Assembly: GCA_963664875.1 (NCBI GenBank) | Contig: OY761611.1 | Location: 3,392,001 to 3,456,000, forward strand | Source of the DNA: Candidatus Kapaibacterium sp. | GTDB lineage: Bacteria > Bacteroidota > Ignavibacteria > Kapaibacteriales > UBA2268 | Direction: 5' to 3' | Length of the DNA: 64,000 nucleotides | Shown: positions 1 through 64,000 of the stretch, in pieces | Layout of the letters: every line of letters starts with the position of its first letter | Numbering within the stretch: position 1 is the stretch's first letter | Notes under the pieces: model-generated | What the model saw: the letters and a program-made list of their open reading frames with translations, nothing else | Told to the model about the DNA's origin: nothing | The model's database searches: none | Made by a program: the position numbers and the translations under genes

Positions 1-36
1 CTACTGCTATTTCATCATCTCGCACCATGCCATTAC

Positions 37-150
37 ACTTCGATACTTTACCTCGACAAAGCTCGGCATAAACTAAGCTCAGCACATCGCTCGCTTTGCT
101 CGCGGTCATCGTGCAAATAAAATGAGTCGAGATGCAGTGCCCTATTGCGT
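37..150. repeat. Mosaic REP-like repeat (reverse-orientation relative of 44972-45030, 46689-46747, 48189-48246) with extra nested hairpins
   Basis: aataaaatgagtcgagatgcagt (116-138) is the reverse complement of actgcatctcgactcattttatt at ~44972; also contains cttcga/gctcagcacatcgctc modules. Confidence 0.75.
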
Positions 151-160
151 CTCACTCTTG

Positions 161-471
161 TCGCCCTTACAGGGTTAAGGGATCAGAAGAATATTATATC
201 CATGACGATGCCATGGACTACGTTTTTGGGGCTTTCAGCCTTCTTGTTTCTGTAATATTTTGCACAATATCTGCATGAAACTTATTTATGAGGTTGTCAC
301 ATAAGTACTATTTAGATATTATTAGACAAACTTAGTGAAAAACATTAGTGTAAAAGGAGGCTGAAAGCCTCAGATATATTAGCCCGGGGCAGCGCCCCGG
401 GAAAGATAAGACATTGAAATATAGAGCCCTGTAAGGGCGACCAGTTTGAGACGCAATCATTGCGTCTCTAC
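161..471. repeat. Back-to-back pair of tnpA-end-like palindrome clusters plus a GTAGAGACGC-type REP hairpin
   Basis: 161-242 resembles the right end and 356-441 the left end (ggctgaaagcc, cccggggcagcgccccggg, gccctgtaagggc) of the tnpA element at 60895-61537; gagacgcaatcattgcgtctctac at 448-471. Confidence 0.75.
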
Positions 472-621
472 ATTAGATTGTCTAGTGTATTGAGTAATCT
501 TCAAGTTAATATAGATTATTTTGACTTATGCGTCAGTCTCTATGTTTTGAAAATAGACTTCTGAGACGTAAAGTAATGAGACTCATCAAAGCTACTATTT
601 CCTTTAAATAGAGGAGTACTT

Positions 622-1608
622 CTACTTCTTCTTTAGTTTTTGTACAGCACGTTTTTTTATCATTCCGCCCTTTGTATCTCTTATACTGTTCATAATTACG
701 AAAGCATGCGGGTCAATTTTATCTAACTCTGTTTGCAGTTTGGCAATCTCGAGCCTTGTTACCACAGTGTAAAGTATATCCTGTTTTGCAGTTCTTTCTC
801 CTTCAGGAGTAAAGCCTCGAGAGCCATGGTAAATTGTAACTCCATGACCAAGAGTATTTGTCAGCATTTTCCTTACTTCTTCTGTTTGATGCGAGATAAT
901 GCTGATTCCCGTGTATTCTTCGATACCTTCTATTACAAAATCTACAGTTTTGGAGGCTGCCATGTAAGTCAAAATAGCGTATAATGCTATTTCAATAGAT
1001 AGTATGTAAGCTCCGACAGAAAATATCATAATATTGAATATCAAAATAATATCGCCAACGGTCAGCCTAAGCCGCTTACTTAAAAATATTGCGAGTATCT
1101 CAGTGCCGTCGAGCACCGCACCTCCTCTGATGGCAAGGCCTATGCCGGCTCCAAGGAAAAAACCTCCAAATGCGGCTACTAAAAGTTTGTCATTAGTAAT
1201 TGGAGGATAAGGTACAAAATGTACCGCGAGAGCTAAACCGATAATAGCCAACAGCGATTTAATAACGAAGCTTTGACCAATCTGAGAGTAACCCATAATC
1301 AAAAATGGCAGATTGATAACAATTAAAAGTACAGATAGACCAACACCGGATACTTCCGACGTTAGTAGGGATATACCTGTTACGCCGCCATCAATAAAGC
1401 CGTTGGGAAGTAAAAAACTACTTAAGCCAAATCCGGCAGAGGCTACTCCGAGCATTATAAATAAATATTCTTTTATTTTATGGATATACTCTATTACTGT
1501 ATCTCTGAATATATCATCAAAACTATAGTCCGATTGAGCACTATAGCCCCGCTCTTTGATTATTTGTTTTACTTTTTTCGAAATAATAAATTGAAAAAAT
1601 GGGTTCAT
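622..1608 (-). CDS. YitT family membrane protein (DUF161/DUF2179)
   Basis: Motifs DGGVTGISLL, INLPF, GGAVLDGTEILA; C-terminal DPHAFVI..G; multiple TM helices. Confidence 0.85.
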   Translation of the reverse strand: MNPFFQFIISKKVKQIIKERGYSAQSDYSFDDIFRDTVIEYIHKIKEYLFIMLGVASAGFGLSSFLLPNGFIDGGVTGISLLTSEVSGVGLSVLLIVINLPFLIMGYSQIGQSFVIKSLLAIIGLALAVHFVPYPPITNDKLLVAAFGGFFLGAGIGLAIRGGAVLDGTEILAIFLSKRLRLTVGDIILIFNIMIFSVGAYILSIEIALYAILTYMAASKTVDFVIEGIEEYTGISIISHQTEEVRKMLTNTLGHGVTIYHGSRGFTPEGERTAKQDILYTVVTRLEIAKLQTELDKIDPHAFVIMNSIRDTKGGMIKKRAVQKLKKK

Positions 1609-1725
1609 TGCTGGCTCGTCTATATAATATGATAATAATAAATATAACGATTTTTGTTATATTTTCCTTTCTATACAGACTGATTTATTTTACGCTAGTC
1701 TCAGGCAGACTTAATTGGAGAAAAA

Positions 1726-2772
1726 ATGATATACAGACCGAATGTAATCAGAGAAAAACTAAATTTGAAGCGTTCTGTTTATCCGCTTTTTGTGTTATTG
1801 GCTGTTGTTATTGGTGGCACTTATGGGTATATGCTTTTGGGGGCTGACCAAAACACTACTTTTATTGACGGATTATACATGACTTGGATTACAATAGCGA
1901 CAATCGGATATTCTGAAGTTATAGAGTTAGATGCAAGCGGACGTGTTTTTACCATGATAGTTGGAGCACTTGGCATCGGCAGCTTATTTTATATTTTAGG
2001 CGTTTTTATGGAAAATCTTGTCGCAGTACAGTTGTTGAACCTAAGAGGAAATAAAAAGGTGAAAAAAAAGATTGACGAAATGAATAATCACATTATAGTA
2101 GTCGGATTGGGAAGAGTGGGTAATCTGACTGCTTCGGAATTGAAATCAAAGGGAATAGATTGCGTTGTTGTCAGCAATAAATTCGAAGAAAAAGAGAAAT
2201 CTATACTTAATGAGCATGTGTTAGCAATAGAGGGTGATGCCACAGAAGATGAGATATTACAAGCTGCCGGAATCAAAAGAGCGAAAGGTATTATAATTAC
2301 TACAGCCAATGCAGCGACTACTCTATTTGTGGTATTGAGTGCAAAAGAATTAAATCCAAATATTTTTGTTGTAGCTCGAGCCGACGAAGACAGTACAATA
2401 AATAAATTGAAACGTGCAGGTGCAGACCGAGTAGTCAATCCATACTCCACCGGTGGCCAGCGACTTGCCAATTTTGTAATCAAGCCACATGTTGTAGATT
2501 TTTTCGAATCGAGCTTTGGCTATGGGGAGTATGATTTGACTTTAGAATCTATCGACTTGCCCGATCATTGCAAGTGGTTCAATAAGTCCCTTAAAGAGTT
2601 AAATCTTAGAGTAGTAGCCGGAGCAAGTGTTTTAGCAGTCATTCGTGAAGGAAAGCCAATACTTAATCCGGGTGCAAATTTTGTTTTCCTCAAAAATGAT
2701 AAATTACTTGCATTTGGGACTCAATCTCAGTTGAAAAAATTAGAAGACTATATGACAATTGAGGAATATTAG
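1726..2772 (+). CDS. Two-TM potassium channel protein with RCK (TrkA-N/TrkA-C) domains
   Basis: Pore loop TIATIGYSE; Rossmann motif VVGLGRVG; GDAT, AGI..A, AGADRVVNP motifs. Confidence 0.9.
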   Translation: MIYRPNVIREKLNLKRSVYPLFVLLAVVIGGTYGYMLLGADQNTTFIDGLYMTWITIATIGYSEVIELDASGRVFTMIVGALGIGSLFYILGVFMENLVAVQLLNLRGNKKVKKKIDEMNNHIIVVGLGRVGNLTASELKSKGIDCVVVSNKFEEKEKSILNEHVLAIEGDATEDEILQAAGIKRAKGIIITTANAATTLFVVLSAKELNPNIFVVARADEDSTINKLKRAGADRVVNPYSTGGQRLANFVIKPHVVDFFESSFGYGEYDLTLESIDLPDHCKWFNKSLKELNLRVVAGASVLAVIREGKPILNPGANFVFLKNDKLLAFGTQSQLKKLEDYMTIEEY

Positions 2773-3300
2773 AATGCTATATATCATAAAAATTACATTG
2801 CTCTAAGCGAATGTGAATTTCTAAATGAATAATATGGCTTACAAAATATACAAAATTATAATAATCAGGAAACAATATAGTCTTGGCTAATATTTTCTAG
2901 TGAATCAAACCATCAATTCATATATATATCTTTATGTGTAAGTTGTTGTAAATTAGGAGCATACAAATATATATCCGATGTTAACCACTTACAATTGGCA
3001 ATATTAGCTTTCGTTTGTAGCATCTACCACAAGAAGAGCATTAAAAGATTAAATAGTCTTATTATATTCTGAAAAAATACAATTCTGTAACAATAATGTT
3101 GCACAATTTCTTCAAACGAATTCTTAATAATTCTTTCCTATTTGTTTGCCATTTTAAAATGGCAATCCCAAGACGCGGAAGAAAATACCTCCATAACACC
3201 TAATGTCAATAAAAATCAGATGCTTAGAAATACTTCCTGAGAGTTGAAGCATAGATATTTTTTTGCTGGAATTTCAAAGATATTATTTATATCGAGATTT

Positions 3301-3613
3301 GTCATTAGAACTCAAAAAATACTTAAATACGGAATCATTGAAGAGGTCGTCTCCTAATCAATTTAAGATATTTATAATTCAACAACTACACTTCGGCAAG
3401 CTCAGCACAACGCTTCCCAAGAAGTGGAATTGAAAGCGGCATAAGTTCTTATAACTGCTTTTATATGAAAGAATTAAAAATTCCCCTCTTGAGGGGTGGC
3501 ATGCGAAGCATGACGGTGTGGAAAAATGAATCTACATTTATACAATGCACATTTTGGCTTCTGAGACAGCCTCCCAATAAGCAAGATACTGACTTGAATA
3601 GGTTTCTAATGAT
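3301..3613. mobile_element. Nested MITE-like composite element, copy A
   Basis: Outer IR gtcattagaa...ttctaatgat; inner IR gaagaggtcgtctc...gagacagcctcccaata; REP cargo (cttcggcaagctcagc, tcccctcttgaggggtgg). Same IR shell at 28281-28613. Confidence 0.6.
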
Positions 3614-4003
3614 ATTTCGGGCTAAAGAAATTTACTACCTTAATATATAATATCACGACCTAACATATTGGAATCTCATGCCGGCTCTCTTAGGAAAAGC
3701 TGATTGTAAAAATTAGCATTGCCTAAGTCTTCAAAAAATCTTTACTCTTGATATTAATATTTAGTAATTGCAGATTGCTGCTATTGTACAATAAAATCAC
3801 TCTCGCTATTTTCCGGACGTGTTCTAAAATTAACTGTTTCCCATATTTGTTTGTTTTAGAGCTTGTGTGTGAAATCCGGAATATTTATTTCAAGTGCGGG
3901 AGTTATTCCCATAGTAATTCCCGCACTGATATTCCAAAAAGGTATTTCCAAAATAGAAATTGAAAATTATTTGAATAGATTTTTGCTATCTGAGGAGAAT
4001 GTT

Positions 4004-4549
4004 ATGTCAGAAGTCCAAAAATGTTGCAACTGTCAGCACGAACAAACCGAAGAAGAATTATTAGTGATTCTTGAGGATGTTCTAAATGACTATAAAGACA
4101 AACCGGGAGCGTTAATCCCTGTTTTGCAAATAGCTCAAAATATGTTCGGCTACTTGCCGGAAGCAGCTCTTAAAAAAATTGCTTTAAAAATGGAAAAACC
4201 ATACAGCGAGGTTGCAGGTGTGGTAAGTTTCTATTCTTTCTTTTCTACAGTGCCTCGCGGTAAATATGTGATTCGCATTTGTCTTGGTACAGCTTGCTAC
4301 GTACGTGGCGGAAAAGATGTCTTAGATGCATTTAAAACCAAATTGAAAATTGATGTAGGCGGAACTACCGATGACCGCTTGTTTTCTCTCGATGTCGGAA
4401 GATGCTTTGGTGCATGCGGTTTAGCACCGGTTATAATGGTTAACGACGAAACATTCGAAAGAGTAAAACCGGACAGAATAGAACAAATAATCGGCATATT
4501 CCAGAAGAAAGAGCAGGAAGAAAACATCGAGGAGAACGTAAATGGCTAA
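4004..4549 (+). CDS. hydC: [FeFe]-hydrogenase HydC/NuoE-like [2Fe-2S] subunit
   Basis: CLGTACYVRG...CFGACGLAP [2Fe-2S] motifs; ATG at 4004 preceded by GAGGAG, preferred to the 3863 start. Confidence 0.9.
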   Translation: MSEVQKCCNCQHEQTEEELLVILEDVLNDYKDKPGALIPVLQIAQNMFGYLPEAALKKIALKMEKPYSEVAGVVSFYSFFSTVPRGKYVIRICLGTACYVRGGKDVLDAFKTKLKIDVGGTTDDRLFSLDVGRCFGACGLAPVIMVNDETFERVKPDRIEQIIGIFQKKEQEENIEENVNG

Positions 4550-7500
4550 TATAAATTTCAAATCAGCTCAGGATTTGCTCAAATATAGAGAGCATCTCAA
4601 ACAAGAAACTGAAAACTCTAAAATACAGAGAAGAATCTTAGTATGTACAGGCGGTGGTTGCCTTGCATCAGGTTCACAAAAAGTAAAAGATAAATTTGAA
4701 GCCATTCTTGGCGAAAAAGGCTATGATACTGTCCAGGTAAAAGGCACAGGCTGCCTTGGTCCTTGTGTCAAAGGCCCTATCGTAGTGATGGAACATGACA
4801 ACACTTTCTACCAAGATGTCAGACCTGATGATGTTGCCGAATTGATTAGTTCGCATGTAGAAAACGGCGAAATTGTAGAAAGACTGAATTGGAAAAAAGA
4901 TGCAGATATGGCTGCAATTCCAAAAATGGACGATATCGAATTTTTCAAATCACAGACTAAAATAGTTTTACGCAACTGTGGAAAAATAGATCCTGTCAGT
5001 ATAAATGACTATATCGAAATAGGTGGATATGCTGCTGTTGCAAAATCTCTTACTGAACTCACACCCGACCAGGTATTGGAAGAAATGAAAAAATCAGGTC
5101 TTCGTGGTCGTGGTGGAGCAGGTTTTCCTACTTGGATGAAATGGGGATTTGCCAAACGCAATGAGTCTGACCAAAAATATATGCTCTGTAATGCTGATGA
5201 AGGCGATCCGGGTGCATTTATGGACAGATCTGTGCTCGAAGGCGACCCTCACAGCTTAATCGAAGGTATGGTAATCGGTGCTTATTGCATCGGTGCTTCC
5301 CAAGGTTATGTATATGTACGAGCTGAGTATCCTTTAGCAGTAGAACGTTTGCAAATAGCCATCGATTCAGCTCGAGATATGGGCTTGCTTGGCAATAACA
5401 TACTTGGCTCTGATTTTTGCTTTGACTTGGAAATTAGAATGGGTTCCGGTGCATTTGTTTGCGGTGAAGAAACTGCTCTGATTGCTTCTATCGAAGGTAA
5501 AAGAGGCGAGCCTCGTCCACGTCCGCCATTTCCGGCAGATAAAGGTCTTTGGGGCAAACCAACAGTACTCAATAACGTTGAAACTTATGCCAATATTGCT
5601 GAAATCATATTAAAAGGCGGAGAGTATTTCGCTTCTTTCGGTACTGAGAAGAGTAAAGGTACAAAAGTATTTGCTCTTTCAGGGGCAATCAATAATTCAG
5701 GCCTTGTAGAAGTACCGGTAGGGACTACACTCGGCGAATTAGTGTTCGACATAGGAAATGGCATTCCTAATGGTAAAAATTACAAAGCTGCTCAGGTTGG
5801 TGGTCCTTCCGGTGGATGTGTTCCAAAAGAACATCTCAACGTGAAACTTGACTACGAATCTTTGCAGGAACTTGGTGCTATCATGGGTTCAGGTGGTCTG
5901 GTTGTAATGGACGAAGATACTTGTATGGTTGACGTTGCACGTTTCTTCCTCGAATTTTCTCAAGAGGAGTCTTGTGGTAAATGCGTGCCTTGCCGAGTTG
6001 GTACTAAACGTATGTTAGAAATATTAGAAAGAATTTGCGATGGCAAAGGCGAACCTGATGATATAGAAAAACTAATAACACTAGGTGAGCAAATCAAAGA
6101 AACTGCACTTTGCGGTCTCGGCCAAACTGCTCCAAATCCGGTGCTTTCTACAATAAGACATTTCAGACATGAGTACGAACAGCACATCCATCAGAAACAT
6201 TGCGAAGCAGGTGTTTGTCGCGGTCTTGTACGTGCCCCATGCCAATCAGCATGTCCTGCTCACGTAGATGTTCCGGGATTTGTATCGCTTGTCGGCGAGA
6301 AACGCTATGCAGAAGCATTGAGATTGCACAGAGAACGCAATCCGTTTGCAGCAGTATGCGCAAGAGTTTGTTTCCATACCTGCGAAGATAAATGCCGTAG
6401 AGCAACTTTAGATGATCCTGTTTCTATCAGAGCATTAAAACGATTTATGGTTGATCAGGAAATTACTATTCAACTTCCTGAAGTCAGAGAAAATGAAAAC
6501 AACGCAAAACGCAAAATAGCCATTATTGGTGCAGGACCAGCAGGTCTTACATGTGGCTACTTCTTGGCAAGATTGGGATACAAACCGACTGTATTTGAAG
6601 CAGAACACAGACCGGGTGGTATGTTAGTACAAACTATCCCTTCTTATAGATTGCCGAGAGAGATTCTCGCTCGTGAAATCCGTATGATTGAAAATCTTGG
6701 TGTGGATATCCAATGTGATAAAAAGCTGGGTAGAGACTTCTGGATTGAAGATTTGAGAAAAGAAGGCTACGAAGCAGTATTTATTGCAATCGGTACTCCA
6801 AAAGGTGTATGTTTGGATCTGCCGGGAGGCAATCACTCAGACGTTCACAACGCGATGGACTTCCTTAAAACATATAATCTAAGAGGCTCCGCTCCAATTA
6901 AAAACAAGATTATCATCGTTGGTGGTGGTAATGCTGCCATGGATTCAGCAAGGTCTGCTATCCGACTTGGTGCCGAAAGTGTAACAGTAGTTTACAGAAG
7001 AAGCCAAGAACAAATGCCTGCATATACCGAAGAAATCGAAGAAGCATTGCAGGAAGGCGTTAAAGTTATGGCTTTGACCAACCCTAAAGAAATAATTATC
7101 AAAGATGATAAGATTGTGGGTGTTAAATGTCAAAGCATGACGCTTGGCGATTTCGACAGCTCAGGAAGAAGAAGAGCTATCAGAAGCGAAGACGAATTCG
7201 TACTTGAGGCAGATCAGGTAATTATGGCTTGCGGTCAGGACTTTGATGATAGTTTGATACCGCAGGGAACAAGATTAGATATGATTGGCGATAAGAGTAT
7301 TGTCGTTAATCCTGTAACACAGCAAACATCAGTGCCTTGGGTATTCTCAGGTGGCGATGCAGCGGGTAATTTTGAAAGAACAGTAATCGAAGCTATTGCA
7401 GCGGGCGAAAGAGCAGCTGTTGGTATCGATGAGTTCTTGACCGGTGATAAACACGCATTCTGGAGAGAAGATTGGAAAATCGATACATACTTCGATCCTG

Positions 7501-7652
7501 ATGCCGAACCGGTACCGTACAAACGTGCAAAATTGCCTCTACTATCAGTGGACAGACGTAAAAACAACTTCCAGGAAGTTGAGCAAAACTGGAGTGAAGC
7601 TGAAACTATCCGTCAGGCTGAAAGATGCTTGCGCTGTGACTATTCTTGTTAA
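4542..7652 (+). CDS. hydB: [FeFe]-hydrogenase HydB/NuoF-like FMN subunit fused to a C-terminal GltD/NfnB-like FAD/NADP(H) oxidoreductase
   Basis: GLRGRGGAGFP, NADEGDPGAFMDR, GAFVCGEET, CGKCVPCRVG; then APCQSACP, CARVCFHTCEDKC, GAGPAG, GGGNAAMD, VYRR, ERCLRC. Confidence 0.9.
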   Translation: MANINFKSAQDLLKYREHLKQETENSKIQRRILVCTGGGCLASGSQKVKDKFEAILGEKGYDTVQVKGTGCLGPCVKGPIVVMEHDNTFYQDVRPDDVAELISSHVENGEIVERLNWKKDADMAAIPKMDDIEFFKSQTKIVLRNCGKIDPVSINDYIEIGGYAAVAKSLTELTPDQVLEEMKKSGLRGRGGAGFPTWMKWGFAKRNESDQKYMLCNADEGDPGAFMDRSVLEGDPHSLIEGMVIGAYCIGASQGYVYVRAEYPLAVERLQIAIDSARDMGLLGNNILGSDFCFDLEIRMGSGAFVCGEETALIASIEGKRGEPRPRPPFPADKGLWGKPTVLNNVETYANIAEIILKGGEYFASFGTEKSKGTKVFALSGAINNSGLVEVPVGTTLGELVFDIGNGIPNGKNYKAAQVGGPSGGCVPKEHLNVKLDYESLQELGAIMGSGGLVVMDEDTCMVDVARFFLEFSQEESCGKCVPCRVGTKRMLEILERICDGKGEPDDIEKLITLGEQIKETALCGLGQTAPNPVLSTIRHFRHEYEQHIHQKHCEAGVCRGLVRAPCQSACPAHVDVPGFVSLVGEKRYAEALRLHRERNPFAAVCARVCFHTCEDKCRRATLDDPVSIRALKRFMVDQEITIQLPEVRENENNAKRKIAIIGAGPAGLTCGYFLARLGYKPTVFEAEHRPGGMLVQTIPSYRLPREILAREIRMIENLGVDIQCDKKLGRDFWIEDLRKEGYEAVFIAIGTPKGVCLDLPGGNHSDVHNAMDFLKTYNLRGSAPIKNKIIIVGGGNAAMDSARSAIRLGAESVTVVYRRSQEQMPAYTEEIEEALQEGVKVMALTNPKEIIIKDDKIVGVKCQSMTLGDFDSSGRRRAIRSEDEFVLEADQVIMACGQDFDDSLIPQGTRLDMIGDKSIVVNPVTQQTSVPWVFSGGDAAGNFERTVIEAIAAGERAAVGIDEFLTGDKHAFWREDWKIDTYFDPDAEPVPYKRAKLPLLSVDRRKNNFQEVEQNWSEAETIRQAERCLRCDYSC

Positions 7653-7676
7653 TCAGAAAATCGGAGTTTAAATATA

Positions 7677-9446
7677 ATGGTAAAAGTATATATAAATAAT
7701 CAAGAAGTACAGGTGCCTGAGGGCACCCTTGTACTCGACGCAGCCAAAAAAGCAGGAGTTAAAATTCCTACTTTGTGTCACATGCCGGGTATGGAACCCA
7801 AAGGAGCATGTCGCGTATGTCTGGTAGAAGTAGAAGGTGCACGTTCGCTTGCTGCTTCATGCTCAATGCCTGTTTTTGAAGGCATGAAAGTCTTTACTAA
7901 TAACAAACACGTTAGAGAAGCAAGAAGGACTGTAGTAGAACTCTTACTGTCTGAACATGACGGCGAATGTACAACTTGCGACAGAAATGACGACTGCGAA
8001 TTGCAAACTATCGCCAGAGAAATGGGCATAAAAGAGATTAGATACCAAGGTCAAAAATCTTCAAAACAGATGGACACTACTACACCTGCTCTAACAAGAG
8101 ACAATGGTAAATGTATCAAATGCAGAAGATGCGTCGATGTTTGTAACCAAATCCAATCCGTGGGTGCATTATTCCCTCAGGGTAGAGGTTTCGATACAGT
8201 TGTTGGTCCTGCTTTTGCAACTAACTTAGAAGACGTAGCTTGCGTTCAGTGCGGTCAATGTGCGGCTGTTTGCCCTGTTGGAGCAATTACTGAAACAAGT
8301 CATATAAATGAAGTATGGAATGTACTTGATGATCCTAATAAAACTGTTATAGTTCAAACTGCACCTGCTATCAGAGCTGCTCTTGGCGAGTGTTTCGGTT
8401 ACGAACCGGGCACATTAGTAACAGGTAAAATGGTTGCTGCACTTCGCCAGTTAGGCTTTGACAAAGTGTTTGACACTAACTTTACAGCAGATTTGACAAT
8501 TATGGAAGAAGGTACAGAGCTTCTGACTCGTTTGAAAAAGCAATTAGTAGATGGCGAAAATGCACATCTTCCTATGTTTACAAGCTGCTCTCCGGGTTGG
8601 ATTAAGTTCGCTGAGTACTACTATCCTGATTATTTGAATAATCTTTCTACTTGTAAATCACCTCAGCAGATGTTTGGTGCTTTAGCTAAAACATACTTTA
8701 GAGAAAGCATAGCAAAAGATTTGGAAGAAGTGGTAGTTGTTTCTGTTATGCCTTGTACTGCTAAGAAATTTGAGTCTCAACGACCTGAAATGGACGATAG
8801 CGGTATTCGCGATGTAGATTATGTATTGACAACACGCGAATTAGCAAAAATGATAGAAATGGCAGGTATCAATTTCAAAGAATTACCTGAAGAAAGAATG
8901 GACAGCCCATTCCCTGAATCATCCGGTGCAGCAGATATTTTTGCAAATTCCGGTGGTGTTATGGAAGCGGCTCTTCGTACTGCTTACGAATTAGTAACCG
9001 GCAGAGAAGTACCATTTGACAATTTGCACGTTACTCCTGTAATGGGATTAGAAGGCGTGAAACGTGCTTCTTTGAAAGTAGAAAATGTTAAGCCTGAATG
9101 GTCATTCCTTGAAGGCGTAGAATTGAAAATAGCCGTAGCGAACGGTCTTGCTAATACTCGAAAAGTCTTTGATTTATTGAAAAGCGGAGAAGAAATCCAT
9201 TTTGTAGAAATCATGACTTGTCCTGGCGGATGTATCGGTGGTGGCGGACAGCCACGTTACACAGATGATTCAGTAAGATTGAAACGCATAGAAGCAATCT
9301 ACAAAGAAGATGAAGGCAAAGAGCTAAGAAAATCACACGAGAATCCATTTATCGAAAAGATTTATGCTGAATTCTTAGAACAGCCTTTATCTCATAAATC
9401 ACACGAATTATTACACACTCACTATTGCAAACGTGAGATAGTATAG
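7677..9446 (+). CDS. hydA: [FeFe]-hydrogenase catalytic subunit (group A, multimeric)
   Basis: H-cluster motifs TSCSPGW, MPCTAKKFE, EIMTCPGGCIGGGGQP; N-terminal 2Fe-2S, His-ligated 4Fe-4S and 2x4Fe-4S motifs. Confidence 0.95.
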   Translation: MVKVYINNQEVQVPEGTLVLDAAKKAGVKIPTLCHMPGMEPKGACRVCLVEVEGARSLAASCSMPVFEGMKVFTNNKHVREARRTVVELLLSEHDGECTTCDRNDDCELQTIAREMGIKEIRYQGQKSSKQMDTTTPALTRDNGKCIKCRRCVDVCNQIQSVGALFPQGRGFDTVVGPAFATNLEDVACVQCGQCAAVCPVGAITETSHINEVWNVLDDPNKTVIVQTAPAIRAALGECFGYEPGTLVTGKMVAALRQLGFDKVFDTNFTADLTIMEEGTELLTRLKKQLVDGENAHLPMFTSCSPGWIKFAEYYYPDYLNNLSTCKSPQQMFGALAKTYFRESIAKDLEEVVVVSVMPCTAKKFESQRPEMDDSGIRDVDYVLTTRELAKMIEMAGINFKELPEERMDSPFPESSGAADIFANSGGVMEAALRTAYELVTGREVPFDNLHVTPVMGLEGVKRASLKVENVKPEWSFLEGVELKIAVANGLANTRKVFDLLKSGEEIHFVEIMTCPGGCIGGGGQPRYTDDSVRLKRIEAIYKEDEGKELRKSHENPFIEKIYAEFLEQPLSHKSHELLHTHYCKREIV

Positions 9447-9477
9447 AAAATTCCCTTATATAGTTCACATTGCACCA

Positions 9478-9514
9478 ATCCGGTGTGGGTATTTCGCCTG
9501 CATCGGATTTTTTT
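9478..9514 (+). terminator. Rho-independent terminator of the hyd operon
   Basis: atccggtgtggg-tatttc-gcctgcatcggat hairpin followed by a T run. Confidence 0.7.
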
Positions 9515-9577
9515 GTGTAACCTTTTTATGATGTGAGTGTCTATGAATATATATGTATAACTAATCTAATAAAACTT

Positions 9578-11056
9578 ATGAAAATCAAATACTTATTATT
9601 GTCAATCTTAATGATAGGATTCATTGTGAGTTGCAATGAGGATTCTGTTTCAGTAGATGTACCAATCACGCCTACCGATACTACAAAAGTGGAAATAGAT
9701 TATTCAAGATACGATAGTCTTTACTTCTGTAGAAACGAGCCTATGACAATTTACGGTACAGGTTTTGGACAAGATACAGGCAACTTGGCAGTATATTTTA
9801 ACGATATGCAATTACCGATTCTGTATGTTTCAGACAGTACTTTAACAATTATAACTCCTGATACAGAAAAAGCAGGTGAGCTTAGCATTGTAAAGAATCA
9901 GATTAAAACTACGTTCCCTGAGAAAATTCAGATAGTCTCATATTACTGCTTCGAATTGTATAGTAAATCTTTCGAGATAAACGATAATTCCGCTATTGTA
10001 GAATTGGGAGCAAATGACTTCCTAAAATATTTGGAAGTACTTTCGATAAAAGTAGGAAATCAAGTTTTAGATTTCAATGTTGTTTCGGATAAAATATTGA
10101 GTTTATCACTGCCGAGTTTAGAAGCAGGTACTTATTCAATCGATTTGATGCTCTATAATCACAAATGGATAAGTATTCCACTTAATATCATAAAAAACAA
10201 CGACTTTAAGATAAATGGCTTTGCTCCAGCGAAAGTAAAGAATGGTGAGACAGTAGTTATATCCGGTAGTGGATTTGGTACTGATATTTCTCATTTAACC
10301 GTAGAATGTGAATTGATAAGTTCTGCTGATACATGGCTTAAATTTAAGCCTGTAGTTATTTCAGATTGCACAGATACAACGATTAGTTTTGTAGTGCCTG
10401 ACTGGTCAAAGTACGAAACGTTTATTAAAGTGACAAAAGGTGAAAAGTCAAAAGTAGCAGATACCAAGCTAATTATTGATAAAGGTTCGTTGGATTATAG
10501 TATGCTTAATATCCAACTAAGCGATTTTAGGTTTGAAGTTACAAAGAAAGGAATAGATAATCTTGAACCTGTTGACAGTATTTACATCGATAAGTATGAA
10601 CTTGATGCGGAAGATCTTAATATTATGAATTGCTTCAATGGAAGTAAGTTTCATTTTTACAAATCTACTTCTACTAGTGGCCAATATCCGGAGATAGATG
10701 AATATTCTTTAGCTATCGATTTCGAGATTGATACTATTCAGAAACTGTTGAAAAACTTTAAATTTACAAAACGAGGAAAAAGCATATATAGAACAAATCA
10801 TCAACAGTACACATATACTAATGAAAAAGAAGTTGAATTTGAAATAACGGAAATGCCTTATGCAATAGTTAATGGAAATTTGCAAATATTGTTAGAATCT
10901 ACAGATTTATCCAACTTACAATGCAAAATGAACTATGACCTATACTATAAGTATGATGTTTATAGTGTTGGAGCTGTGACTGAGTACAATATTGAAAGCA
11001 CAGGCAAGATAGTTTATAATAATGAGACTAAATTGCAAATTAGTATGGAAAGATAA
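9578..11056 (+). CDS. Lipoprotein with IPT/TIG domains
   Basis: Lipobox IVSC after a signal peptide (ATG 9578); two I.G.GFG IPT/TIG motifs. Confidence 0.7.
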   Translation: MKIKYLLLSILMIGFIVSCNEDSVSVDVPITPTDTTKVEIDYSRYDSLYFCRNEPMTIYGTGFGQDTGNLAVYFNDMQLPILYVSDSTLTIITPDTEKAGELSIVKNQIKTTFPEKIQIVSYYCFELYSKSFEINDNSAIVELGANDFLKYLEVLSIKVGNQVLDFNVVSDKILSLSLPSLEAGTYSIDLMLYNHKWISIPLNIIKNNDFKINGFAPAKVKNGETVVISGSGFGTDISHLTVECELISSADTWLKFKPVVISDCTDTTISFVVPDWSKYETFIKVTKGEKSKVADTKLIIDKGSLDYSMLNIQLSDFRFEVTKKGIDNLEPVDSIYIDKYELDAEDLNIMNCFNGSKFHFYKSTSTSGQYPEIDEYSLAIDFEIDTIQKLLKNFKFTKRGKSIYRTNHQQYTYTNEKEVEFEITEMPYAIVNGNLQILLESTDLSNLQCKMNYDLYYKYDVYSVGAVTEYNIESTGKIVYNNETKLQISMER

Positions 11057-11065
11057 TGGATAAAT

Positions 11066-11098
11066 GAACTTGAGGCAGGTTTAGCCTGCTTCAAGTTC
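11066..11098. terminator. Hairpin between convergent genes, probable bidirectional terminator
   Basis: gaacttgaggcagg-ttag-cctgcttcaagttc. Confidence 0.6.
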
Positions 11099-11472
11099 TA
11101 TTTTACATCTCTATATGCAGCTTCTTCGTTCCAGTCCCCGTCAGGATTGTTGTATTTATTTATGCAAAAGAAACTTACTTTTTCATCGAATATATAAGAG
11201 GCTATTGGGCTCGGCTGCCAGATTTGTACATTTCTTTGCCATGCTTCTCCAATTAGGTATTGCTCGACACAAAGAGCCGGATTGGAAGACATACCCCAGT
11301 CAATGTCTTCTGAATATTCTATTTTATTTATGGCTTTGCTCATTCCTTTTGCAGCATTCACTGCAAGCTGTTTTACTTCCTCATTCAAATTAGGGTCGTT
11401 TGTGCTCCATTTGAATTCAGTTTCGTTTGCTAAAATTGATTTTATTTTGCCAAATAGTTTATTTTTGTTCAT
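11098..11472 (-). CDS. Hypothetical protein
   Basis: 124-aa ORF with ATG start, co-oriented with queA; no recognised motif. Confidence 0.55.
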   Translation of the reverse strand: MNKNKLFGKIKSILANETEFKWSTNDPNLNEEVKQLAVNAAKGMSKAINKIEYSEDIDWGMSSNPALCVEQYLIGEAWQRNVQIWQPSPIASYIFDEKVSFFCINKYNNPDGDWNEEAAYRDVK

Positions 11473-11618
11473 TGGTGTCTTCTATAATACTGATTGTTTC
11501 GTGTTTTACAAATTGCTGTGGAAAAAAAATCCTTAAAAAAGGATAATAATATCTTGTCAGATTCGACTTTATATATGAGTTTCATATTATCCCTGAATGT
11601 TGTGGTCGCAATCTATCT

Positions 11619-12869
11619 TTATGAAGATTGCGGCTCTTTTTTTATTAGGAATGACGAATCTCCGTAGCTTAGGAAATTGAAGTCGTTTTCCAAAGCGTAA
11701 TTATACATCTTCCGCCAAAGTTCTTTTCCTGTAAACGCTGCAACAAGTAGAATCAAAGTACTTTGCGGCATGTGAAAGTTTGTTATGATACCACTAATCA
11801 TATTCAACTTATACCCCGGCATAATAAACAGTTGAGTTTTGCCGGAAATAATTTCGATTTGACTTTCATCCATCAACTCAAGAATTGCATTCATTGCTTC
11901 ATAAGGAGATGGCAATTTTTCGATTCCTTTTCTTATTCTGTAAGGATCCCATTGATGAACATAGATATTTGCTTCGGCAGTTTCTTTTAAGAGCAGTTTA
12001 ACACCATACCAATAAAGAGATTCCAATGTTCTCAAAGAAGTTGTTCCTGTAGCGATTACGTTGTTTTTGCCTGAGCGAAAATACTCTGTTATAGAGCTAA
12101 TAAAAGACTTTTCAATAAAAATCTGTTCTCTGTGCATATCGTGAGTGCTTACATCGCCATCGCTTATCGGTTTGAAGGTACCGGGACCGACATGGAGTAA
12201 AACCTCACCTTGCTCTACACCTTTGGTTTTTAACTTTGACAATATTTCATCTGTAAAGTGCAATCCTGCAGTAGGAGCTGCCACAGAGCCTTCGGTTTTT
12301 GCATAAACAGTCTGGTATCTGTCTTTATCCGATTCTTCTGTGTCCCGTTTAATGTAGGGAGGGAGTGGTATTTTTCCGGTTTTTTCAATCATTTCTGCAA
12401 ATGAGATATTTTCTTCCCATCGGAATTCAACTTTTGCTTTATTTCCTTCTTTCTCTAATACTTCGCAGATAAGATTGTCATTTTGAATTGGACTAAGTAT
12501 TGCTCCAGTGCTTATAGCTCTGCCTCCGATGATGCACTCCCAAACACATTTGTTATGCGTTGCCATAGTAACCTGTGGGTCATTTGACGGAGATATGGGT
12601 TCCACGACCAGTATCTCAGCTTTTCCTCCGGTTTCCTTTTTGCAAAGAAGTCTTGCAGCTATAACTTTAGTCGAATTCATCACCAAAAAAGCATCGGAAG
12701 GCATTAGATCAACAATGTCTGCAAACTTTTTAGTCTCTATATTATTTGCATTTACATCGCAGTAAAGCATTTTGCTTTGACTTCTGTCTTTTGCAGGGTA
12801 GCGTGGAATTCTGTCTTCCGGCAATAAATAATCAAATTCTTTTAAATCTATATGGGGTATAAAATCCAT
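11619..12869 (-). CDS. queA: S-adenosylmethionine:tRNA ribosyltransferase-isomerase
   Basis: PLPPYIKR, YQTVYA, GSVAAPTAGLHF, LHVGPGTF, TNFHMPQSTL, FLSYGDS. Confidence 0.95.
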   Translation of the reverse strand: MDFIPHIDLKEFDYLLPEDRIPRYPAKDRSQSKMLYCDVNANNIETKKFADIVDLMPSDAFLVMNSTKVIAARLLCKKETGGKAEILVVEPISPSNDPQVTMATHNKCVWECIIGGRAISTGAILSPIQNDNLICEVLEKEGNKAKVEFRWEENISFAEMIEKTGKIPLPPYIKRDTEESDKDRYQTVYAKTEGSVAAPTAGLHFTDEILSKLKTKGVEQGEVLLHVGPGTFKPISDGDVSTHDMHREQIFIEKSFISSITEYFRSGKNNVIATGTTSLRTLESLYWYGVKLLLKETAEANIYVHQWDPYRIRKGIEKLPSPYEAMNAILELMDESQIEIISGKTQLFIMPGYKLNMISGIITNFHMPQSTLILLVAAFTGKELWRKMYNYALENDFNFLSYGDSSFLIKKEPQSS

Positions 12870-12896
12870 TTTTATGCCTATTGAATTGTCAGGTGT

Positions 12897-13550
12897 TTAT
12901 GCTAATTTTGGCGTATTGGCTTCTTCTTCGCTATTTGGCAAAGTTTCTTTTTTTGCTTTCTCTTCCTTAGGCTTCCAAATAGTCTCTGAGTTGATTGCGG
13001 ACATTGATCTGCCGATATTATTGTTTTTCATGATATATTCTAAAGCGTCGCAAGCCTTATTAATCATGCTTTTCAAGTCTTCGCTTTCCGATTCTTTAAA
13101 TTCGGACAAAACGTAGTCAACCATGCCACCGGGGCCAAATTCTTTACCTATACCACAACGTAAACGCAAAAAATTGGAAGCATTCATCTCTTCAATGATC
13201 GAGGCTATCCCATTATGTCCGCCATCGCTTCCGTCTTTTTTTAGATGGATTTTTCCCACATTGAAGTTGTATTCGTCCACTATAACAATTATATTAGTTA
13301 CCGGAACCGAATATTTATTTGCGAGCTTGCGGACTGCCTCACCCGAAGCGTTCATATAAGTTGTGGGTTTGACAATTCCTGCAAGTTTTCCTGCATATTT
13401 GAATTCAGCGAAATTATAAATAGAGGACACAGGTGCAATCTCGATATTTCTTCGTTTTGCAAACTCATCAGCAACGAGCCAGCCTATGTTATGTCTTGTG
13501 TTGCTATATCTTTCACCGGGATTACCTAATCCTACGATCAACCAATTCAT
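12897..13550 (-). CDS. pth: Peptidyl-tRNA hydrolase
   Basis: LIVGLGNPG..Y..TRHNIG, KPTTYMNASG, GGHNG, RLRCGIG; start moved to ATG 13550. Confidence 0.95.
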   Translation of the reverse strand: MNWLIVGLGNPGERYSNTRHNIGWLVADEFAKRRNIEIAPVSSIYNFAEFKYAGKLAGIVKPTTYMNASGEAVRKLANKYSVPVTNIIVIVDEYNFNVGKIHLKKDGSDGGHNGIASIIEEMNASNFLRLRCGIGKEFGPGGMVDYVLSEFKESESEDLKSMINKACDALEYIMKNNNIGRSMSAINSETIWKPKEEKAKKETLPNSEEEANTPKLA

Positions 13551-13703
13551 ATTTTTTAGATTTGTTTTTGATACATCGCTACAAAAATAAGCATTTCGTT
13601 CTAAGCAGAAATAATAAATTTCAGTATAAACCAACCCGGCGAATCTCAGAGACATCGTTTAAGTATTTTTTTTATGCGTATCTTATACAGATGAGTATAA
13701 AAG

Positions 13704-14069
13704 CTAAAGACTTTTCTGTAAATCTTTCTTTGTAAACTCATTAATTGTATCACCGGTATTCAAAGTAGAAGCAGGCTCAAAAAGCATAATTGCAACTTCC
13801 TCATCAGCAACAGGTTTATGCTCAACTCCTTTTGGAATAATCGTAAATTCATTTGGTGAAAGCGTTAAAGTTTTATCCCTCAATTCTATTTTTAACTTGC
13901 CCTCAATTACAAAAAACATCTCGTCTTCTTGATCATGTTTATGCCAAACAAATTCTCCAAATAGCTTCGCCAACTTCACATATTGACCATTCAGTTCACC
14001 AACAATAACGGGCGACCAGTATTCCTTAATCTCTGCTAACTTTTGTTCTATATTTATTATGTTAATCAT
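13704..14069 (-). CDS. Cupin domain protein
   Basis: GEFVWHKH..EDEMFFVIEG and IPKGVEHKP cupin motifs. Confidence 0.9.
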   Translation of the reverse strand: MINIINIEQKLAEIKEYWSPVIVGELNGQYVKLAKLFGEFVWHKHDQEDEMFFVIEGKLKIELRDKTLTLSPNEFTIIPKGVEHKPVADEEVAIMLFEPASTLNTGDTINEFTKKDLQKSL

Positions 14070-14075
14070 TCCTAA

Positions 14076-17000
14076 CTACCTCACTACCATTACTTTGCGC
14101 CTCTCGACATAAGTAGGTGTTTTGAATTGCAATATATAATGACCCGAGCCTATTTCGGAAATGTCTTGGATTATTTGTCTATCCTGAAAATCTGAAATAT
14201 CTTCTGCGAAAAATGTGGCAACGGTTTTCCCAAGCATATTTACTAAAGTGATTTCTGTATAACCTACTTCAATGACAGAGAAGTCAATCTGTATGCGGTT
14301 CTCAGCCGGGTTAGGGGAGAGGTTAAATATAGCAACTTTCTCCTCTGTATTCGAGGTTGGTTTAAGTTTTTTGAAAAGACCACTTGTGAATTCTGTGTCA
14401 TAAGTAAACTCATTTCCTTCTTTGTCGAACCATATTAAATATTCGAAGTCAATAGAAGTACTTTCTACTAAACCAGGTTCAACTTTAAAAGGAATTGTCG
14501 TAAGAATATTACCCTCATTGTTAATCTCACCTTTAAATTTTACGTATGCGGAATCAGCTTTTGTTTCTACTAAATCTTCTTCGTTAATAACACTCAATAG
14601 GCTACTCTCAACACGCACTAATCCTTCAAAAGAGCCTATCATTTCTGAGAATTTCTCAATCCCATTATTTTCAATTTTAATATCAATACCAACAACCCCG
14701 CCTACTAATGCAGAATCAGTCGAAGCTGATACTTCCGCACCGATACCGGCACCGTAAAGCTGAGCTATTGCCGGAGAGCCAGCACCATTAAAGTGGAACG
14801 CAACCTGACCGCTTGTTCTTCCAATATATTTTGGATTAAAGCTAATATTTAGACTATAGGCTTTGTTCCCAGCTAATGTGAAAGGTTGAATCTGTGTCGA
14901 ATCTCTAAATATAAACTGCTCATTATCAGGACCAAGCATTTCGATCTTGGTAATATCGATTGGTTCAGGTGTCACATTTTCAATAAGAACAATGGATGAA
15001 TCAGCATTGTTATACATTTCACCAATACCAAAATCAATGATCTCTGAATAAGCTACAATCTGCTCTGCGACTCCATGTCCGTAAATATTTTGCGTCAGAG
15101 TATCCGCTTGAGTAACAACTACCACCTGAGCTGAATAATCCCTCACTTCAGTAGGAGTAAACTTAAACTCGCACATCTGTTTCTCACCAACTGCAACTGA
15201 ATAAACCGGATTCGGGCCATTCAATCCAAAATAATCCGCATCAGCTCCTTCAAAATAAATAGTATCAATCCTGCAATCCCATTGCCCGATATTATCGAAA
15301 AACTCAGTTATAACAGAATCTTTACTTGAGTTTACAACAACATCACCCATATTTATGTCTTGGCTTGAGACTTCGGGGGCAACTATGGAGAAAACAGCAT
15401 CAGAGGTATCGGATTGAATGCCGTTTGTAATACTCTCTATTTTCGCAACCCAAATGTCGCTTGTAGATTTACTTCCATCATGGTTTTTGGGGACATCAAA
15501 GTCGTTTGAGCTAGATTGAGAAGTAAAAACTATTTCAGAATAGTTGTTTATAAGGAAATCACCCAAGAATTCGTTTGAAGAACCACCTAATAACTTTTGC
15601 CACAAAAGATTTCCATCTTGGTCTAAATAGCTAATCCATGTGTCATATTCTCCATGATTTTCTGAAAATAGACCATCTTTTGAGCGACTATTGCCAGCTA
15701 AAACAAGATTCCCATTTTGACTCGCCTTGATTGATAACCCTGCATCTTCATAAATCCCACCTAAACATTTTTGCCAATCTATTTCACCGTTACTATCGAT
15801 TTTTACTAACCATGCATCATAGTATCCCTTATTACCGCTGACGTCATAATCAAATGAGTAGGTCTGCCCTGTAAATATATAATTTTTGTCCTGAGTTTCA
15901 ATAATGCTGCGAGCATTGTCTAAATTACTTCCGCCATAGTTGTTTTTCCAGATTACATTGCCCATCGGATTCATTTTAATAACCAGCACATCATCCATTC
16001 CATAATTTCCGTTTGTAGTCAGATTATTGGATTTAGTGACACCGGCAATGACAATGTTATTGTCAAATGTTTCCAACACAGAATAAGCTGATTCTGTGCC
16101 GTAACCTCCAATAACTTGCTGCCATTTAATATCTCCATTTTGTGAAATCTTCACAGTCCAAGTATCGTAATCGCCAAAATTCTCAATTATGTCTCCATCT
16201 ATTGAATTTGTTTGTCCTACAAAAATATACCCACCATCTTTAGATTGAATAATGTCATTGGCTTTGTCGTCTAACGAACCACCGTAACACTTCTTCCACT
16301 CTATGTTACCTTCTGAGTTGAGTTTGAGTATCCATGCGTCGCTGTTTCCATGGTTACCTAATACATCTTTATCATTAGATGTTGTTGAGCCTGCCAAAAT
16401 ATATCCGCCGTCTAAGGTATTGATAATTTTGCTTGCGATATCAATTTTGCTACCTCCGAATGTCTTGTCCCATTCAATTTGACCTTTTGAATTGATTTTT
16501 AGCAAGACTATGTCTTTATCACCGTTGTTTTTACTTATGTCCCAATTGTTGGAGTTTGAATACCCAGCTATTAAGTATCCACCGTCTTTGCATTGAATAA
16601 TAGAATTTGGACTGTCATTTAAACTACCTCCAAAACTATTAGTCCATTCCATCGATAGAGAGTTTTCTTTTGACTTTGTGTGTATTCTGACCAAACAATT
16701 ATCTGAAACTTTGAACGGGATATGTACCCACTTTGATTTTAAATTATCTGCATTGTTTAGCAATTCCTGCCAAGAAATACCATTATCAATGCTATATTCA
16801 ATAGACACTGTATCAGATGGAAGTACTCCTGACCAAGAAATGAGCGTATCAGTTCCAACTAAAAATTGTTCATTTCCATTTGGAGCAAGCAATGTGAGTT
16901 TTCTGTTATATCCGCCATTATTTTTAAATTTGTTTCCCGAGCAAAAAAGATAAGAGCTACAAAATTGAGTCTTAAACTCAAGCTCTGAAATTACATAGGC

Positions 17001-18104
17001 ACTGTTTTCAGGGGTGAAACTAACAGTTAAAGATAAACTTTCATTCTTTTTAAGTGAGAACTGCTTTGGTTGAATGTCAAATCTATTATCGGAACTACTT
17101 ATATTCGATACATCAATATCGTTTCCTATTGCAGTTACAACAATTGTGGTGTCATTACTTTGATTTAGTTTAGGTGATTGGAAAAATAAATTACTTGGTT
17201 CAATTAGTAATTTTGCTATGCCGCTTAGAGGTTGCGGATATGAAACTTTTCCTGTCAAATTTAAACTAAAATTTTCCACATCCAATCGAATTATATCTGA
17301 TTTGCATCTGTATTTCGAACTCCATTCAATAGTACAGGCAGAATTACCTTGCGTTGAGTGTAAAATCTTATTATAAGTTTCTTTTGCTTCTTCTATCGAA
17401 GTAATATTTTCAAACCACATTCCACCTGTTTCTTCGGCAATATTTTTGAGCATGATTGGACAATTAAACCCTAAAGTAACACAATAAAAGGTGGCATCCA
17501 TGCTTAGCGCTTTTGATAATATTTTATCTTCATTGCCTGCTGCGTACCCATCGGTTATTAGTACCATCACTTTTTTATGCTTCGCCTTCTCCAAAACAAT
17601 TAAACCACCAGCAATTGGATTAATAAAGGCTGCATTAAAATCAGTATCTCCGTAATTAGAGAGTGTTTGTAGTTTTTGTAAAAGCTTATTGCGATTGGTT
17701 GTAAAATCTTGTATATATTGATTTTCAGATGTAAAGGAAGTTATTGCACATTCTGACTTTCCAAGAGGCAGCGCGTTAACCCAGCTTTTTGCCGCTTCTT
17801 TAGCCATCTCTATGGAGTTCCCGGTCATTGAGCCGGAAACATCTATTGTAAGTACACTTGAAATTGCGGTAGGAGACTGAGGCGTAGGGCAGGAGATATT
17901 CAATACTTCTCTCTGTTCATCATTTTCGGTTACTTCGAAATCTGAAGCTTGTAGCCCTAATATCTGCTTTCCATCAGAGTCAAAAGCATAAAACTTTGCT
18001 CGCATAATCGGGAAGTCGGTTGTGTCAATATCGAAAACAGAGAGAGATTGGCTACCTGCTTGGTATATCAAAATCAGGAATAAGAACAATATGATTTTTT
18101 GCAT
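14076..18104 (-). CDS. Secreted VWA + beta-propeller + Ig-like (ASH) protein with T9SS C-terminal domain
   Basis: Signal peptide; MIDAS DVSGSM...ITDG; repeated W...FGGS..D/DGGY..AG units; SPNPA...KVMVVR tail. Confidence 0.8.
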   Translation of the reverse strand: MQKIILFLFLILIYQAGSQSLSVFDIDTTDFPIMRAKFYAFDSDGKQILGLQASDFEVTENDEQREVLNISCPTPQSPTAISSVLTIDVSGSMTGNSIEMAKEAAKSWVNALPLGKSECAITSFTSENQYIQDFTTNRNKLLQKLQTLSNYGDTDFNAAFINPIAGGLIVLEKAKHKKVMVLITDGYAAGNEDKILSKALSMDATFYCVTLGFNCPIMLKNIAEETGGMWFENITSIEEAKETYNKILHSTQGNSACTIEWSSKYRCKSDIIRLDVENFSLNLTGKVSYPQPLSGIAKLLIEPSNLFFQSPKLNQSNDTTIVVTAIGNDIDVSNISSSDNRFDIQPKQFSLKKNESLSLTVSFTPENSAYVISELEFKTQFCSSYLFCSGNKFKNNGGYNRKLTLLAPNGNEQFLVGTDTLISWSGVLPSDTVSIEYSIDNGISWQELLNNADNLKSKWVHIPFKVSDNCLVRIHTKSKENSLSMEWTNSFGGSLNDSPNSIIQCKDGGYLIAGYSNSNNWDISKNNGDKDIVLLKINSKGQIEWDKTFGGSKIDIASKIINTLDGGYILAGSTTSNDKDVLGNHGNSDAWILKLNSEGNIEWKKCYGGSLDDKANDIIQSKDGGYIFVGQTNSIDGDIIENFGDYDTWTVKISQNGDIKWQQVIGGYGTESAYSVLETFDNNIVIAGVTKSNNLTTNGNYGMDDVLVIKMNPMGNVIWKNNYGGSNLDNARSIIETQDKNYIFTGQTYSFDYDVSGNKGYYDAWLVKIDSNGEIDWQKCLGGIYEDAGLSIKASQNGNLVLAGNSRSKDGLFSENHGEYDTWISYLDQDGNLLWQKLLGGSSNEFLGDFLINNYSEIVFTSQSSSNDFDVPKNHDGSKSTSDIWVAKIESITNGIQSDTSDAVFSIVAPEVSSQDINMGDVVVNSSKDSVITEFFDNIGQWDCRIDTIYFEGADADYFGLNGPNPVYSVAVGEKQMCEFKFTPTEVRDYSAQVVVVTQADTLTQNIYGHGVAEQIVAYSEIIDFGIGEMYNNADSSIVLIENVTPEPIDITKIEMLGPDNEQFIFRDSTQIQPFTLAGNKAYSLNISFNPKYIGRTSGQVAFHFNGAGSPAIAQLYGAGIGAEVSASTDSALVGGVVGIDIKIENNGIEKFSEMIGSFEGLVRVESSLLSVINEEDLVETKADSAYVKFKGEINNEGNILTTIPFKVEPGLVESTSIDFEYLIWFDKEGNEFTYDTEFTSGLFKKLKPTSNTEEKVAIFNLSPNPAENRIQIDFSVIEVGYTEITLVNMLGKTVATFFAEDISDFQDRQIIQDISEIGSGHYILQFKTPTYVERRKVMVVR

Positions 18105-18190
18105 TGTATTGTGATTTATAGTGATAAAAACATCACAATATACAGATTTGATTTGTAATAATTTGAGGATTAATTTTTAAATTTTCTGAT

Positions 18191-18221
18191 TAAAAAACAG
18201 GCACCCTAAGAGAGTGCCTGC
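18191..18221 (-). terminator. Rho-independent terminator between the two VWA paralogues
   Basis: caggcac-cctaagaga-gtgcctg hairpin with a T6 tail on the minus strand. Confidence 0.65.
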
Positions 18222-18237
18222 GTAAAATCATTCCTAA

Positions 18238-21200
18238 CTACCTCACCACCATTACTTTGCGTCTCTCGACATAAGTAGGTGTTTTGAATTGCAATATATA
18301 CTGACCTGAGCCTATTTCGGAGATGTCTTGGATTATTTGTCTATCCTGAAAATCTGAAATATCTTCAGCAAAAAATGTAGCAACGGTTTTCCCAAGCATA
18401 TTTACTAATGTTATTTCTGTATAACCTGCTTCGATGACAGAGAAGTCAATTTGTATGCGATTTTCAGCCGGGTTAGGGGAAAGGTTGGAGATGCCGACTA
18501 TTCCATCAGGATTGAAGAAGCGTTTACCACCCTCTTCGCAAAGATCTATTAGCTTTAGACTGCCAGGTTTTGTATTGATAAGAAGCATTTTGTCTTTAGC
18601 AGTTATTTCTGAAAAAAGAATTGGGCTGACTTCTTTATCACCTAACATAATAGAGAAAGGCATCATTGCAAGAGTGTCGCCAATATTTTTGTTAACGTCG
18701 AACTCGTTAAAAGTAATATGTCCCTGATTCAAATGAATTTCTGCCAGCTCGTTAGTTGGCAGCATCACATAGCTGTTAAATTCAATTTTAGCTGCCATCC
18801 CATCGGAAACAAGTTTGTGCAAATTGAGTGTATCAACTAAAATTATTGGTAGATTTATAGTTTCGCCAGCACGCGCTTCTAAGTCAGGTATAGAAATAGA
18901 TATTGTCGGAGTTTGTGCTTCAATTGCTTCACCAAACACGTTGACAATAGCAGGATTAGCAGATAAGTGATGCAAAATTTCAATATATGAATCTTTAGTG
19001 CCTACTGTTTGCGGATAGAAATCTAAATCTACAAACAATGTGTCCCCTTCTGCTAAGGTAGTGCTTACAAATCCCATTCCTGTTTCAAAGTCTATCACAT
19101 CAGTTCCCTGTATTGTCACTTGAGATAGTATCAAATCTTCTGTTCCGGTATTAACAAGTATTGGAATATTTGTGCTGTCAACTCTTTGCCCGAGCTCGAT
19201 AGTTCCGTAATCTATGTTGTCTGTTATGATTTCCATGCCTTCACTTGTGCTTCTGCCTATTACATTTCTAATAATTGTATCAGACTGGCAGACCATATAG
19301 AGATTAGTCTGTTTGTTACCTGTGCTTGTAGGTTTAAACGTTATATCTAAATCAAGTTGCTCATCTTTAGAAAGATAGAAAGGAACTGAAAGATTTTTTA
19401 TTTCAAACTGATCAAAATCACCTTTTGCCAAAAAGACATTTTCAACTTTGTTTTCGTACAAGCCGGAATTATGGAAATACTCTGATACAGTTGAATCGTT
19501 TGCCGTTCCAACCGGCTGGTCAGCAAATACTATATCTTCTATGTCAACAGTATTTCTTGCATAGCCTTCAGCATGTAAAGCTACCTGATGTGGCGAACCC
19601 GAAGCATCATGATAGAATAGCAGAAGTCCGGAAGTTCTACCAATGGAATTTGCCGTATATGCTAAATCCATACGACATGTATCCCCAGGATTAAGAGTGA
19701 AAGGTCCTGCACCTTTGATGGTGGTAAAATCTGTTGCATTCGGAAAAGCGTGTTCTGTTTTTGAAATATTTACAGGGAAGTTACCCACATTGGTTATTGT
19801 AACAGCGTCTAATGTGTCGCGAGTATCTCCTATATACACCCGACCAAAATCTATATCTTCATTCACTACTAGAACTTTGGGTTCTACACCTTCGCCACGG
19901 ATGTTCTGAAATATAGTGTCTGCTTGAGATACAATGACAATTCTTGCTTTATACTCTCTAACTTCTGTAGGTGCAAACTTAAATTCTGCCCATTGATCTT
20001 CGTCTTGGAGTACTGTATATTTTGGTAAAGGGCCATTGAGTGCAAAATATTGATCATCAGAACCTGTAAAATATATTGAATCAATTCGACATTGCCACTT
20101 TCCATTGTTCGCAATAAATTTATTTACAACAGAATCTTTACGTGTATTGATTACTACTTTGCCCATATCTATATCTTGGCTTTCTATTTTTGGAATTACG
20201 ATAGAGAAGAGAGAATCTGATGTGTCAAATTGATCAAAAGTGCCTCCATCATCCAAAAGCCATATTCTTGCTTTTGATTTGCTGTTACCGTATGCGATTC
20301 TGCTTCCATCAGGACTCCATTCAACAGAGTAAATATAGCCTTCATTATTTTCAATTGAATATAGAACTTTACCTGTTGCTGTATTAAATATTGTAATGGG
20401 TCCGGTAAAACTAGATGTAGCAATCATATTACCATCCGGATTCCAACTAAGATAATTTATTGGGAAATCAAGATCATTAAGAATATTCAGAATAGTTCCT
20501 AAATTAGCATCCCAAAGAATGACATATTTGTCACTGCTTGCTGTTGCAACTTTACTATCGTCAGGACTCCACCCTAGGTGATTAACAGATCCCAAATGTG
20601 ATTTTAACTCTAACAGATTGATCCCGGTATTGGCATCCCAAATAACAGCAGTTTTATCAGAACTTGCAGTTGCAATTTTAGAACCGTCATGACTCCATGC
20701 GAGATGATTGACTACATCTGTATGTTTTGTAAGTAGATACAAGAGACTTCCGGAATTAACATCCCAAATAGCTGCTGTTTTATCGTCACTAGCAGTTGCG
20801 ACCCTCGAGCCATCGGGACTCCAAGAAACAATATTAACGTCTCGTTTGTGTACATTCAAGGTATGAAGAAGAGTACCAGTGGAAACATCCCAAATAGTAG
20901 CAGTATGATCATCACTCACTGTGGCAACACGAGACCCATCAGGACTCCAGCATATTTGACTTACTTTGCTCGATATGTGCTTTAAAGTTTTGAGCTGTTC
21001 TCCTGTTTCTGCATTCCAAATCCTTCCTGTACTGTCATAACTAGCCGTTGCTACTTTGGATCCACCAGGACTCCAACTTATATATGAAATTATTCCTTTA
21101 TGCCCTTCTAATATTGTCCGAATCGATCCTATATTAGCATCCCATATTAAGCTTCTGAAGTTTAAACCTGTAGTTGCTATCATGTTCCCGTCTGGACTCC

Positions 21201-23721
21201 AACTTGTTATGTCTCCATTTGGTCCTTCCAATGAATAAATAAGTTGACCTGATTGTGCATCCCAAATTATAGCTCTATGGTCACTGCCTGCAGTTGCAAG
21301 TCTATACCCGTCCGGACTCCAACGTATTTTGTTGATATTCGATTCATGTTTGTCTAATGCAAGAAGTAGTTGGCCAGAATCGGCATCCCAAATAGCCGCA
21401 GTTTTATCATAACTAGCCGTTGCGACCCTCGAGCCATCGGGACTCCAACTTATGTGACTGACAGCATATGAATGATATTTAAGTGATTGCAATAGTTTAC
21501 CAGAATTAGCATCCCAAATAGCCGCAGTATTGTCTCGACTTGCTGTAGCTAATTTTTGGCCATCTGGGCTCCACTTTGTATAGTAAATCAGCCCATCGTG
21601 TCCATTTAGTGTATATAAAAGATTTCCATTACTTGTATCCCAAATTTTGCTTGTACTGTCATTATCGGAAGCGGCTAACTTCGAACCATCCGGGCTCCAG
21701 CTGCAAGTAAAGCCATAACTATTTACACCCTCTTTCTGTCCTTGTAAAGTAAGGAGAAGATTCCCAGTATTTACTTCCCAAATTTTAGTAGAGCAGTTAC
21801 TACTCATTGTTGCCAATTTTAAGTCGTCCGGACTCCAGCTAAGATGAGCCAAAAAACCGTTTTGATCTTCCAATGATAAAATTAGAAGACCAGATTCTGC
21901 ATCCCAAATTTTACATGTTTTATCACTACTGCAAGTTGCAAATTTAGTCCCGCTGTTATTGAAACACACATAGTTGATATCAGCATAATGTCCGTTTAAA
22001 GTGAAGAGCAATTGACCTGAAGCAATATCCCACATTTTTGTAGATTCATTACTGTTTGTGACTATTTTGGTACCATCCGGACTCCAAGAAACATGGCGGA
22101 CTGAACTTAAATAACCACTAAGAACAAGCAAACGTTTTCCTGTAAAAGTATTCCAAATAGCAACAGTTCTGTCTGTACTGGCAGTTGCAATTTTGGTACC
22201 ATCCGGACTCCAGTTCATATCATTGATAGAGCCATCATGCCCAGCTAAAAGATGTTGGAGTCTCATAGTATCTTTTTGTGGTACATTATTATTTATTTTA
22301 CTTACTTTTACTCTACATTCGGAACTTTCAGGAGTTGGAATGTTTTGCCAGTTATATGATAATCCATTTGCATTCTTAGTTATCACGTTCCAAGATGCAC
22401 CGTCGTTATATGTATACGATAATTCAACTGTATCGGACGGTAAAATACCTTCCCAGGTGATTAGTGTATCACTTCCTGCCAAAAATATTTCACCTCCATT
22501 TGGATGGATTAGTCTCAAAGTTGGGGATGAATTTTTATAGTCTATATATCCGGCAGTTGAATAAAATCTAAAGTTACAGAAGTCAGTTTCAATATCGAAA
22601 GGTGCATAAGAAAAGTTACTATCAACCGGAGTAAAACTCAGAGTTAAATCTTTACTTTCTCCCTCTGCAAGTGTAAATGATTTTGGAGTTATACTAAAAA
22701 GAGGATTTTTGCAAATAAAATCTGTCACTGTGAAGTCTCCAAGTTCTGCTGTAACTGTTATTGTAGTATCTGCTTGTACTCCAATAGTTTTATTCTTAAA
22801 AAAGATAGCACTTGGAGAAATAGTAATTCTTCTAATCGATTTGTCTGGAGTATTATAGTAACAAATATCCTGAAGGTTTAGCGATTGTATATCTATAGTA
22901 ACTTTTATGTTTTGAGAAAAACACTGGTAATTACTCTCCCATTCTAAAGTACATGCATAATTTCCTTGTTCAATCTGCAAAATATTGTTATATACTTCTT
23001 TTGCTTCTTGAATGGTAGTTACATTTTCAAACCACTTGCCACCTGTCTGTTCCGATATGTTTTTTAATATGTCTGGACAATTGAATCCCAAAGTAACACA
23101 GTATATCGTTGCCCCTAAGCTTTGCGCCTTTGTTATTATTTTGTTCTCATTTCCAATAGCCATACCATCCGTAATAAGAACCAATATTTTTTTATATTTT
23201 GCTTTTTCTAAAGCGAGTAAACCACCAGCAAGAGGGTTAATAAAAGCAGCATCGAAATCTGTTCCTCCATCCGCACCTAAATTATCTAACTTATTTAAAA
23301 GTAGAACTTTGTCAGAAGTAAAATCTTGAAGGTACTGATTTTTTGTATTAAATGAAGTAACAGCGCATTCGGATTTACCTTCAGGAAGGGCTTTTATCCA
23401 AGCACTTGCTGCTTCTTTTGCTATTTCAATTTTATTTCCTTGCATAGAACCGCTTACATCTATGCTTAAAACACTTGAAATAGGTTTTATTTCAGAATGG
23501 TCTGGGCAGCTTACATTTATAACATTCCTTACTTCACCATTTTCTATAATCTGAAAATCTGATTTACTAAGATTGGTAATTTGATTCCAATTCTCATCTG
23601 TTGCATAAAACTTTGCTCGCATAATCGGGAAGTCTGTGGTGTCAACATCGAAAACAGAGAGAGATTGGCTACCTGCTTGGTATATCAAAATCAGGAATAA
23701 GAACAATATGATTTTTTGCAT
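18238..23721 (-). CDS. Secreted VWA + WD40-repeat + Ig-like (ASH) protein with T9SS C-terminal domain
   Basis: N-terminus near-identical to the 18104 paralogue (start reset to ATG 23721); DVSGSM; about 15 WSPDG..AT.S.D....IWD repeats; near-identical C-terminal tail. Confidence 0.85.
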   Translation of the reverse strand: MQKIILFLFLILIYQAGSQSLSVFDVDTTDFPIMRAKFYATDENWNQITNLSKSDFQIIENGEVRNVINVSCPDHSEIKPISSVLSIDVSGSMQGNKIEIAKEAASAWIKALPEGKSECAVTSFNTKNQYLQDFTSDKVLLLNKLDNLGADGGTDFDAAFINPLAGGLLALEKAKYKKILVLITDGMAIGNENKIITKAQSLGATIYCVTLGFNCPDILKNISEQTGGKWFENVTTIQEAKEVYNNILQIEQGNYACTLEWESNYQCFSQNIKVTIDIQSLNLQDICYYNTPDKSIRRITISPSAIFFKNKTIGVQADTTITVTAELGDFTVTDFICKNPLFSITPKSFTLAEGESKDLTLSFTPVDSNFSYAPFDIETDFCNFRFYSTAGYIDYKNSSPTLRLIHPNGGEIFLAGSDTLITWEGILPSDTVELSYTYNDGASWNVITKNANGLSYNWQNIPTPESSECRVKVSKINNNVPQKDTMRLQHLLAGHDGSINDMNWSPDGTKIATASTDRTVAIWNTFTGKRLLVLSGYLSSVRHVSWSPDGTKIVTNSNESTKMWDIASGQLLFTLNGHYADINYVCFNNSGTKFATCSSDKTCKIWDAESGLLILSLEDQNGFLAHLSWSPDDLKLATMSSNCSTKIWEVNTGNLLLTLQGQKEGVNSYGFTCSWSPDGSKLAASDNDSTSKIWDTSNGNLLYTLNGHDGLIYYTKWSPDGQKLATASRDNTAAIWDANSGKLLQSLKYHSYAVSHISWSPDGSRVATASYDKTAAIWDADSGQLLLALDKHESNINKIRWSPDGYRLATAGSDHRAIIWDAQSGQLIYSLEGPNGDITSWSPDGNMIATTGLNFRSLIWDANIGSIRTILEGHKGIISYISWSPGGSKVATASYDSTGRIWNAETGEQLKTLKHISSKVSQICWSPDGSRVATVSDDHTATIWDVSTGTLLHTLNVHKRDVNIVSWSPDGSRVATASDDKTAAIWDVNSGSLLYLLTKHTDVVNHLAWSHDGSKIATASSDKTAVIWDANTGINLLELKSHLGSVNHLGWSPDDSKVATASSDKYVILWDANLGTILNILNDLDFPINYLSWNPDGNMIATSSFTGPITIFNTATGKVLYSIENNEGYIYSVEWSPDGSRIAYGNSKSKARIWLLDDGGTFDQFDTSDSLFSIVIPKIESQDIDMGKVVINTRKDSVVNKFIANNGKWQCRIDSIYFTGSDDQYFALNGPLPKYTVLQDEDQWAEFKFAPTEVREYKARIVIVSQADTIFQNIRGEGVEPKVLVVNEDIDFGRVYIGDTRDTLDAVTITNVGNFPVNISKTEHAFPNATDFTTIKGAGPFTLNPGDTCRMDLAYTANSIGRTSGLLLFYHDASGSPHQVALHAEGYARNTVDIEDIVFADQPVGTANDSTVSEYFHNSGLYENKVENVFLAKGDFDQFEIKNLSVPFYLSKDEQLDLDITFKPTSTGNKQTNLYMVCQSDTIIRNVIGRSTSEGMEIITDNIDYGTIELGQRVDSTNIPILVNTGTEDLILSQVTIQGTDVIDFETGMGFVSTTLAEGDTLFVDLDFYPQTVGTKDSYIEILHHLSANPAIVNVFGEAIEAQTPTISISIPDLEARAGETINLPIILVDTLNLHKLVSDGMAAKIEFNSYVMLPTNELAEIHLNQGHITFNEFDVNKNIGDTLAMMPFSIMLGDKEVSPILFSEITAKDKMLLINTKPGSLKLIDLCEEGGKRFFNPDGIVGISNLSPNPAENRIQIDFSVIEAGYTEITLVNMLGKTVATFFAEDISDFQDRQIIQDISEIGSGQYILQFKTPTYVERRKVMVVR

Positions 23722-23827
23722 AATTATACTATATACGGTGATAAAAACATCACAATATACAGATTTGATTTGTAATAATATGAGGATTAATTGAAAAAAT
23801 GCAAAAATATATGTTCTATTATCATAC

Positions 23828-23860
23828 AAAAAAGCAGGATAAACTAACATTTTATCCTGC
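23828..23860 (-). terminator. Rho-independent terminator after the transporter gene
   Basis: gcaggataaa-ctaacat-tttatcctgc with an A6 run on its left on the plus strand. Confidence 0.65.
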
Positions 23861-23891
23861 CAAAACTTAATATTGCGATATTTCTTGTAGT

Positions 23892-25550
23892 TTAGAGTAA
23901 GATTAGGACAAGTATTTGCGCCATCAGTACTCTTAGGAACATTACCAGCGGATATACAGTAGCGTAAGCTGTAGATTGTGCCTGGATTGGAGCCAGCGAA
24001 TTTGCAAACTCTAAGGCAGGTGGGTCGGTCATGGAACCTGCTAATAGCCCACTGATTGTTAAATAATTCATTTTGCGCATTCTTGCTATTGTGCCTACAA
24101 TAATGAGGGGTATAAATGTGATAGCTGCACCATAGATCATCCACATATAACCACCGTTGACAAGAGTATCGACGAAATACTTACCTGATGATAATCCGAC
24201 GCAAGCCAAAAACAAAATTATTCCCAATTCTCTAATAAACAAATTCGAGCTTGGAGTCATGTAAAAATCCAATTTCCCGATTTTTCCTTTGTGTCCGAGC
24301 AGCAAAGCAACAAGCAAAGGGCCGCCTGCCAATCCTAACTTTGCCGGAGCAGGGAGTCCGGGGAGGGCTATAGGAATCGAGCCTATGACTATACCAAGGA
24401 ATATACCAATTAGTATAGGGATAATGTTCGGATGAGATAAATCCCTCATAGAATTACCCAACTCGTTGGCTACATCGGTAAGAGCCTCTCTCTGACCGAC
24501 AATTCGAACTGTATCGCCAAATTCTACTGTATCTTCACGAGAGGCGAGATGTTCTATACCTGATCTGAAAATTCTTGTGATATTCACCGGATATCTTTTG
24601 TAAATGCCGATTTCTTCGATAGTTTTACCGGCAATTTTTTTGTTGGTAACCAGTACATGTTTCATGCCCATTGGGCCGGTCATTTCTATTTTATCACGTT
24701 TTGTAACGCTTCCTACCTGTAGTTCCAGATTCGTAGTGTGATCCAAATCGCAGGCACCATAAAGCTCATCGCCATCTTTTATCATCAGATCATCTGTAGG
24801 AGCAATAAATTCATCTCCACGTTTGATTCTCGAAACGGCAAGCTCTTTATCAACTATATTATTTATAAAAGCTAAGGGTTTATTGAATAAGTTCTGATTT
24901 GTTACACGTACGATAACAGCCTGAATTTTCCCGGCAGACTGCATTACTTCGTCTCGATATTTTTGCATTTCATCATCGACGGAGATGCGAAAGATCAGTC
25001 TGATAAGCACAATTGTAATTATTATACCAAAAATGCCAAACGGATAAGCTACAGCGTAACCCATACCTATCATCCCGGCATCAGTGCTCATTGGCATTTG
25101 TTCGGCAATCACCTGCTGAGCAGCACCAAGACTGGGTGTGTTGGTAACAGCACCGCACATGACACCAACTATCACGGGGATAGGCACTCCGAATGCAAAG
25201 TGGATAATAAAAGCAATAGCTACGCCAAGAAGTACGATAGAAGCTGCAAGGGTATTGGCAAGTACTCCATTATTCCTTAGAGAACTTAGGAAACGGGGAC
25301 CAACTTCGAGACCGATTGAATAAACAAATAAAATCAATCCGAACTCTTTCACAAAATGAAGAAGATGAGGATCAATCTCTGCTCCAAGATGACCAACTAA
25401 CAAACCGGAAAAAAGCACTCCGGCGATGCCAAGTTTGATATTAAAAATTTTGATTTTGCCCAAAAGCACACCGAATATTCCGGCAAAACTTAGGTACAAT
25501 AGGGCAGAGGCTGTACCGGTCTTGGTAAATAAATCTAAAATCTCAGACAT
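23892..25550 (-). CDS. YidE/YbjL (AspT/AAEx) family transporter with two TrkA-C domains; CbtD-like putative cobalt transporter
   Basis: GLILFVYSIGLEVGP, GAVTNTPSLGAA, GYAVAYPFG, GSMTDPPAL, YATVYP; downstream of a B12 riboswitch. Confidence 0.85.
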   Translation of the reverse strand: MSEILDLFTKTGTASALLYLSFAGIFGVLLGKIKIFNIKLGIAGVLFSGLLVGHLGAEIDPHLLHFVKEFGLILFVYSIGLEVGPRFLSSLRNNGVLANTLAASIVLLGVAIAFIIHFAFGVPIPVIVGVMCGAVTNTPSLGAAQQVIAEQMPMSTDAGMIGMGYAVAYPFGIFGIIITIVLIRLIFRISVDDEMQKYRDEVMQSAGKIQAVIVRVTNQNLFNKPLAFINNIVDKELAVSRIKRGDEFIAPTDDLMIKDGDELYGACDLDHTTNLELQVGSVTKRDKIEMTGPMGMKHVLVTNKKIAGKTIEEIGIYKRYPVNITRIFRSGIEHLASREDTVEFGDTVRIVGQREALTDVANELGNSMRDLSHPNIIPILIGIFLGIVIGSIPIALPGLPAPAKLGLAGGPLLVALLLGHKGKIGKLDFYMTPSSNLFIRELGIILFLACVGLSSGKYFVDTLVNGGYMWMIYGAAITFIPLIIVGTIARMRKMNYLTISGLLAGSMTDPPALEFANSLAPIQAQSTAYATVYPLVMFLRVLMAQILVLILL

Positions 25551-25750
25551 TTGATTTGAAAGTGTATTAGTGTATAATTAGTGATTATATGCTACTGTTT
25601 TCGATGTAACCTGTCACTTATATTCTTTAAGTATATACAATAAATAGAATTAGGGAAGTATAAAGAAAGAAAAACAAAACAATACATAAGTATATTGAAT
25701 TCATAATTAGATCCTTGGAACGCGAAAGCCTAATTCAAATTATTAAATAT

Positions 25751-25916
25751 AAAAGAGACAGGTCTCCCGGCTTTTCCTCTGCTTTTGCCGCCTTCCCATT
25801 TCAATGCTTGAAACAGTGACATAATGGCAAACAGTTTGTATATGGAATTTACGGTTGCGCGTCAGCCCGTGATTTACACACGGTTCCCTATTAAATTCAC
25901 AGGAATATCTCTTTTT
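25751..25916 (-). promoter_or_regulatory. Cobalamin (B12) riboswitch
   Basis: Minus strand reads AATAGGGAAccgtgTGTAAATcacgggCTGacgCGCAACCGTAA...GTCACTG...GGGAAGG...AAGCCGGGAGACCTG (B12 box); P1 AAAAGAGAU/GUCUCUUUU. Confidence 0.9.
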
Positions 25917-26236
25917 AGAATACTGCACTTTGGTGCGAACTCAAATATAGTACATCGTACCAAATATTAAAAAATATAATAATTAATTATCGAACTTCTG
26001 CCAATTACAGATTTTGCAGAGGAATTATCTCTGATTTTAACCGAATATTGATTTGTGTTTTACTGACATATAAGCTCCCTCTAAGAAAGTACAATCAAAA
26101 ATTTGTAGCTTAAAATCGCAATGTCTCTGAGCAGAATATCTCCTAATCGTACGCTGTTAAAGAAATTATGTATTTATTTGAAGTAATTTGCGTAATATTG
26201 CAGTAATTTTTTTGTATTACCTTTGGGCTTCCCGAT

Positions 26237-27367
26237 TTGAAGGCATTTTTGTTTGTAGCTGTTTTGTTTTTAGTTTTATCTTGTGGCGAGACTGAAAGTC
26301 CCGAGCAGTTGAGACAAAAAGCACACACAGCTGATAGTTTGAAGGCAATTCGTAGTGATTCAATCGCAAGATTTGAATTCATAAATAAACTGGAAAACCG
26401 TTTTGATACTGTTAGGTATCTTACTACTGTAATCCAAGACAAAGAACATCTTCAAAAAATCAAATCAGACTGGCAGTGGCTCAAAGAAGATCCATTACCC
26501 AATAAGATTTTTATCACTCTCAACCGAAAAGAGATGCACTTTCTGAGAGTGGGAGATACTATTGTAGTGCCTGATACAGTAATAAATGACATTAGGGCAT
26601 ATTCAGTATTTCCGCAAGTATATTATGCTGCAAAAGATATTCCGAAAATAATAATGGTTTCTAATAAATACCAAGCTTATGCCTGCTACGAAAATGGAGA
26701 GCTTGTCAGATTTGCAGCCTGCAACACAGGAAAAGAAAGGACTCCTACCTTCCCCGGGCGATACGCTTTGACATGGAAGGAAAGGGAAAGGCGTTCATCT
26801 TTAGATAGCAACTGGGTAATGCCTTATACTTGGAATTTTCATCCTTATGCGGGAAATGCTTTTCATCAGTTCGCTATGCCGGGCAGACCGGTTTCGCATT
26901 CGTGTGTAAGGCAATTTTTGAGTGATGCAAAATGGCTTTACACTTGGGGTGAACCACAAAAAAGAGATACAGCACGCAAGCCGATTCCATTTTCCGGTAC
27001 TCCAGTTATTATAATAGATATTTTTGATTATTCGAGAAAGAGGTTTGGTCCTTGGCTGGACTTAGAAAGCAATTTTGAACTCATAGATTCCTTACCACAC
27101 AACCCTATGGAAGTAGAGGAAGCTCTGATACCTTTCTGCCAAATACCTCACAGTAGCCGCTGGCACTACGCAGGGAAAAAGAAGTTTGTATATGCAGAAG
27201 ATACTCTAAGAGCAAGAGGAATCATAAGAGAAGGAGTAAAACTCATAGAATCGGTTAATTTCAACGAAAAACGAAGAAAAGAAAAAGCTCGCAAAGAGAA
27301 ACTCAAAAAATTGGAAGAAGAAAAGAAAAAGGCTGAATCGAATCATCAAGATACAATACAATCATAA
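26237..27367 (+). CDS. L,D-transpeptidase (YkuD) lipoprotein
   Basis: Lipobox VLSC; TG...TPT.PG; H...SHSCVR catalytic motif. Confidence 0.85.
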   Translation: MKAFLFVAVLFLVLSCGETESPEQLRQKAHTADSLKAIRSDSIARFEFINKLENRFDTVRYLTTVIQDKEHLQKIKSDWQWLKEDPLPNKIFITLNRKEMHFLRVGDTIVVPDTVINDIRAYSVFPQVYYAAKDIPKIIMVSNKYQAYACYENGELVRFAACNTGKERTPTFPGRYALTWKERERRSSLDSNWVMPYTWNFHPYAGNAFHQFAMPGRPVSHSCVRQFLSDAKWLYTWGEPQKRDTARKPIPFSGTPVIIIDIFDYSRKRFGPWLDLESNFELIDSLPHNPMEVEEALIPFCQIPHSSRWHYAGKKKFVYAEDTLRARGIIREGVKLIESVNFNEKRRKEKARKEKLKKLEEEKKKAESNHQDTIQS

Positions 27368-27375
27368 GGAAAAAA

Positions 27376-28263
27376 ATGAAAGCATGGAAAGCTGAGCTGC
27401 TTCTTGTTGTAATGACGCTAATATGGGGAGCTACATTTACTTTCACAAAACAAGGTTTGGACGACACAACGCCATTCTTGTATATAATACTAAGATTTAC
27501 ATTAGCCTTGCTGTTATCCGGCATAGCTTTTAGAAAATACATAGGCTTGATAGATGCCAAAATGGCTAAACAAGGGATCATTCTTGGTCTTTTTTTTGGT
27601 GGGGGCTTTCTTCTCCAGACTTTAGGTCTTAGTCTGACAGAGGCTTCAAAGTCGGGCTTCATAACGGGTATAACTGTAGTCATTACTCCATTTGTGTTTT
27701 CACTTATCGAGAAGAAAAGTGTACGTTTTTGGAGTAAGGTAGGAGTAGTGATAGCTGCACCCGGACTTTGGCTATTCAGTGATCCTGACATCAATAATAT
27801 AAATTTTGGGGATGTCCTTACTCTCATTTCTACTTTCTTTTGGGCATTTTATATAGTATATATGGACATATTTACAAAAGACAGAAACAGGAAAGGAGAA
27901 AGCGGTGCGATGGTAATTTTGCAGTATGTAGGTGCGTTACCACTGACTATCGTTGCATTTTTAATTTTTGAGCTGCCCTCAGGAGTGCATTTGAATCCTA
28001 CATTAAATTTACTTACCTCAGTTCTTTTTAATGGAATTATGGCGTCCTTTATCGTTACAATCATCCACACCAGCGTACAAAAATACTCGTCACCTGTAAA
28101 AGCTGCCCTTATATTCGCATTAGAGCCTGTATTTGCAGCCATCTTTGCATTTGCAATATTGGGAGAGATAATGACAGGAAGAGAGTATTTCGGTGCAGTA
28201 ATACTATTAGGTGGCGTGATTATCTCTGAAGTTGGAGGCTTTTTTTCAGATAAATCGAAATAA
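27376..28263 (+). CDS. DMT/EamA family transporter
   Basis: IWGATF, RF..A, LEPVFAA...GE; about 10 TM helices. Confidence 0.9.
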   Translation: MKAWKAELLLVVMTLIWGATFTFTKQGLDDTTPFLYIILRFTLALLLSGIAFRKYIGLIDAKMAKQGIILGLFFGGGFLLQTLGLSLTEASKSGFITGITVVITPFVFSLIEKKSVRFWSKVGVVIAAPGLWLFSDPDINNINFGDVLTLISTFFWAFYIVYMDIFTKDRNRKGESGAMVILQYVGALPLTIVAFLIFELPSGVHLNPTLNLLTSVLFNGIMASFIVTIIHTSVQKYSSPVKAALIFALEPVFAAIFAFAILGEIMTGREYFGAVILLGGVIISEVGGFFSDKSK

Positions 28264-28280
28264 TACTCTATTCCTGATTT

Positions 28281-28613
28281 GTCATTAGAAACCTAACTTA
28301 CTTGTTACTATACTTATTGTCTATTAAGAATACAATTTGTAGTTGTATATAATACTTACGTGTTGCGTTATTGAAGAGGCTGTCTCAGAAGTCTGAGTTT
28401 TGTCATACTCTGTTGTAAAAGTAGAGGAAAAACAAATGTTATATTTTCTTCTACCGCAAGCTAAAGCATGCGGTTGCAATGAGTTACGCAAGTGCAACCG
28501 ACTGCTTTAGCTGTCGGTAAAACTTACAAACAGCGAGAATATGATGCAAATTTTGACTTATGAGACTGCCTCCCAATACACAAGATAAAAACTTAATTAG
28601 GTTATGAAATGAC
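28281..28613. mobile_element. Nested MITE-like composite element, copy B
   Basis: Outer IR gtcattagaaaccta...taggttatgaaatgac; inner IR gaggctgtctcagaagtc...gacttatgagactgcctc; cargo is two inverted GCTAAAGC hairpins (28452-28519). Confidence 0.65.
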
Positions 28614-28772
28614 ATTTTTGAATCTATTCGACAATTTTGTGATACCTAATCGACAGTATTGTATAGATTTTACAATTCTTATTTTCTCTTCGCAATTCAC
28701 AAACTCGCTCTGAATGGGAGTCTCGAGAGTTTGTTTTTATTGGCATAAATTTTGAATTTTCTTAAATAGGAG

Positions 28773-29060
28773 ATGTTTATGCTAAAATATTTTTATACTG
28801 CTCTTTTGCTTATATTCTGTTTGATTTGCACCTCAGACGCTTATCAAAACAGAAATCAAAACAAAACAAAAGCGAATAAGCAGAGCGATACTACCAAGCT
28901 AGTAAGCTCTGCTGATACATTGAAGTGTTGCAAAGATACAACACAGAGATGCGATACATTCATAGACAAAGACGGCGATGGTATAAATGATAACCGATGC
29001 CGAGGCTTTGGAGTTTGCAAACACAAGAATCAACACAAAGAAAAAAAACGCTCAAAATAG
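28773..29060 (+). CDS. Small secreted protein with a DxDxDG Ca-binding-like loop
   Basis: Signal peptide; FIDKDGDGINDN; several Cys; basic tail. Confidence 0.6.
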   Translation: MFMLKYFYTALLLIFCLICTSDAYQNRNQNKTKANKQSDTTKLVSSADTLKCCKDTTQRCDTFIDKDGDGINDNRCRGFGVCKHKNQHKEKKRSK

Positions 29061-29121
29061 TTTCACATAATGCAATAGATTAATCCTTATTCGTTTTTTA
29101 CTAAAATGCAAGGATTGATTT

Positions 29122-31605
29122 ATGGCATTCTTAGATCGCTTCAAACTACGCACCAAGCTTTTTATCAGCTTTTCTTTTGCTATACTCATAACTTTTGGTA
29201 TCGGTACTGTGCTTCTTTTTTCGGTATTTTATTATTCTGTAAAAGATAGCTCTGAAGAAAATCTGGACAATACGACAAAGCTAATCTCTGATATGCTGCA
29301 AATGACAGAAAGCTCCTCATTGGAAAATTACCTACAGGCAGCCGTAGAAACAAACTTCCAGAAAATAAAAGAATTGCACAGGCAGACCAAAGAGTCTAAT
29401 CTATCACTTGCAGAAGCTCAAAGACTTGCAAAAGAATACTTATTACCCCAAAAAGTTGGCGAAAAAGGCTACTTTTTTATAATGGATAGTTCAAGCCTGA
29501 TTATCTCTCATCCCAATCCGCATTTTTTAGACTTGAGAGTCAATGAAATTGAATCTATCGTCAAATCAAAAAGAGAATATGGAAATTATGTGGAATATCA
29601 ACTTGAAAGCAATGGAATTCCTCAGAAAAAAGCCATGTATCTTGTCTTTTTCAAAGAATGGAATTGGTACATAGCTGCCACTGCAGAACGCACAGAAAGC
29701 AGAAGACTTATCAATCTCAAACATATTCAGAATCAGCTTAAAGAGATATCTCTTGGAAAAGAAGGATATGTATTTATCTTAGATACATTAGGTGGAGTGA
29801 TTTTTCATCCGTTTTTTGATAATCTGAATAATAGGTTTATCGATGAAATAGATAAAAAACTGATCGAGACTATAGTAAAGGAAAAGGACGGTACTTTGAC
29901 TTATAAGTGGAATAATCCCGGAGATGATAAAGAGAGAAGTAAAATAGTCAAGTTTGTGCATTTAGATAATTTAAACTGGATTATTGCAGCATCAATGTAC
30001 TATGATGATATATATGCTCCTTTGGACAAGGTTTTGAATATCATACTTATTACTCTAATTATTGGAATTGTTATACTGCTGTTTATATCGTCAAAGTATA
30101 GCTCGTACATTTTAGATCCTATACGAATGTTGAACAGTAAGTTCAAGTTAGCGGCTCAAAACGATTTGTCAGTGAGGATGGAATATGCCAGAGATGATGA
30201 ATTGGGCGAGCTGAGCGACCATTTTAATATTTTTATGGAGCAACTCAATCATTATTATTCTAATTTGACAAAGCAAATCAAAGAAAGAATGGAAGTTGAA
30301 GAAACTCTAAAAGAATATCAGGAAGATTTGGAACAAAAAGTATTGATGCGAACCAAAGAGCTTGTCAATTTGAATGAAAAAATGAAGATGGAAATCGAAT
30401 TCAGAAAAGAAATAACAGAGAATCTAAAGGAATCTGAAGAGCAATACAAGGCTCTTTTCGAAAATACAGAAAATATTATATTTTTAATTCATAAAGGTAA
30501 AATAGAATTAGCCAATAGTTCCTTTGTCGAAAAACTTGTACCAAATGATTGCGAAGATATTAGGCAGATCAATTTTTTAGAGTTGTTTGAGTCGGCAACA
30601 AGAGAAAAATTTTCCGAAGCATTTTCGGTGATGCATGAGTCTCATACCAAATCTCATTCATTCGAATTTAGAAATAAAGATAATACAGGTCTGGAAAAAC
30701 ACTTCGAGGCTCATATCAGTTCTATTCACTACAAGGCGTCGCTTGCTTTTCAGGTGATTATTTCCGATATAACCGGCAAAAAGTTTATGGAGGGAAGAGT
30801 GATGCAGGCACAAAAGATGGAATCGATTGGCCAGCTTGCTGCAGGGATTGCTCACGAAATAAACACTCCGATGCAGTTTATCGGTGATAACAATACTTTT
30901 TTAATATCTGTTTTCGACGACATATTCGAATATATCGAAACACTGAAAAAAATGATACGGGAGACTAACCCTCACCAAAACGACGAAATCGAAACATTAG
31001 AAGAAGAATACGATATTCCTTTCCTCAAACAGGAAACACCAGAAGCTCTATTTAGAACTCAAAGTGGAGTGAAAAGAATAAGCAAAATTATTAGTGCAAT
31101 GAAAAACTTTGCACATCCTTCGGGAAAAGAAAAGAAACTCGCAGATATAAACCAAGGCATTGATGTTACTCTGACCATATCTAAAAATGAGTGGAAGTAT
31201 TTTGCTGATGTTGAAACAGATTTTGATCCTAATCTACCGCTGATTGCGTGTTCCTTAGATGAAATCAATCAGGTTTTCCTTAATATGGTAGTAAATGCTG
31301 CACACGCAATCGAAGAAAAACAGAAATCCACAGATGATAAATCAAAAGGACTTATTAAAATATCTACTTATTTAGAAGATAATTTTGTAAAAATTGCTAT
31401 ATCGGATACCGGAGTGGGCATATCCGAAGAGACTATGTTCAAACTGTTCGATCCGTTTTTTACAACAAAAGAGGTTGGTAAGGGAACCGGACAGGGGCTA
31501 TCTATAGCTTATGATATTATTGTAAATAAGCATTTTGGTAATATTGATGTAAAATCAAAACCGGGAGAGGGGGCAACTTTTATTATTACACTTCCAATGA
31601 AGTAA
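29122..31605 (+). CDS. Membrane sensor histidine kinase (Cache-Cache-HAMP-PAS-HisKA-HATPase)
   Basis: GQLAAGIAHEINTP H-box, INQVFLNMVVNA, DTGVG, FDPFFTTKEVGKGTGQGL. Confidence 0.9.
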   Translation: MAFLDRFKLRTKLFISFSFAILITFGIGTVLLFSVFYYSVKDSSEENLDNTTKLISDMLQMTESSSLENYLQAAVETNFQKIKELHRQTKESNLSLAEAQRLAKEYLLPQKVGEKGYFFIMDSSSLIISHPNPHFLDLRVNEIESIVKSKREYGNYVEYQLESNGIPQKKAMYLVFFKEWNWYIAATAERTESRRLINLKHIQNQLKEISLGKEGYVFILDTLGGVIFHPFFDNLNNRFIDEIDKKLIETIVKEKDGTLTYKWNNPGDDKERSKIVKFVHLDNLNWIIAASMYYDDIYAPLDKVLNIILITLIIGIVILLFISSKYSSYILDPIRMLNSKFKLAAQNDLSVRMEYARDDELGELSDHFNIFMEQLNHYYSNLTKQIKERMEVEETLKEYQEDLEQKVLMRTKELVNLNEKMKMEIEFRKEITENLKESEEQYKALFENTENIIFLIHKGKIELANSSFVEKLVPNDCEDIRQINFLELFESATREKFSEAFSVMHESHTKSHSFEFRNKDNTGLEKHFEAHISSIHYKASLAFQVIISDITGKKFMEGRVMQAQKMESIGQLAAGIAHEINTPMQFIGDNNTFLISVFDDIFEYIETLKKMIRETNPHQNDEIETLEEEYDIPFLKQETPEALFRTQSGVKRISKIISAMKNFAHPSGKEKKLADINQGIDVTLTISKNEWKYFADVETDFDPNLPLIACSLDEINQVFLNMVVNAAHAIEEKQKSTDDKSKGLIKISTYLEDNFVKIAISDTGVGISEETMFKLFDPFFTTKEVGKGTGQGLSIAYDIIVNKHFGNIDVKSKPGEGATFIITLPMK

Positions 31606-31612
31606 ATCGAAA

Positions 31613-32299
31613 TCAGCTAATAAAAATATCTATTATTTGTCTGATGTTGTGAGCATATTTCATTCCGAATAGAGTGCCCAAATAAATCAAAACTATATAC
31701 ATAATAAGCAGATAGCTGTTTAATATATCTTTGGCTCCACGGTCAGTCGGAGGTATATCTGAATATACTAAACATCCGATTTCTTCAGGGTGGTCGGAAA
31801 CTTTTATATTGCCGGGCAGACCTGTAAGTAGCTTGAGAACTAAATAGTCACTTGCGGCAGATATAGTAAAGATTACTCCCCAAAGCAGAAACAAAAAACT
31901 ACCTGAAAATAGCGCATATAATGCCGGAATCAGACCAACTATCAATCCCGGAAGTACTACAGAAATTCGGTATGATCTGAGACTAATTGGTGTTTTCAGA
32001 TGTGCATAAGCAGAGATAGATTTGAAATCAGCACCGAATTTTATATCTTTTAGTGACACTCTGCCAAAAACCAACCAAGACAGGGCATGTACAATTTCAT
32101 GTAGCAGATTGCCCAAAACAAAAGCCGGAATTCCAAAAATTGCAATGGTGAGTAGTGTAGGCACTTCCTGTGCATCTCCTATCCCATGTAAAAAGAAATA
32201 ACCGGGAACAAAAAAGAGCAAAGTAAGAAAAATAAACGGCAATGAATAGCGATTGAGCTTGTTTGTTTCTATTATATATGCTTGTGTATTTGAATCCAT
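31613..32299 (-). CDS. DUF3267-like membrane zincin (putative metalloprotease)
   Basis: LHEIVHA HExxH in hydrophobic context; DHP..IGC. Confidence 0.7.
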   Translation of the reverse strand: MDSNTQAYIIETNKLNRYSLPFIFLTLLFFVPGYFFLHGIGDAQEVPTLLTIAIFGIPAFVLGNLLHEIVHALSWLVFGRVSLKDIKFGADFKSISAYAHLKTPISLRSYRISVVLPGLIVGLIPALYALFSGSFLFLLWGVIFTISAASDYLVLKLLTGLPGNIKVSDHPEEIGCLVYSDIPPTDRGAKDILNSYLLIMYIVLIYLGTLFGMKYAHNIRQIIDIFIS

Positions 32300-32513
32300 A
32301 TTGAAATAGTGGCGTAATTTGTAAGAAATAAATCAGTTTTTGTTGAACGATGAGCCCAAATAAGACTCTCTGCAAAATACTAAAATTATAGGCATACAGC
32401 TAAAATATTTTGGAGCTATGTTTTTGTATTGCAAAAAAATAAACTCAAAATTTTGCTTCTTATTTATTCGTCTCCTAATTCTTGATTGATACTTATGTTA
32501 AAGTGGGGAAAAT

Positions 32514-33413
32514 ATGATAAATAAAATGATTACTGCTGTTCTGCCTTTGATGCCGAAATCATTGGTGCACGTATTTGCAAAAAAATACATTGCGGGAGAG
32601 CATTTGAAAGATGCAGTAGAGACGACAAGAAGTTTTGAGGCTCTGGGAGGAAAGACTACTATCGACGTTTTGGGCGAATTTGTTACAAATAAAGATGCAG
32701 CCAATCACGAAAAGGATATGTGTTTACAGGTAATCGATGCTATCGAAGAACATCGACTTCCTACCTATTTATCTATTAAGCCTACATCTGTGGGACTCGG
32801 TATAGACTACAAATTTGGTTTTGAAAACATCAAATCTCTTGTTTCACATGCACATTCAAAAGGTATCTTTGTAAGGCTGGATATGGAAAATTCTCCGTAC
32901 ACAGATGACACACTTAATGCCTACAAAGCACTCCGTGACTTAGGATTTGACAATGTAGGGTTTGTTATTCAGGCTTATATGAAGCGATCCTATGATGATT
33001 TAGTAGCACTTAAGGACTACAAACCTAACGTAAGACTGTGCAAAGGGATATACAATGAAGCTCCTGAGATAGCTTATAAAGATTTCCATGAAATTAGGAA
33101 TAATTACAAAAAATTATTTCATTATATGGCAGATAATAGCTTTTTTGTCGGCGTTGCAACTCACGACGATTATCTAATCGATTTTGCAGAATCCGAGATA
33201 AAGAAAAGAGCCATGACAGAAAAAGACTATGAGTTTCAGATGTTGCTTGGTGTCAAAGAAAATAAGAGGAATGAGTTGCTTACGAAAGGTCATAATGTAA
33301 GAATTTACGTTCCGTTTGGAGAAGATTGGTATGGATATTCAATCCGCAGGCTCAAAGAAAATCCTAAAATGGCAGGGCATATTGCTAAATCTATTTTTTC
33401 GTTCAATGGTTAA
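32514..33413 (+). CDS. Monofunctional proline dehydrogenase
   Basis: YIAGE, RLDME, VIQAY, VRLCKGIY.E, ATHD, EFQMLLG, YVPFG..WYGY..RRL.E. Confidence 0.92.
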   Translation: MINKMITAVLPLMPKSLVHVFAKKYIAGEHLKDAVETTRSFEALGGKTTIDVLGEFVTNKDAANHEKDMCLQVIDAIEEHRLPTYLSIKPTSVGLGIDYKFGFENIKSLVSHAHSKGIFVRLDMENSPYTDDTLNAYKALRDLGFDNVGFVIQAYMKRSYDDLVALKDYKPNVRLCKGIYNEAPEIAYKDFHEIRNNYKKLFHYMADNSFFVGVATHDDYLIDFAESEIKKRAMTEKDYEFQMLLGVKENKRNELLTKGHNVRIYVPFGEDWYGYSIRRLKENPKMAGHIAKSIFSFNG

Positions 33414-34332
33414 TAATATCAGCATCCTAATCCTTATTCTTTTTTTTGTGGCATGTCAGAGACCTGAGCAGCCCAAACAGGCTGAGAGTAAGGCAACAAA
33501 ATCTGAGCAGGCTAATCAGGAGATTACTTTCGATGATGACGATATTTGTGTAGCTACTTTTAATATTGCATGGCTTGGCGACGGTAAAAATGACAGGTTA
33601 GACAGAGAGGAAGAAGATTACAAAAATATTGCTGATGTTATTGGTCAGGTAGAAGCTGATTTTATTGCTTTACAAGAAATTGAAAATGATGAAGCTATCA
33701 AAAGAGTTCTGGCGTATTTGCCTCAATATGATTACTTTATCGATGACTCCGGCTCGCAAAATGTCGGAATAATTTTCAGCAAAGAGTTGGAAGTAGAAGT
33801 CCTTGATATATATACTCCTCTACTTACAGGCAATAAAAGATTACGTCCAGGGCTCTGGGCAAGAGTAAAAAAAGGCAATTTTGACTTTTATGCAATGGTT
33901 GTACATTTCAAATCTACTTCAAGGTTTGACGAAGGAGAGGAAGGCAAAGAAAGGAGTAGAGGCATTCGCAAAAAGCAGGCTGAGATAATAAATAAGTGGG
34001 CTGATTCCTTATTGACTAACGGAAAAGAGCAGGATTTGATAATACTTGGTGATTTTAATGATTCTCCTTTGAAAAAGCGATATAACACATTAAACAGGAT
34101 AAATTCCAAGAAACTTGAATTTATCACTGCTGACTTACAAAGTTGCAAATTCGAAAAATTAAAAGGTATTGACCACTTACTCGTTACTGCGAGTGCCAAG
34201 CAAAGACTAATTCCGAAAAGCATTGGAATTTATAATTTGCATAAAGCATACAAAAAAAAGATAGCCCCTCAAATATCTGACCATTGCCCTGTTTTTGCAA
34301 GGTTTGATATAAAAAAAGAGGATAATGATTAG
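33406..34332 (+). CDS. Endonuclease/exonuclease/phosphatase family lipoprotein
   Basis: Lipobox FVAC (ATG 33406); TFNI, ALQE, GDFND, IDH, SDHCPV. Confidence 0.85.
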   Translation: MVNNISILILILFFVACQRPEQPKQAESKATKSEQANQEITFDDDDICVATFNIAWLGDGKNDRLDREEEDYKNIADVIGQVEADFIALQEIENDEAIKRVLAYLPQYDYFIDDSGSQNVGIIFSKELEVEVLDIYTPLLTGNKRLRPGLWARVKKGNFDFYAMVVHFKSTSRFDEGEEGKERSRGIRKKQAEIINKWADSLLTNGKEQDLIILGDFNDSPLKKRYNTLNRINSKKLEFITADLQSCKFEKLKGIDHLLVTASAKQRLIPKSIGIYNLHKAYKKKIAPQISDHCPVFARFDIKKEDND

Positions 34333-34414
34333 GCTTTGGAAAAAATTTTGCTTATATTTTCTATTTTTTTGTTAATTTCACATTATTGGATTCAAAAGAA
34401 ACAGAAGGTTACTC

Positions 34415-34780
34415 ATGAAAGGGAAAGGTAGAATCGTAAAAGAAGTAAAAGAGAAATATATTCTCTTAAAACTTGAAGGTTCTTTCAATAGTTACGAACA
34501 CGACGAAGAAATCAGAGAAACGTTCAGAGAAATTTCGAAAGAAGAGCCCGTCAATGTGATTGTGGATTTCAAAGAAGTATTTTACTTCAACTCCACAGCT
34601 ATACGTGGTTTGCTTTCCGGAAATGCTTTTATTAAAAGAGCAGAGGGCAGAATCATATTCTGCAATCTGAGCGATTATATTGCAAATATTTTCAAGATTA
34701 CAAACCTGCATCTTACTTTCAAAATTTTGGACAGTTTGGAAGACGCAGAATTTGAACTTGAAAATCCGACAGAAGACTAA
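34415..34780 (+). CDS. STAS-domain anti-sigma factor antagonist
   Basis: VIVDF..V.YFNSTAI..L and IFKIT.L pattern; 121 aa. Confidence 0.8.
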   Translation: MKGKGRIVKEVKEKYILLKLEGSFNSYEHDEEIRETFREISKEEPVNVIVDFKEVFYFNSTAIRGLLSGNAFIKRAEGRIIFCNLSDYIANIFKITNLHLTFKILDSLEDAEFELENPTED

Positions 34781-34798
34781 CTATATTTGACATTTATA

Positions 34799-34828
34799 AA
34801 AAAGCTACCCCAAAGGTAGCTTTTTTTA
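34799..34828. terminator. Bidirectional terminator
   Basis: aaaaagctacc-ccaaa-ggtagcttttttt. Confidence 0.75.
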
Positions 34829-34935
34829 CTTAGTAGTTGTAATAGTTCGGCTGATTTCAGGCGCATATAAAAAAAGCTCCGATACTTCATTGCTTAAATA
34901 TCGGAGCAAACATCATATAAGGAAATATTGAAACG

Positions 34936-35700
34936 CTATTTGAAATATGTATAATAAAAATCATATCGTTTTTGAATGGCACCTTTAGAATCCGAAATAA
35001 TTTCGGCTTTGAGTTTTCCGGTGGTGTCATAAATGTATGAGTATATTTTGTTTACATTGCCATTCTGATCTATTTTATAAAACTTTATAGATTGATCTGC
35101 AGAATAAACAATACTGTCTTTTAGTACATTTGCATTAGGAATGTTGTCGCCTGTGACTATAATATCATAAGATATCCCTGTCAAATTGCCCGAAGTATTA
35201 TATTCGTTGTTGTAGTTTTTGATAGTAGATACACCTTTCTTCAAGTCTTCCTGTACGGTTTTGATTAAATCACCCTTTTGGTTGTAATCGAAACTCCAGC
35301 TTTCTTCAAGCTCACCATCGCTGTCGTATTGCTTTTTCTCAACTATCTTCGAATTAGTGTATCGATACTTGATCTTGAAATTTTCAGATACAAAGCCGTT
35401 GTTGTCATATTTAAAGTGAATTTCAGTAGATTGGTCGTCTTGGTATGTGTAAACAGATTTTGTAGCTGTGTCTGCATCTTTGTTAAACTCTACAAAAAGC
35501 AGGATATTGCCGGCTTTGTCAAATTCTTTGTAATATACTTTGTGTTCTTTAGATAAAGTGAGCAAATCAGATTCCCACTTCTCTTCACTTTGTATAACAT
35601 CCGGAGTGTACGCAGGATTTATCGGATTGTCCGGCATATTACATGCTGCTAATAAACACACAGCACACACAAAAATACTATTTAATATTTGTTTACTCAT
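34936..35700 (-). CDS. Lipoprotein with YD-like beta-hairpin repeats
   Basis: Lipobox LAAC; repeated Y(D/N)xxG motifs. Confidence 0.6.
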   Translation of the reverse strand: MSKQILNSIFVCAVCLLAACNMPDNPINPAYTPDVIQSEEKWESDLLTLSKEHKVYYKEFDKAGNILLFVEFNKDADTATKSVYTYQDDQSTEIHFKYDNNGFVSENFKIKYRYTNSKIVEKKQYDSDGELEESWSFDYNQKGDLIKTVQEDLKKGVSTIKNYNNEYNTSGNLTGISYDIIVTGDNIPNANVLKDSIVYSADQSIKFYKIDQNGNVNKIYSYIYDTTGKLKAEIISDSKGAIQKRYDFYYTYFK

Positions 35701-35804
35701 AACTGTTCCCGGCTTGAAACATTTGATAAGAAATTACGTAAAATCTTTATAAATGTCAAGTTAAATATACATACGAGTCAAATATTTTTATATTTCCTGC
35801 AATC

Positions 35805-36932
35805 TTATATATTAATGTCGAAATCATCTGCATTGAAACCGTAATTTTCTATCCAGTATTCTTTAGTAAAAGTTATTTTCCCGGAATTTAATAAATCAAG
35901 ATCGCGTTTCCAAATACTCGCCATATTGCTGTTTAACCTGATAATTGAAAAAATAGGCTGAGCAATATCTCCAAAATTTAGATGTATTAGCATTACTATC
36001 AAGTCGTTTAATATCTTTTCTACTAAGCTGATGTCCGAATGAATTATTTCTTCTCTCACTTTATAATGTGTTTCTGCTGCTGCTAACGAACCACCATCTA
36101 ATTCTGTGGTAAGTGTTTGAGACAATAGTGCTTTTGATATTTCCGAATTACAATGCCTGATTAGCAGGTGAAAGAGCTCCGCCGAATTTGCTTTATTCGT
36201 ATCGTGTATTGTGATTGTTATATCCTCAGGGGTTACTGCAACGCTTTCGTCAGCCATCTCGCTCAGTAACTCGGCAAGATTCATTATTTCTTCCTGTGAG
36301 GCACCTCTCTGATACTGTGCCACCACAAAAGGCATCCCAAATTTTTCAATATAATTTACCCAAAAACGCATACTACCGGATTTGAAAGTAACAGGCCAAA
36401 AGCATTTTGCAAGTAGCGATTCTCCATAATGCCTTGCTGCACTTTGTTCATATATCGCTGCAAGGAATTTATACTCGGGCAAGGATTGAGCCTCGCCACC
36501 GCCGGGACTTCTGAAATACATATTTCCATCGCCTCCAATGTCGAAATATTCCTGCGGTCGGGCTTCAATCTTCTTAGGAATATATTTTCCTTCTTTCTTT
36601 TCCCACATAATTTCTAAAACCTGAAATCCATAAAGAGGTGCGTCGAGTATGTTTCTTATTATAGCCTGCAAATCTAACTTTGCAAAAACATCTTTCACAA
36701 ATGCGAATACATCTTTGTCTGAATTTTCCTGCCTTATTTGAGTTTCTAAAGCAAGAACGCCTGCTTTTCTGGATTGGATGCAGCTACGGACGTGCGGATC
36801 ATTTGTAAGATTTCGTACAGCTTCATAGCCTTTGTTTCTTAGTATTTTATCGGGATTAGGCAGCATTCCGAGATGCTTAAAGAAGCTGAGCGAGCCACTC
36901 CTGCTTACAAGTTCTTTGGTTAGTGATTTCAT
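35805..36932 (-). CDS. Mu gp29-like portal protein (DUF935)
   Basis: LPNPD.IL, D.HV.SC..SRK, YGFQV.EI.W, W..YIEKFGMP, CN.EISK.LL.QTLTTE..GGS.AA..TH. Confidence 0.85.
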   Translation of the reverse strand: MKSLTKELVSRSGSLSFFKHLGMLPNPDKILRNKGYEAVRNLTNDPHVRSCIQSRKAGVLALETQIRQENSDKDVFAFVKDVFAKLDLQAIIRNILDAPLYGFQVLEIMWEKKEGKYIPKKIEARPQEYFDIGGDGNMYFRSPGGGEAQSLPEYKFLAAIYEQSAARHYGESLLAKCFWPVTFKSGSMRFWVNYIEKFGMPFVVAQYQRGASQEEIMNLAELLSEMADESVAVTPEDITITIHDTNKANSAELFHLLIRHCNSEISKALLSQTLTTELDGGSLAAAETHYKVREEIIHSDISLVEKILNDLIVMLIHLNFGDIAQPIFSIIRLNSNMASIWKRDLDLLNSGKITFTKEYWIENYGFNADDFDINI

Positions 36933-37367
36933 TTATTTCTCCATAGATTTGATTGCATAACCTGATATTATTCCACCCAAAATTATTAGCGGATCCTGCC
37001 ACCAAGGGCGTTTGGCTATTGATGATTGATTAAAATTGATGTGATGAGTAATTATAGTGTCCTGCTGTCTGGCTATATGCATTGATAAAATATTATCGGG
37101 GAAAGTATAATAACAGCGGACAGTGTCTCGTTTGATTATAGTATCTATTGTCGCAACGAAAGGTCTTGTTTGTATGATAGTATCTCTAATATAGCGGATT
37201 TCAGTTTTTACATTTTCTAGGATGATTGGCTCGGGAGTTACAATTTCAATAATGGTGTCTCTTATTATTCTTACATCACCTTGGTTCCCGGGCGGCTCAT
37301 TTGCAAATATGTAAAACAAAAGCAGACCTATTATTACACCGGCAAAAGCAATTGTTACCTCTTTCAT
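36933..37367 (-). CDS. Phage membrane protein, possible Rz/spanin-like lysis accessory
   Basis: N- and C-terminal hydrophobic segments, repeated xRDTI motifs; lies in the head/lysis operon; function inferred. Confidence 0.45.
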   Translation of the reverse strand: MKEVTIAFAGVIIGLLLFYIFANEPPGNQGDVRIIRDTIIEIVTPEPIILENVKTEIRYIRDTIIQTRPFVATIDTIIKRDTVRCYYTFPDNILSMHIARQQDTIITHHINFNQSSIAKRPWWQDPLIILGGIISGYAIKSMEK

Positions 37368-38116
37368 ATTTTAACTCCATAATCTATAACTATTCCAAGA
37401 GTAAGGTAGTGAGCCGGCAATTCGTTATCTTTAATAAGAAGTGAGAGTGTATCACCAGAATTCAACGGCATCTCTGTTACCGAAATCTCGCCACGACCAC
37501 GCAGGATATGCAAATCTTCATAAAGCATGGAATCATTCAAAAGCAAATCACAATAAAGACTATTTCCTTCTTTCAAAGAATAGTAGATAGATACAATCTT
37601 AGGTGAAATATCATTTGGCAGACAAGGGAATATATCCGGCAGACGTAACCTCTCACCGGACTGCAGATTTATTACTCCGTCATAAGTAAAATGACAAATC
37701 CTCTGCAAACGCACTTTCTTTTCAGACGGCATTAAAGCCTGAGCAGGAACATACTTCTTAGAATAACTATCGCTACTGTCTTCAATAAGTAAAACATCCT
37801 CCGGCTCAATCTCCGGCTTACTCTCAAAAGTAATAAAGTCGCCGGACAACCTGTTTAGCTGCCTAAGATTGTCAACATTGGTGAGTCCGATCTGCTCTTT
37901 AGTAACATTATGTAGATTGTTTGTATCAGTCAAATGTAGAGTAAGATTCGGATTTTTATACTCGTAAACCATATCATGGTGATGTTCCACATCTGCTTTT
38001 GAATCAAGTGCGTCTGCAAGGTCGCTTTGGCTAGACAAAACGCCTGTTATTTCGCCCCATTTCGAGATTATTTCCACTTCCTCGGATTGTGGATAAGGTA
38101 TGTATCTGATTGGCAT
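37364..38116 (-). CDS. Phage fibre-like virion protein
   Basis: WGEITG.LS.Q.DL..AL..KA...H.H and H..DTNN.H.VTK.QIGL.NVDN repeats typical of phage fibres. Confidence 0.6.
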   Translation of the reverse strand: MPIRYIPYPQSEEVEIISKWGEITGVLSSQSDLADALDSKADVEHHHDMVYEYKNPNLTLHLTDTNNLHNVTKEQIGLTNVDNLRQLNRLSGDFITFESKPEIEPEDVLLIEDSSDSYSKKYVPAQALMPSEKKVRLQRICHFTYDGVINLQSGERLRLPDIFPCLPNDISPKIVSIYYSLKEGNSLYCDLLLNDSMLYEDLHILRGRGEISVTEMPLNSGDTLSLLIKDNELPAHYLTLGIVIDYGVKI

Positions 38117-38117
38117 T

Positions 38118-38438
38118 TTATCGCTCCTCTAAGTATAAAACTGCATCTAAATTTCCGTTAGTAATACTGTTATTTATATATCGGATGCGGAAGAATTTAC
38201 TAACGCTGTTCAGTATTGCTATTTCTGCATTGCTACGGTTATTCGTGTTGTCCACATCAATCAATGCTCCCACAGAGAAAGAGAGGCGGTCATTGGAAAA
38301 CTCAATGGAAACTATACCATCAGGTGTGCCTTTTACTTCGCTCCAGCTAAGTTGAAGTGAAACAGCTATATATTTAGATTTACCACTGATATTTTTATCA
38401 GCTGTTTCAAACCACTTAGTCTCAAAAGATTCCGCCAT
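38118..38438 (-). CDS. Small hypothetical phage protein (beta-rich, possibly a virion protein)
   Basis: ATG 38438 avoids overlap with the upstream gene; stop abuts the next start. Confidence 0.5.
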   Translation of the reverse strand: MAESFETKWFETADKNISGKSKYIAVSLQLSWSEVKGTPDGIVSIEFSNDRLSFSVGALIDVDNTNNRSNAEIAILNSVSKFFRIRYINNSITNGNLDAVLYLEER

Positions 38439-38460
38439 TGAAGCATTTTTGCACATATAT

Positions 38461-39030
38461 TTAAGCATTATCCACCTCTGTGGAAAAGCCAACAAGCCCA
38501 AGCAACCGCAATCTCCCGAATATATGATACAAATTCCTTCTTTGCCTGAATACACCTTCTTTATTGCCTTTCTTTGTATTGAAAGCGATTGTGCGAACCC
38601 AGCCGGATCTTTCAGTTTTATATATCCTCTCAACATGACCTCGCCAGGAGCCGGGCAGTCGCCATATTATTAAATCATGTTTCTGTGGGGCAGCTCTTGT
38701 TCGCTTCCCATGTTTCTTTGCATAAGTAAAGAGTTTTGTAGCAACGCCTGTTTTAGGAATTGGAATATCACTTTTATCTTGCGCAGCTCGAGCAAAGCAA
38801 TAATATACTCCTGCTGCACAGTAAGCACTGCCCCTCGGCAAACCCATATAATCAGTGTATTTCTCAACTGCCCCGAGATTCTGGCCGCTTTCGAGCGTTC
38901 CTGCCTGTAACATTGCAGTATCAAGAGATGCTTCGAGTAGATATTGTTTACATGGAATTGTGTATCTCTCAAATGCAAAAGCGCTTGCAGAAAGCGTTAG
39001 CATTAATATTATTTTGAATAAGATTTTCAT
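38461..39030 (-). CDS. CHAP/NlpC-like peptidoglycan hydrolase with signal peptide (endolysin-like)
   Basis: E.GQN.G..VEKY, AYCAAGV (Cys), DL.IW......GHVE (His); signal peptide ending SAFA. Confidence 0.7.
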   Translation of the reverse strand: MKILFKIILMLTLSASAFAFERYTIPCKQYLLEASLDTAMLQAGTLESGQNLGAVEKYTDYMGLPRGSAYCAAGVYYCFARAAQDKSDIPIPKTGVATKLFTYAKKHGKRTRAAPQKHDLIIWRLPGSWRGHVERIYKTERSGWVRTIAFNTKKGNKEGVFRQRRNLYHIFGRLRLLGLVGFSTEVDNA

Positions 39031-39127
39031 AGTGTTTGTTCCTTCTTTGAATAGTAAAATTTTATTTGATAGACCTAATTAGGAAAAAGGTTTCGATTGT
39101 TTACTTTCTTCCATAGATATTATTTCA

Positions 39128-39230
39128 ATTTCCCCTCCTGAGCGATGTGCTGAGCGAGCAACGCGAGTCGAAGTAGGGTGCGTGAGCGAAGCGAGGGCGG
39201 GGTGGAAAAACACGAAGCACAATATTTAGT
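39128..39230. repeat. REP mosaic inside the phage-like operon
   Basis: tcccctcctgag[cgatgtgctgagcgagcaacgcgagtcgaagta]gggtgcgtgagcgaagcgagggcggggtgg; matches 42529 and 44771. Confidence 0.8.
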
Positions 39231-39317
39231 GCAAGTAGTCTGTTTTTCTATTTACTTAACTTTGTCGATTGTTTTTTTCAGGTCAGAGATATAAAAAACA
39301 TTATCATTTTTCTCTCC

Positions 39318-39641
39318 TTACTGCACAAAATAAACTCCCAATATTATCATGCCCACAGAGAGATGCACCCCCAGAGCCATTTGACCGAAATTTAAATCAG
39401 GAAGAAGTGCTTTGAGTAAGGATGCAGAGCGGTATATTAGCCAAAGGCAGAAAAGTTCTGCGAGTAGGACTATCAGCATGGTTTTTAGCTCTGCAAGACT
39501 TGGGAATGCAAAAAGTAGTAGCATTAGCCCAACGATAAGTAATAATATTTCTATCAGATATTCTCTGATTTTGCCCCAAAGAGACCGGGCGAGTTGCCCG
39601 ATCCCTACGGAGATGCTATTCAAGATATTTTTTAAATTCAT
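39318..39641 (-). CDS. Small multi-TM membrane protein, holin candidate
   Basis: About three hydrophobic segments; directly upstream of the lysin; function inferred. Confidence 0.5.
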   Translation of the reverse strand: MNLKNILNSISVGIGQLARSLWGKIREYLIEILLLIVGLMLLLFAFPSLAELKTMLIVLLAELFCLWLIYRSASLLKALLPDLNFGQMALGVHLSVGMIILGVYFVQ

Positions 39642-40065
39642 CGAGAGTCTCCTTGTCAAATGTGATTGTTTTGTTGTCTTTATTGCTGAGTATCAGGGAG
39701 GTTTCAGTTTCTTCTTCTATAATTATTTCTTTCTGTTTTGGCAAATCTACCTTGCATGCCTTAATGTCTCTAAGGAGCTGGAGTGCATTTAGCTTTCGCC
39801 ACACTACGGCATTGGGAACACCTGCGTCTGAATAGGCATAATCATATAAATATGCTATGGTCAGGTCAACCGAGAGCTTCTTTACAAGCATATCCGGGAG
39901 AGTCAGTGGCAACTCATAGCGAGAACCAATCATGCTATCAATGATGGAATCTGCATAGTCCCTATGTCTTTGGAGTTGTGCCTGATCGAAACCTCCACCG
40001 CAAAGTGTCGCAAGCTCCTGATAGGAATATTCGAGCAACAAATCATTTTCGTCTGAGTAAGGCAT
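39616..40065 (-). CDS. Mu gp36-like head completion/adaptor protein (DUF1320)
   Basis: MPY....DL......EL..L, A..IID..IG.RY.LPL, D..I..LY, AL..L.DI..G/C...L pattern. Confidence 0.8.
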   Translation of the reverse strand: MPYSDENDLLLEYSYQELATLCGGGFDQAQLQRHRDYADSIIDSMIGSRYELPLTLPDMLVKKLSVDLTIAYLYDYAYSDAGVPNAVVWRKLNALQLLRDIKACKVDLPKQKEIIIEEETETSLILSNKDNKTITFDKETLDEFKKYLE

Positions 40066-40075
40066 ATTAGCTCCT

Positions 40076-40417
40076 CTATATTGCTAAGCGAACTTTGATT
40101 ATTGCTGCGCCTGTACACGTACTAAGTGCATAAGCGTTCACAATCTCGCCTGCGTCTGCTACCTTTGCCTTTCCGGTTGCGTCGCTGCTTAGTGCATCGC
40201 CTCTTGCTATTGCTTCGCTTGATTCTACGAGCATTGTGCCGAGAGTTTCTATAGTTGCCTGCCTGTCTATGGTAGCAGCAAGTGATGTAACACCTAAAGC
40301 TCTTTCGCCAAGTCCGCAGATTCCACTTAAATAATTTACAAATCTAAACTGTGGTATGTCTTCTGCTGCCTTAATGCTGATAGTCAAAGCTGAGTGATAT
40401 GTTTCTGTACTAATCAT
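40076..40417 (-). CDS. Capsid decoration/cement protein (DUF2190-like)
   Basis: RFV, ALGV, G...VE..EAI..GD...SDA.GKA; follows the major capsid gene. Confidence 0.75.
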   Translation of the reverse strand: MISTETYHSALTISIKAAEDIPQFRFVNYLSGICGLGERALGVTSLAATIDRQATIETLGTMLVESSEAIARGDALSSDATGKAKVADAGEIVNAYALSTCTGAAIIKVRLAI

Positions 40418-40429
40418 TTGTCTGCCTCC

Positions 40430-41374
40430 CTATGCGTGGAAATTAGTGTTTGCGATTAAAAAGCCGGCATCTTTGCCTGTTACCTGTACTGAGTAGTTGT
40501 CTGTAGCACGAATTACTTTCACTTTGCCACCGTTTTCGTAGTAAGTATCTACTTCCGGCATTCCTTTTCTTCGGAATGTGTATCCAAACGAAGGGTTGTA
40601 TTCTGAGCGGCGAGGGGACTGATCTACATACGCGAATATTATATTATCGCCCCAAATGTCTTCCATACTTACTCCATCGGGTGAGTAAACTGAGGTGCCG
40701 ACTATAATATTTTCGATATTATAAACCTCTTTGACAAGCTCGGCATTTACTGTAAAATTATTTGTATAACGGATTTTGTTTGTCATACTATTGTGGTTCA
40801 GTATTTTTCTCAGAGTAACATCGCCCATAATCATAACATTCGGATATTTTCCTATTTTGCTGCGTATGGCATCTTTTGCTATATTGACCCATGTTTCAGT
40901 GTCCGCATTGCTTGTTGGAGCATATATCGAATCTGCCTCTGAGCTGATTACCAGTTTCATATCATCATCGTAGTTGGCAGGGTTTTGTACTAAATCTGCC
41001 GCCGCCTTTTCTCTGCCGGTTAGAAGTATATCGAGAAGTTCCTTTGTGCTGCGCTGTTCATAGCGGAAAAACTCGCTGCTTTCTTCTTCTTCGAGATAGT
41101 CCAAAGCTATCTCTACATCTCTTTCGTGTGTCTCGAAATCCATTAATACAATTTCTTCAGGAGGTATGCGGTTGGAGGCAGCTCTCAAAGCTCGCTCTGT
41201 GTCTCGCATTACAAAAGAGTTTTTAGAAAAAACAGGGATTTTGCCTTTCATTTTATTTACATCGACAGTAGGGAAGAGCTTATGAGCTATGAAAGCATTA
41301 TTTGTATAGCCCTGAGCTATTGTGGTCAAAACGGGATCGACCATGCGAAGAGAATCTAATCTTGTGTTGGACAT
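40430..41374 (-). CDS. Major capsid protein (Mu-like/transposable-phage type, HK97 fold inferred)
   Basis: VDPVLT.IA.GY.N..FIA..LFP.V.V....GK, E..AA......NY, IWG, PSFGYT; sits between protease and cement genes. Confidence 0.8.
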   Translation of the reverse strand: MSNTRLDSLRMVDPVLTTIAQGYTNNAFIAHKLFPTVDVNKMKGKIPVFSKNSFVMRDTERALRAASNRIPPEEIVLMDFETHERDVEIALDYLEEEESSEFFRYEQRSTKELLDILLTGREKAAADLVQNPANYDDDMKLVISSEADSIYAPTSNADTETWVNIAKDAIRSKIGKYPNVMIMGDVTLRKILNHNSMTNKIRYTNNFTVNAELVKEVYNIENIIVGTSVYSPDGVSMEDIWGDNIIFAYVDQSPRRSEYNPSFGYTFRRKGMPEVDTYYENGGKVKVIRATDNYSVQVTGKDAGFLIANTNFHA

Positions 41375-41389
41375 TATTTTGTTTCCTTG

Positions 41390-42235
41390 TTAAAATGTGT
41401 AATTTGTTGCGGAAAGGATTACTGCCTCCTCGTAGCTGAGAGAAGCGTCTTGCGTTTGTAGAGCTTTTGCCTGTCTGTGCAAATCGAGCCTTTCGGGAAG
41501 AACATCTGCATCGTCAAATTCATCGTTATATGATTTAGTAAAGTCAAATTGTATATCAACTTTATCCGGTTTGATAGAGCTGAACATATTTCGGGTGTGT
41601 TCGAGCAAATCTGTTTCGTTCTTTTTGTCATATTGAAAAACAAGCTCGAGCAAGTCCTCGACAACAGTACGATGAGCCGGATTAATCTTAAGCCCCTGAT
41701 TAATATCAGTAAGCGACTCGGCAAAAGCTGCGAACTCACGTCTTCGCATATTAAGCTCTAAGCCTTCGATTTGCTCACGCAATTCCATATTTTCGCGCTC
41801 TGCCTCAGAAAATTGGCTACCCTCAAGCTCCACTTCCGAATATTCAGTTATATCAGAAAACTGCACAGGTTGCAAACCCTTCACCGCCGGAGAGGCAGCT
41901 CCCAAAAAGCCCACATGACGCAAAAGCATATCAGGGTAAAGAGCGATAGACACCTTTTTGTATCTACCACGCCTGATTTCTTCGGCAAACTCCGCATTCA
42001 TATCTTTAACTTTAGCGAGAAGAGTATCATTTCTGCGAGCAAGTCGCGCTACCCAGCCATAAGCCGGTGAGTCAGTTTTGGGATGTCCTTTGACTATCGG
42101 AGCAAGAAAAGCATCGCTACTTTCCGTCCGTGAATTGTAAGCATAAGCGATAGCATCTAAGCTGCCTGCGTTATACTCTTTAGTGTTGCCGGCAGAGTCA
42201 GTATGCCGACCGGTTTTAAAAACTTCTATCCACAT
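41390..42235 (-). CDS. Mu gpI-like prohead protease/scaffold
   Basis: IEVFKTG.H, APIV.GHP...PAYGWV, Y.K.S..LY, LRHVGFLGA..PAVKGL; coiled-coil C-terminus; ATG 42235. Confidence 0.85.
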   Translation of the reverse strand: MWIEVFKTGRHTDSAGNTKEYNAGSLDAIAYAYNSRTESSDAFLAPIVKGHPKTDSPAYGWVARLARRNDTLLAKVKDMNAEFAEEIRRGRYKKVSIALYPDMLLRHVGFLGAASPAVKGLQPVQFSDITEYSEVELEGSQFSEAERENMELREQIEGLELNMRRREFAAFAESLTDINQGLKINPAHRTVVEDLLELVFQYDKKNETDLLEHTRNMFSSIKPDKVDIQFDFTKSYNDEFDDADVLPERLDLHRQAKALQTQDASLSYEEAVILSATNYTF

Positions 42236-42469
42236 AAATATGTACCTTGTAAATGATAAAAAATGAGCTGCAGCTTTTATTTCAAATACAAAGTACATTT
42301 TACTCAGACTATAAAAAGAAAAGCATTTTTAAAATATTTTATAAACCATTTAAAAAATAAATAGTGAGCAAATCAAAATATTAAGTATAATATTTAATAC
42401 AATACGAACACAAGAGTTGTAAATTTGTACTATAGAAGATAGATAATCACTTAGTAATTTGTTGCAAAA

Positions 42470-42880
42470 AAGAGCCTGAAAGGCTCAAAGCAAATAGCAA
42501 AAGTCTTATTGCAAAGAATAAAAAAAATTCCCCTCTTGAGCGATGTGCTGAGCGAGCACAGCGAGTCGAAGTAGGGTGCCCTGAAAGGGCGGGGTGGAAA
42601 AGAACCTTATATCTACCACTACTCTAAAAAATATATCGCCGAAGTTATTTATATAGAAAACATACTGCATACTCTGAAAATTTGTGCTTCGTGTGTTTCC
42701 ACCCCGCCTCACCTTCGGTGAGCCACCCCTCAAGAGGGGAATGGTGAGGGTTTTGGCTCAAAATATTAGAGAAAGAGCCTGAAAGGCTCAAAACAATTAG
42801 CCCGGGGCAGCGCCCCGGGAAAAGAAACGTCCACACCCTCGTTTTCTATACCGAGCTAAGCGAGGTGAGTGGCGAAAACA
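42470..42880. repeat. Large REP mosaic
   Basis: Two gagcctgaaaggctc, cccggggcagcgccccggg and a tcccctcttgag...caagagggga inverted pair; 42586-42725 recurs at 44802-44940 and 42472-42578 recurs at 46428-46534. Confidence 0.85.
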
Positions 42881-42918
42881 AAAACTAAAACTAAAACTAA
42901 ACATAGGAAATCTAAACC

Positions 42919-44766
42919 ATGAAACAACTTATACTATTTATCTTACTCGTGCCGGTGCTGCTAAATGCCGAACTCTATGAAGGCTCTGACTCATTAAAGC
43001 CTAAAAAGGAATATACATATAAAGCAAAAGGTGGTTTAGATATTGACCCTAATCTACTTGAGGACTTAATTCCTGACGACCCTCGAATAAAGTTTGCTAC
43101 TTATTTCTGTGGTTCAGGTGGAGATGCTGTTATGGATTTACAAATTGACTCTGAAGGAAATATATTAGCTATTGGAAATACTATGAGTGACGATTTGCCA
43201 ATGGTTGGTAACTCTTTTGCCACTGATAAAGGAATTTGGATAGATGCTTTTATTGTCAAATTTGACACGTTGGGTTTCCCTATTTGGAGTACATATTTTG
43301 GAGGCAAAGGAGAAGACAGAGGTATTAGATTAGAAGTAGATTCGAAGGATAATATTATTATTGCAGGCGCTACTAATTCTGCAAATTTTCCTCTAAAAGG
43401 AGAATTTGACCAAGACAGTATAAAAGGCGAAGCTGATATTTACATAGCAAAATTTGATAAAGACGGAAACTTGCTTTGGAGTAGATTGTTTGGTGGCAGT
43501 GGATTAGATCAGTCTTTTGGTCTTGCAATTGATGCTGATGATAACATATATGTTGCCGGTAATACTATGAGTACAGATATTGTCAGAAGCGACTGGACTT
43601 ACCAGCCTGAATATGCTTATTATTATAAAAATTTTGCAACATATTCTGATGGAGTGTTTGCAAAATTCAGTCCAAGTGGCAAACATATTTGGTCAAGTTA
43701 TTTGGGTGCTGGAGAAACAGAACACTTAGAAGACATCGATGTTTATAATGATGAAATTACTGTTGTAGGCAGAGTTTCTGCAAATTTTGCACATCCTAAA
43801 ATTAATCCAAGATATATTCGCGGAACTGAAGACGCTATTCAACAAGTACCTTGTGATACATTTTATTATGAAAACTACACACCTTACGATCCATTTATAG
43901 CAAAATTTTCAACCGACAGTTGTAAGCTTAAATACTTTACGTATTACTGTACTGAGGCTAAAAGATTTAATCCAAGTGATAATTATTATTATTTTTCCGA
44001 TTATGATGCAAGAGGCAACTATATATTAGTAATTAATGCTGACAACTTCATGCAAGTCAAAGGTTCTCCTTTTAAGACATATAACGAAAAAGAAATTGGA
44101 GGGGTTATGATGCTTTCTCTTAGTCAAGAAAATATAGCCAATTGGGATTGGGACATTTGTGCTGGACGTGGATTTACAGATGTAGCTTTTCATATTGATA
44201 ATAATATTTTTTGGGGGGATGTCACAGCATACAAAGATCTCTTTCCGGAAGATGATAGACATATTAATAATAGAGAAAGTGCTATTCAAAGATCACCTTT
44301 GTTTATGAGATTTGACTTAAAAAACTACACTCAATGGTATTCTTACCATCCTCACTTTAATGCAGATTCTAAACTTATATCAAAAGATAATATTGTTTAC
44401 CTTATGGCGAGATCCCATGATTACCATATTCTTAAAAATGCTTATTCAGAACAATATTATCCTTATTCTTTATATTTTATGAATTTTGATATGAGAGAAG
44501 ATTTTGGTTACTCAAGTATTGAGACAGGGACTAATTATAGCTCAAATATCTATGTTTATCCTACAATAGCTATGGAATCTATCACTATATCCTCAGAGGA
44601 TTCCATAAATCAAATTCAAATCTATGATTTACTCGGTAAGCAATTATATTCACAAGATTTGAAACTCCCATTAAACGAGTTAGAAATAAATGTAGAGAAC
44701 TATGCAGACGGAATGTACTTCATTCTGTTAAATAATAAATACTTTTTTAAATTTATTAAGGAGTAA
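42919..44766 (+). CDS. Secreted SBBP/beta-propeller protein with T9SS C-terminal domain
   Basis: Signal peptide; repeated W.TY.GG.G.D...D..GN.YIAG.T.S units; VYPT...IYDLLGK...GMYF...KFIKE tail. Confidence 0.8.
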   Translation: MKQLILFILLVPVLLNAELYEGSDSLKPKKEYTYKAKGGLDIDPNLLEDLIPDDPRIKFATYFCGSGGDAVMDLQIDSEGNILAIGNTMSDDLPMVGNSFATDKGIWIDAFIVKFDTLGFPIWSTYFGGKGEDRGIRLEVDSKDNIIIAGATNSANFPLKGEFDQDSIKGEADIYIAKFDKDGNLLWSRLFGGSGLDQSFGLAIDADDNIYVAGNTMSTDIVRSDWTYQPEYAYYYKNFATYSDGVFAKFSPSGKHIWSSYLGAGETEHLEDIDVYNDEITVVGRVSANFAHPKINPRYIRGTEDAIQQVPCDTFYYENYTPYDPFIAKFSTDSCKLKYFTYYCTEAKRFNPSDNYYYFSDYDARGNYILVINADNFMQVKGSPFKTYNEKEIGGVMMLSLSQENIANWDWDICAGRGFTDVAFHIDNNIFWGDVTAYKDLFPEDDRHINNRESAIQRSPLFMRFDLKNYTQWYSYHPHFNADSKLISKDNIVYLMARSHDYHILKNAYSEQYYPYSLYFMNFDMREDFGYSSIETGTNYSSNIYVYPTIAMESITISSEDSINQIQIYDLLGKQLYSQDLKLPLNELEINVENYADGMYFILLNNKYFFKFIKE

Positions 44767-44767
44767 A

Positions 44768-45030
44768 ACTTCCCCTCTTGAGGGGTGCGTGAGCGAAGCG
44801 AGGGCGGGGTGGAAAAGAACCTTATATCTACCACTACTCTAAAAAATATATCGCCGAAGTTATTTATATAGAAAACATACTGCATACTCTGAAAATTTGT
44901 GCTTCGTGTGTTTCCACCCCGCCTCACCTTCGGTGAGCCATAGCTCGAGAGGGGAATGATCAGCTAAGGTCACTGCATCTCGACTCATTTTATTCGCTCG
45001 ATAACCGCGAGTGTAACGAGTCGAAGTGCG
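44768..45030. repeat. REP mosaic between T9SS cargo genes
   Basis: Direct repeat of the 42529-42740 block without the 33-nt insert, followed by actgcatctcgactcattttattcgctcgataaccgcgagtgtaacgagtcgaagtgc. Confidence 0.85.
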
Positions 45031-45072
45031 GGCTGAAAAAACAAAAAAACACAAACACAAGGATAAATAATT

Positions 45073-46404
45073 ATGCAAAAAATTCTAATACTAATATTTC
45101 TAACACTTGTATTTCCCGACAAGGAAGCATATAGCCAAACAGAAGATGTTGTGTGGCTAAAAGAAAATTTCTATTTGGAAGAGTTTAAATTCCATCCTAC
45201 TCAGGATATTTTTACTTCTTTCAATCAGTATTGGAAGGGTTTAAAAATATTTGATAAAATGACAGGTGATTCGATTGGTATGTTTCCTATGGGCGACTCG
45301 GTAAGAGGGCTGCAATATACTTTTAATACGGACGGCTCTTTGCTGGCTAGTTTCAGTTGTCCTGGTGTCATTCGTTTATGGAATTTTGAAACGAAGGAAC
45401 AAATGATTGAGTCAAGCATTGAATATTTACTTGATGCAGATTTAAAGAAGAATTTCTATGTTGGCTCTATCGATATATCTAATGATAATAAATATATTGC
45501 ACTTGGACTTTTTGGAGCTGGTTTTGTAGTATTTGATATTGAAAAAAATAAAGTTATAAAACATCAGTATTGGGAATATGATCATCCCAAATGGGGAAAA
45601 TCATTTATGGGAAGTGACTACGTAGAAATTAGTCCGGATAATAATTTAGTATTAGTTATTAGAAACCCGGCAGACAATATGCCTCAAATGATATTTTTAT
45701 ATAATATCAAAAAAAACAAAACAGAATATTTTGATATGGGATCGCATGCGATATTTTCTCCTACAGATAATGTCATGTATTATTTTAGAGATGCTTATGA
45801 TGATCAAACAGGAGAAGTGAAAAGTCTTGGTAGGTATTACGTAAATTTTGATATCAGTGATGAACCTATCAAAAGCCCTGCTAGTTTGTCAGATTGTGTT
45901 TTCTCCTTTGATGGAAAATTTATTGTTGTAAGATCAAAAATGTATTATGAAAGCATATTCTATCAACCTTACATATATAAAACTGATGATTTGTATAACT
46001 TTGCTTACAAAAGACCTTTTAATGATGTGTTCAAAATTGGAAGATGTATTTTAGATTACTCAAACAATTTTATATTGGGTGGTTCAAATCAAGGATTAGC
46101 TTTGTTAGATTTAAAAGGTGTGTTAACTTCAGCCAAAGAGGATATTAATGATAGCATAAAAATATTCCCAAATCCTGCAAATAAAACCATAACAATAAAA
46201 ACATATATAGAACATACCGGTTTACTCAAAATTGAAATTCAGAATATAGATGCTTCCATAAATCAGACTTTAAAAAAAGAAATTGTAGAAGTAGGTGAAT
46301 ATTCAGAAGAATTTGATATTAGTGCGATGCCACAAGGTACTTACTTCATTACTCTTGAGTTTTCAGGTCAAACAGAGAGTAGAAAAATTGTGGTGGTGAG
46401 GTAG
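45073..46404 (+). CDS. WD40-like beta-propeller T9SS cargo protein, copy 1
   Basis: Signal peptide; FHP/FNTDG/ISPDN/FSP repeats; FPNPA...GTYF...KIVVVR. Confidence 0.8.
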   Translation: MQKILILIFLTLVFPDKEAYSQTEDVVWLKENFYLEEFKFHPTQDIFTSFNQYWKGLKIFDKMTGDSIGMFPMGDSVRGLQYTFNTDGSLLASFSCPGVIRLWNFETKEQMIESSIEYLLDADLKKNFYVGSIDISNDNKYIALGLFGAGFVVFDIEKNKVIKHQYWEYDHPKWGKSFMGSDYVEISPDNNLVLVIRNPADNMPQMIFLYNIKKNKTEYFDMGSHAIFSPTDNVMYYFRDAYDDQTGEVKSLGRYYVNFDISDEPIKSPASLSDCVFSFDGKFIVVRSKMYYESIFYQPYIYKTDDLYNFAYKRPFNDVFKIGRCILDYSNNFILGGSNQGLALLDLKGVLTSAKEDINDSIKIFPNPANKTITIKTYIEHTGLLKIEIQNIDASINQTLKKEIVEVGEYSEEFDISAMPQGTYFITLEFSGQTESRKIVVVR

Positions 46405-46427
46405 AAATCAATTACGAATTTTAGTGG

Positions 46428-46748
46428 GAGCCTGAAAGGCTCGAAGCAAATAGCAAAAGTCTTATTGCAAAGAATAAAAAAACTTCCCCTCTTGAGCGAT
46501 GTGCTGAGCGAGCATAGCGAGTCGAAGTAGGGTGGAAACAAACGAAGCACAAATTTAAACAACATAAAAAATATAAATTAAATAGATAAGTTTAGCGATA
46601 CTATTTTCTGGGGCAGTGATTTGGATAAGATATTTATCCACCTCGTCTTACCTTCGGTGAGCCATCGCTCGAGAGAGGGGAATGGGCAGACTGCATCTCG
46701 ACTCATTTTATTCGCTCGATAACCGCGAGTGTAACGAGTCGAAGTGCG
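46428..46748. repeat. REP mosaic between the duplicated genes
   Basis: Built from segments shared with 42472-42578, 44910-44958 and 44972-45030. Confidence 0.8.
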
Positions 46749-46789
46749 GGCTGAAAAAACAAAAAACACAAACACAAGGATAAATAATT

Positions 46790-48121
46790 ATGCAAAAAAT
46801 TCTAATACTAATATTTCTAACACTTGTATTTCCCGCCAAGGAAGCATATAGCCAAACTGAAGATGTTGTGTGGCTTAAAGAGGGAGTTAATTTGAATGAG
46901 TTTAAATTCCATCCTACTCAGGATATTTTTACTTCCTTCAATGAGTATTGGAAGGGGTTAAAAATATTTGATAAAATGACTGGGGATTCTATAGGAATGT
47001 TTCCTATGGGCGACTCGGTAAGAGGGCTGCAATATACTTTTAATACGGACGGCTCTTTGCTGGCTAGTTTCAGTTGTCCTGGTGTCATTCGTTTATGGAA
47101 TTTTGAAACGAAGGAACAAATGATTGAGTCAAGCATTGAATATTTACTTGATGCAGATTTAAAGAAGAATTTCTATGTTGGCTCTATCGATATATCTAAT
47201 GATAATAAATATATTGCACTTGGACTTTTTGGAGCTGGTTTTGTAGTATTTGATATTGAAAAAAATAAAGTTATAAAACATCAGTATTGGGAATATGATC
47301 ATCCCAAATGGGGAAAATCATTTATGGGAAGTGACTACGTAGAAATTAGTCCGGATAATAATTTAGTATTAGTTATTAGAAACCCGGCAGACAATATGCC
47401 TCAAATGATATTTTTATATAATATCAAAAAAAACAAAACAGAATATTTTGATATGGGATCGCATGCGATATTTTCTCCTACAGATAATGTCATGTATTAT
47501 TTTAGAGATGCTTATGATGATCAAACAGGAGAAGTGAAAAGTCTTGGTAGGTATTACGTAAATTTTGATATCAGTGATGAACCTATCAAAAGCCCTGCTA
47601 GTTTGTCAGATTGTGTTTTCTCCTTTGATGGAAAATTTATTGTTGTAAGATCAAAAATGTATTATGAAAACATATTCTATCGACCTTACATATACAAAAC
47701 TGATGATTTGCATCACTTTGCATACAAAAGACCTTATAATGATGTTTTTACAATCGGAAGATGTATTTTAGATTACTCAAACAATTTTATATTAGGTGGT
47801 TCAAATCAAGGATTAGCATTATTAGATTTAAAAGGTGTTTTAACTTCAGCCAAAGAAGATGCTAATGATAGCATAAAAGTATTCCCAAATCCTGCAAATA
47901 AAACCATAACAATAAAAACAGATATAGAACATACCGGTTTACTCAAAATTGAAATTCAGAATATAGATGCTTCCATAAATCAGACTTTAAAAAAAGAAAT
48001 TGTAGAAGCAGGTGAATATTCAGAAGAATTTGATATTAGTGCGCTGCCACAAGGTACTTACTTCATTACTATTGAGTTTTCAGGTCAAACAGAAAGTAGA
48101 AAAATTGTGGTGGTGAGGTAG
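46790..48121 (+). CDS. WD40-like beta-propeller T9SS cargo protein, copy 2 (tandem paralogue)
   Basis: Same length (443 aa) and near-identical to copy 1, including the upstream leader. Confidence 0.85.
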   Translation: MQKILILIFLTLVFPAKEAYSQTEDVVWLKEGVNLNEFKFHPTQDIFTSFNEYWKGLKIFDKMTGDSIGMFPMGDSVRGLQYTFNTDGSLLASFSCPGVIRLWNFETKEQMIESSIEYLLDADLKKNFYVGSIDISNDNKYIALGLFGAGFVVFDIEKNKVIKHQYWEYDHPKWGKSFMGSDYVEISPDNNLVLVIRNPADNMPQMIFLYNIKKNKTEYFDMGSHAIFSPTDNVMYYFRDAYDDQTGEVKSLGRYYVNFDISDEPIKSPASLSDCVFSFDGKFIVVRSKMYYENIFYRPYIYKTDDLHHFAYKRPYNDVFTIGRCILDYSNNFILGGSNQGLALLDLKGVLTSAKEDANDSIKVFPNPANKTITIKTDIEHTGLLKIEIQNIDASINQTLKKEIVEAGEYSEEFDISALPQGTYFITIEFSGQTESRKIVVVR

Positions 48122-48145
48122 AAATCAATTACGAATTTTAGTGGG

Positions 48146-48400
48146 AGACTGAAAGGCTCGAAGCTATTAGCCCTAGGCAGCAAAGGTGACTGCATCTCGA
48201 CTCATTTTATTCGCTCGATAACCGCGAGTGTAACGAGTCGAAGTGCAGGAGAAAGGCACCCCCACACCACCGTTTTTTGAAAACCGAGCTCGATGTAAAG
48301 TATCGCAGTAAAGCTTGCGGAAAAGCTCGCTAAAGTTAAGAATATAATGCAATTTGAGACTTACGAGACTGCCTACCAATAAACAAGATTATGACCTAGC
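48146..48400. repeat. REP mosaic closing the T9SS gene cluster
   Basis: gagactgaaaggctc; gactgcatctcgactc...gtcgaagtgc; gacttacgagactgcctaccaata (inner IR of the composite element). Confidence 0.7.
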
Positions 48401-48415
48401 TCACTCTCCGCTTTT

Positions 48416-49723
48416 CTACTTCCCGTCATTATACACTCTGCCGTATATCAGCAGCGAAATAGCAGAAAGCAAGCCTATCCCTGCGAACACATACCATAAA
48501 TAATGTGCATTAGCATATAACTGCTCATGCGGAATGCCTGCATATTGCGGAAGTTTCGGATTCGGACAGAAAGTATCTAATAAAAAACCGGATAAAATAA
48601 AGCCTAAAAGATTTGAAATAAACGAATCTAAATGGCTAAATCCCATATACAAGCCTTCTTGGCCCTTCGGCGCCTGCAACGAGAAATATTCCAAATATCT
48701 CGGAGAAATAAAACTTTCTGCTAATCCCTGAAATACTATGCCGATAATCATCATTAGAGTAATAGGGTGCATTGAAAAACCAATAATGCTGATAGAATTC
48801 CCTGTGATTTCGCCCAATATATGACCGGTTGCCATTGTAAAAGCTGACAAAGGCATTAGCAGCATACCAATGCTCATTGCCGTGATTGCTTTGAAGCGTT
48901 TCATTAGCTCTGTAACAAGATACACCATTGTTACCACTACCAGCGGGTTAACGTTTGCTATCCATTCCGGTTTGGCTTCTTCGCCGATTAGCCTGATTAC
49001 GTATTTAGGCATCGATGCGTAAAGTTGCTGCTGGATTATCCAAAATCCCGAAACTATCACTATCAAAATCATCAGCCTGCGGTTTGTAAGCAACATCTTT
49101 AAGCCATTGATAATTTCGTCGAGTGTTTTGTTTGTTTCATTTGCATCTACATTCCTATAAAAAAGCAGAACCATGATAAAAGCGACAAGTGACAAACCGC
49201 CTGCATAAATATTGATCCACTGCACACCAAAATCGAGGCGGATAGGGTAGGCAAAGGTTTTACCAAGAAACGAACCCACATTGACCAACATATAAAATAT
49301 TGAAAACGCTTTAGCTCTGTTTTCTGCTGTAGATGATTTGGCTACAGTCCCTGCAATTATTGATTTAATGAACGAGCCGCCAAACATCAAAATTGCGAGC
49401 GACAAAAGCACTGTCAGCTTGGTGGGGACAAATGCAAGTGTGAAATAACCAACAGTAAGCATCGCAAATGCAAGAATAATAGCCTTGCGAAAGCCTATTT
49501 TATCAGAATATGTGCCGGTAAACATCGGCAGCAGGTATAAACCCGAAGAAAATACGCCAACAATAATGCCTGTTTCAATGTCTGTGAAGCCCACAACATC
49601 AGTAAGGTATAAAGTAATTGAAATAAACATTGCGTAAAAAGCGGAACGTTCGAGCAGTTCTACAAAATTTGCATTCCAAAATGTGCCGGAATATCCAAAG
49701 TAAGTTTTCAGTTTGCCTTCCAA
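48416..49723 (-). CDS. MFS transporter, POT/PTR-like
   Basis: ELLERSAFY (ExxERxxxY variant), G.YSDKIG.RK, AFSIFYMLVNVGS, SPR..EY....AP...G.Y.G. Confidence 0.8.
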   Translation of the reverse strand: MEGKLKTYFGYSGTFWNANFVELLERSAFYAMFISITLYLTDVVGFTDIETGIIVGVFSSGLYLLPMFTGTYSDKIGFRKAIILAFAMLTVGYFTLAFVPTKLTVLLSLAILMFGGSFIKSIIAGTVAKSSTAENRAKAFSIFYMLVNVGSFLGKTFAYPIRLDFGVQWINIYAGGLSLVAFIMVLLFYRNVDANETNKTLDEIINGLKMLLTNRRLMILIVIVSGFWIIQQQLYASMPKYVIRLIGEEAKPEWIANVNPLVVVTMVYLVTELMKRFKAITAMSIGMLLMPLSAFTMATGHILGEITGNSISIIGFSMHPITLMMIIGIVFQGLAESFISPRYLEYFSLQAPKGQEGLYMGFSHLDSFISNLLGFILSGFLLDTFCPNPKLPQYAGIPHEQLYANAHYLWYVFAGIGLLSAISLLIYGRVYNDGK

Positions 49724-49971
49724 GTTGTCTGTACTCCATTATGATTGTAGTTTGTGAATAGTAATCAGATTTATCGGAAAACAATTTAAAAAATATTTAC
49801 AATTTTGGGCTATTAAAAATGTAAATCAACTAAAATCAGATATTTAAGAATATGTTGGCAAAAGAAAAATAATAAGAATTATGCAGTTCTATTATGATAT
49901 GTAAATGGTGAATATAACGTGATATAGGAGAAAGTTGGAAAAAACAGAGTAGGGGAGAGCATAAGGTATAA

Positions 49972-50010
49972 TAAAAAAAAGTTGCTTCTCGGATAGAAAG
50001 AAGCAACTTG
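49972..50010 (-). terminator. Terminator downstream of tRNA-Arg
   Basis: aagttgcttc...gaagcaactt hairpin with a T run on the minus strand. Confidence 0.65.
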
Positions 50011-50045
50011 CAGCTTTTTGAAAATCTTAGATTTTCTTACATTAG

Positions 50046-50119
50046 TACGCCAGAAAGGATTCGAACCTTTGGCCTACAGCTTAGAAGGCTGTTGCTCTAT
50101 CCAGCTGAGCTACTGGCGC
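50046..50119 (-). tRNA. tRNA-Arg (anticodon TCT), CCA not encoded
   Basis: GCGCCAGTAGCTCAGCTGGATAGAGCAACAGCCTTCTAAGCTGTAGGCCAAAGGTTCGAATCCTTTCTGGCGTA folds as a cloverleaf. Confidence 0.97.
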
Positions 50120-50246
50120 GTCATTTAATGTGATACAAACTTACGGCTTTTTTGAATTACATGCAAGAAAAAAAATATTTTTTTTATACGTTATTTTTTG
50201 CTTGCATTGTATCGATTATTGCCGTATATTTGTATCATAAATTTTT

Positions 50247-50341
50247 GGTCAAGCCCTTTGTGGTTAAGTCAAACCCAATCCCGCCAGGTCCGGAAGGAAG
50301 CAACGGTAAGTTTCGTCTTAAGGCACAAAGTAAGCTTGGCT
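50247..50341 (+). ncRNA. ffs: Signal recognition particle RNA (4.5S)
   Basis: Helix-8 motif cccgccaggtccggaaggaagcaacggt inside a long hairpin (ggtcaagc...gcttggct), then a T run. Confidence 0.92.
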
Positions 50342-50517
50342 TTTTTTTTATATTTACAAACCTAACAAATAAATCCCCAATTTAATAAAGTAAATCCCCA
50401 ACTTTATCAAGCAAATTCCTCAAAATATCATCGGCAATAATAGCACAGATAAAAAATTTGCTATATTGCAAACAAATCTCAACTTGAAAGATTATTTGGA
50501 AAAGATAAGAAAATCAG

Positions 50518-50722
50518 TCGGCAAGGAACTCGATCGAGAAAGCGAACTGGGCGACCACGGCGTACGTAAAGTAGATTACGGGCTGGGCAGGTTTACTACT
50601 ATAGATCTAAGGTCACTGAGCGAGCGCAGCGAGTCGAAGTGTGGGAGAAATACTACGCATGGTCTCCGTACCAGTATAGTATGAATAATCCGGTGAGTTT
50701 GGCGGATTGGAATGGGAAGGAT
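50518..50722 (+). repeat. RHS core C-terminal header 1 (frameshifted by an insert at 50608-50640)
   Basis: GKELDRESELGDHGVRKVDYGLGRFTTID / WEKYYAWSPYQYSMNNPV..DWNGK. Confidence 0.85.
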
Positions 50723-51304
50723 TTTAAATTGCTTCCTAACTCTACTACCAATATGCTACTTGCACAAAACAATAATACCACTATTGCAACTTTTACGCAT
50801 TTTAATGGGATTCAACAAACTAATTGGAATACAATTATGAATAACCAAATTACTAAATGGCAAAGTTACGCTCCAAAAGTTGCAAAATTTGCTACTGAAA
50901 ATGATATTAGTGTGATGTCAGCTGCTAGTTTTAAAAAAGAATATTCCAATCAAGTTGCTGCTCTAAATCCAAATACTGGAATGCTGGAAGTTAAGTTTCC
51001 TGAAGAAAATGAAGACAATACATTGGAGCAAGATTTACTCCATGAAACTGTTCATGTTATGGGGTATAGTGAATATGCTGCATGGTCAGTTGATTTAGCT
51101 TTGGGGAATGTAGACAAAGATACTTTTCTATATAATTTGAAAAAGAATGAAAGTTTTAGGAATGATTATATTTTTGGAAATCATGAAGCATACAAAGATA
51201 ATAGTATAGTTACCTCACAAAGAAATAATCTAAAAAATGGTAAAATAACTTATGAACAGCTTGTTCAACAAATGGTTGAATATGGGAACAGTATAATAAA
51301 ATGA
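50639..51304 (+). CDS. Orphan RHS toxin tip 1, HExxH zincin-like
   Basis: Follows the DxxG cleavage motif; LLHETVH...EY.A. Confidence 0.65.
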   Translation: MWEKYYAWSPYQYSMNNPVSLADWNGKDFKLLPNSTTNMLLAQNNNTTIATFTHFNGIQQTNWNTIMNNQITKWQSYAPKVAKFATENDISVMSAASFKKEYSNQVAALNPNTGMLEVKFPEENEDNTLEQDLLHETVHVMGYSEYAAWSVDLALGNVDKDTFLYNLKKNESFRNDYIFGNHEAYKDNSIVTSQRNNLKNGKITYEQLVQQMVEYGNSIIK

Positions 51305-51981
51305 GAAAGTTAATCATTATATTATGTAGTGTAATCATTTTTGTTGCATGTACTTATGAGCAGCATGTATTACAATTACCTGCATATAGATCTTCTGTTA
51401 CTATAGAAAGATATGTAGCTAAGATGAGAGGGTATAAACCTTTTAATACATTGAATGATTCTGTAGGTATGAAAATGGTGTTTGAAAATGTAGGAGCTTC
51501 GAACAAAGCCTACTTTGGAATAACCCTAGAACCAAATGAATTTAAAGTAAAGTCTTCAGATTTAGAAATCAGACTAACTCGATATGTCAGTTTACAAACA
51601 GATAAACCAAATCTTGGACCCCAAAATATTTTTATAAGCCTTAAACAGACAGATACATTATTCAATGCTTTTTTTATTATTTGGGAGCCTGAGCTGGATA
51701 CTGCTTCACCTTACTTTATAGATAATCCTGAATGGCTCAATAGAAAATCACAAAATATTATTACAAATCTAACCAAAGAAGAATTGTTAAAGATAATTCC
51801 TGACATAACAATAGAGAATGTCAAAATGGTATCTTCCAATATCTTTATCAATGACAATATTTCCAGATTAAGGTTGGATTTCTATGAAAATATTCGATTT
51901 GATAATCTTGAACTTGGAATGACTTATGAGTATTGGAATCAGTATAAACGAAATGAAGATATCGGTATAAAATACAGATAG
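51301..51981 (+). CDS. Putative immunity lipoprotein 1
   Basis: 4-nt overlap with the toxin stop; lipobox FVAC; function inferred from position. Confidence 0.6.
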   Translation: MRKLIIILCSVIIFVACTYEQHVLQLPAYRSSVTIERYVAKMRGYKPFNTLNDSVGMKMVFENVGASNKAYFGITLEPNEFKVKSSDLEIRLTRYVSLQTDKPNLGPQNIFISLKQTDTLFNAFFIIWEPELDTASPYFIDNPEWLNRKSQNIITNLTKEELLKIIPDITIENVKMVSSNIFINDNISRLRLDFYENIRFDNLELGMTYEYWNQYKRNEDIGIKYR

Positions 51982-51983
51982 CC

Positions 51984-52425
51984 ACGACCAATGCACCGCC
52001 TACATCGGCAAGGAACTGGACAGAGAAAGCGAACTTGGTGACCACGGAGTGCGTAAAGTAGATTACGGGCTGGGCAGGTTTACTACTATAGATCTAAGGT
52101 CACTGAGCGAGCGCAGCGAGTCGAAGTGTGGGAAAAATACTACGCATGGTCACCGTACCAGTATAGTATGAATAATCCGGTGAGTTTGGTTGATTATTAC
52201 TCAATTTTTCCTTGTTATCAACTATTGCCCTCCTGCATTTGAAGTCAAGGTTAAGAAGGATTAGTCAGCAAATGGTGTGACATTTTCGGTGAAAATTGAG
52301 AATCAGGTATCTCCTAAGTCTGGGAACAAATCCAAATTAGCAAAAAAACAAGAAGAATTAACTAGTAAAGTACAACAAGCTGCAAGTGAGATGACAGAGC
52401 ATGGAAAAGCATTTATTAGCCAATA
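51984..52425 (+). pseudogene. RHS header 2 (insert at 52095-52127) with a deleted/degenerate toxin tip
   Basis: Header frame stops shortly after NNPVSLVDY; a residual frame with an internal TAG ends overlapping the next gene. Confidence 0.65.
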
Positions 52426-53222
52426 AGAATTCTGTTTGGTTGTGTATATTTTTAATTTGGATAACTATTGTAAATAGTTGCTCTAATATAGATAAACCTG
52501 ACAAAAAAAAGTTTGAAATACCTCTAACCGAGTATAAGATTCCTGTTGTTGATAGCCTTAAGCTGTCTGGATATAATATAAGAGGAACAAATTTTGAAGC
52601 AAATTATCGTCACTGGCAAGTATTAACAATTGATTCATATTTAAAAATTAGGCACTATTTTTCCGCCGACAGCATTGCATTTACAAATTGTGACCAAGTC
52701 ATATGCTATCCTACAATTTCTTATTTAATGCAAGAACATCATAATATAAACGAGAAATTAGAAAGTCTTTTGGAATTTAAAGTTCAAAACTTAATTGCTA
52801 TAAAAGAAGAAGACAGTGCTTCATTCAACAAAGCATTTTATATATCATGGCTTAATGAACCACAATTGATTCCTTCGGGCAAGCAAGGTCACCACAGTTG
52901 GTTTACAACCATTTATAGCGATGAAATAGATTCAACAACTTTTGCAGTATTTACAACTTTAGATTCCTTGATATTGAGAAGGATTTATCCCAAATATAAA
53001 GGTCTTATTACTCAAATACATATCGATACTATATTTTTGCCTTTTGTTCAAAGAAATTCTATTGATTACTATCCTGAGATAAAAATTGATTCGTTTTACT
53101 ACAGCAATTGTGTATTACCGCACGAATACTCGAGCAAGTTAAATTGGTTTTCAAAAGAGGCAAGAGATTCACTCAAACTAGAATTAGATTCCATGATGAA
53201 AATAAAATCTATTCATTTTTAG
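52401..53222 (+). CDS. Putative immunity lipoprotein 2
   Basis: Hydrophobic leader ending VNSC; occupies the immunity slot. Confidence 0.55.
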   Translation: MEKHLLANKNSVWLCIFLIWITIVNSCSNIDKPDKKKFEIPLTEYKIPVVDSLKLSGYNIRGTNFEANYRHWQVLTIDSYLKIRHYFSADSIAFTNCDQVICYPTISYLMQEHHNINEKLESLLEFKVQNLIAIKEEDSASFNKAFYISWLNEPQLIPSGKQGHHSWFTTIYSDEIDSTTFAVFTTLDSLILRRIYPKYKGLITQIHIDTIFLPFVQRNSIDYYPEIKIDSFYYSNCVLPHEYSSKLNWFSKEARDSLKLELDSMMKIKSIHF

Positions 53223-53422
53223 GAATATGAGATGTATTGTTTGTCTCTATGCTGAATCAAACCCCAAAAAGCTTGAGTCAATATATAAAAATTTGATTAT
53301 CTTCCATTTGGGAAGCTTGCTCCTGCCATTGGTGGAGACCACGGCGTACGTAAAGTAGATTACGGGCTGGGCAGGTTTACTACGTGTGATCTAAGGTCAC
53401 TGAGCGAGCGCAGCGAGTCGAA

Positions 53423-54088
53423 GTGTGGGGAAAATACTACGCTTGGTCTCCGTACCAGTATAGTCTGAATAATCCGGTGAGTTTTTTGGATGAGAATGGG
53501 AAGGATTTTGGTTTTGTAGTTAAGCCAACTGAAGGAGCAAATTTTGGACATACGTATTTATATTTTCAAGACAAACAGGGACAATGGTATAGATATGATC
53601 AGGGCAATTATGAAAACAGAGCTCCGTCAGGTGGTCGGGCAACTGTTACAGGCAAGGACTATGATGCAACTGTAAAAATTGATCCTGTAGATGGAGTGCC
53701 TGATGATGCAATATTATTTAAGACAACTGAAAATCAAGATAAGGCAATTAGTGAAAGTGCGTTTATGTCTCAATATTTGCACAATAATGATTACTTACCT
53801 TATAATCTGTATCACAATAATTGCACAGATGCAGCCGTAGATGTTATATTGGATGCTATATACAACGGTACTAGTGTCAATATTTTTAATCCTTGGGATA
53901 TGCCTGCTCCTAATACATGGTTCAAATATTTGAAAGAAGAAATCAAAAAAGGAACTCAAAAGACAGATTTTAGGGATTTGGATAAAACAGTAGATTCTCT
54001 TGAAGAAATGGAAGAGCAGTTACCACAACAAAAGAGCGTTGCCCCTCAAGACAATACAGCAGTAAAAAAGCAGGAGATTAAACAATGA
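53423..54088 (+). CDS. Orphan RHS toxin tip 3, permuted papain-like (His...NC) fold; header at 53288-53505, insert at 53392-53424
   Basis: DENGK, then FGHTYL and YNLYHNNCTDA. Confidence 0.65.
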   Translation: MWGKYYAWSPYQYSLNNPVSFLDENGKDFGFVVKPTEGANFGHTYLYFQDKQGQWYRYDQGNYENRAPSGGRATVTGKDYDATVKIDPVDGVPDDAILFKTTENQDKAISESAFMSQYLHNNDYLPYNLYHNNCTDAAVDVILDAIYNGTSVNIFNPWDMPAPNTWFKYLKEEIKKGTQKTDFRDLDKTVDSLEEMEEQLPQQKSVAPQDNTAVKKQEIKQ

Positions 54089-54579
54089 TTAGTTATACTA
54101 AAATAGTATTTTGTTTTGGCATTATTGTTTTTCTCTTATCAACGTCTTGCCAATCAGACAGACAAAAAGCTGATATTAATATAGATACTATTTTTGATTA
54201 TAGTAATTACTTGATTCAATATAGTTTAGAAGCTAATGAAATAGAACAACTGAAAGATAAATTTTATAATGATTTAGGTTATAAATCAAGAATAAGAGGT
54301 AAATTAAAGTTGTTATTGTTGAATGATTCACTTGTTACAATAGATAAAAATGATATCGTAATAAAACTCGATAGTCATAGATTTTCTATAAATACTGACT
54401 ATGCAGATATATTTAAAGGACCTGGAAGCATAGATTTAAAGAAAGATATCAATTATTCTATAGAATGTTTCTGGTATTTCGATGATACATTATTATTGAA
54501 TGATATTAAAAAGATTAGACTCGGAGATGTAAAATATGGAGAGTCACATATTAGAATTAAAGAGAAACTAACAAAATAA
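54085..54579 (+). CDS. Putative immunity lipoprotein 3
   Basis: ATGA overlap with the toxin stop; lipobox STSC. Confidence 0.6.
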   Translation: MISYTKIVFCFGIIVFLLSTSCQSDRQKADINIDTIFDYSNYLIQYSLEANEIEQLKDKFYNDLGYKSRIRGKLKLLLLNDSLVTIDKNDIVIKLDSHRFSINTDYADIFKGPGSIDLKKDINYSIECFWYFDDTLLLNDIKKIRLGDVKYGESHIRIKEKLTK

Positions 54580-54653
54580 TCTATCAGTAAGATTATGGAT
54601 GATTATTATAATCAAACCCCAAAAAGCTTGAGTCTTACTATTAGAAAATCGAA

Positions 54654-55442
54654 AAATTTGATTATCTTCCATTTGGAAAGCTTGCTCCTGCCATTGGTGG
54701 CGACCACGGCGTCCGTAAAGTAGATTACGGGCTGGGCAGGTTTACTACTATAGATCCACTGTGGGAGAAATATTATGCGTGGTCACCGTACCAGTATAGT
54801 ATGAATAATCCGGTGAGTTTGGCGGATAGGAATGGGAAGGATATTTATTTAGTAATGTGGAAGACAGATTCAGATAACTGGGGACATGCGGGACTAGCGT
54901 ATGATATCAAAGATGCGAATGGAAATCCAACGGGGACATATGCATACATGGATCTTTGGCCAACGGAAAGTATAGGTATGTTCAATTACGATGAAGACGT
55001 TACTCCATATTACCAAGGCGTAGGACTGAATGACTTGACAAAAATAGATAAAAATGATTTTGATAATTCTAGTAATGATGATATTCAAGAGCACAAGCCA
55101 TCTTATCCTGATGGAATTATAAAAATTCCTACAAATACAGAAGATGAAAAGAAAATTTTGCAAAAAGCTGCTTCTTTTCAAAACGACAACAAGTCTTACA
55201 ATAGTGAAAGTTGGAATTGCAGTTCTTTTGTGTCAACTTTAATTCAGCAAGCTTATCCAAATTTTTTAGCAATAGAGTACATTAAGTGGTCGAAAATGTT
55301 TGTATCTACCCCTCATAAATTATTTCAGAGTGCAAAAAAAATTGAAGGGGCTGAGGTCATTAAAGATCCTTGTGAAGATGTGCAAGAAGGATTTGAAAAT
55401 GCTACGTCAGCAAAATCAAAAAAATCGAAAAAGAAAGAATAG
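54654..55442 (+). CDS. Orphan RHS toxin tip 4 with an uninterrupted header, permuted papain-like fold (no start codon before ATG 54801)
   Basis: Open frame KFDYLPFGKLAPAIGGDHGVRK...TTIDPLWEK...DRNGK; WGHAGL and YNSESWNCSSFV. Confidence 0.65.
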   Translation, partial: KFDYLPFGKLAPAIGGDHGVRKVDYGLGRFTTIDPLWEKYYAWSPYQYSMNNPVSLADRNGKDIYLVMWKTDSDNWGHAGLAYDIKDANGNPTGTYAYMDLWPTESIGMFNYDEDVTPYYQGVGLNDLTKIDKNDFDNSSNDDIQEHKPSYPDGIIKIPTNTEDEKKILQKAASFQNDNKSYNSESWNCSSFVSTLIQQAYPNFLAIEYIKWSKMFVSTPHKLFQSAKKIEGAEVIKDPCEDVQEGFENATSAKSKKSKKKE

Positions 55443-55468
55443 CATACTTAAAATAATTAGGATAAAAT

Positions 55469-55927
55469 ATGAAAATAGTAGCAATAGTTATAACATTAAT
55501 AGCTTTAATTATTTTGTGTTTGTTATGTTACAAATCAAGGTATTCTAATATTTTTGATATAATACCTTTGAAAAGAAATGAGATTGTAAAAATTGAAATT
55601 AAATACATTATACGTCAGAAAATTGATAGTATGATGTATAAAAGTCAATACCAATTTTATGAAAAAAAGAAGTTTAGTTTAGTTGTATATGAGCAAAGTT
55701 TGCAGGATAGTATATATTACAATGCCAATATCAAACAAGATATAAAGAGATCTATGTTTAATATACGTTCTATAATTGTAATTAATGATAGTATTTCTAT
55801 AAATCTAGCTCCACAAGGCTGGAGTTTATGCAGAATAAATGGTAATCAATATAAAATAGATAATAATATTTACAATGTATTGCAAAAAATAGTTACATCA
55901 AATACTGAACACATTCCTTTCTTTTAG
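55469..55927 (+). CDS. Putative immunity protein 4 (N-terminal membrane anchor)
   Basis: Hydrophobic N-terminus; follows the toxin; very AT-rich. Confidence 0.55.
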   Translation: MKIVAIVITLIALIILCLLCYKSRYSNIFDIIPLKRNEIVKIEIKYIIRQKIDSMMYKSQYQFYEKKKFSLVVYEQSLQDSIYYNANIKQDIKRSMFNIRSIIVINDSISINLAPQGWSLCRINGNQYKIDNNIYNVLQKIVTSNTEHIPFF

Positions 55928-56135
55928 GGACTAAAAAAATAGTAGATCATGTTAATCTTAGTTAGATTTAAAAGGTCGAATATAATAAATATCATAACAA
56001 GACTCATGCTATAACCCAGCTTGAGTTTTTTTAGTAGGTAGCAAACCGAAAAATTTGATTATCTTCCATTCACCTAAAAAAATATCACAAAACTTCGGAG
56101 CTCACCTCTCAGATAACTCAAATACGACTTAAGAT

Positions 56136-57353
56136 TTAAAAGAGTCTGATGCCTAATGCCATGCCAAACCAGTCTCTGGTCCAATGATGATCGTTCCTGT
56201 AAACGGGGTTGCCTTTGTCGGTAAAGTTCGAACCGTCGTTGATGATTGAATAGTAAAAATTGAAGGTTGGGCCGGCAAAAACTTTTATACCGTTTGTCAG
56301 CTTGAAACCTGCCACTACGTGAGTTCGGGTGATAAAGTGCAGTTCATTTGTCCAAAAGCCTTTGTCCGGTTCGTTGATGTGCTCGGCACTCTGCCCGGCT
56401 TCTATATAAAACCTGTCGCTCAGCTCAGCGTTTACTGCCCAAGTAAAACCAAGCAGCCATCTGTCTTTATCTTCCTGATCTATACCAAAATAAGCTATAT
56501 TTACAAATTTGTCGTTACCGGAAACGATGCCGACTCGTGCTATTTTATTCTCATCTGTCCAAATTGACAAATCAACTCCGGTTTCGCCGACAAAAGAGAA
56601 AATTCCAAGCGAAGCACCATCGTTTGAAGCGGCTATGTTGATAGGAGCTACCTGCACTCCCGACATATCTTCTGCTACATTGACAATACCGGAAATCTGC
56701 ATACCTGTAAAGTCAGCAGCAGAGCTTGCTATACCGGAAATCTGCATACCTATGCCGTCGGATGCGGAGCTGTTAATTCCCGATATTTGAATTCCGTTCA
56801 TTCCGTCCGCCACAGTGTTGCTTATGCCTGCCACCTGTATCCCGTTCAAATTTGATTCTATATTATTTGCAACAGATGCAATCTGCACTCCTTGGGTAAA
56901 GCCGGTACTCAAATTGAAAATACCTGCCACCTGAATACCGAGCATTTCCGCATGATTAACATTAGTAATGCCTGCTATCTGAATGCCGTTGAGCCCAAGG
57001 TGGCTGATGTTTACTATGCTGGCATTCTGGATGCCACGCACAAATCCCTCAGCTCTATTGCCTATTCCCGAGATCTGAATACCTGTAACATCTTCGCGAT
57101 AGTGATTCCAGATGAGACCATACTCTATGCCTTCCAGCTTGTAAGCCGAACCTACGATATTCAGCGATATATGATTGACTATTCTGCCGTATGGGTAAAC
57201 GATTTCGCCCACGGAAAGGCCGGGCATGATAGAAAAATTGACAGGCATATATTTGTATCTTGCAGGCGTGGCAGTGTTGAGCTTTATTTCATGATCCTGA
57301 GCCTGCGAGGCGATGCCTATCATTACTAAAAATATGAGAATGTATTTTACCAT
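56136..57353 (-). CDS. Secreted/surface repeat protein (LA_2272-like GxQIxGIxN repeats)
   Basis: Signal peptide; about 10 repeats; C-terminal GIRLF. Confidence 0.7.
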   Translation of the reverse strand: MVKYILIFLVMIGIASQAQDHEIKLNTATPARYKYMPVNFSIMPGLSVGEIVYPYGRIVNHISLNIVGSAYKLEGIEYGLIWNHYREDVTGIQISGIGNRAEGFVRGIQNASIVNISHLGLNGIQIAGITNVNHAEMLGIQVAGIFNLSTGFTQGVQIASVANNIESNLNGIQVAGISNTVADGMNGIQISGINSSASDGIGMQISGIASSAADFTGMQISGIVNVAEDMSGVQVAPINIAASNDGASLGIFSFVGETGVDLSIWTDENKIARVGIVSGNDKFVNIAYFGIDQEDKDRWLLGFTWAVNAELSDRFYIEAGQSAEHINEPDKGFWTNELHFITRTHVVAGFKLTNGIKVFAGPTFNFYYSIINDGSNFTDKGNPVYRNDHHWTRDWFGMALGIRLF

Positions 57354-57556
57354 TTGGTCTTAGAGCATTTCCGTATAAAAAAATTGAAAAAATAGAAAAA
57401 ACCGAGCCAATTTTCAAATAGATTTGGTTTTTAATTCCATTTCAAGTAATTTTTGATTTCTTGGGTTTAATATGGTCAAAACGGTTTTTCAAATTCCGTT
57501 CAATCTGCACCATAAGGGAAATATTTTTTGTTAAATAAATAGAAAGACAAATACTA

Positions 57557-59566
57557 ATGGAATTTGGTATTAGAAACGTTATTTTTATCGTTTTGTTTCT
57601 TGCTGCTATGGGTTTTCTCGGAGAAAATATCCATAGACTAATCTCATATCTCAAAACAGCCAAGCAGGAAAACAAAACTGACAGAATTTTAGACAGAATC
57701 AAAAAGACATTGAACGTAGCACTTTTTCAGTCTAAAATCATGCGCGACCCCGTAGCCGGGCCTATTCACGCCGGCATATTTTGGGGTTTCCTTGTGCTGA
57801 TGTTTTCTGCGGCAAGCTCCATCATGGAAGGCTTCGGCGTCAGACATTTCTTTGATTTTATGGGACCGGTCTGGACTCTGATTACTCTATCTACCGATAT
57901 TTTTATCCCTGTGGTCATTGTGGCAGTAATTTGGGCTGCCCAGAGAAGATTTATTCTTAAAGAAAAGAGATTGCAGGTAGAAGGAGAAGCAGGCGAGGCA
58001 GCTCTAATATTGGCTATGATTTTTACTATCGTTACTTCTCTGATGCTCGAAAATGCTGCTAACATCAAAATGGGCATAGACGCTCAGCATGCCTTGAGAC
58101 CTTTTGCGGGCATTATCGCAGGATTCCTTTCTGCTGATATAGCTCCCTATATTCATGAAGTTGGTTTCTGGCTGCATATCGGTGTGATTATGGCATTTAT
58201 GAACTTTTTGCCTTACTCAAAACACCTTCACGTTTATACCTCAATTCCGAATGTATTTATATCGTCTATAGAGTACCCTAATAAACTCGAAAAGATGAAT
58301 TTCGAAGATGAAAATCTAACTAAATATGGTATAGTTGATATCGACGATTTGAATTGGAAATCGATGATGGACGGCTATTCATGTACCCACTGCGGTAGAT
58401 GTACCAGCGTTTGCCCGGCTAATCTTACAGGTAAGCAGCTCGATCCGAGAGAAATAATTGTTCAGGTTAGGGAGCGTACTTTCGACATTGGTGACATACT
58501 TGTCAAAAAACAAAAATTCGGCGAAGATGTTGAGCTTTCTGATATAGAGCAGCAAAAACTTGCTAAAACATTTGTAGGCGAATATCAAAATATCGACGCC
58601 ATTTGGCAATGCACTACTTGTGGTGCTTGTATGCAGGAATGTCCGGTTTCTATCGAGCATGTACCTGTTATAGTTGGTATGCGAAGAAATCTTGCAATGA
58701 TGGAAGCGAATTTTTCGCCTGAGCTTCAAACCACTTTTGGCAATTTGGAAACAAATTCTACTCCTTGGGCTTTTTCCTCAGCCGAACGTGCTGACTGGGC
58801 TGAAGGCTTGGAAATACCGACAGCAGCAGACACTCCTGATTTCGATATACTCTTTTGGGTAGGCTGTGCTGGTAGCTATGACGACAGAGCAAAAAAAATC
58901 TCTGTTGCCTTTTCTAAACTGATGCAAAAAGCAGGAGTCAACTTTGCTATATTAGGCACAGAAGAAGCCTGCAACGGCGATGTCGCACGCAGAGCCGGCA
59001 ATGAGTACCTTGCTAATATGCTGATAACAATGAACATGGAAACTCTCACACGCTACAATGTCAAAAAAATAGTAACTATATGCCCTCACTGCTTCAATAC
59101 ATTCAGAAATGAATATAAGGACTTTGGTGGCGAGTTCGAGGTAGTGCATCATACAGAATTTTTGAATCAGCTGATAAAAGACGGTAAACTCACAATCAAA
59201 GCCGGTAGCAAAATGGAAATAGCATACCATGACTCTTGCTATCTCGGCAGATATAATGACGTTTACGAAGCACCTCGCAACGTAATCGAAAGCGTGCCCG
59301 GGCTAAACATACTCGAAGCCGACAGACACCACGACAGAGGTCTTTGCTGCGGTGCCGGTGGTGGCCAGATGTTTATGGAAGAAACAGAAGGCAAGCGTGT
59401 AAATATTGAAAGAACCGAAGAACTTTTAGCTACCGGAGCAACTACAATAGCTGCTAACTGCCCATTCTGCATGACAATGATCAGCGATGGTGTAAAATCG
59501 AAAGACAAAGATGAAGAAGTAAAAGTTTTGGATATCGCAGAAATACTATTAGAACAAGTAGAGTAG
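57557..59566 (+). CDS. Membrane-bound Fe-S oxidoreductase (HdrD/FadF-like, CCG domains)
   Basis: TM domain with PYSKHLH; CTHCGRC...CP, CTTCGAC...CP; WVGC, CPHC, YHDSCYLGR, CCGAGGG, CPFC. Confidence 0.88.
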   Translation: MEFGIRNVIFIVLFLAAMGFLGENIHRLISYLKTAKQENKTDRILDRIKKTLNVALFQSKIMRDPVAGPIHAGIFWGFLVLMFSAASSIMEGFGVRHFFDFMGPVWTLITLSTDIFIPVVIVAVIWAAQRRFILKEKRLQVEGEAGEAALILAMIFTIVTSLMLENAANIKMGIDAQHALRPFAGIIAGFLSADIAPYIHEVGFWLHIGVIMAFMNFLPYSKHLHVYTSIPNVFISSIEYPNKLEKMNFEDENLTKYGIVDIDDLNWKSMMDGYSCTHCGRCTSVCPANLTGKQLDPREIIVQVRERTFDIGDILVKKQKFGEDVELSDIEQQKLAKTFVGEYQNIDAIWQCTTCGACMQECPVSIEHVPVIVGMRRNLAMMEANFSPELQTTFGNLETNSTPWAFSSAERADWAEGLEIPTAADTPDFDILFWVGCAGSYDDRAKKISVAFSKLMQKAGVNFAILGTEEACNGDVARRAGNEYLANMLITMNMETLTRYNVKKIVTICPHCFNTFRNEYKDFGGEFEVVHHTEFLNQLIKDGKLTIKAGSKMEIAYHDSCYLGRYNDVYEAPRNVIESVPGLNILEADRHHDRGLCCGAGGGQMFMEETEGKRVNIERTEELLATGATTIAANCPFCMTMISDGVKSKDKDEEVKVLDIAEILLEQVE

Positions 59567-59682
59567 AAATAGTATTTCACTTACATAATCCGGTACTTAT
59601 GTTTATAGCATAATATCTTCTGATAAAGAAGTAAACACCGTCAAATATATTATTGCAAAATAGCAAAAATATGTTTATTTTT

Positions 59683-59718
59683 TAAGCACTGAGTAGTTAA
59701 TTCTACTCAGTGCTTTTT
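59683..59718 (+). terminator. Rho-independent terminator
   Basis: aagcactgagtag-ttaatt-ctactcagtgcttttt. Confidence 0.75.
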
Positions 59719-59749
59719 ATAATTTGGAGAACCAACCAATGCGAAATAT

Positions 59750-60803
59750 TTTTCAATTTAACTATTTATCTACACTGCTACTTAAAAGGAATTTATAATT
59801 TTATAAAAATATATAGTTTGACGAATTGACAAAAAAGAGAGGCTGAAAGCCTCAAAATAGATTAGCCCATGGCAACGCCATGGGTATAAGGCATCAAAAA
59901 AATTAGAGCCCTGAAAGGGCGGGAAGAAATGGCATGGCACACTCTTTAGGGTGTCCCGGGGCGATGCCCCTAGCTAATATCTTTCAGCCTTACAGACTGT
60001 ATGCAGAGTCCTTTTCAATTTGACAATTTATCCGCTCTGCTACTTAAATTGAATTTATAATTTTATAAAAAAATATATAGTTTGACGAATTGACAAAAAA
60101 GAGAGGCTGAAAGCCTCAAAAGAGATTAGCCCATGGCAACGCCATGGGTATAAGGCATCAAAAAAAATTAGAGCCCTGAAAGGGCGGGAAGAAATGGCAT
60201 GGCACACTCTTTAGGGTGTCCCGGGGCGATGCCCCTAGCTAATATCTTTCAGCCTTTCAGGCTGTATGCACAGTCCTTTTCAATTTGACAATTTATCCGC
60301 TCTGCTACTTAAATTGAATTTATAATTTTATAAAAAAATATATAGTTTGACGAATTGACAAAAAAGAGAGGCTGAAAGCCTCAAAAGAGATTAGCCCATG
60401 GCAACGCCATGGGTATAAGGCATCAAAAAAATTAGAGCCCTGAAAGGGCGGGAAGAAATGGCATGTCACACTCTTTAGGTGTCCCGGGGCGATGCCCCTA
60501 GCTAATATCTTTCAGCCTTTCAGGCTGTATGCAGAGTCCTTTTCAATTTAACTATTTATCTGCTCTGCTAGTAAAAGGAATTTATAATTTTATAAAAAAA
60601 TATATAGTTTGACGAATTGACAAAAAAGAGAGGCTGAAAGCCTCAAAAGAGATTAGCCCATGGCAACGCCATGGGTATAAGGCATTAAAATAAATTAGAG
60701 TCCTGAAAGGGCGGGAAGAAATGGCATGGCACACTCTTTAGGGTGTCCCGGGGCGATACCCCTAGCTAATATCTTTCAGCCTTTCAGGCTGTATGCAGAG
60801 TCC
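59750..60803 (+). repeat. Tandem array of four ~264-bp internally deleted copies of the adjacent tnpA element
   Basis: Units start at about 59750, 60012, 60277 and 60540; a fifth start at 60804 runs into tnpA. Each unit is AT-rich leader + three hairpins + 16 nt of tnpA + right-end hairpins. Confidence 0.92.
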
Positions 60804-60894
60804 TTTTCAATTTAACTATTTATCTGCTCTGCTATTTAAAAGGAATTTATAATTTTATAAAAAAATATATAGTTTGACGAATTGACAAAAAAGA

Positions 60895-61537
60895 GAGGCT
60901 GAAAGCCTCAAAAGAGATTAGCCCATGGCAACGCCATGGGTATAAGGCATCAAAAAAAATTAGAGCCCTGAAAGGGCGGGAAGAAATGGCATGGCACACT
61001 CTTTAGCCGAAGTATATATTCACATTGTTTTCAGTACAAAAGACAGAGCACAAATAATAAAAAATGATTTAAGTGCCAGATTGCATTCCTACCTGGGAGG
61101 AATTTGCAATGGATTAAATTGTACCCCTCTCTCAATTGGAGGTTATGAGGATCATATTCATATACTTTGTGTTTTATCAAAAAAGACTAGCATTGTTGAA
61201 CTTGTTGAAAATCTCAAAAAACAATCTTCACGATGGATAAAAGAGCAGGACGCAAAATATTCATCTTTTTATTGGCAGGCCGGATATGGAGTATTCTCAG
61301 TAAATAAATCTCAAATATCTGATATTCGAAACTATATCGAAAATCAAGTCGAACATCACAAACGTGTAGATTTCAAACAGGAATACAAAGCCATCTTAGA
61401 CAAATTAGGAGTAAAATATGATGAAAGATATTTGTGGATATGACCATCTTGCCGCCCTTTCAGGGCTCTGGTAGTTTGGTTTGGGGTGTCCCGGGGCGAT
61501 GCCCCGGGCTAAGATCTCTCAGCCTTTCAGGCTGTAT
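60895..61537 (+). mobile_element. IS200/IS605-like (REP-associated) element with long inverted hairpin-bearing ends and no tnpB
   Basis: Left ggctgaaagcc/cccatggcaacgccatggg/gccctgaaagggc is mirrored on the right by gccctttcagggc/cccggggcgatgccccggg/agcctttcaggct. Confidence 0.85.
60991..61443 (+). CDS. tnpA: Y1 HUH transposase (IS200/IS605 TnpA / RAYT-like)
   Basis: HIVFSTK.R, DHIH (HUH), WQ.GYG.FSV, YIENQ (catalytic Tyr), C-terminal YDERY. Confidence 0.93.
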   Translation: MAHSLAEVYIHIVFSTKDRAQIIKNDLSARLHSYLGGICNGLNCTPLSIGGYEDHIHILCVLSKKTSIVELVENLKKQSSRWIKEQDAKYSSFYWQAGYGVFSVNKSQISDIRNYIENQVEHHKRVDFKQEYKAILDKLGVKYDERYLWI

Positions 61538-61567
61538 ATTTAATTGAAATTTTGGACTTTACAGTCC

Positions 61568-61741
61568 CTCAGTGACCTTAGATCACACGTAGTAAACCTG
61601 CCCAGCCCGTAATCTACTTTGCGCACGCCGTGGTCGCCCAGTTCGCTTTCTCTGTCAAGTTCCTTGCCGAGGTAGGCTGTGCGCTGGTCGTCGTTACCAC
61701 TTATGGCAGGAGCAAGCTTTCCAAATGGAAGATAATCAAAA
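61568..61741 (-). pseudogene. RHS header 6, truncated inside the insert, with no toxin tip
   Basis: FDYLPFGKLAPAISGNDDQRTAYLGKELDRESELGDHGVRKVDYGLGRFTTCD, then taaggtcactgag, then similarity ends. Confidence 0.75.
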
Positions 61742-61816
61742 ATTATTTTTTAAGAAAGACTCAAGCCTGAAAAAGTGTAAGTCTTTCTATGAGTTATACT
61801 AGTACAGGGAATATTA

Positions 61817-62233
61817 TTAATTTCCTAGGCTTAAAATATAATTTCTTTGCTTTTTAGGCAAAAAATTAGCGATAAACATTAATAATATGTTTTGATTTTT
61901 AACTACTCTGTAATTACCACATTGAATTTCACCATTCTCAAACACTTTCACAGTTGCAAAGCTACTATCAATATCATCCAGATCGTCATATAGTAATATA
62001 GTTAAAAGAATTTTACTGTGAATTGTTCCAGCATAAAGTTCATAGTTTGTAGAATCTTTAAGATAAATATTCAAACCATTAATAGATGCACTTGATCGAT
62101 CATAGATGCTATCTAGTGCTAAATCCATATTTACTTTTATACCTACAAAACTTATATTCTCAATATTCTGAGATTTTGCCAAATAGATAGATACCGACGA
62201 TAGTAAACAAAAATATACAAATATATATTTCAT
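61817..62233 (-). CDS. Putative additional immunity protein (secreted)
   Basis: Signal-peptide-like N-terminus; abuts the previous stop. Confidence 0.5.
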   Translation of the reverse strand: MKYIFVYFCLLSSVSIYLAKSQNIENISFVGIKVNMDLALDSIYDRSSASINGLNIYLKDSTNYELYAGTIHSKILLTILLYDDLDDIDSSFATVKVFENGEIQCGNYRVVKNQNILLMFIANFLPKKQRNYILSLGN

Positions 62234-62689
62234 TTATTTCATCTCCTCTAATAGATATGCATCTATCATGAAATAGTAGCAAGGAAGCATGTCAAATAAT
62301 GTGTTTTTTGAATCTTTTGGAATCGAGTAATATTTAGATCTGTATAAACAATAATCTAAAGTCACATTAAAACCAAATGTATCTCTTTGATGTTCAAATT
62401 CTTTAATAAAAACATGTTGGATAGTATAAAGCGGAGGCATTTGTTTAACTATATTTTTTTCAACAATAATAGAGTCTGTAATTTGAGTGAAACAAGAATA
62501 TATATCAATTCCTTTATACAATAGATAATTATCATAATGCAATTGACATATCTCTTCATTACTATGAATATACAAGCCCACTCCACTGTCAAAAGTATAA
62601 ATATGTATTTTATATCTATCACAATTAGCATGTCCAACTAATACTGAAAGAATAGCAAAAAGTAATAATGTTGATATTTTCTTATCCAT
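62234..62689 (-). CDS. Putative immunity protein 5, currently in frame with the upstream toxin
   Basis: Internal MDKKISTLLLFAILSVLVGHANC signal peptide at ATG 62689, after an A10 tract. Confidence 0.55.
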   Translation of the reverse strand: MDKKISTLLLFAILSVLVGHANCDRYKIHIYTFDSGVGLYIHSNEEICQLHYDNYLLYKGIDIYSCFTQITDSIIVEKNIVKQMPPLYTIQHVFIKEFEHQRDTFGFNVTLDYCLYRSKYYSIPKDSKNTLFDMLPCYYFMIDAYLLEEMK

Positions 62690-63418
62690 TCGTTTTTTCC
62701 TTTTTTTTTTGGGTACTTCTGTTGGAGAAGAAACATTTTTAGGTTTACCTTTGTGATCTTCTCTGCTTGATTCATCTGGGATAGCATCGCATGCTCTTTT
62801 CTCAGGTCCAGCAATAACTCTTTCTTCTTCATCATTGTCGTACTGTGGATTATAAGTTTTTATGGTTTTGATATATTCAAGTATAATATCATTGACAGAT
62901 TGTTTGAATTCCTTACTTGGAGGGAATCCATTGTTCTGCCAAAACTCCATATCGGATATATTTAATTGTTCAAAAGCATCGAAAATTGGAACAGCATGCA
63001 TTATTTCATGATATAAATTCATAGCAGGAGATTGCCCACTACCGTTTTCAAAAATAAGTCCTAATAAAGGAGACCACTCAACACGAAAAGCATTATTGCC
63101 AGTTCTAAATCTTTGTATATGAGAAGAATGTATGTCAATATCAAGTCTAACATGTGAATTATACATATCAATTAACTTAATTGCATCATCTTCTGGTAGA
63201 TTATCAATGAGATAATCTAAAGCCTAATTGAAATACATTTTATCCTGTTCAGTAGCATTAACTAATCTAAACTCTTTCCCATCATAATCAGCCAAACTCA
63301 CCGGATTGTTCATACTATACTGGTACGGAGACCATGCATAATATTTTTCCCACAGAGGGTCACACGTAGTAAACCTGCCTAGCTCGTAGTCCACTTTGCG
63401 GACGCCGTGGTCTCCCAT
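62682..63418 (-). pseudogene. RHS header 5 + HExxH metallopeptidase-like toxin tip with an in-frame TAG (63224-63226)
   Basis: ORFs 63418-63224 and 63166-62234 share a frame with one TAG between them; SPAMNLYHEIMHA...EE.RVI.G.E. Confidence 0.7.
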
Positions 63419-63485
63419 AGGGTTATAAGCATATCTCCATTCTATTCGGGCTTGGTCGTTGATATCTAACTAAAAAAGTGTCTTT

Positions 63486-64000
63486 TTATTCGTACAATAG
63501 ATATTTTTTACGCTTTTCTTTGAATTCCTTAACATCTTTATCAATAAACGCTTTGAAATCAAAAGAGGGATTATCCAAAATTGCGGCAATAATCTTTGCT
63601 GTTCCGGTTACCTTTTTGAACATAGGGATTTTGCTCTTTATTTCGGAATATTTGAAAAGATCGGGACTCTTCTTGCGTAGTTTGAAAAGCAGTTCGACAA
63701 CCGCTGTAAAAGGTTTGAAATCGCCCTCTCGCTCGAAAAAAATGATATACCCGAGGCAGGGTTTGCTCAGACCGGAATACATCCCGAAAAGAGGAGAAAA
63801 TTCGACAGGCTCTGCCCTAATAATCGAATTGGAGGGTTGCTCATCTAAAATACCTACACAATTAAGATAAGGATCGCCCAAGTAGCCAAAAGGCCTGTTG
63901 GTACCAATACCAATGCTTACTATACCCAGCTCGCCAAGCACTCCAAGGTATGCAAGCCCCTTAGCAGCATCAACGGTAGGAACAAATGGAGAGGTGGGGA
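63486..64000 (-). CDS. DUF1343/NamZ-like exo-beta-N-acetylmuramidase, C-terminal part (runs off the window)
   Basis: PTSPFVPT, VSIGIGTNRPF..LG.P, F...R.KYLLY. Confidence 0.75.
   Translation of the reverse strand, partial: PTSPFVPTVDAAKGLAYLGVLGELGIVSIGIGTNRPFGYLGDPYLNCVGILDEQPSNSIIRAEPVEFSPLFGMYSGLSKPCLGYIIFFEREGDFKPFTAVVELLFKLRKKSPDLFKYSEIKSKIPMFKKVTGTAKIIAAILDNPSFDFKAFIDKDVKEFKEKRKKYLLYE

Follow-up and report, generated by a model that had tools for sequence, protein, structure and literature searches.

Encapsulins put a shell protein of the HK97 fold at the service of the cell, and are not known to have portal, maturation protease or scaffold, adaptor, terminase or lysis genes. Capsid-forming satellites of the cf-PICI type carry, in a small gene set, a capsid, portal, protease and adaptor of their own, and are not known to encode a tail; they also have an integrase, a small terminase and functions for regulation and replication, and are mobile and patchily distributed. 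In gene transfer agents (GTAs; viriforms), of which RcGTA of Rhodobacter and related agents are examples, structural genes of phage origin have become a fixed part of a bacterial lineage and are kept under purifying selection (general properties are summarised in PMC12946183, PMC9662315 and PMC5026251). George et al. (2022) described head-only GTA clusters in endosymbionts of the Rickettsiales and Holosporaceae; these keep head or capsid and portal genes without a tail, lineage-wide, under purifying selection and with no known function (PMC9254644).

The locus considered here lies in a window of 64,000 nucleotides (the whole stretch analysed) from Candidatus Kapaibacterium sp. Its family is of the Ignavibacteria/Kapaibacteria type, and related records carry the name Ignavibacteriota or Candidatus Kapaibacterium. 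On the minus strand, from 42235 to 35805, ten intact, co-oriented and uninterrupted open reading frames (ORFs) follow each other in the order protease/scaffold, MCP, cement, gp36, holin-like, CHAP, jellyroll, fibre, 144-aa membrane protein and portal. A sequence-only reading had proposed this arrangement, portal last, and all ten ORFs were confirmed. It had also called them tightly packed, which holds (overlaps or gaps of at most 15 nt) with the sole exception of a 287-nt gap at 39031–39317. The features are:

42236..42345, minus strand: upstream (promoter/5′ leader) block, with invariant blocks in an alignment of four species of the genus
41390..42235, minus strand: protease/scaffold (phrog_976, 4.8e-54)
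40430..41374, minus strand: major capsid protein, MCP (phrog_1005, 3.9e-83)
40076..40417, minus strand: capsid cement/decoration protein (PF09956 Phage_cement_2, 6.9e-10; phrog_673, 4.4e-21)
39616..40065, minus strand: head–tail adaptor, Mu gp36 type (PF07030, 2.9e-14; phrog_195, 4.5e-17)
39318..39659, minus strand: holin-like membrane protein (hydropathy scan, about three hydrophobic segments)
39031..39317, unstranded: intra-operon gap holding one copy of a REP/MITE-like short repeat that is dispersed in the genome (families D1 and I1)
38461..39030, minus strand: secreted CHAP peptidoglycan hydrolase, endolysin-like (PF05257, 2.5e-5, a match below the Pfam cut-off)
38118..38468, minus strand: 116-aa jellyroll protein (AlphaFold model)
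37364..38116, minus strand: fibre, receptor-binding type (PHROG tail-fibre families, 1.8e-7 to 5e-6)
36933..37367, minus strand: 144-aa membrane protein (alignment of 30 sequences and hydropathy)
35805..36932, minus strand: Mu-type portal, short form (PF06074, 6.9e-87)
34936..35700, minus strand: lipoprotein (lipobox-type N-terminus)
34876..34907, minus strand: terminator-like hairpin (12-bp stem, then a T run)

The phage origin of this operon is certain. It shares with the heads of Mu, BcepMu and phiE255 the Portal_Mu protein, the gpI-type protease, the gpT-type capsid, cement and gp36; unlike Mu-like phages, the system has yielded no gp30/Mu F, small terminase (TerS), neck, tail, integrase or transposition genes. 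As in GTAs, phage-derived structural genes appear fixed in a lineage under purifying selection, replication, integration and lysogeny genes are missing, more than one locus is involved, fibres evolve fast and release – here predicted from the genes – would use a holin and an endolysin. It differs from RcGTA in its Mu-type head (versus an HK97/RcGTA-type siphovirus origin), its host family from the FCB group (versus Alphaproteobacteria), its C-terminally shortened portal, the tail and small terminase genes not found, and in that particle production, random packaging and transfer are here predictions. The likeness to the head-only clusters resides in a head and portal without tail, lineage-wide and under purifying selection; those clusters are, however, a reduced alphaproteobacterial cluster of RcGTA type in obligate symbionts (PMC9254644), whereas we deal here with free-living-type genomes of 2–5 Mb, a probable independent Mu-type domestication, own lysis genes and fibre, and an unlinked terminase. 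The integrase, regulatory and replication genes, small terminase, mobility and patchiness of cf-PICI-type satellites were not found, and, unlike encapsulins, the system has portal, protease/scaffold, adaptor, terminase and lysis genes. We found no description of this family-wide Mu-type head system in the literature. It is probably a Mu-type head and lysis operon fixed in the chromosome of the family's ancestor and kept by selection as a host function. The whole is best read as an independently domesticated, multi-locus, apparently tailless, putatively DNA-packaging, GTA-like particle system.

The protease is a head maturation protease of the Mu gpI type, with its scaffold part at the C-terminus. 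Its ORF runs to 42298, and the start conserved in orthologues is M22, at 42235, as had been assumed, giving 281 aa; orthologues measure 264–390 aa versus 395–440 aa in prophages of the family. Across 30 sequences, His72, Ser117 and His128 each show a conservation of 93% or more, and they presumably form its catalytic triad. The MCP, of the Mu gpT type, is 41–43% identical to the capsid proteins of BcepMu and phiE255; it was present in 22 of 24 family genomes, and none of 16 genomes sampled in the rest of the order had it. Cement and gp36 were found in 28 and 29 of 31 loci from other family genomes. The portal match to PF06074 spans the entire profile, and its residues 44–319 align with residues 70–354 of a solved Mu-type portal chain of 526 aa (solved Mu-type portals have 512–526 aa); yet about 115–130 C-terminal residues are missing. 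Five domesticated portals inspected in a 34-sequence alignment end at columns 432–442, while two prophage portals reach columns 567–575, and orthologues in the 31 loci all have 316–418 aa. In other phages the missing region is a DNA gauge.

Within the family, 121 of 130 genomes have the portal, as do 92 of the 100 that are of high quality; counted by genus, it is 52 of 55. It usually occurs as a single copy and always in the short form, at about 320–450 aa; the best match per genome is a short open frame with 40–53% identity (70–77% within the genus). Sporadic true prophages of the family have the long form (464–536 aa). Other families of the class gave a portal match in 10 of 145 genomes, none above 35% identity and most of them long-form: outside the family, portal matches are prophage-like only. 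The same gene order recurs in the 31 loci (11 plus 20), so that the operon, for which a check of synteny had been suggested, is present in close and distant relatives. In the family's Mu-type prophages (L025, L026), which like the operon have a CHAP-type lysin within the structural module, the set TerS–TerL–portal (489–506 aa)–gp30 is transcribed divergently from protease (395–440 aa)–MCP and the following genes; the operon, by contrast, ends with a shortened portal, has a shorter protease/scaffold and is not linked to TerL. Flanks are made of housekeeping genes in the window and in five other genera, six in all; in the window they are host-type, as the sequence-only reading had stated, and the roughly 9 kb to each side contain neither integrase nor transposase nor repressor genes. 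These flanks, and the different arrangement of the family's real Mu-type prophages, show that the operon is no fragment of a recent prophage.

A decaying prophage remnant without function could be proposed from the certain phage origin and from what is missing: several typical head genes (Mu F, small terminase) and the entire tail set. This explanation is close to refuted already: ORFs are intact and of conserved length in 31 loci at 30–55% identity, the portal persists in nearly all the genomes counted above, the catalytic residues of TerL, CHAP and protease are conserved, and dN lies far below a saturated dS. Evolution is indeed non-neutral, with dN/dS of 0.037–0.243 in the 34 of 72 pairs where it was computable, dS being saturated in the remaining ones. 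Absence from relatives, neutral evolution or identity with a fragment of a recent prophage, named beforehand as contrary outcomes, were thus not observed.

Congruence with the host tree, which the sequence-only reading had suggested testing, is only partial. Five of 11 splits are common to the RpoB tree and that of the system, a number reached by none of 5000 label permutations; yet the AU test rejects the RpoB topology for the capsid and TerL data (p = 2.6e-5), and in an 11-taxon set each of the three kinds of data (head, TerL, RpoB) rejects the trees of the other two, so that strict congruence is rejected. One might then think of a family-specific mobile element, a mini-Mu-like or satellite-like cassette moved by a helper and spread horizontally, not vertically. 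The rejected host topology would fit, and so would the chromosomal site, which varies from genus to genus and in part among species of the genus, and the composition: GC is 40.3% in the operon versus 36.2% in the genome (only 1.3% of windows of equal size are as high), and GC3 of four operon genes falls in the 97th–99th percentile, which is unexpected for an old resident unless codon selection is behind it. Nevertheless, we consider this scenario very unlikely. There is one short-form copy per genome across the 52 genera; MCP identity falls with taxonomic rank, from 78–82% within the genus to 45–56% across the family; no integrase or transposase adjoins the operon in six genera; and no close relative was found in the viral contig collection. 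Sequences flanking the operon in the relatives correspond to dispersed regions of the window genome, so low synteny is a general feature and not peculiar to the operon block.

The limits of the block also speak against such an element. Nucleotide homology between species of the genus starts 60–124 nt upstream of the operon start and stops 18–69 nt past the stop codon of the lipoprotein gene, the conserved block extending to this gene and the terminator-like hairpin: it spans exactly promoter to terminator. A repeat scan found no inverted-repeat arms at its ends, and no target duplication was seen by eye. The upstream blocks are invariant among four species of the genus, whereas synonymous sites in the genes are saturated; they hold an invariant palindrome, GCTGCAGC, about 35 nt before the start codon of the protease. 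In the genus, three other species have loci that reach far enough, and in all three the lipoprotein gene follows the portal (56–60% identity); it was not found next to the operon in the loci compared outside the genus.

The sequence-only reading had noted the absence of a terminase and proposed to look for one elsewhere. None is present in the window, indeed, but an intact lone large terminase (TerL) lies about 312 kb from the operon (G000:C1:3745611–3747038 of the window genome), surrounded by host genes; it displays Terminase_6N and 6C domains and is assigned to phrog_38. Of the 24 family genomes sampled, 23 have it, and it is intact in 14 of 14 loci examined. In 13 sequences, including one prophage TerL, Walker A PPRHGKSE, Walker B DD, the TRW motif and the nuclease residues D314, E373 and D442/D443/D446 are invariant. 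Next to TerL lies a GT2 gene, an arrangement kept throughout the genus and also in a second one, and this separate locus is a further difficulty for a mobile cassette. TerL directly follows the portal in one genus (G007), and the operon of G001 adjoins orthologues of two genes located after TerL in the window genome, which points to former linkage. The coupling is not absolute: G057, G077 and G143 (96–97% complete) have the TerL orthologue with no match for MCP and portal, and G008 (97% complete) has MCP and portal with no match for TerL. Tail loci standing alone, also proposed, did not turn up: PF04984, PF10145, PF04233, PF04865 and PF06841, searched for tail and Mu F, gave 0 matches in the complete window genome. 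There, proteins of two related prophages match only the operon and TerL, bar one lysin/lipoprotein whose C-terminal domain matches two other places.

A domesticated capsid might also serve the host without gene transfer, as a portal-bearing compartment or as a released particle not meant for gene delivery, for example in programmed lysis with release of protected DNA (biofilm, nutrients) or in interaction with surfaces or hosts, a role put forward for the head-only GTA clusters of endosymbionts in the Alphaproteobacteria. The missing tail genes and truncated portal would suit such a function, as would the head-only clusters of Rickettsiales and Holosporaceae, which are under purifying selection and have no known function (PMC9254644). 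We give it a slim chance, since the co-conserved TerL with its invariant ATPase and nuclease motifs argues for DNA packaging, and the modular turnover of a receptor-binding-type fibre for recognition of cell surfaces. The earlier alternative of a Mu-derived GTA-like or tailless capsid/nanocompartment system is supported in its GTA-like, tailless half; portal and catalytically intact terminase make the nanocompartment the less likely one.

The holin-like protein (113 aa), with no family match in Pfam/PHROG-type profile searches, was recognisable in 21 of 31 loci, always directly ahead of the CHAP gene; topology and position make it a putative holin. The CHAP protein, found in 30 loci, starts with a hydrophobic signal-like segment, and its Cys71 and His132 are conserved in 32 sequences, one prophage homologue among them. 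Next comes a protein initially taken for a 172-aa ORF; the actual gene encodes 116 aa, with orthologues of 112–126 aa in 24 of 26 cases (26 of 31 loci). Its AlphaFold model (pLDDT 93.4) resembles in VIA-align XepA (Z 11.0), the BPP-1 jellyroll cement protein (Z 10.8), YomS (Z 9.9) and a Carin1 capsid chain (Z 9.4), and in BFVD many small uncharacterised phage proteins (TM 0.63–0.73); it may be either a second capsid decoration/cement protein or XepA/YomS-like. The compact locus L081 keeps it, while tblastn found there no homologue of the holin-like, CHAP, fibre or 144-aa proteins. In the fibre, residues 31–89 match PHROG tail-fibre families; this N-terminal anchor is conserved in 13 of 31 loci and the C-terminal beta-sandwich head is variable. 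Length ranges from 250 to 701 aa, two genera have a Laminin_G_3 lectin domain, and dN (0.36–0.49) is the highest within the operon: the protein is fast-evolving and modular, with rapid turnover of the tip, whose domain resembles jellyroll/C1q-like fibre tips (model pLDDT 67). Finally, the 144-aa protein, found in 30 of 31 loci and always directly ahead of the portal, has an N-terminal transmembrane segment, repeated DT(I/V) strands and a hydrophobic C-terminus after WW(E/Q). Its Atlas neighbours are uncharacterised viral clusters, and position suggests that it may be spanin-like.

The adaptor raises a further question, since gp36 is the docking point for neck and tail. Retained in nearly all loci though tail genes were not found, it could betray a helper-dependent or anti-phage capsid system: either capsids of the module take their tails from the family's Mu-type phages, whether infecting or induced, much as capsid-forming satellites do, or they act as decoys that divert phage tails or DNA while the cell is lysed early, in abortive interference. 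Own lysis genes and the sporadic presence in the family of same-Mu-type prophages with long-form portals would agree with it. Taken jointly, these variants have a small but appreciable chance of being right. The window genome, with a single portal and a single MCP, has no resident helper; the window gp36 had no match in two prophage loci at E 1e-3, which makes present-day compatibility doubtful; PADLOC matched no family to any of 12 proteins; the flanks lack satellite-type integrase, replication and small-terminase genes; and a decoy does not need a rapidly changing fibre.

To return to the GTA-like particle, we would picture its making as follows. A host-controlled promoter would let a subset of cells make procapsids from short portal, protease/scaffold and capsid protein. 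The unlinked, co-conserved TerL would fill them by a sequence-independent headful-type cut, proposed with the small terminase absent and the gauge region of the portal missing. Cement, and possibly the 116-aa protein, would stabilise the shell; gp36 would close the portal and the fibre would then be attached. The holin-like protein, CHAP hydrolase and 144-aa protein would lyse the producer, setting free fibre-bearing particles without a tail of their own. Particle formation, host DNA as cargo and GTA-like action on other cells are what we infer from the gene content; with no tail genes found, this reading leaves DNA entry into the recipient unexplained. A near-universal intact operon and a separate TerL nevertheless suggest that these bacteria use a virus-derived particle for their own purpose.

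A last observation concerns the gap between the CHAP and holin-like genes, 287 nt long in the window, whereas three congeneric species have only 34–105 nt there. Through repeat families D1 and I1 the gap is paired with 42525–42728, and its repeat has 22 blastn matches in the genome. Such an element inside the operon could affect downstream expression in the window genome.

The sequence-only reading of this stretch had described a co-oriented head and lysis gene set, and we confirm it: ORF calling finds ten uninterrupted reading frames in the same orientation on the minus strand (window 42298-35805), profile searches match seven of them, and the flanking genes are of host type. From one end of the operon to the other, the genes are the following.

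From 42235, minus strand: head maturation protease/scaffold of the Mu gpI type (phrog_976, 4.8e-54)
Minus strand: major capsid protein (MCP) of the Mu gpT type (phrog_1005, 3.9e-83), 41-43% identical to that of BcepMu/phiE255
Minus strand: cement protein (PF09956, 6.9e-10)
Minus strand: gp36 adaptor (PF07030, 2.9e-14)
Minus strand: holin-like protein of 113 aa, with about three hydrophobic segments (hydropathy)
Minus strand: CHAP hydrolase (PF05257, 2.5e-5, under Pfam's cut-off)
38118-38468, minus strand: small protein of 116 aa
Minus strand: fibre, whose N-terminus matches tail-fibre PHROGs (1.8e-7 and weaker)
Minus strand: membrane protein of 144 aa, with an N-terminal transmembrane segment and a hydrophobic C-terminus (hydropathy)
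Ending at 35805, minus strand: Mu-type portal, last gene of the operon (PF06074, 6.9e-87)

A Mu-type head module is present with its portal, gpI-type protease/scaffold, gpT-type MCP and gp36. Pfam and PHROG profiles gave no family for the 113-aa, 116-aa and 144-aa proteins. Comparison with orthologues sets the start of the protease at M22 (42235), within an ORF that extends to 42298, and amends one detail of the earlier description: the small protein does exist, at 116 aa, and is not the 172-aa ORF. The genes overlap or sit at most 15 nt apart, with the sole exception of a 287-nt gap (39031-39317). His72, Ser117 and His128 of the protease, as well as Cys71 and His132 of the CHAP protein, are conserved in alignments of 30-34 sequences that include prophage homologues. 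Besides this conserved Cys/His pair, the CHAP protein has a signal-like N-terminus. The 144-aa protein is devoid of a lipobox and matches no known spanin family. Topology and position within the operon suggest holin, endolysin and spanin roles for the three putative lysis genes.

The portal had been noticed to come last, and it does, unlike the canonical order terminase-portal-gp30(F)-protease-capsid. The terminase itself is 312 kb away. Its absence had been claimed; this stands for the window and fails for the genome, where the search for a stand-alone enzyme met with success. An intact large terminase gene (TerL) lies outside the window, ~312 kb from the operon, at G000:C1:3745611-3747038 of the window genome (L029:9612-11039 in the locus cut around it). 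It codes for 475 aa with Terminase_6N and 6C domains (phrog_38), and its neighbours are genes for a glycosyltransferase, an aminotransferase, a peptidase and other host proteins. An orthologue is found in 23 of 24 genomes of the bacterial family, with identities of 66-68% inside the genus and, for most of the family, 40-50%, and the gene is intact in all 14 loci examined. Among 13 sequences, prophage TerL included, the Walker A (PPRHGKSE), Walker B (DD) and TRW motifs are invariant, and so are the acidic residues of the nuclease, D314, E373 and D442/D443/D446.

In one relative, G007, the TerL gene sits directly 3' of the portal gene. In another, G001, the genes ahead of the head operon are orthologous to the aminotransferase (IV) and M49 peptidase genes that lie downstream of TerL in the window genome. 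Because the operon of G001 adjoins orthologues of the genes downstream of TerL, the two loci may once have been neighbours. The link between them is not absolute. Among nine family genomes without a portal match, four have a TerL orthologue, four have none and one has a weak partial match; G057, G077 and G143, at 96-97% completeness, keep the TerL orthologue with no match to MCP or portal, while G008 matches MCP and portal and has no match to TerL. Either assembly gaps or genuine uncoupling would account for these four genomes. Lineages without head genes and TerL alike include genus g46, G079 and G104.

The rest of the phage was sought in the complete genome. Five Pfam families for tail proteins and Mu F, namely Phage_sheath_1 (PF04984), PhageMin_Tail (PF10145), Phage_Mu_F (PF04233), Baseplate_J (PF04865) and Phage_T4_gp19 (PF06841), had no match there. 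Two loci of the same family that resemble Mu-type prophages, L025 and L026, provided further queries. By tblastn against the window genome, their proteins match the operon, TerL and, at two sites, a C-terminal lipoprotein-like domain, and nothing else: their tail-region proteins have no homologue outside the operon, and neither the two gp30 (Mu F) proteins nor the candidates for a small terminase (TerS) have a match. The earlier remark that tail and gp30 genes are missing is thus upheld for these five families and for the proteins of these two prophages, and a tail of a novel type may exist beyond their reach. Clustering of ORFs in 14 TerL loci gave no conserved neighbour of TerL except a GT2 gene, shared by the genus and one other genus; in G007, TerL is followed by small ORFs, one a lipoprotein gene and the other unconserved.

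Conservation among relatives speaks against a fragment of a recent prophage. The window genome, complete in a single contig of 3.83 Mb, holds one copy of the portal gene and one of the MCP gene. The MCP is found in 22 of 24 sampled genomes of the family and in none of 16 genomes from other families of the order. Genomes of the genus match at 78-82% identity, and across the family the best match per genome is at 45-56% (in G006 there is just a prophage-type match at 31%). A family-wide census detects the portal in 121 of 130 genomes (92 of the 100 of high quality), spread over 52 of 55 genera. The best match in each genome is a short open frame (~320-450 aa from stop to stop, 40-53% identity outside the genus); extra, weaker matches (~29-41% identity), present in some genomes only, are mostly long (464-536 aa). 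At the level of the class, 10 of 145 genomes outside the family have a portal match, never above 35% identity and mostly of the long form.

L025 and L026 show what the long form belongs to. Their genes for TerS, TerL, a portal of 489-506 aa and gp30/Mu F are divergent from a head unit that comprises a protease of 395-440 aa, MCP, cement protein and gp36, followed by small genes, a CHAP-type lysin and fibre-like genes. The family thus harbours the likely ancestral type of phage alongside a resident form that is distinct and shortened. The family-wide short form, set against the long-form prophage loci, bears out the view that the operon is no fragment of a recent prophage. In this family a short portal marks the resident copy and a long one the true prophages; more generally, screens for conservation can tell domesticated capsid modules apart from the debris of prophages. 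As side observations, the CHAP-type lysin is embedded among structural genes in both loci (G004:C2:336300-356200 for L025, G006:C25:4100-24000 for L026), and a ParB-methyltransferase fusion adjoins TerS in L025. The same short arrangement (protease-MCP-cement-...-CHAP-portal, ~41% identity) also occurs in L049, on a contig labelled as an uncultured Hyphomicrobiales MAG; either the binning or the label is at fault, or the arrangement extends beyond the family. A scan of a viral contig collection with the MCP pattern gave no match, and 12 proteins submitted to PADLOC matched none of its defence families.

The order of genes is conserved as well as their presence. When the ten proteins were compared by tblastn with 20-kb loci of relatives, three species of the genus had all ten genes in the same order together with a downstream lipoprotein gene, and eight other genera had the same order with 7-10 of the ten genes detected; the order is kept in 17 of 20 further loci. 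Over the 31 loci the portal is matched everywhere, with lengths of 316-418 aa. The CHAP protein and the 144-aa protein are each matched in 30/31, gp36 in 29/31, MCP and cement protein each in 28/31, the protease in 27/31, the 116-aa protein in 26/31, the holin-like protein in 21/31 and the N-terminus of the fibre in 13/31. Some loci are incomplete or interrupted: L092, L097 and L098 have the part from gp36 to portal alone, L018 misses what follows the holin-like gene and has a portal fragment nearby, and in L046 ~8 kb separates the protease from the MCP.

The surroundings are host genes. In the window, genes for beta-propeller proteins sorted by the type 9 secretion system (T9SS), a STAS protein, proline dehydrogenase, a histidine kinase and similar host functions flank it, and the annotation of the window agrees with the statement that no integrase, transposase or repressor is near. 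The chromosomal site differs among five other genera examined, where the flanks are housekeeping genes, including those for citrate synthase, malate dehydrogenase, MraW, dCTP deaminase, LolA, FolB and a TonB-dependent receptor. Low synteny is general here, since genes that flank the operon in relatives have their counterparts dispersed over the window genome. Nucleotide homology within the genus begins 60-124 nt 5' of the protease start and ends 18-69 nt past the stop of the lipoprotein gene, so that the conserved block spans promoter to terminator. Four species share a conserved block of ~110 nt 5' of the operon, in which a GCTGCAGC palindrome is invariant, despite saturated synonymous sites. 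Rfam has no riboswitch in the operon region, and a scan for sigma-70-type promoters was uninformative (32 sites vs 24 expected). A repeat search gave no inverted-repeat arms at the ends of the conserved block (AT-rich inverted pairs are located elsewhere), and no target duplication is visible by eye at these ends in alignments of species of the genus.

Copies of a short GC-rich repeat, of a REP/MITE-like kind, are scattered over the genome. The holin-like and CHAP genes of the operon have one between them (39031-39317, 22 blastn matches), and a cluster lies upstream of the operon (42480-42860, 54 matches). In three other species of the genus the gap matching 39031-39317 is just 34-105 nt.

The operon has a GC content of 40.3%, vs 36.2% for the genome, a value reached by 1.3% of windows of equal size. 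In GC3 the protease, MCP, gp36 and holin-like genes stand at the 97th-99th percentile of long ORFs, and TerL at the 91st. Selection on codon usage is reported for the GTA genes of alphaproteobacteria (PMC9765227).

Neutral drift would speak for a relic, and the genes are not drifting. Of 72 comparisons of gene pairs within the genus, 38 have a saturated dS; the remaining 34 give a dN/dS of 0.037-0.243, where rpoB has 0.036-0.048. The expectation of non-neutral evolution is therefore vindicated wherever the ratio could be computed (0.04-0.24). The fibre has the highest dN of the operon, 0.36-0.49. Congruence with the host tree is partial, and the comparison extends to one host marker and 11-14 taxa. 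A tree of 14 taxa built on protease, MCP, cement, gp36, portal and TerL shares 5 of 11 splits with that of RpoB alone, a number reached by none of 5000 label permutations, and monophyly of the genus holds. In the AU test, by contrast, the head and TerL data of the 14 taxa reject the RpoB topology (p = 2.6e-5); in a set of 11 taxa, which has many weakly supported branches at depth and a single long one, each of the three data sets (head, TerL and RpoB) rejects the topologies of the other two. Distribution, copy number and identities scaled with taxonomic rank support descent with the host, and some exchange may have taken place within the family.

Three proteins deserve a comment. The model of the 116-aa protein is a jellyroll sandwich (pLDDT 93.4). 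VIA-align places it nearest to XepA of PBSX (Z 11.0), followed by the jellyroll cement protein of Bordetella phage BPP-1 (Z 10.8) and YomS (Z 9.9), then by capsid-associated chains of phages Carin1, VP1, KHP40 and 7-7-1 (Z 8.0-9.4). Many small uncharacterised proteins of phages match it in BFVD, and Foldseek found nothing in the PDB at E <= 0.001. What VIA-align and BFVD point to is a common jellyroll fold, which does not settle its role. The compact locus L081 keeps this protein, with no tblastn homologue there of the holin-like, CHAP, fibre and 144-aa proteins. It is probably associated with the capsid. The fibre combines a conserved N-terminal anchor with a replaceable C-terminal part, for 250-701 aa overall; in two genera it carries lectin-type Laminin_G_3 domains, and a model of moderate confidence (pLDDT 67) ends in a C-terminal beta-sandwich that resembles fibre tips. 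The short portal covers the whole Pfam profile, and aligns just to residues 70-354 of solved Mu-type portals of 512-526 aa. Five domesticated portals end at alignment columns 432-442, while two prophage portals run to 567-575. The C-termini of portals form the crown, thought to gauge packaged DNA (PMC11821841); the part missing here would be this crown.

We conclude that this is a real, unusually well-conserved and independently domesticated Mu-type head and lysis operon with an unlinked terminase, and its gene content and conservation are matters of observation. The account that follows, of particles, of the cargo they carry and of their action on other cells, we infer from the genes. Expression of the operon would be under host control, capsids would assemble on the short portal, and the lone TerL would package DNA irrespective of its sequence; gp36 would then close the filled capsid, with the fibre attached, and lysis by holin and CHAP protein would free tailless, fibre-bearing particles filled with DNA. 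The full proposal goes further, and we hold it as tentative, with the chances rather against it. It would be an independently evolved, Mu-derived tailless particle for gene transfer or DNA export, the first in FCB/Bacteroidota-related lineages, in which a crownless portal and a lone TerL without its small subunit pack host DNA into small capsids, lectin-type fibres that evolve fast direct these to kin, and uptake depends on the recipient and not on a tail.

Known systems offer partial likenesses. GTAs (viriforms) package random host DNA, less than their own gene set needs, and deliver it to recipients. The present system resembles them in that phage-derived structural genes are fixed in a host lineage under purifying selection and split over loci, with no genes for replication, integration or lysogeny found; it differs in that a complete head-tail particle was not recovered with the queries used, and for this reason we do not file it as a GTA. 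Encapsulins are HK97-fold shells without portal, terminase or protease/scaffold, and the joint presence of portal, protease, adaptor and TerL excludes them. Phage satellites (PICI and cf-PICI) have an integrase, att sites, genes for replication and regulation and a small terminase, and are patchy and mobile. The flanks in six genera show no integrase, att site, replication or regulation gene or small terminase, and an operon that occurs in 52 of 55 genera, as a block bounded by promoter and terminator, is not patchy; we reject a satellite on both counts. Our comparison sets it apart from tailocins too. To our knowledge, phage domestications that give DNA-carrying particles are few and mostly alphaproteobacterial, and the functional ones all have tails. 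The nearest architectural parallel is in the head-only GTA clusters of Rickettsiales and Holosporaceae (PMC9254644), which derive from the RcGTA lineage, whereas the present system comes from a Mu-type head. In the literature covered, which leaves aside supplements and subscription journals, no such system is described for these bacteria.

Were this reading true, it would represent a separate domestication, from a different type of phage (a Mu-like head), in a poorly studied environmental and wastewater family. The gene set is minimal, about 11 genes and one unlinked terminase, with no recognisable tail. Should particles form, they would provide a compact model for the minimal requirements of capsid-mediated DNA export, as well as for the measuring of DNA by a shortened portal and a terminase without small subunit, and in these communities they would constitute a route, so far unrecognised, for gene flow or programmed lysis. 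The draw of the system is there: a minimal tail-less gene set, an unstudied lineage, and a function that clear experiments can decide.

Other features of the window may be recorded. A gene for a T9SS-sorted protein (42919-44766) is directly upstream of the operon, followed by two tandem 443-aa paralogues (45073-46404 and 46790-48121) that combine a WD40-like propeller with a C-terminal T9SS sorting domain. A protein of 1968 aa with many WD40 repeats (18238-24144) adjoins a T9SS-sorted VWA/Ig-like protein of 1342 aa (14076-18104). Seven co-oriented ORFs of 152-273 aa at 50639-55927 have no Pfam match, and a gene for an IS200-like transposase (Y1_Tnp) lies at 60991-61443, ~19 kb from the operon. 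Rfam places a cobalamin riboswitch at 25740-25927 (minus strand), a tRNA at 50046-50119 (minus strand) and a small SRP RNA at 50247-50344 (plus strand).

Follow-up and report, generated by a model that had tools for sequence, protein, structure and literature searches.

The question raised by this locus is how one short insert has come to stand at a single codon of several RHS recombination headers, and whether it has any part in the shuffling of the toxin tips. The window, which is the whole analysed stretch of 64,000 nucleotides from a Candidatus Kapaibacterium sp. genome (G000), holds six such headers, designated here H1 to H6. A sequence-only reading of the window had described the insert as a REP-type hairpin element which acts as a switch or nick site for tip shuffling, blocks in-frame fusion to an RHS core and creates an in-frame GTG. 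Here we surveyed the insert, its repeat family and the headers in G000 and in its congeners G001 to G004, so that five genomes of the genus were compared. The header searches were based on a conserved box and are blind to headers without this box. The positions of all features in the window are given in Table 1.

Table 1. Positions of repeat units, headers, cassettes and neighbouring features in the window
Feature	Position	Strand	Description
Core-only copy	39150..39174	+	3 mismatches; other subfamily, flanks ..GATGTG / AGGGTG..
Core-only copy	42548..42572	+	1 mismatch; subfamily of the 39150 copy
Core-only copy	46504..46528	+	2 mismatches; subfamily of the 39150 copy
H1 upstream header remnant	50517..50607	+	..GKELDRESELGDHGVRKVDYGLGRFTTID; part of RHS-associated core domain, without N-terminal gene body
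H1 unit	50609..50641	+	complete 33-nt unit (tag AAGGT, stem CACT, 20-nt core, stem AGTG) within RHS-core remnant
Cassette 1	50639..51981	+	tip ORF 50639-51304 (221 aa, GTG at 50639) and overlapping 226-aa ORF, presumed immunity
Conserved box 3' of H1 unit	50642..50715	+	WEKYYAWSPYQYSMNNPVSLAD.NG; last conserved stretch of RHS core
H2 unit	52096..52128	+	33 nt, identical to H1 unit; downstream tip truncated
H3 unit	53393..53425	+	33 nt, identical to H1 unit; short-type header, TTCD haplotype
Cassette 3	53423..54579	+	tip ORF 53423-54088 (221 aa, GTG at 53423) and overlapping 164-aa ORF
Cassette 4	54699..55927	+	intact header and tip (frame open to 55442, partial TIGR03696 match), then 152-aa ORF
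H4	54753..54767	+	intact GATC CACTG TGGGAG (D-P-L-W-E), with mini-palindrome CCAC-T-GTGG inside
Tandem array	59750..61006	.	265 bp x 4.8 hairpin-repeat blocks; adjoins Y1 transposase gene
IS200-like Y1 transposase gene	60991..61443	+	adjoins H6; flanking hairpin repeats other than the unit
H6	61568..61580	-	first 13 nt of insert (TAAGGTCACTGAG) after GATC; GATC-TAAGGTCACTGAG at 61584-61568
H5	63349..63361	-	intact GACC CTCTG TGGG

Insert in the six headers

The occurrence of the same insert at one fixed site was confirmed: it is complete in H1, H2 and H3, H6 has its beginning, and the sites of H4 and H5 are intact. Flanked by GATC on the left and GTGGG on the right, TAAGGTCACTGAGCGAGCGCAGCGAGTCGAAGT occupies 50608-50640, 52095-52127 and 53392-53424. 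Its three copies are identical (33/33), and a 25-nt probe of it with up to 3 mismatches gave 6 matches in the window against 0 expected from 100 shuffles. The H1 unit and the T preceding it stand in place of the CACTG of intact headers, and reading of the headers bore out both the net gain of 29 nt and the frameshift; the upstream frame reads through the insert and reaches a stop 32 codons past the G of GRF. In H6 the unit is broken off after CACTGAG at the junction with an IS200-like repeat block, and unrelated repeat DNA and then the IS200-like gene follow beyond it. The TTID haplotype occurs with and without the insert and so does the TTCD haplotype, as had been claimed. The hairpin switch fared less well, as the fold of a single insert is weak (-2.5 kcal/mol, 4+3+2 bp, no better than shuffles) and neither a recombinase nor an inverted partner site was found adjoining the headers.

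Repeat unit and nuclease gene

Rather than an ordinary REP, the insert is a complete unit of a repeat which is arrayed around a GIY-YIG gene. The unit has 33 nt and consists of a 5' tag (AAGGT in H1 to H3, AAG.T in general), a 4-bp closing stem CACT/AGTG and a 20-nt core. A strict census of G000 gave 25 units, of which the array around the GIY-YIG gene holds 12; the other 13 are dispersed, 6 of them within RHS-core remnants. All four closing pairs are Watson-Crick in 118 of 143 array units, the stem types being CACT/AGTG (63), CGTT/AACG (28) and CATC/GATG (27). A 24-nt core was found across many phyla, where the closing stem covaries (at each of two flank positions, where several types of pair occur, 119 of 122 instances are paired) and the consensus of the 5' tag is GTCATC. 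The three further copies in the window, which had been taken for the same dispersed repeat, do belong to the family, although they share only the core of about 25 nt with the insert, with 1-3 mismatches and different flanks.

No target-site duplication was found at the units; CACTG, GGATTC or TGCTT is replaced instead. An E-value scan of Rfam over window positions 49000-64000 and the GIY-YIG array gave no family at the unit and only chance miRNA-like matches on unit pairs. A hammerhead-like reading, suggested by a CTGA..GAA resemblance, was dropped on inspection and for want of an Rfam match. Metagenome scans done separately with the right junction and with the box gave 0 matches each.

The only stand-alone GIY-YIG gene of G000 (2363811-2364113; 97 aa scanned, frame open for 100 aa) lies inside the unit array. 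Its product matches PF01541 over positions 1-76 (7.1e-16), has as best solved relatives the single-domain UPF0213 proteins of PDB entries 1zg2 and 1ywl, and gave no match in NCBIfam. The sole stand-alone GIY-YIG gene has unit arrays on both sides in all five genomes of the genus, with 19 core matches in the fetched region of G000 and 31, 36, 68 and 30 in the other four, so that the link between insert and GIY-YIG nuclease holds as one of gene neighbourhood. GIY-YIG genes were detected with PF01541 in each of five distant core-bearing genomes, one having a 654-aa protein only; presence and not adjacency was scored there, and the link of gene and repeat is established within the genus, not across phyla. 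Literature searches on GIY-YIG tied to REP, interspersed or hairpin repeats, on COG2827 and on motif strings of the unit gave nothing relevant among the papers listed, and GIY-YIG combined with REPIN led to restriction enzymes only.

RHS cassettes

Neither ORF of cassette 1 or of cassette 3 has a Pfam family, and no family was found for the tips in Pfam or NCBIfam. One full-length gene with a header of the H1-H6 type was found; it lies at genome positions 3511273-3519828 and encodes 2851 aa, 2640 of them upstream of an intact header. The C-terminus of this protein matches TIGR03696 (4.7e-12), H4 matches it partially and under the cut-off because of truncation (6.5e-07), and a second RHS-core family (family 2) gave 2.1e-09 and 1.7e-08. 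The whole full-length protein had no match in Pfam, hence the RHS repeats themselves were not detected. Judged by the TIGR03696 match, the D-P-L-W site lies about 24 codons ahead of the end of the RHS core and not at the core end.

The headers thus fall within the RHS-associated core domain TIGR03696 and the full-length gene has the same header, as in RHS orphan cassettes. The locus resembles orphan rhs/CDI toxin-immunity cassettes in having arrays of tip and immunity ORFs, a core fragment before each and a full-length gene elsewhere; it differs from them in that about 60% of the header fragments are broken at one codon by a nuclease-associated repeat, an interruption which our literature search did not find described. 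In Salmonella and E. coli the tips are reportedly switched via homologous recombination.

Headers across the genus

The genome-wide alignment which the earlier reading had called for gave 15 headers of the H1-H6 family in G000 and not six. Six of the 15 bear a unit, and the tips are lost behind three of these six. In G001 to G003 units stand directly 5' of TGGGAG in 18 of 26 classifiable headers. A second site, TTC|GGATTC|AATGG, is present in the family-2 headers, where, among 11 headers, 3 have a unit and 2 a short variant of it in place of GGATTC; it is also occupied in G001 and G004. The net change of length caused by the unit is +29, +28, +20 or of other values, and programmed frameshifting or bypass was ruled out because this length differs among copies. 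An interrupted header in another genus had one candidate (G048), which proved to be a contig end.

Recombination among the headers was borne out by these comparisons. The unit-bearing header G002_C69_8758 and the intact header G003_C2_298145 precede the same tip, their cassettes being 99.86% identical over 700 nt and their homology reaching back to the header start, some 55 nt before the unit; the pair has the form of a block replacement with flanking differences. H2 has an intact paralogue at genome position 169255, from which it differs by a clean 29-nt gap. The four-gamete condition is violated on the left flank only, where the insert may be present or absent in headers of the long type, of the short type, with TATA codons and with GTGT codons, and the right flank reads TACTACGC in all three complete inserts. 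In exchanges between species, header and tip come together anew in the 60-75-nt box 3' of the unit. As this box lies downstream of the unit, a crossover in it would yield an insert-free fusion, and the supposed block to in-frame fusion is therefore not borne out. Logan contigs of public reads (4 of 7 runs) break at every header, hence they have no bearing on plus/minus polymorphism or expression.

Comparison with known systems

By analogy, the closest known system is that of the Ssn nucleases and their NTS/SRM repeats (Chenal et al. 2025, PMC11893778). According to that paper, Ssn proteins are single-domain GIY-YIG nucleases of single-stranded DNA; SsnA of Neisseria meningitidis cuts a few nt upstream of the repeat and in one orientation only, and NTS repeats and SsnA modulate the integration of transforming DNA. 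Common to both systems are a single-domain GIY-YIG gene of about 95-100 aa, many short oriented structured repeats on both of its flanks and further dispersed copies, and the GTCAT tag of NTS resembles the 5' tag of the unit in its cross-phylum consensus. The differences are that the published SRM pattern does not fit the unit (G000 has 5 matches, 0 of them at units, and a reversed-sequence control has 4), that the best solved relatives of the protein belong to UPF0213, that NTS is a 7-bp palindrome with a short loop whereas the unit has a 4-bp stem around a conserved core of 20-22 nt, and that NTS rarely lies in genes (2%, PMC11893778), in contrast to the share of dispersed units within RHS-core remnants.

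REP/BIME sequences and REPINs with their RAYT are alike in being short structured repeats which stand alone, pair up as inverted doublets or form arrays about a nuclease-type gene present in one copy, with genus-specific detail; their partner is a Y1 HUH transposase, whereas that of the present unit is a GIY-YIG protein and no target is duplicated. Membership in this class was rejected, as the four Y1_Tnp genes of G000 are flanked by other hairpin repeats and H6 merely abuts one of them. Rickettsia palindromic elements insert into coding sequences, and the likeness lies in short repeats inside protein-coding sequence at recurring positions; there the repeats keep the reading frame and functional genes tolerate them, whereas the present unit breaks the frame and stands in silent remnants.

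Discussion

From the sequence comparisons, the insert is probably a nuclease-associated selfish repeat which lies in dispensable header DNA and has been shuffled via header recombination or gene conversion. The arrays around the only stand-alone GIY-YIG gene, arranged as in Ssn, would be the home of the unit, from which it would have entered non-functional RHS-core remnants before silent tip cassettes at least twice (at site 1 in the H1-H6 family and at site 2 in family 2), each entry replacing 5-6 nt of the target. Comparison of paralogous headers shows that homologous recombination or gene conversion then moved the unit between them, and nested units and deletions are seen to have remodelled it further. 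The varied frame breaks, the lack of a conserved start codon and the intactness of the only full-length gene together point to a tolerated selfish repeat in dispensable DNA. Nicking of the unit by the GIY-YIG enzyme, with a role as cut site in single-stranded DNA, is plausible by analogy with Ssn; the enzyme may bind the single-stranded unit and cut a few bases upstream, and such a cut would be a break beside the left junction and could explain the mosaic left side as against the fixed right junction. The occupancy of 18/26 in G001-G003 and 6/15 in G000 is high for a neutral passenger, because a tip that has just been displaced ought to have an intact header at first; this is a hint that gain is favoured or that selection acts. 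A crude area argument would also predict fewer than two independent RHS-core sites for some 13 dispersed units, a further point against this reading.

A rival reading, which we regard as rather unlikely, is that the nuclease-repeat system, or the repair it triggers, keeps placing units at the same header spot. The target would be the small palindrome CCAC-T-GTGG, which resembles the stem of the unit, and each insertion would remake ..GTG|TGGG and so allow a pile-up. Besides the high occupancy of the orphan headers, it is favoured by the right junction |TGGGAG, which is abutted in G000 to G003 by several forms of the unit (a long form, a short form and doublets in which inverted copies are nested); such variety calls either for recurrent events at this point or for extensive alteration in situ. 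The long unit of G000 and the short unit of G002 moreover have both junctions in common (GATC| and |TGGGAG), the junctions of nested inverted units and of the IS200-like block lie within units, following CACTG or CACTGAG, and units elsewhere substitute for about 5 nt within other hairpin repeats. Against such homing, site 2 has neither CACTG nor a palindrome, the three complete inserts of G000 are identical with one right-flank haplotype, as a single origin would give, and the G002/G003 pair resembles conversion and not a clean insertion; according to PMC11893778, a mechanism by which the repeats spread is not known for Ssn either.

It is unlikely, and would follow from the Ssn analogy, that the unit is kept by selection at the edge of the homology box as a place of single-strand cutting which limits or directs recombination and transformation of silent cassettes. 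Its orientation relative to the gene is fixed in all copies seen, its place is invariably next to, and 5' of, the box with which tips become re-associated, and the rearranged side is the left of the unit, where SsnA-like cutting would fall. According to PMC11893778, NTS clusters adjoin membrane-protein genes, and pilE and the silent cassettes pilS1-4 are named in a supplementary gene table, a listing which does not by itself amount to adjacency to NTS clusters. Such control is opposed by the survival of intact orphan headers in arrays that also hold unit-bearing ones, by the tipless half of the unit-bearing headers of G000 and by the absence of RHS context from all of the cross-phylum core loci (0/124). 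A role in expression, by which the unit gives a GTG start and perhaps signals for separate translation of the tip, is very improbable. The in-frame GTG in place of CTG does exist, being in frame with WEKYY in 3/3 complete inserts of G000 and opening the 221-aa ORFs 50639-51304 and 53423-54088, but that it is a selected feature is not supported: the codon before TGG in the 18 unit-bearing headers of congeners is GTG in 10, GTA in 7 and GAA in 1, and the GTG of site 2 lies outside the frame. To our knowledge, a tip without the RHS shell also has no evident export route. That the unit is an attC-like recombination site bounding mobile tip cassettes would suit a right junction which is constant across species and a left one which is variable, and is nevertheless scarcely credible, since the G002/G003 homology starts at the header start whether the unit is present or not; an integron-type cassette site was rejected on the same ground, the repeat not being at the boundary.

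Significance of the findings

Small GIY-YIG nucleases with their own repeats have been characterised only in 2025, and the present locus offers a concrete and recurrent genomic target for a nuclease-repeat system, comprising one header codon, two header families, four species and natural plus/minus pairs. It also carries a warning for annotation, as many "frameshifted" RHS fragments of this lineage owe their interruption to a defined element and not to random decay.

There is a small chance, again by analogy, that the genus uses its Ssn-like nuclease and the unit, which borders the last homology box of the silent cassettes on its 5' side, to set a site-specific single-strand break that decides which cassettes enter the expressed gene by recombination, or protects the cassettes from replacement by incoming DNA. 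If true, this would be a programmed, nuclease-guided diversification of polymorphic toxins, and the silent pilin cassettes of Neisseria would be its parallel, provided that those lie beside NTS repeats. The plus/minus pairs on near-identical cassettes make it testable how such repeats spread and whether single-strand cutting shapes the recombination of multi-copy cassettes.

Identity of the insert

The insert that interrupts the RHS-core headers is exactly one array-type unit, AAGGT-CACT-core-AGTG, of a 33-nt structured repeat. Direct reading of both strands (50400-53700 and 54500-56200; minus strand at 60900-61760 and 63100-64000) confirmed all six headers of the window (H1-H6). H1, H2 and H3 read ..ACTA(C/T)(T/G)(A/T)(T/G)(A/T)GATC, then TAAGGTCACTGAGCGAGCGCAGCGAGTCGAAGT, then GTGGG.., and the insert that the sequence-only reading had placed at this fixed site is identical in all three (33/33 nt). 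Its other observations on the headers also held: there is no insert in H4 (GATCCACTGTGGG) or H5 (GACCCTCTGTGGG), a partial one in H6 (GATC plus TAAGGTCACTGAG, with unrelated DNA beyond), a frameshift, and GTG-started ORFs at 50639 and 53423. The upstream frame continues through the insert to a stop 32 codons past GRF. The tip of H1 differs from that of H3 on sequence reading, thus whole-cassette duplication does not account for the common insert.

A 25-nt insert probe was located at six places of the window at no more than 3 mismatches, with none expected. The dispersed copies at 39150, 42548 and 46504 share the core alone, and their flanks are unlike those of the insert. The stretches 39100-39210, 42520-42600 and 46480-46540 carry a second core subfamily in a longer element (TTCCCCTC..core..AGGGTGG..GGGGTGGAA), which sits behind genes for T9SS-sorted beta-propeller proteins.

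The orphan-cassette island begins directly after a tRNA gene and an SRP RNA gene; the full-length gene is some 63 kb away. Behind H5, whose tip frame stops after 51 codons, a 310-aa ORF (62234-63166, minus) gave a weak match to Peptidase_M91 (effector protein) below the cut-off (E 0.0021).

Location of the features in the window and in the source genome (G000)
Feature	Location	Strand	Details
tRNA gene	window 50046-50119	minus	just ahead of orphan-cassette island
SRP RNA gene	window 50247-50344		just ahead of orphan-cassette island
IS200-like Y1 transposase block	window 59750-61443		ORF 60991-61443 and 265-bp x 4.8 tandem array of hairpin-repeat blocks
GIY-YIG gene	G000 2363811-2364113		97 aa; PF01541, 7.1e-16
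Full-length gene with family-1 header	G000 3511273-3519828 (3511273-3519825 is 2274-10826 of locus L179)		2851-aa frame; ~63 kb beyond window

The unit and its GIY-YIG gene

In G000 there are 35 copies of the 23-nt core at no more than 4 mismatches, and a cluster at 2363-2364.5 kb encloses a stand-alone GIY-YIG gene. Among solved structures, those of UPF0213 are closest to its protein. Array units consist of a tag AAG.T, a group of 4 bases, the core GAGCGA-N5-9-GAGTCGA and the complement of that 4-base group. The unit was found in 4/4 congeners (G001-G004) and in 0/36 genomes of other genera (search at no more than 2 mismatches), and in each of the five genomes of the genus, units in alternating orientation form a dense array around the small GIY-YIG gene. 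Four Watson-Crick closing pairs are present in 118/143 array units with three stem types; this covariation argues for a structure despite the weak predicted fold of the insert. No Rfam family matches the unit.

The architecture matches that of the Ssn system (PMC11893778). Ssn enzymes are single-domain GIY-YIG proteins whose genes are flanked by oriented hairpin repeats (NTS/SRM); cleavage is confined to ssDNA and falls a few nucleotides upstream of the repeat. NTS are seldom within genes, their clusters adjoin membrane-protein genes, and a supplementary gene table, whatever its criterion of selection, includes pilE and pilS1-4. The Kapaibacterium unit, however, does not fit the SRM pattern published there (5 matches in G000 vs 4 in the control, none at units).

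The 24-nt core also occurs outside the genus: an exact-pattern search with one genome per species gave at least 124 stretches, those among the matches listed being from Acidobacteriota, Eremiobacterota/Vulcanimicrobiota, Planctomycetota, Actinomycetota, Clostridia, CPR groups and others. Among these matches the 5′ consensus is GTCATC, each of two core-flanking positions is paired in 119/122 distinct instances with several pair types, and no RHS context was seen. The core CTGAGCGAGCnnAGCGAGTCGAAG is unchanged in very distant phyla, mostly as tGTCATC-core-GATC (loci L054-L177, among the matches listed), and in three CPR (Parcubacteria/Paceibacterota) records listed it directly adjoins, by eye, an apparent tRNA gene 3′ end.

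Distribution in RHS headers

TIGR03696 (RHS-associated core) matches the C-terminus of the sole full-length gene with a family-1 header (4.7e-12). The whole protein has no Pfam match at E<0.001 over its full length, and with only this C-terminal core recognised, the shell may be very divergent or of a different repeat type. H4 aligns to model positions 34-75, which puts site 1 (the insert position at the DPLW codons) within the core domain, about 24 codons short of its end; the last conserved box, WEKYYAWSPYQYSMNNPVS..D.NG, lies 3′ of it.

Fifteen family-1 headers were found in G000 (junctions are marked by ^). Six, including the full-length gene, are intact with the box, three (H1-H3) have a complete insert, three (H6, 171367 and 1068311) keep the left junction GATC^TAAGGTCACTG and are rearranged within the unit, and three are cut in other ways, two of them at GAT^AGTATAAA.. 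beside a terminator-like hairpin. The latter remnants (3214105 and 3520511, outside the window) stop 1 base off the left junction of the unit, which indicates that the same codon is a breakpoint even without a unit; the array that follows the full-length gene ends with one of these two.

A second RHS-core family (..YYPFGMLVP..RFGF^NGMERDDE..; TIGR03696 at 2e-09) has 11 headers in G000, of which six are intact (GCTTC GGATTC AATGG), three have a unit in place of GGATTC (+29) and two a short variant (+20). This site 2 is also occupied in G001 and G004 (+28). RHS-core remnants hold 6/13 dispersed strict units of G000.

For family 1, the box-based search of the congeners gave 29 non-redundant sites (18 with a unit directly 5′ of TGGGAG, 8 intact, 3 other), with no match in G004. 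The right junction is always ..GTCGAAG(T/A)(G/A)^TGGGAG, and the left junctions vary (GATC^; ACTAC(A)^CCTTAG..; GGGCGA^ACTTCAGCACACTC..); the units are long, short, doubled, or broken by inverted units after CACTG. A conserved frame device was rejected, as the net change is +29, +28, +20 or other values. The GTG noted earlier is not a conserved start codon either: it precedes TGG in just 10/18 congener copies, and at site 2 it does not lie in frame.

The header family is present in 41/60 sampled other genomes of the same taxonomic family. A header match starting at residue 20-21 was taken as interruption at site 1, and across this sample such starts are confined to the present genus, bar one contig-end artefact; in other genera headers are cut a few codons earlier, beside other repeats. 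Two orphan headers (L209 in G072, L210 in G079) start a few codons before L-W, adjoining unrelated GC-rich repeats, and this points to a general junction of the header family just 5′ of the box. Metagenome scans for the right junction and for the box gave no match; public runs provided contigs only, all breaking at headers.

The IS200-like block of the window is a copy of that at G000 3603757. It meets H6 inside the unit, after CACTGAG, and the other copy adjoins CTCAGTG of a terminator hairpin; the unit as the repeat of the IS200-like gene was rejected. Some 150 kb off (around 3603757) there is a near-identical Y1 gene, accompanied by the intergenic DNA upstream of it, and parts of the block match Acido-Lenti-1 at 34.6 bits, just below the Rfam threshold of 37.

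Exchange among headers and origin of the inserts

The recombination among headers that had been suggested earlier is borne out by plus/minus cassette pairs and by left-flank mosaicism. To the left of the insert, all combinations of header type (long/short), codon pair (TATA/GTGT) and insert state occur in G000; to the right, TACTACGC follows in 3/3 complete inserts and also in 2/6 intact headers, a signature of one origin and then left-flank exchange. The header, box and tip remnant of H2 are shared by the intact copy at 169255, from which H2 differs by a clean 29-nt gap. One cassette is likewise common to G002_C69_8758 (unit) and G003_C2_298145 (intact), at 99.86% identity over 700 nt starting 40 nt past the start of the box probe and 97% over the whole shared 1675 nt (BLAST). 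Their homology starts some 55 nt 5′ of the unit (57 nt of header vs 48 nt in its place), so the unit as cassette boundary was rejected. Two cassettes with 99.86% identical tips bear different unit forms. These pairs indicate that headers and tips are often re-associated, via flanking header and box. At 99.86% identity over 700 nt, the toxin-tip cassettes of two species (G002 C69/G003 C2; G002 C86/G003 C2) suggest recent exchange between species.

Because header occupancy is high and different units are stacked at a single junction, two other explanations stay alive. Targeted re-insertion or homing, by which units would move repeatedly to the same place, is on balance unlikely, and a selected role, in which single-strand cutting at the unit would shape cassette recombination and may thereby affect tip switching, is slightly less likely again. 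We consider it probable that the unit is a nuclease-associated selfish repeat, on which the GIY-YIG enzyme may act. Such units would have entered the headers, as dispensable DNA, at two sites; recombination between paralogous headers would then have spread and remodelled them.

Follow-up and report, generated by a model that had tools for sequence, protein, structure and literature searches.

A tandem array of gene-deleted, REPIN-like units beside a Y1 HUH tnpA gene flanked by inverted hairpins

In a stretch of 64,000 nucleotides of Candidatus Kapaibacterium DNA, which we call the window, a Y1 HUH gene (tnpA) stands between mirror-image triplets of REP-like hairpins, and upstream of it lie four REPIN-like units derived from the locus itself. 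We judge it probable, if only modestly so, that this is a REPtron-like locus in which a segment was duplicated, the gene was deleted from one copy, and the gene-less unit was then copied in place by host processes.

Tandem repeats finder (TRF) reported one array in the assembled sequence, at 59750-61006, with a period of 265, 4.8 copies, 96% matches and a score of 2311. It directly adjoins tnpA (Table 1), and the window has no other large tandem array. Every unit opens with an 89-nt AT-rich leader followed by the hairpins h1 (GAGGCTGAAAGCCTC) and h2 (AGCCCATGGCAACGCCATGGGT), both exact in five of five units, and h3 (AGAGCCCTGAAAGGGCGG), exact in four units and with one mismatch in one. After h3 the units continue with ATGGCACACTCTTTAG, the first 16 nt of tnpA, and their last part, GGTGTCCCGGGGCGATGCCCC..., holds the outer two right-end hairpins h2'-h1'; unit u3 carries one G>T in the tnpA remnant, which there reads ATGTCAC..., and is one G short at the junction (alignment columns 191 and 203). 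Among 100 shuffled windows, none held five matches to any of four unit motifs. The initial annotation had described four units of 262-265 bp built from a leader, three hairpins, 16 nt of tnpA and the outer right hairpins, and TRF and the unit alignment confirmed this; its fifth unit does continue into the intact gene, with u5 running from 60804 into the ORF at 60991-61443. Its proposal that the units derive from the neighbouring element by loss of the gene, through one 478-bp deletion at 61007-61484, was likewise borne out by the shared deletion junction.

At that junction the units read TTTAG/GGTGT, versus TTTGG/GGTGT on the right side. Since all four units have this one junction in common and also the same four right-end substitutions, there was one deletion, and amplification came afterwards. 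The right end of the units does differ from that of the full element, as the initial annotation had remarked, at 4 of 54 positions (homology stops at 61537); by rough arithmetic, however, this is no significant excess over the 5-7 of 203 positions in the left part, and we rejected the difference as anything special.

Table 1. Features of the array, of the tnpA locus and of related hairpins elsewhere in the window
Feature	Position	Strand	Remarks
Unit u1	59750-60011	+	262 nt; leader, h1-h2-h3, 16 nt of tnpA, h2'-h1'
Unit u2	60012-60276	+	265 nt; leader subtype b
Unit u3	60277-60539	+	263 nt; leader subtype b
Unit u4	60540-60803	+	264 nt; leader subtype a
u5 leader and left hairpin triplet of the intact copy	60804-60990	+	h1 60895-60909, h2 60920-60941, h3 60962-60979
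tnpA, intact Y1 HUH gene	60991-61443	+	150 aa; Pfam Y1_Tnp, E 1.3e-28
Segment missing from units 1-4	61007-61484	+	478 bp, one deletion
h3'	61447-61469	-	inverted h3 copy, 4 nt past the stop codon; gone from the units
Right two-hairpin module h2'-h1' of the full element	61489-61535	+	perfect stems, Acido-Lenti-1-like
Possible outer boundary of the segment that was first duplicated	61538-61567	+	inferred only
Solo gene-less pair of inverted hairpin triplets	160-440	.	spacer ~110 nt; dispersed REPIN-like copy
Dispersed hairpin modules, intergenic mosaic	42471-42820	-	motif and model matches
Single hairpin modules	46427-46460 and 48144-48187		motif and model matches

The units differ from one another at 4 to 14 positions of the alignment, the repeats being 96-98% identical, and these differences are ordered. 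Unit u1 is the most diverged, with 14 differences from each of u2, u3 and u4, while u2 and u3 differ at four positions and alone have five derived leader bases in common; these b-type units are nested between the a-type units u1, u4 and u5. This variant pattern shows that units were duplicated one by one in place, and it excludes their serial insertion from a master copy; it fits enzyme action and host recombination alike. It also bears on whether dispersed or fewer copies were wrongly strung together during assembly. Such near-identical repeats are difficult for short reads, and proteins 99-100% identical to those of the upstream gene and of tnpA occur otherwise only on two short contigs (3882 and 1800 nt), which suggests that other assemblies break here. 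Nevertheless, an artefact is very improbable given the ordered differences among the units and the similar arrays present in independent assemblies, isolate and complete genomes included (loci L025, L041 and L071).

The hairpins on the two sides of tnpA are inverted, not direct. The h3 18-mer has an exact minus-strand match at 61452-61469, with a 23-nt inverted match of 95.7%; the hairpin loops are TGAAA at the left and TTTCA at the right; and matches to the Rfam model and to our own models lie on the minus strand left of the gene and on the plus strand right of it. The right module of the full element scored 64.8 bits with our own model R1 and had a fold z of -4.48, whereas h2' of the units carries two mismatches at the stem base and their R1 scores drop to 41-50.7 bits. 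Beyond this module, 24 nt absent from the units are followed by CAGTCC, like the units' ...GCAGAGTCC; the right outer boundary of the duplicated segment may thus lie here, at the price of an assumed 24-nt indel. In IS608 and ISDra2, the left and right subterminal hairpins lie on the same strand. Because the flanks are inverted at tnpA, the locus is REPtron-like rather than an insertion sequence of the IS200/605 type, and the IS200/605 framing of the initial annotation does not hold.

The idea that the unit is REPIN-like fared better. The DNA of unit 4 gave a fold z of -3.57 for the plus strand, where none of 200 shuffles was as stable, and of -3.50 for the minus strand; in both its minimum-energy and its centroid folds the h3 region forms a stem with the h1' region, that is, with the outer right hairpin. 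The unit is therefore, as modelled, a REPIN-like pair of inverted arms predicted to form one long hairpin.

Hairpin modules also occur outside the locus, at four other intergenic sites in the 64 kb, none of them amplified; the solo pair among them matched our own models at 198-243 on the plus strand and at 356-402 on the minus strand. No second full element or 265-bp unit was found elsewhere in the window, and tblastn detected no second copy of tnpA there. To the right of the locus, we considered the region 61570-61730 as an RHS fragment and rejected this, as no Pfam family matches the corresponding ORF. In the same region, a 58-nt repeat is present at 61583-61640 and again at 63360-63417.

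By its sequence, the protein is a TnpA-Y1 of subclass 1.2, close to IS200. Its HuH motif (D54-H55-I56-H57) and W motif (W95-Q96) correspond to the DH[IV]H and WQ of this subclass, its Y motif (Y115-I-E-N-Q119-V-E-H122-H123) fits the pattern Y---Q--HH (YIKNQKEHH), and its C-terminal tail Y143-D-E-x-Y147-x-W149 is conserved, as in subclass 1.2. H55, H57, Y115 and Q119, together with H122 and H123, form the predicted catalytic set; every one of the 25 aligned proteins has H55, H57, W95 and Q96, as well as Y115, Q119, H122 and H123. The length of 150 aa is the same in most of the 120 homologues listed, the subclass being about 148 aa. The protein scores 78 bits with the NCBIfam IS200 equivalog NF033573 (cut-off 55) and only 21.3 bits with the TnpA-REP family NF047646 (cut-off 80), which puts it outside the TnpA-REP/RAYT clade. 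Its nearest solved structures are IS608 TnpA (E 2.3e-13) and ISDra2 TnpA, and the search of solved structures gave no match to TnpA-REP structures at E 0.001.

Both the equivalog assignment and the nearest structures would suit an autonomous IS200/605 element whose miniature inserted repeatedly at one target, units being added at the left edge. We nevertheless consider this highly unlikely: the flanks are inverted and not one-stranded, the states of u2/u3 against u1/u4/u5 would demand a master copy that changed and then reverted, neither a second gene copy nor a full unit exists elsewhere in the 64 kb, and section 18 of the subclass's defining paper describes it as lacking IS properties (PMC6006769).

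The initial annotation had suggested looking at the flanks of homologous genes, and similar arrays do recur there. Our comparison set comprised 80 listed loci with homologous genes, all from outside the source genome and with a best identity of 58%; they come from several phyla and include Planctomycetota, Verrucomicrobiota, Acidobacteriota, Lentisphaerae and deltaproteobacterial MAGs. A 13-mer of h3 was present on both gene sides in 34 of these loci, on one side in 17, and absent from 29, mostly from Planctomycetota, Verrucomicrobiota or Acidobacteriota; several of these 29 loci have the h2 module. In the 34 two-sided loci the upstream copy is on the plus strand, at a median of -40 from the start codon, and the downstream copy on the minus strand, at a median of +18 from the stop, and within 400 nt of the gene h3 sites are 45-fold denser than elsewhere in the 80 loci. 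A hand tally gave upstream model matches on the minus strand and downstream ones on the plus strand for the window and for 17 of the 80, and only three own-model matches (E <= 0.01) in these loci at a distance of over 700 nt from the gene. Over 47 aligned modules the hairpin foot is [CT]AG, TTAG in the window (counts in the opposite orientation: C 43, T 46, A/G 43). In an alignment that was itself fitted to the model, the paired fraction of cells is 89.8%, against 73.8% after shuffling, and both sides vary in 11 of 14 pairs, as in compensatory change.

In 25 of the 80 listed loci, tandem repeats with a period of at least 30 are found no further than 400 nt from the gene, the other 55 having none there. 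Such repeats cover 8.8% of the near bases versus 0.59% elsewhere, a 15-fold excess that overstates specificity because near sequence is mostly intergenic and the remainder mostly coding. Direct duplicates with at least 12 nt of the gene adjoin it in 10 of the 80 listed loci, with clear gene-fragment duplicates at eight (L006, L010, L019, L025, L026, L034, L065 and L071) and weak or paralog ones at L056 and L058. In L019, gene-deleted units of 298-300 bp lie to either side of the gene, and their deletion is not that of the window. We rejected L010 as a tandem gene duplicate, because its 732-bp repeats are separated by 273 unique bases, include the start of the neighbouring gene and are not strictly tandem. 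Independent relatives (L019, L025, L026, L065 and L071) show the same type of event with other break points, and since some relatives are isolate or complete genomes, the system is open to bench testing; cultivable ones with arrays include Gelidibacter maritimus F6074 (L041, 3.3 copies of a 209-bp repeat) and Algoriphagus sp. 4150 (L025).

Under the explanation that we prefer, the whole segment (~59750-61567) would first have been duplicated in tandem. A single illegitimate deletion of 478 bp, at a site of little microhomology (TTT-G), would then have taken out the inner right hairpin and all of the gene past its first 16 nt, and the gene-less unit would have been copied in place, one by one, to four copies, most likely by unequal homologous exchange or replication slippage between repeats of 96-98% identity. 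Since the initial non-homologous steps recur in the gene family, they were probably provoked by the hairpin clusters themselves, through stalled forks or through nicks made by the neighbouring enzyme. This order of events, and what provokes them, we infer.

The Y1 enzyme may have had a larger part and, as the initial annotation chiefly suggested, built the array itself, nicking hairpins in single-stranded DNA so that the 3'-OH primes copying or joins a second cut. It would add one unit per round or roll around an excised circle, along the lines of the BIME amplification models that were drawn for E. coli TnpA-REP in Figure 7 of Ton-Hoang et al. 2012 (PMC3333891). Duplications, arrays and gene-fragment copies cluster at this gene across unrelated phyla, its predicted catalytic residues are intact and invariant in the aligned proteins, and in the window the only large array adjoins the gene while the four dispersed hairpin sites are unamplified. 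Moreover, the window deletion and the end of the L026 duplicate have a break point in common, ~29 nt past the h3 foot at gene nt 15-16, a coincidence that is unexpected under a purely random host process, and E. coli TnpA-REP is described as cleaving at a distance from its binding site and as assembling tandem BIMEs by strand transfer in vitro (PMC3333891). However, other break points are scattered, at gene nt ~98 in L025, 354 in L065 and ~404-409 in L019 and L071, which agree with each other; with L025, L034 and L065 disagreeing, the cases are too few to read shared break points as evidence for site-specific cutting. L014 also has arrays of the same hairpins at a distance of 4.5 kb from the gene, the units may be poor substrates given the mismatched stem base of their h2', host recombination suffices once two 265-bp copies are present, and our literature search on the biochemistry of subclass 1.2 found only the defining paper. 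We therefore regard construction of the array by the enzyme as possible but rather doubtful.

The initial annotation had also thought of structured RNA or ssDNA decoys that would regulate tnpA. More broadly, the array could be kept for a function, whether titration of the enzyme, stacking of promoter-like leaders before tnpA, or a block to antisense transcription. The hairpins, presumed to bind the enzyme, are repeated in each unit and are conserved through compensatory changes. A promoter-like TTTATA-16-TATAGT lies upstream of the tnpA start at 60846-60873 and is present in each of units 2-5, and 10 of 12 terminator-like sites in 59500-61800 are minus-strand h1 or h3 followed by a T run (1.8 +/- 1.3 in shuffles). 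Yet promoter-like sites are no commoner than by chance (11 versus 6.9 +/- 2.4 in shuffles), the number, size and content of units vary by locus, more than half of the listed loci (55 of 80) have no nearby tandem repeat at all, and h2' of the units is degraded, which together make such a role improbable.

The right module of the full element is also the window's best match to the Rfam family Acido-Lenti-1 (RF01687), at 34.6 bits (E 1.4e-5), just below the gathering score of 37. A scan of the whole window at gathering scores returned only a cobalamin riboswitch, tRNA and SRP RNA; next to homologous genes the RF01687 gathering score was reached at three of 21 loci scanned (L040, L032 and L066). 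The motif was entered as a likely small RNA by Weinberg et al. 2010 (PMC2864571), and two 2026 preprints give its function as unknown. Like it, the module has two hairpins and a GGCUAA-rich linker, and the window matches span the full model. Here, inverted pairs of the module border a DNA nuclease gene, which points to a repeat at the DNA level. The locus offers a concrete hypothesis for an abundant Rfam motif.

We tentatively propose, as a possibility rather than an expectation, that enzymes of subclass 1.2 act in cis, nicking flank hairpins with a [CT]AG foot and so repeatedly making duplications, deletions and arrays in many phyla. If so, the window would capture a REPIN arising from an IS200-like element, through loss of the gene, retention of both arms and then amplification of the unit, and the widespread 'Acido-Lenti-1 RNA' would be the enzyme's single-stranded DNA substrate. 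Whether REPINs descend from IS200-like ends, and how tandem clusters form, are described as open questions in the REPIN literature (PMC3337134); the locus bears on both, with a Y1 subclass nearest to IS200 and a unit that holds the first 16 nt of the gene.

Among known systems, IS200/IS605 elements (IS608) and their miniature derivatives resemble the locus in being its closest structure-solved protein relatives and in having hairpin ends and gene-deleted derivatives; unlike them, the window has inverted ends, one gene copy in 64 kb, and derivatives that are tandem and not dispersed. By remarking that such elements normally form no tandem arrays, the initial annotation chose the wrong class for comparison, as tandem clusters of inverted hairpin repeats have been described beside RAYT-type genes (PMC3116915, PMC3333891). 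TIRYTs, tyrosine transposases with terminal inverted repeats, one group of which comes from Acidobacteria, likewise have a Y1 gene between inverted repeats, some from repeat families (Di Nocera et al. 2013, PMC3733652), and we mention them as a lead only.

With subclass 1.2 as published (Quentin et al. 2018, PMC6006769), the locus has in common the DH[IV]H, WQ and Y---Q--HH motifs, the conserved C-terminal tail and the lack of IS-like character. That account reports these genes as low-copy, like RAYTs, and without REPs, whereas we find conserved inverted hairpins on at least one gene side in 51 of the 80 listed loci, which corrects the statement that no repeats are associated with the subclass; our loci also extend to Planctomycetota, Verrucomicrobiota, Acidobacteriota, Lentisphaerae and deltaproteobacterial MAGs.

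The REPtron/BIME system of E. coli TnpA-REP, as described in PMC3333891, likewise has a single Y1 HUH gene between inverted palindromic repeats, well-conserved tandem repeat copies at one locus, a gene that can be deleted while its flanks persist, and models of local amplification. It differs in that our protein does not belong to the TnpA-REP family, in its foot (GT[AG]G versus TTAG/[CT]AG here), and in that the window unit is 265 nt long and combines five hairpins with an AT-rich leader and the start of the gene itself. In Pseudomonas fluorescens SBW25, which has three RAYT genes, near-identical REPINs with their flanks stand head to tail in clusters of up to four or five units that adjoin the cognate gene, and the authors say of these clusters that no mechanism is put forward (Bertels and Rainey 2011, PMC3116915, PMC3337134). 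Our unit, unlike those, keeps 16 nt of the gene, and the host is Kapabacteria/Ignavibacteria-like, within the Bacteroidota group. Tandem REPIN/BIME clusters that include flanking DNA and adjoin RAYT genes are thus already known (PMC3116915, PMC3337134, PMC3733652, PMC3333891). What is new is a unit that still bears the gene's start, so that its descent from a gene-bearing element is directly visible, and which, to judge from its sequence, appears to show a REPIN-like unit born through deletion of the gene.

The initial annotation had placed a tandem array of gene-deleted units in front of tnpA, and TRF bore this out with a period of 265, 4.8 copies, 96% matches and a score of 2311 at 59750-61006, which is the sole large tandem array within the 64-kb window. 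Each of the four gene-less units (u1-u4, see Table) consists of an 89-nt AT-rich leader followed by the left-end hairpins h1, h2 and h3, then ATGGCACACTCTTTAG and GGTGTCCCGGGGCGATGCCCC..., and the unit sequences themselves upheld the further claim that a unit is the full element minus the 478 bp at 61007-61484. For each of four unit motifs, 5 matches were reached by none of 100 shuffles. On either strand u4 folded better than any of 200 shuffles (z = -3.57 and -3.50), the full right end also folded better than all shuffles (z = -4.48), and in the predicted u4 fold the h3 region and the outer right hairpin form one long imperfect hairpin. Given this predicted pairing, each unit is a REPIN-like pair of arms with an AT-rich linker of about 100 nt. 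In the units h2', the inverted right-end counterpart of h2, has two mismatches at the base of its stem and scores 41-50.7 bits with our own covariance model, versus 64.8 in the full element.

A single deletion junction is common to all four gene-less units, as are four right-end substitutions, which argues for one deletion with amplification after it; the junction shows little microhomology (TTTAG/GGTGT versus TTTGG/GGTGT). Units u2 and u3 differ from each other at 4 positions and have five leader bases exclusive to them, at which u1, u4 and u5 carry the other state. Judged by the unit sequences, copying in place best accounts for this b-type pair nested among a-type units; the pair misfits serial insertion of the IS type in which a master copy adds units at one edge, a very improbable origin. 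Unit u1 differs from each of u2, u3 and u4 at 14 positions, and we regard it as highly unlikely that the array was created by faulty assembly. Homology between the full right end and the units ends at 61537; with 24 nt taken as an indel, however, CAGTCC (61562-61567) equals the last bases of the units, so that the duplicated segment may originally have spanned about 59750-61567.

The tnpA product matches Pfam Y1_Tnp (E 1.3e-28) and the NCBIfam IS200 equivalog (78 bits, cut-off 55), and reaches only 21.3 bits against NCBIfam REP_Tyr_transpos (cut-off 80). Its closest solved structures are IS608 TnpA and ISDra2 TnpA, and no TnpA-REP structure matched at E 0.001 among the solved structures compared. 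Alignment with 24 homologues shows no variation at residues H55, H57, W95, Q96, Y115, Q119, H122 and H123, and both the protein length and the motifs DHIH, WQ and YIxNQxEHH fit TnpA-Y1 subclass 1.2, which the cited parts of Quentin et al. 2018 (PMC6006769) describe as near IS200 yet not IS-like, low in copy number, hosted chiefly by Cyanobacteria and Bacteroidetes, and repeat-free. For 'IS200 Group 3', which may be the same group, the cited part of Bertels et al. 2017 (PMC5581495) reports abundant flanking 16-mers, no duplicates and no plasmid copies. The adjoining Fe-S protein is 60-64% identical to Kapabacteria, Ignavibacteriae and Bacteroidota MAG proteins, so that the host probably belongs with these. 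The only other known proteins 99% and 100% identical to the products of tnpA and the upstream Fe-S gene (P0001 and P0121) come from contigs no longer than 1800 and 3882 nt, as expected if other assemblies break at the array.

In IS200/605 elements (IS608, ISDra2) both end hairpins lie on the same strand, whereas those of the window element are inverted: the 18-nt h3 sequence has an exact minus-strand copy at 61452-61469, 9 nt past the tnpA stop codon, the loop reads TGAAA at the left end and TTTCA at the right, and matches to both Acido-Lenti-1 of Rfam and our own model lie on the minus strand left of the gene and on the plus strand to its right. The element is thus like a REPtron, whose hallmark, according to the cited parts of PMC3333891 and PMC6006769, is inverted palindromes around a single Y1 gene. 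A profile search with one genome per species, the source genome not included, yielded at least 80 homologous loci (best identity 58%). Counting 13-nt h3 hairpins with at most 2 mismatches and a preserved stem, we found an inverted pair in 34 of the 80 listed loci, the plus-strand copy preceding the start codon (median -40) and the minus-strand copy following the stop codon (median +18), while the 13-mer was one-sided in 17 and absent from 29. Within 400 nt of the gene these loci contain 176 h3 sites in 62,795 nt, against 40 in 646,089 nt elsewhere (45-fold). With a covariance model made from 7 sequences of the two-hairpin module h2-h1, 143 matches at E <= 0.1 were obtained in 808,935 nt of the listed loci; by hand tally at E <= 0.01, a canonical inverted pair is present in 17 of the 80, at least one canonical side in about 39, and only 3 matches are over 700 nt away from the gene. 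Across the 47 matches at E <= 1e-4 (44 distinct rows), 89.8% of cells are paired versus 73.8% in shuffles, in an alignment that is fitted to the model and hence biased towards structure; both-sided changes occur in 11 of 14 stem pairs, and shifting the partner by one column lowers pairing to 52-55%. The h2 hairpin is near-invariant across phyla and is followed by C-T-[A/G] (43, 46 and 43 of 47 aligned modules), in left-end orientation a [CT]AG foot (the window has TTAG) that is reminiscent of, but different from, GT[AG]G, the foot of canonical REPs.

The Rfam entry for Acido-Lenti-1 (RF01687) files it as a probable small RNA; in the cited part of Weinberg 2010 it is a table entry and seed alignment only, and the cited text of two 2026 preprints terms its function unknown. 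As far as one literature collection goes, a full-text search by motif name found no statement linking it to a Y1 gene. Among 21 loci scanned, its gathering score was reached beside the homologous gene in three relatives (L040, L032 and L066), and the window (34.6 versus 37) and L074 fell just below it. The motif falls on the two-hairpin flank of subclass 1.2 Y1 genes, with inverted pairs around the gene, which suggests that Acido-Lenti-1 is a REP-like DNA repeat and not an RNA.

The initial annotation had raised the question of arrays at homologous loci, and such arrays are present: of the 80 listed loci, 25 have tandem repeats with a period of at least 30 no more than 400 nt from the gene, and 12 have them elsewhere. 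Their share of near bases is 8.8%, versus 0.59% of the rest (15-fold), with the caveat that the near DNA is intergenic and the far DNA mostly coding. Direct duplicates containing at least 12 nt of the gene adjoin it in 10 of the 80, eight of them clear (see Table); the other two are a weak case (L056) and a second, paralogous gene (L058). The gene deletion at L019 is an event independent of that in the window. At L012, 3.7 copies of an AT-rich 230-bp unit stand before a divergent paralogue, each copy with a 13-nt inverted repeat and without any of the GC-rich hairpins. At L026, a 93-bp direct repeat (98.9%, 1185-nt offset) brackets the gene and its partial duplicate and resembles either an exceptionally long target duplication or a circle integrated by homologous recombination.

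Regarding the origin of the array, we hold with moderate confidence that the entire element would have been duplicated in tandem, that one illegitimate deletion would have followed, and that the unit would then have expanded in place, unit by unit, through slippage or unequal homologous exchange; hairpin clusters or nicks from the Y1 enzyme would have provoked the rare non-homologous steps. The window deletion (61006/61007) and the end of the L026 duplicate (about 5774/5775) both fall at gene nt 15-16, about 29 nt past the h3 hairpin foot, and the break points of L019 and L071 both lie at about gene nt 404-409; these coincidences could be chance or preferred cut sites. It is possible, though rather unlikely, that the Y1 enzyme itself catalyses amplification, as in the BIME models in the cited part of PMC3333891: such events recur across phyla, the catalytic residues of the tnpA product are intact and one break point is common to the window and L026, but the break points of other loci are scattered, a further relative (L014) has arrays 4.5 kb away from the gene, and a search for biochemical work on subclass 1.2 gave only the paper that defines it. 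An array selected as a decoy, promoter stack or antisense terminator appears improbable; 10 of 12 terminator-like sites at 59500-61800 are minus-strand h1 or h3, where 1.8 would be expected, but promoter-like sites showed no excess over shuffles.

Table. Array units, duplicates, motif matches and other features. L-numbers are homologous Y1 gene loci in relatives, with their own coordinates.
Locus	Feature	Coordinates	Details
Window	u1	59750-60011	262 nt
Window	u2	60012-60276	265 nt
Window	u3	60277-60539	263 nt
Window	u4	60540-60803	264 nt
Window	u5	from 60804	runs on into intact ORF 60991-61443 (150 aa)
L006	full copies		three, tandem
L019	gene-deleted units		298-300 bp, both gene sides; last 28-45 nt of gene retained
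L025	downstream duplicate		left end + gene's first 98 nt
L026	downstream duplicate		left end + gene's first 15 nt
L065	tandem duplicate		269 bp: gene's last 99 nt (from nt 354) + right end
L071	upstream duplicate		gene's last 44 nt + right end; complete Pirellulaceae genome
L034	internal gene piece		63 nt
L010	repeat		732 bp, non-tandem
L026	93-bp direct repeat	4680-4772 / 5865-5957	
L012	divergent paralogue	577-1424 / 1470-1898 (with the array before it)	142 aa (HMH, YILNQNEHH)
Window	RF01687-like	61489-61535	right end
Window	RF01687-like	59838-60941	minus strand
L040	RF01687-like	4539-4583, 5512-5556	
L032	RF01687-like	3667-3711	
L066	RF01687-like	4942-4986, 5461-5505, 5528-5572	
L074	RF01687-like	4897-4942, 5503-5547	
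Window	gene-less hairpin modules	160-440, 42471-42820, 46427-46460, 48144-48187	160-440: complete inverted triplet pair, 110-nt spacer
Window	59-67-nt repeat	46686-46752, 44972-45034, 48188-48246	partial inverted copy at 99-138
Window	443-aa genes	45073-46404, 46790-48121	adjacent, 96% protein identity
Window	58-nt direct repeat	61583-61640, 63360-63417	89.7%
Window	cobalamin riboswitch	25740-25927	
Window	tRNA	50046-50119	
Window	SRP RNA	50247-50344	

Gene-less hairpin modules also stand in four further intergenic regions of the window, so over the 64 kb seen these repeats are dispersed in its genome, whereas the 80 listed relatives have almost none more than 700 nt from the gene. An unrelated intergenic repeat of 59-67 nt, 100% identical in three places and with a partial inverted copy close to the start of the window, often adjoins the modules in BIME-like mosaics. 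Repeat mosaics follow each of the two 443-aa genes, both of which encode WD40-like repeats and a type IX secretion C-terminal sorting domain. Of the two copies of a 58-nt direct repeat, one closely follows the element and the other is overlapped by a 64-aa ORF in which no Pfam family was found. The nearby ORF at 62237-63166 has only a sub-threshold Peptidase_M91 match, and an RHS fragment downstream of the element was not supported. The riboswitch, tRNA and SRP RNA are ordinary RNA features.

In P. fluorescens SBW25, the cited parts of PMC3116915 and PMC3337134 describe tandem REPINs that include flanking sequence, in up to four or five units, with one tandem REPIN cluster adjoining each gene for a RAYT (REP-associated Y1 enzyme), and for E. 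coli the cited part of PMC3333891 describes BIMEs in tandem around tnpA-REP; thus, this kind of locus is already known. What is new is that flanking repeats accompany a Y1 subclass reported to be repeat-free, that the unit keeps the gene start and leader and reveals a REPIN-like unit as the descendant of an IS200-like element that bore the gene, and that events of gene-fragment duplication or array formation recur in several phyla.
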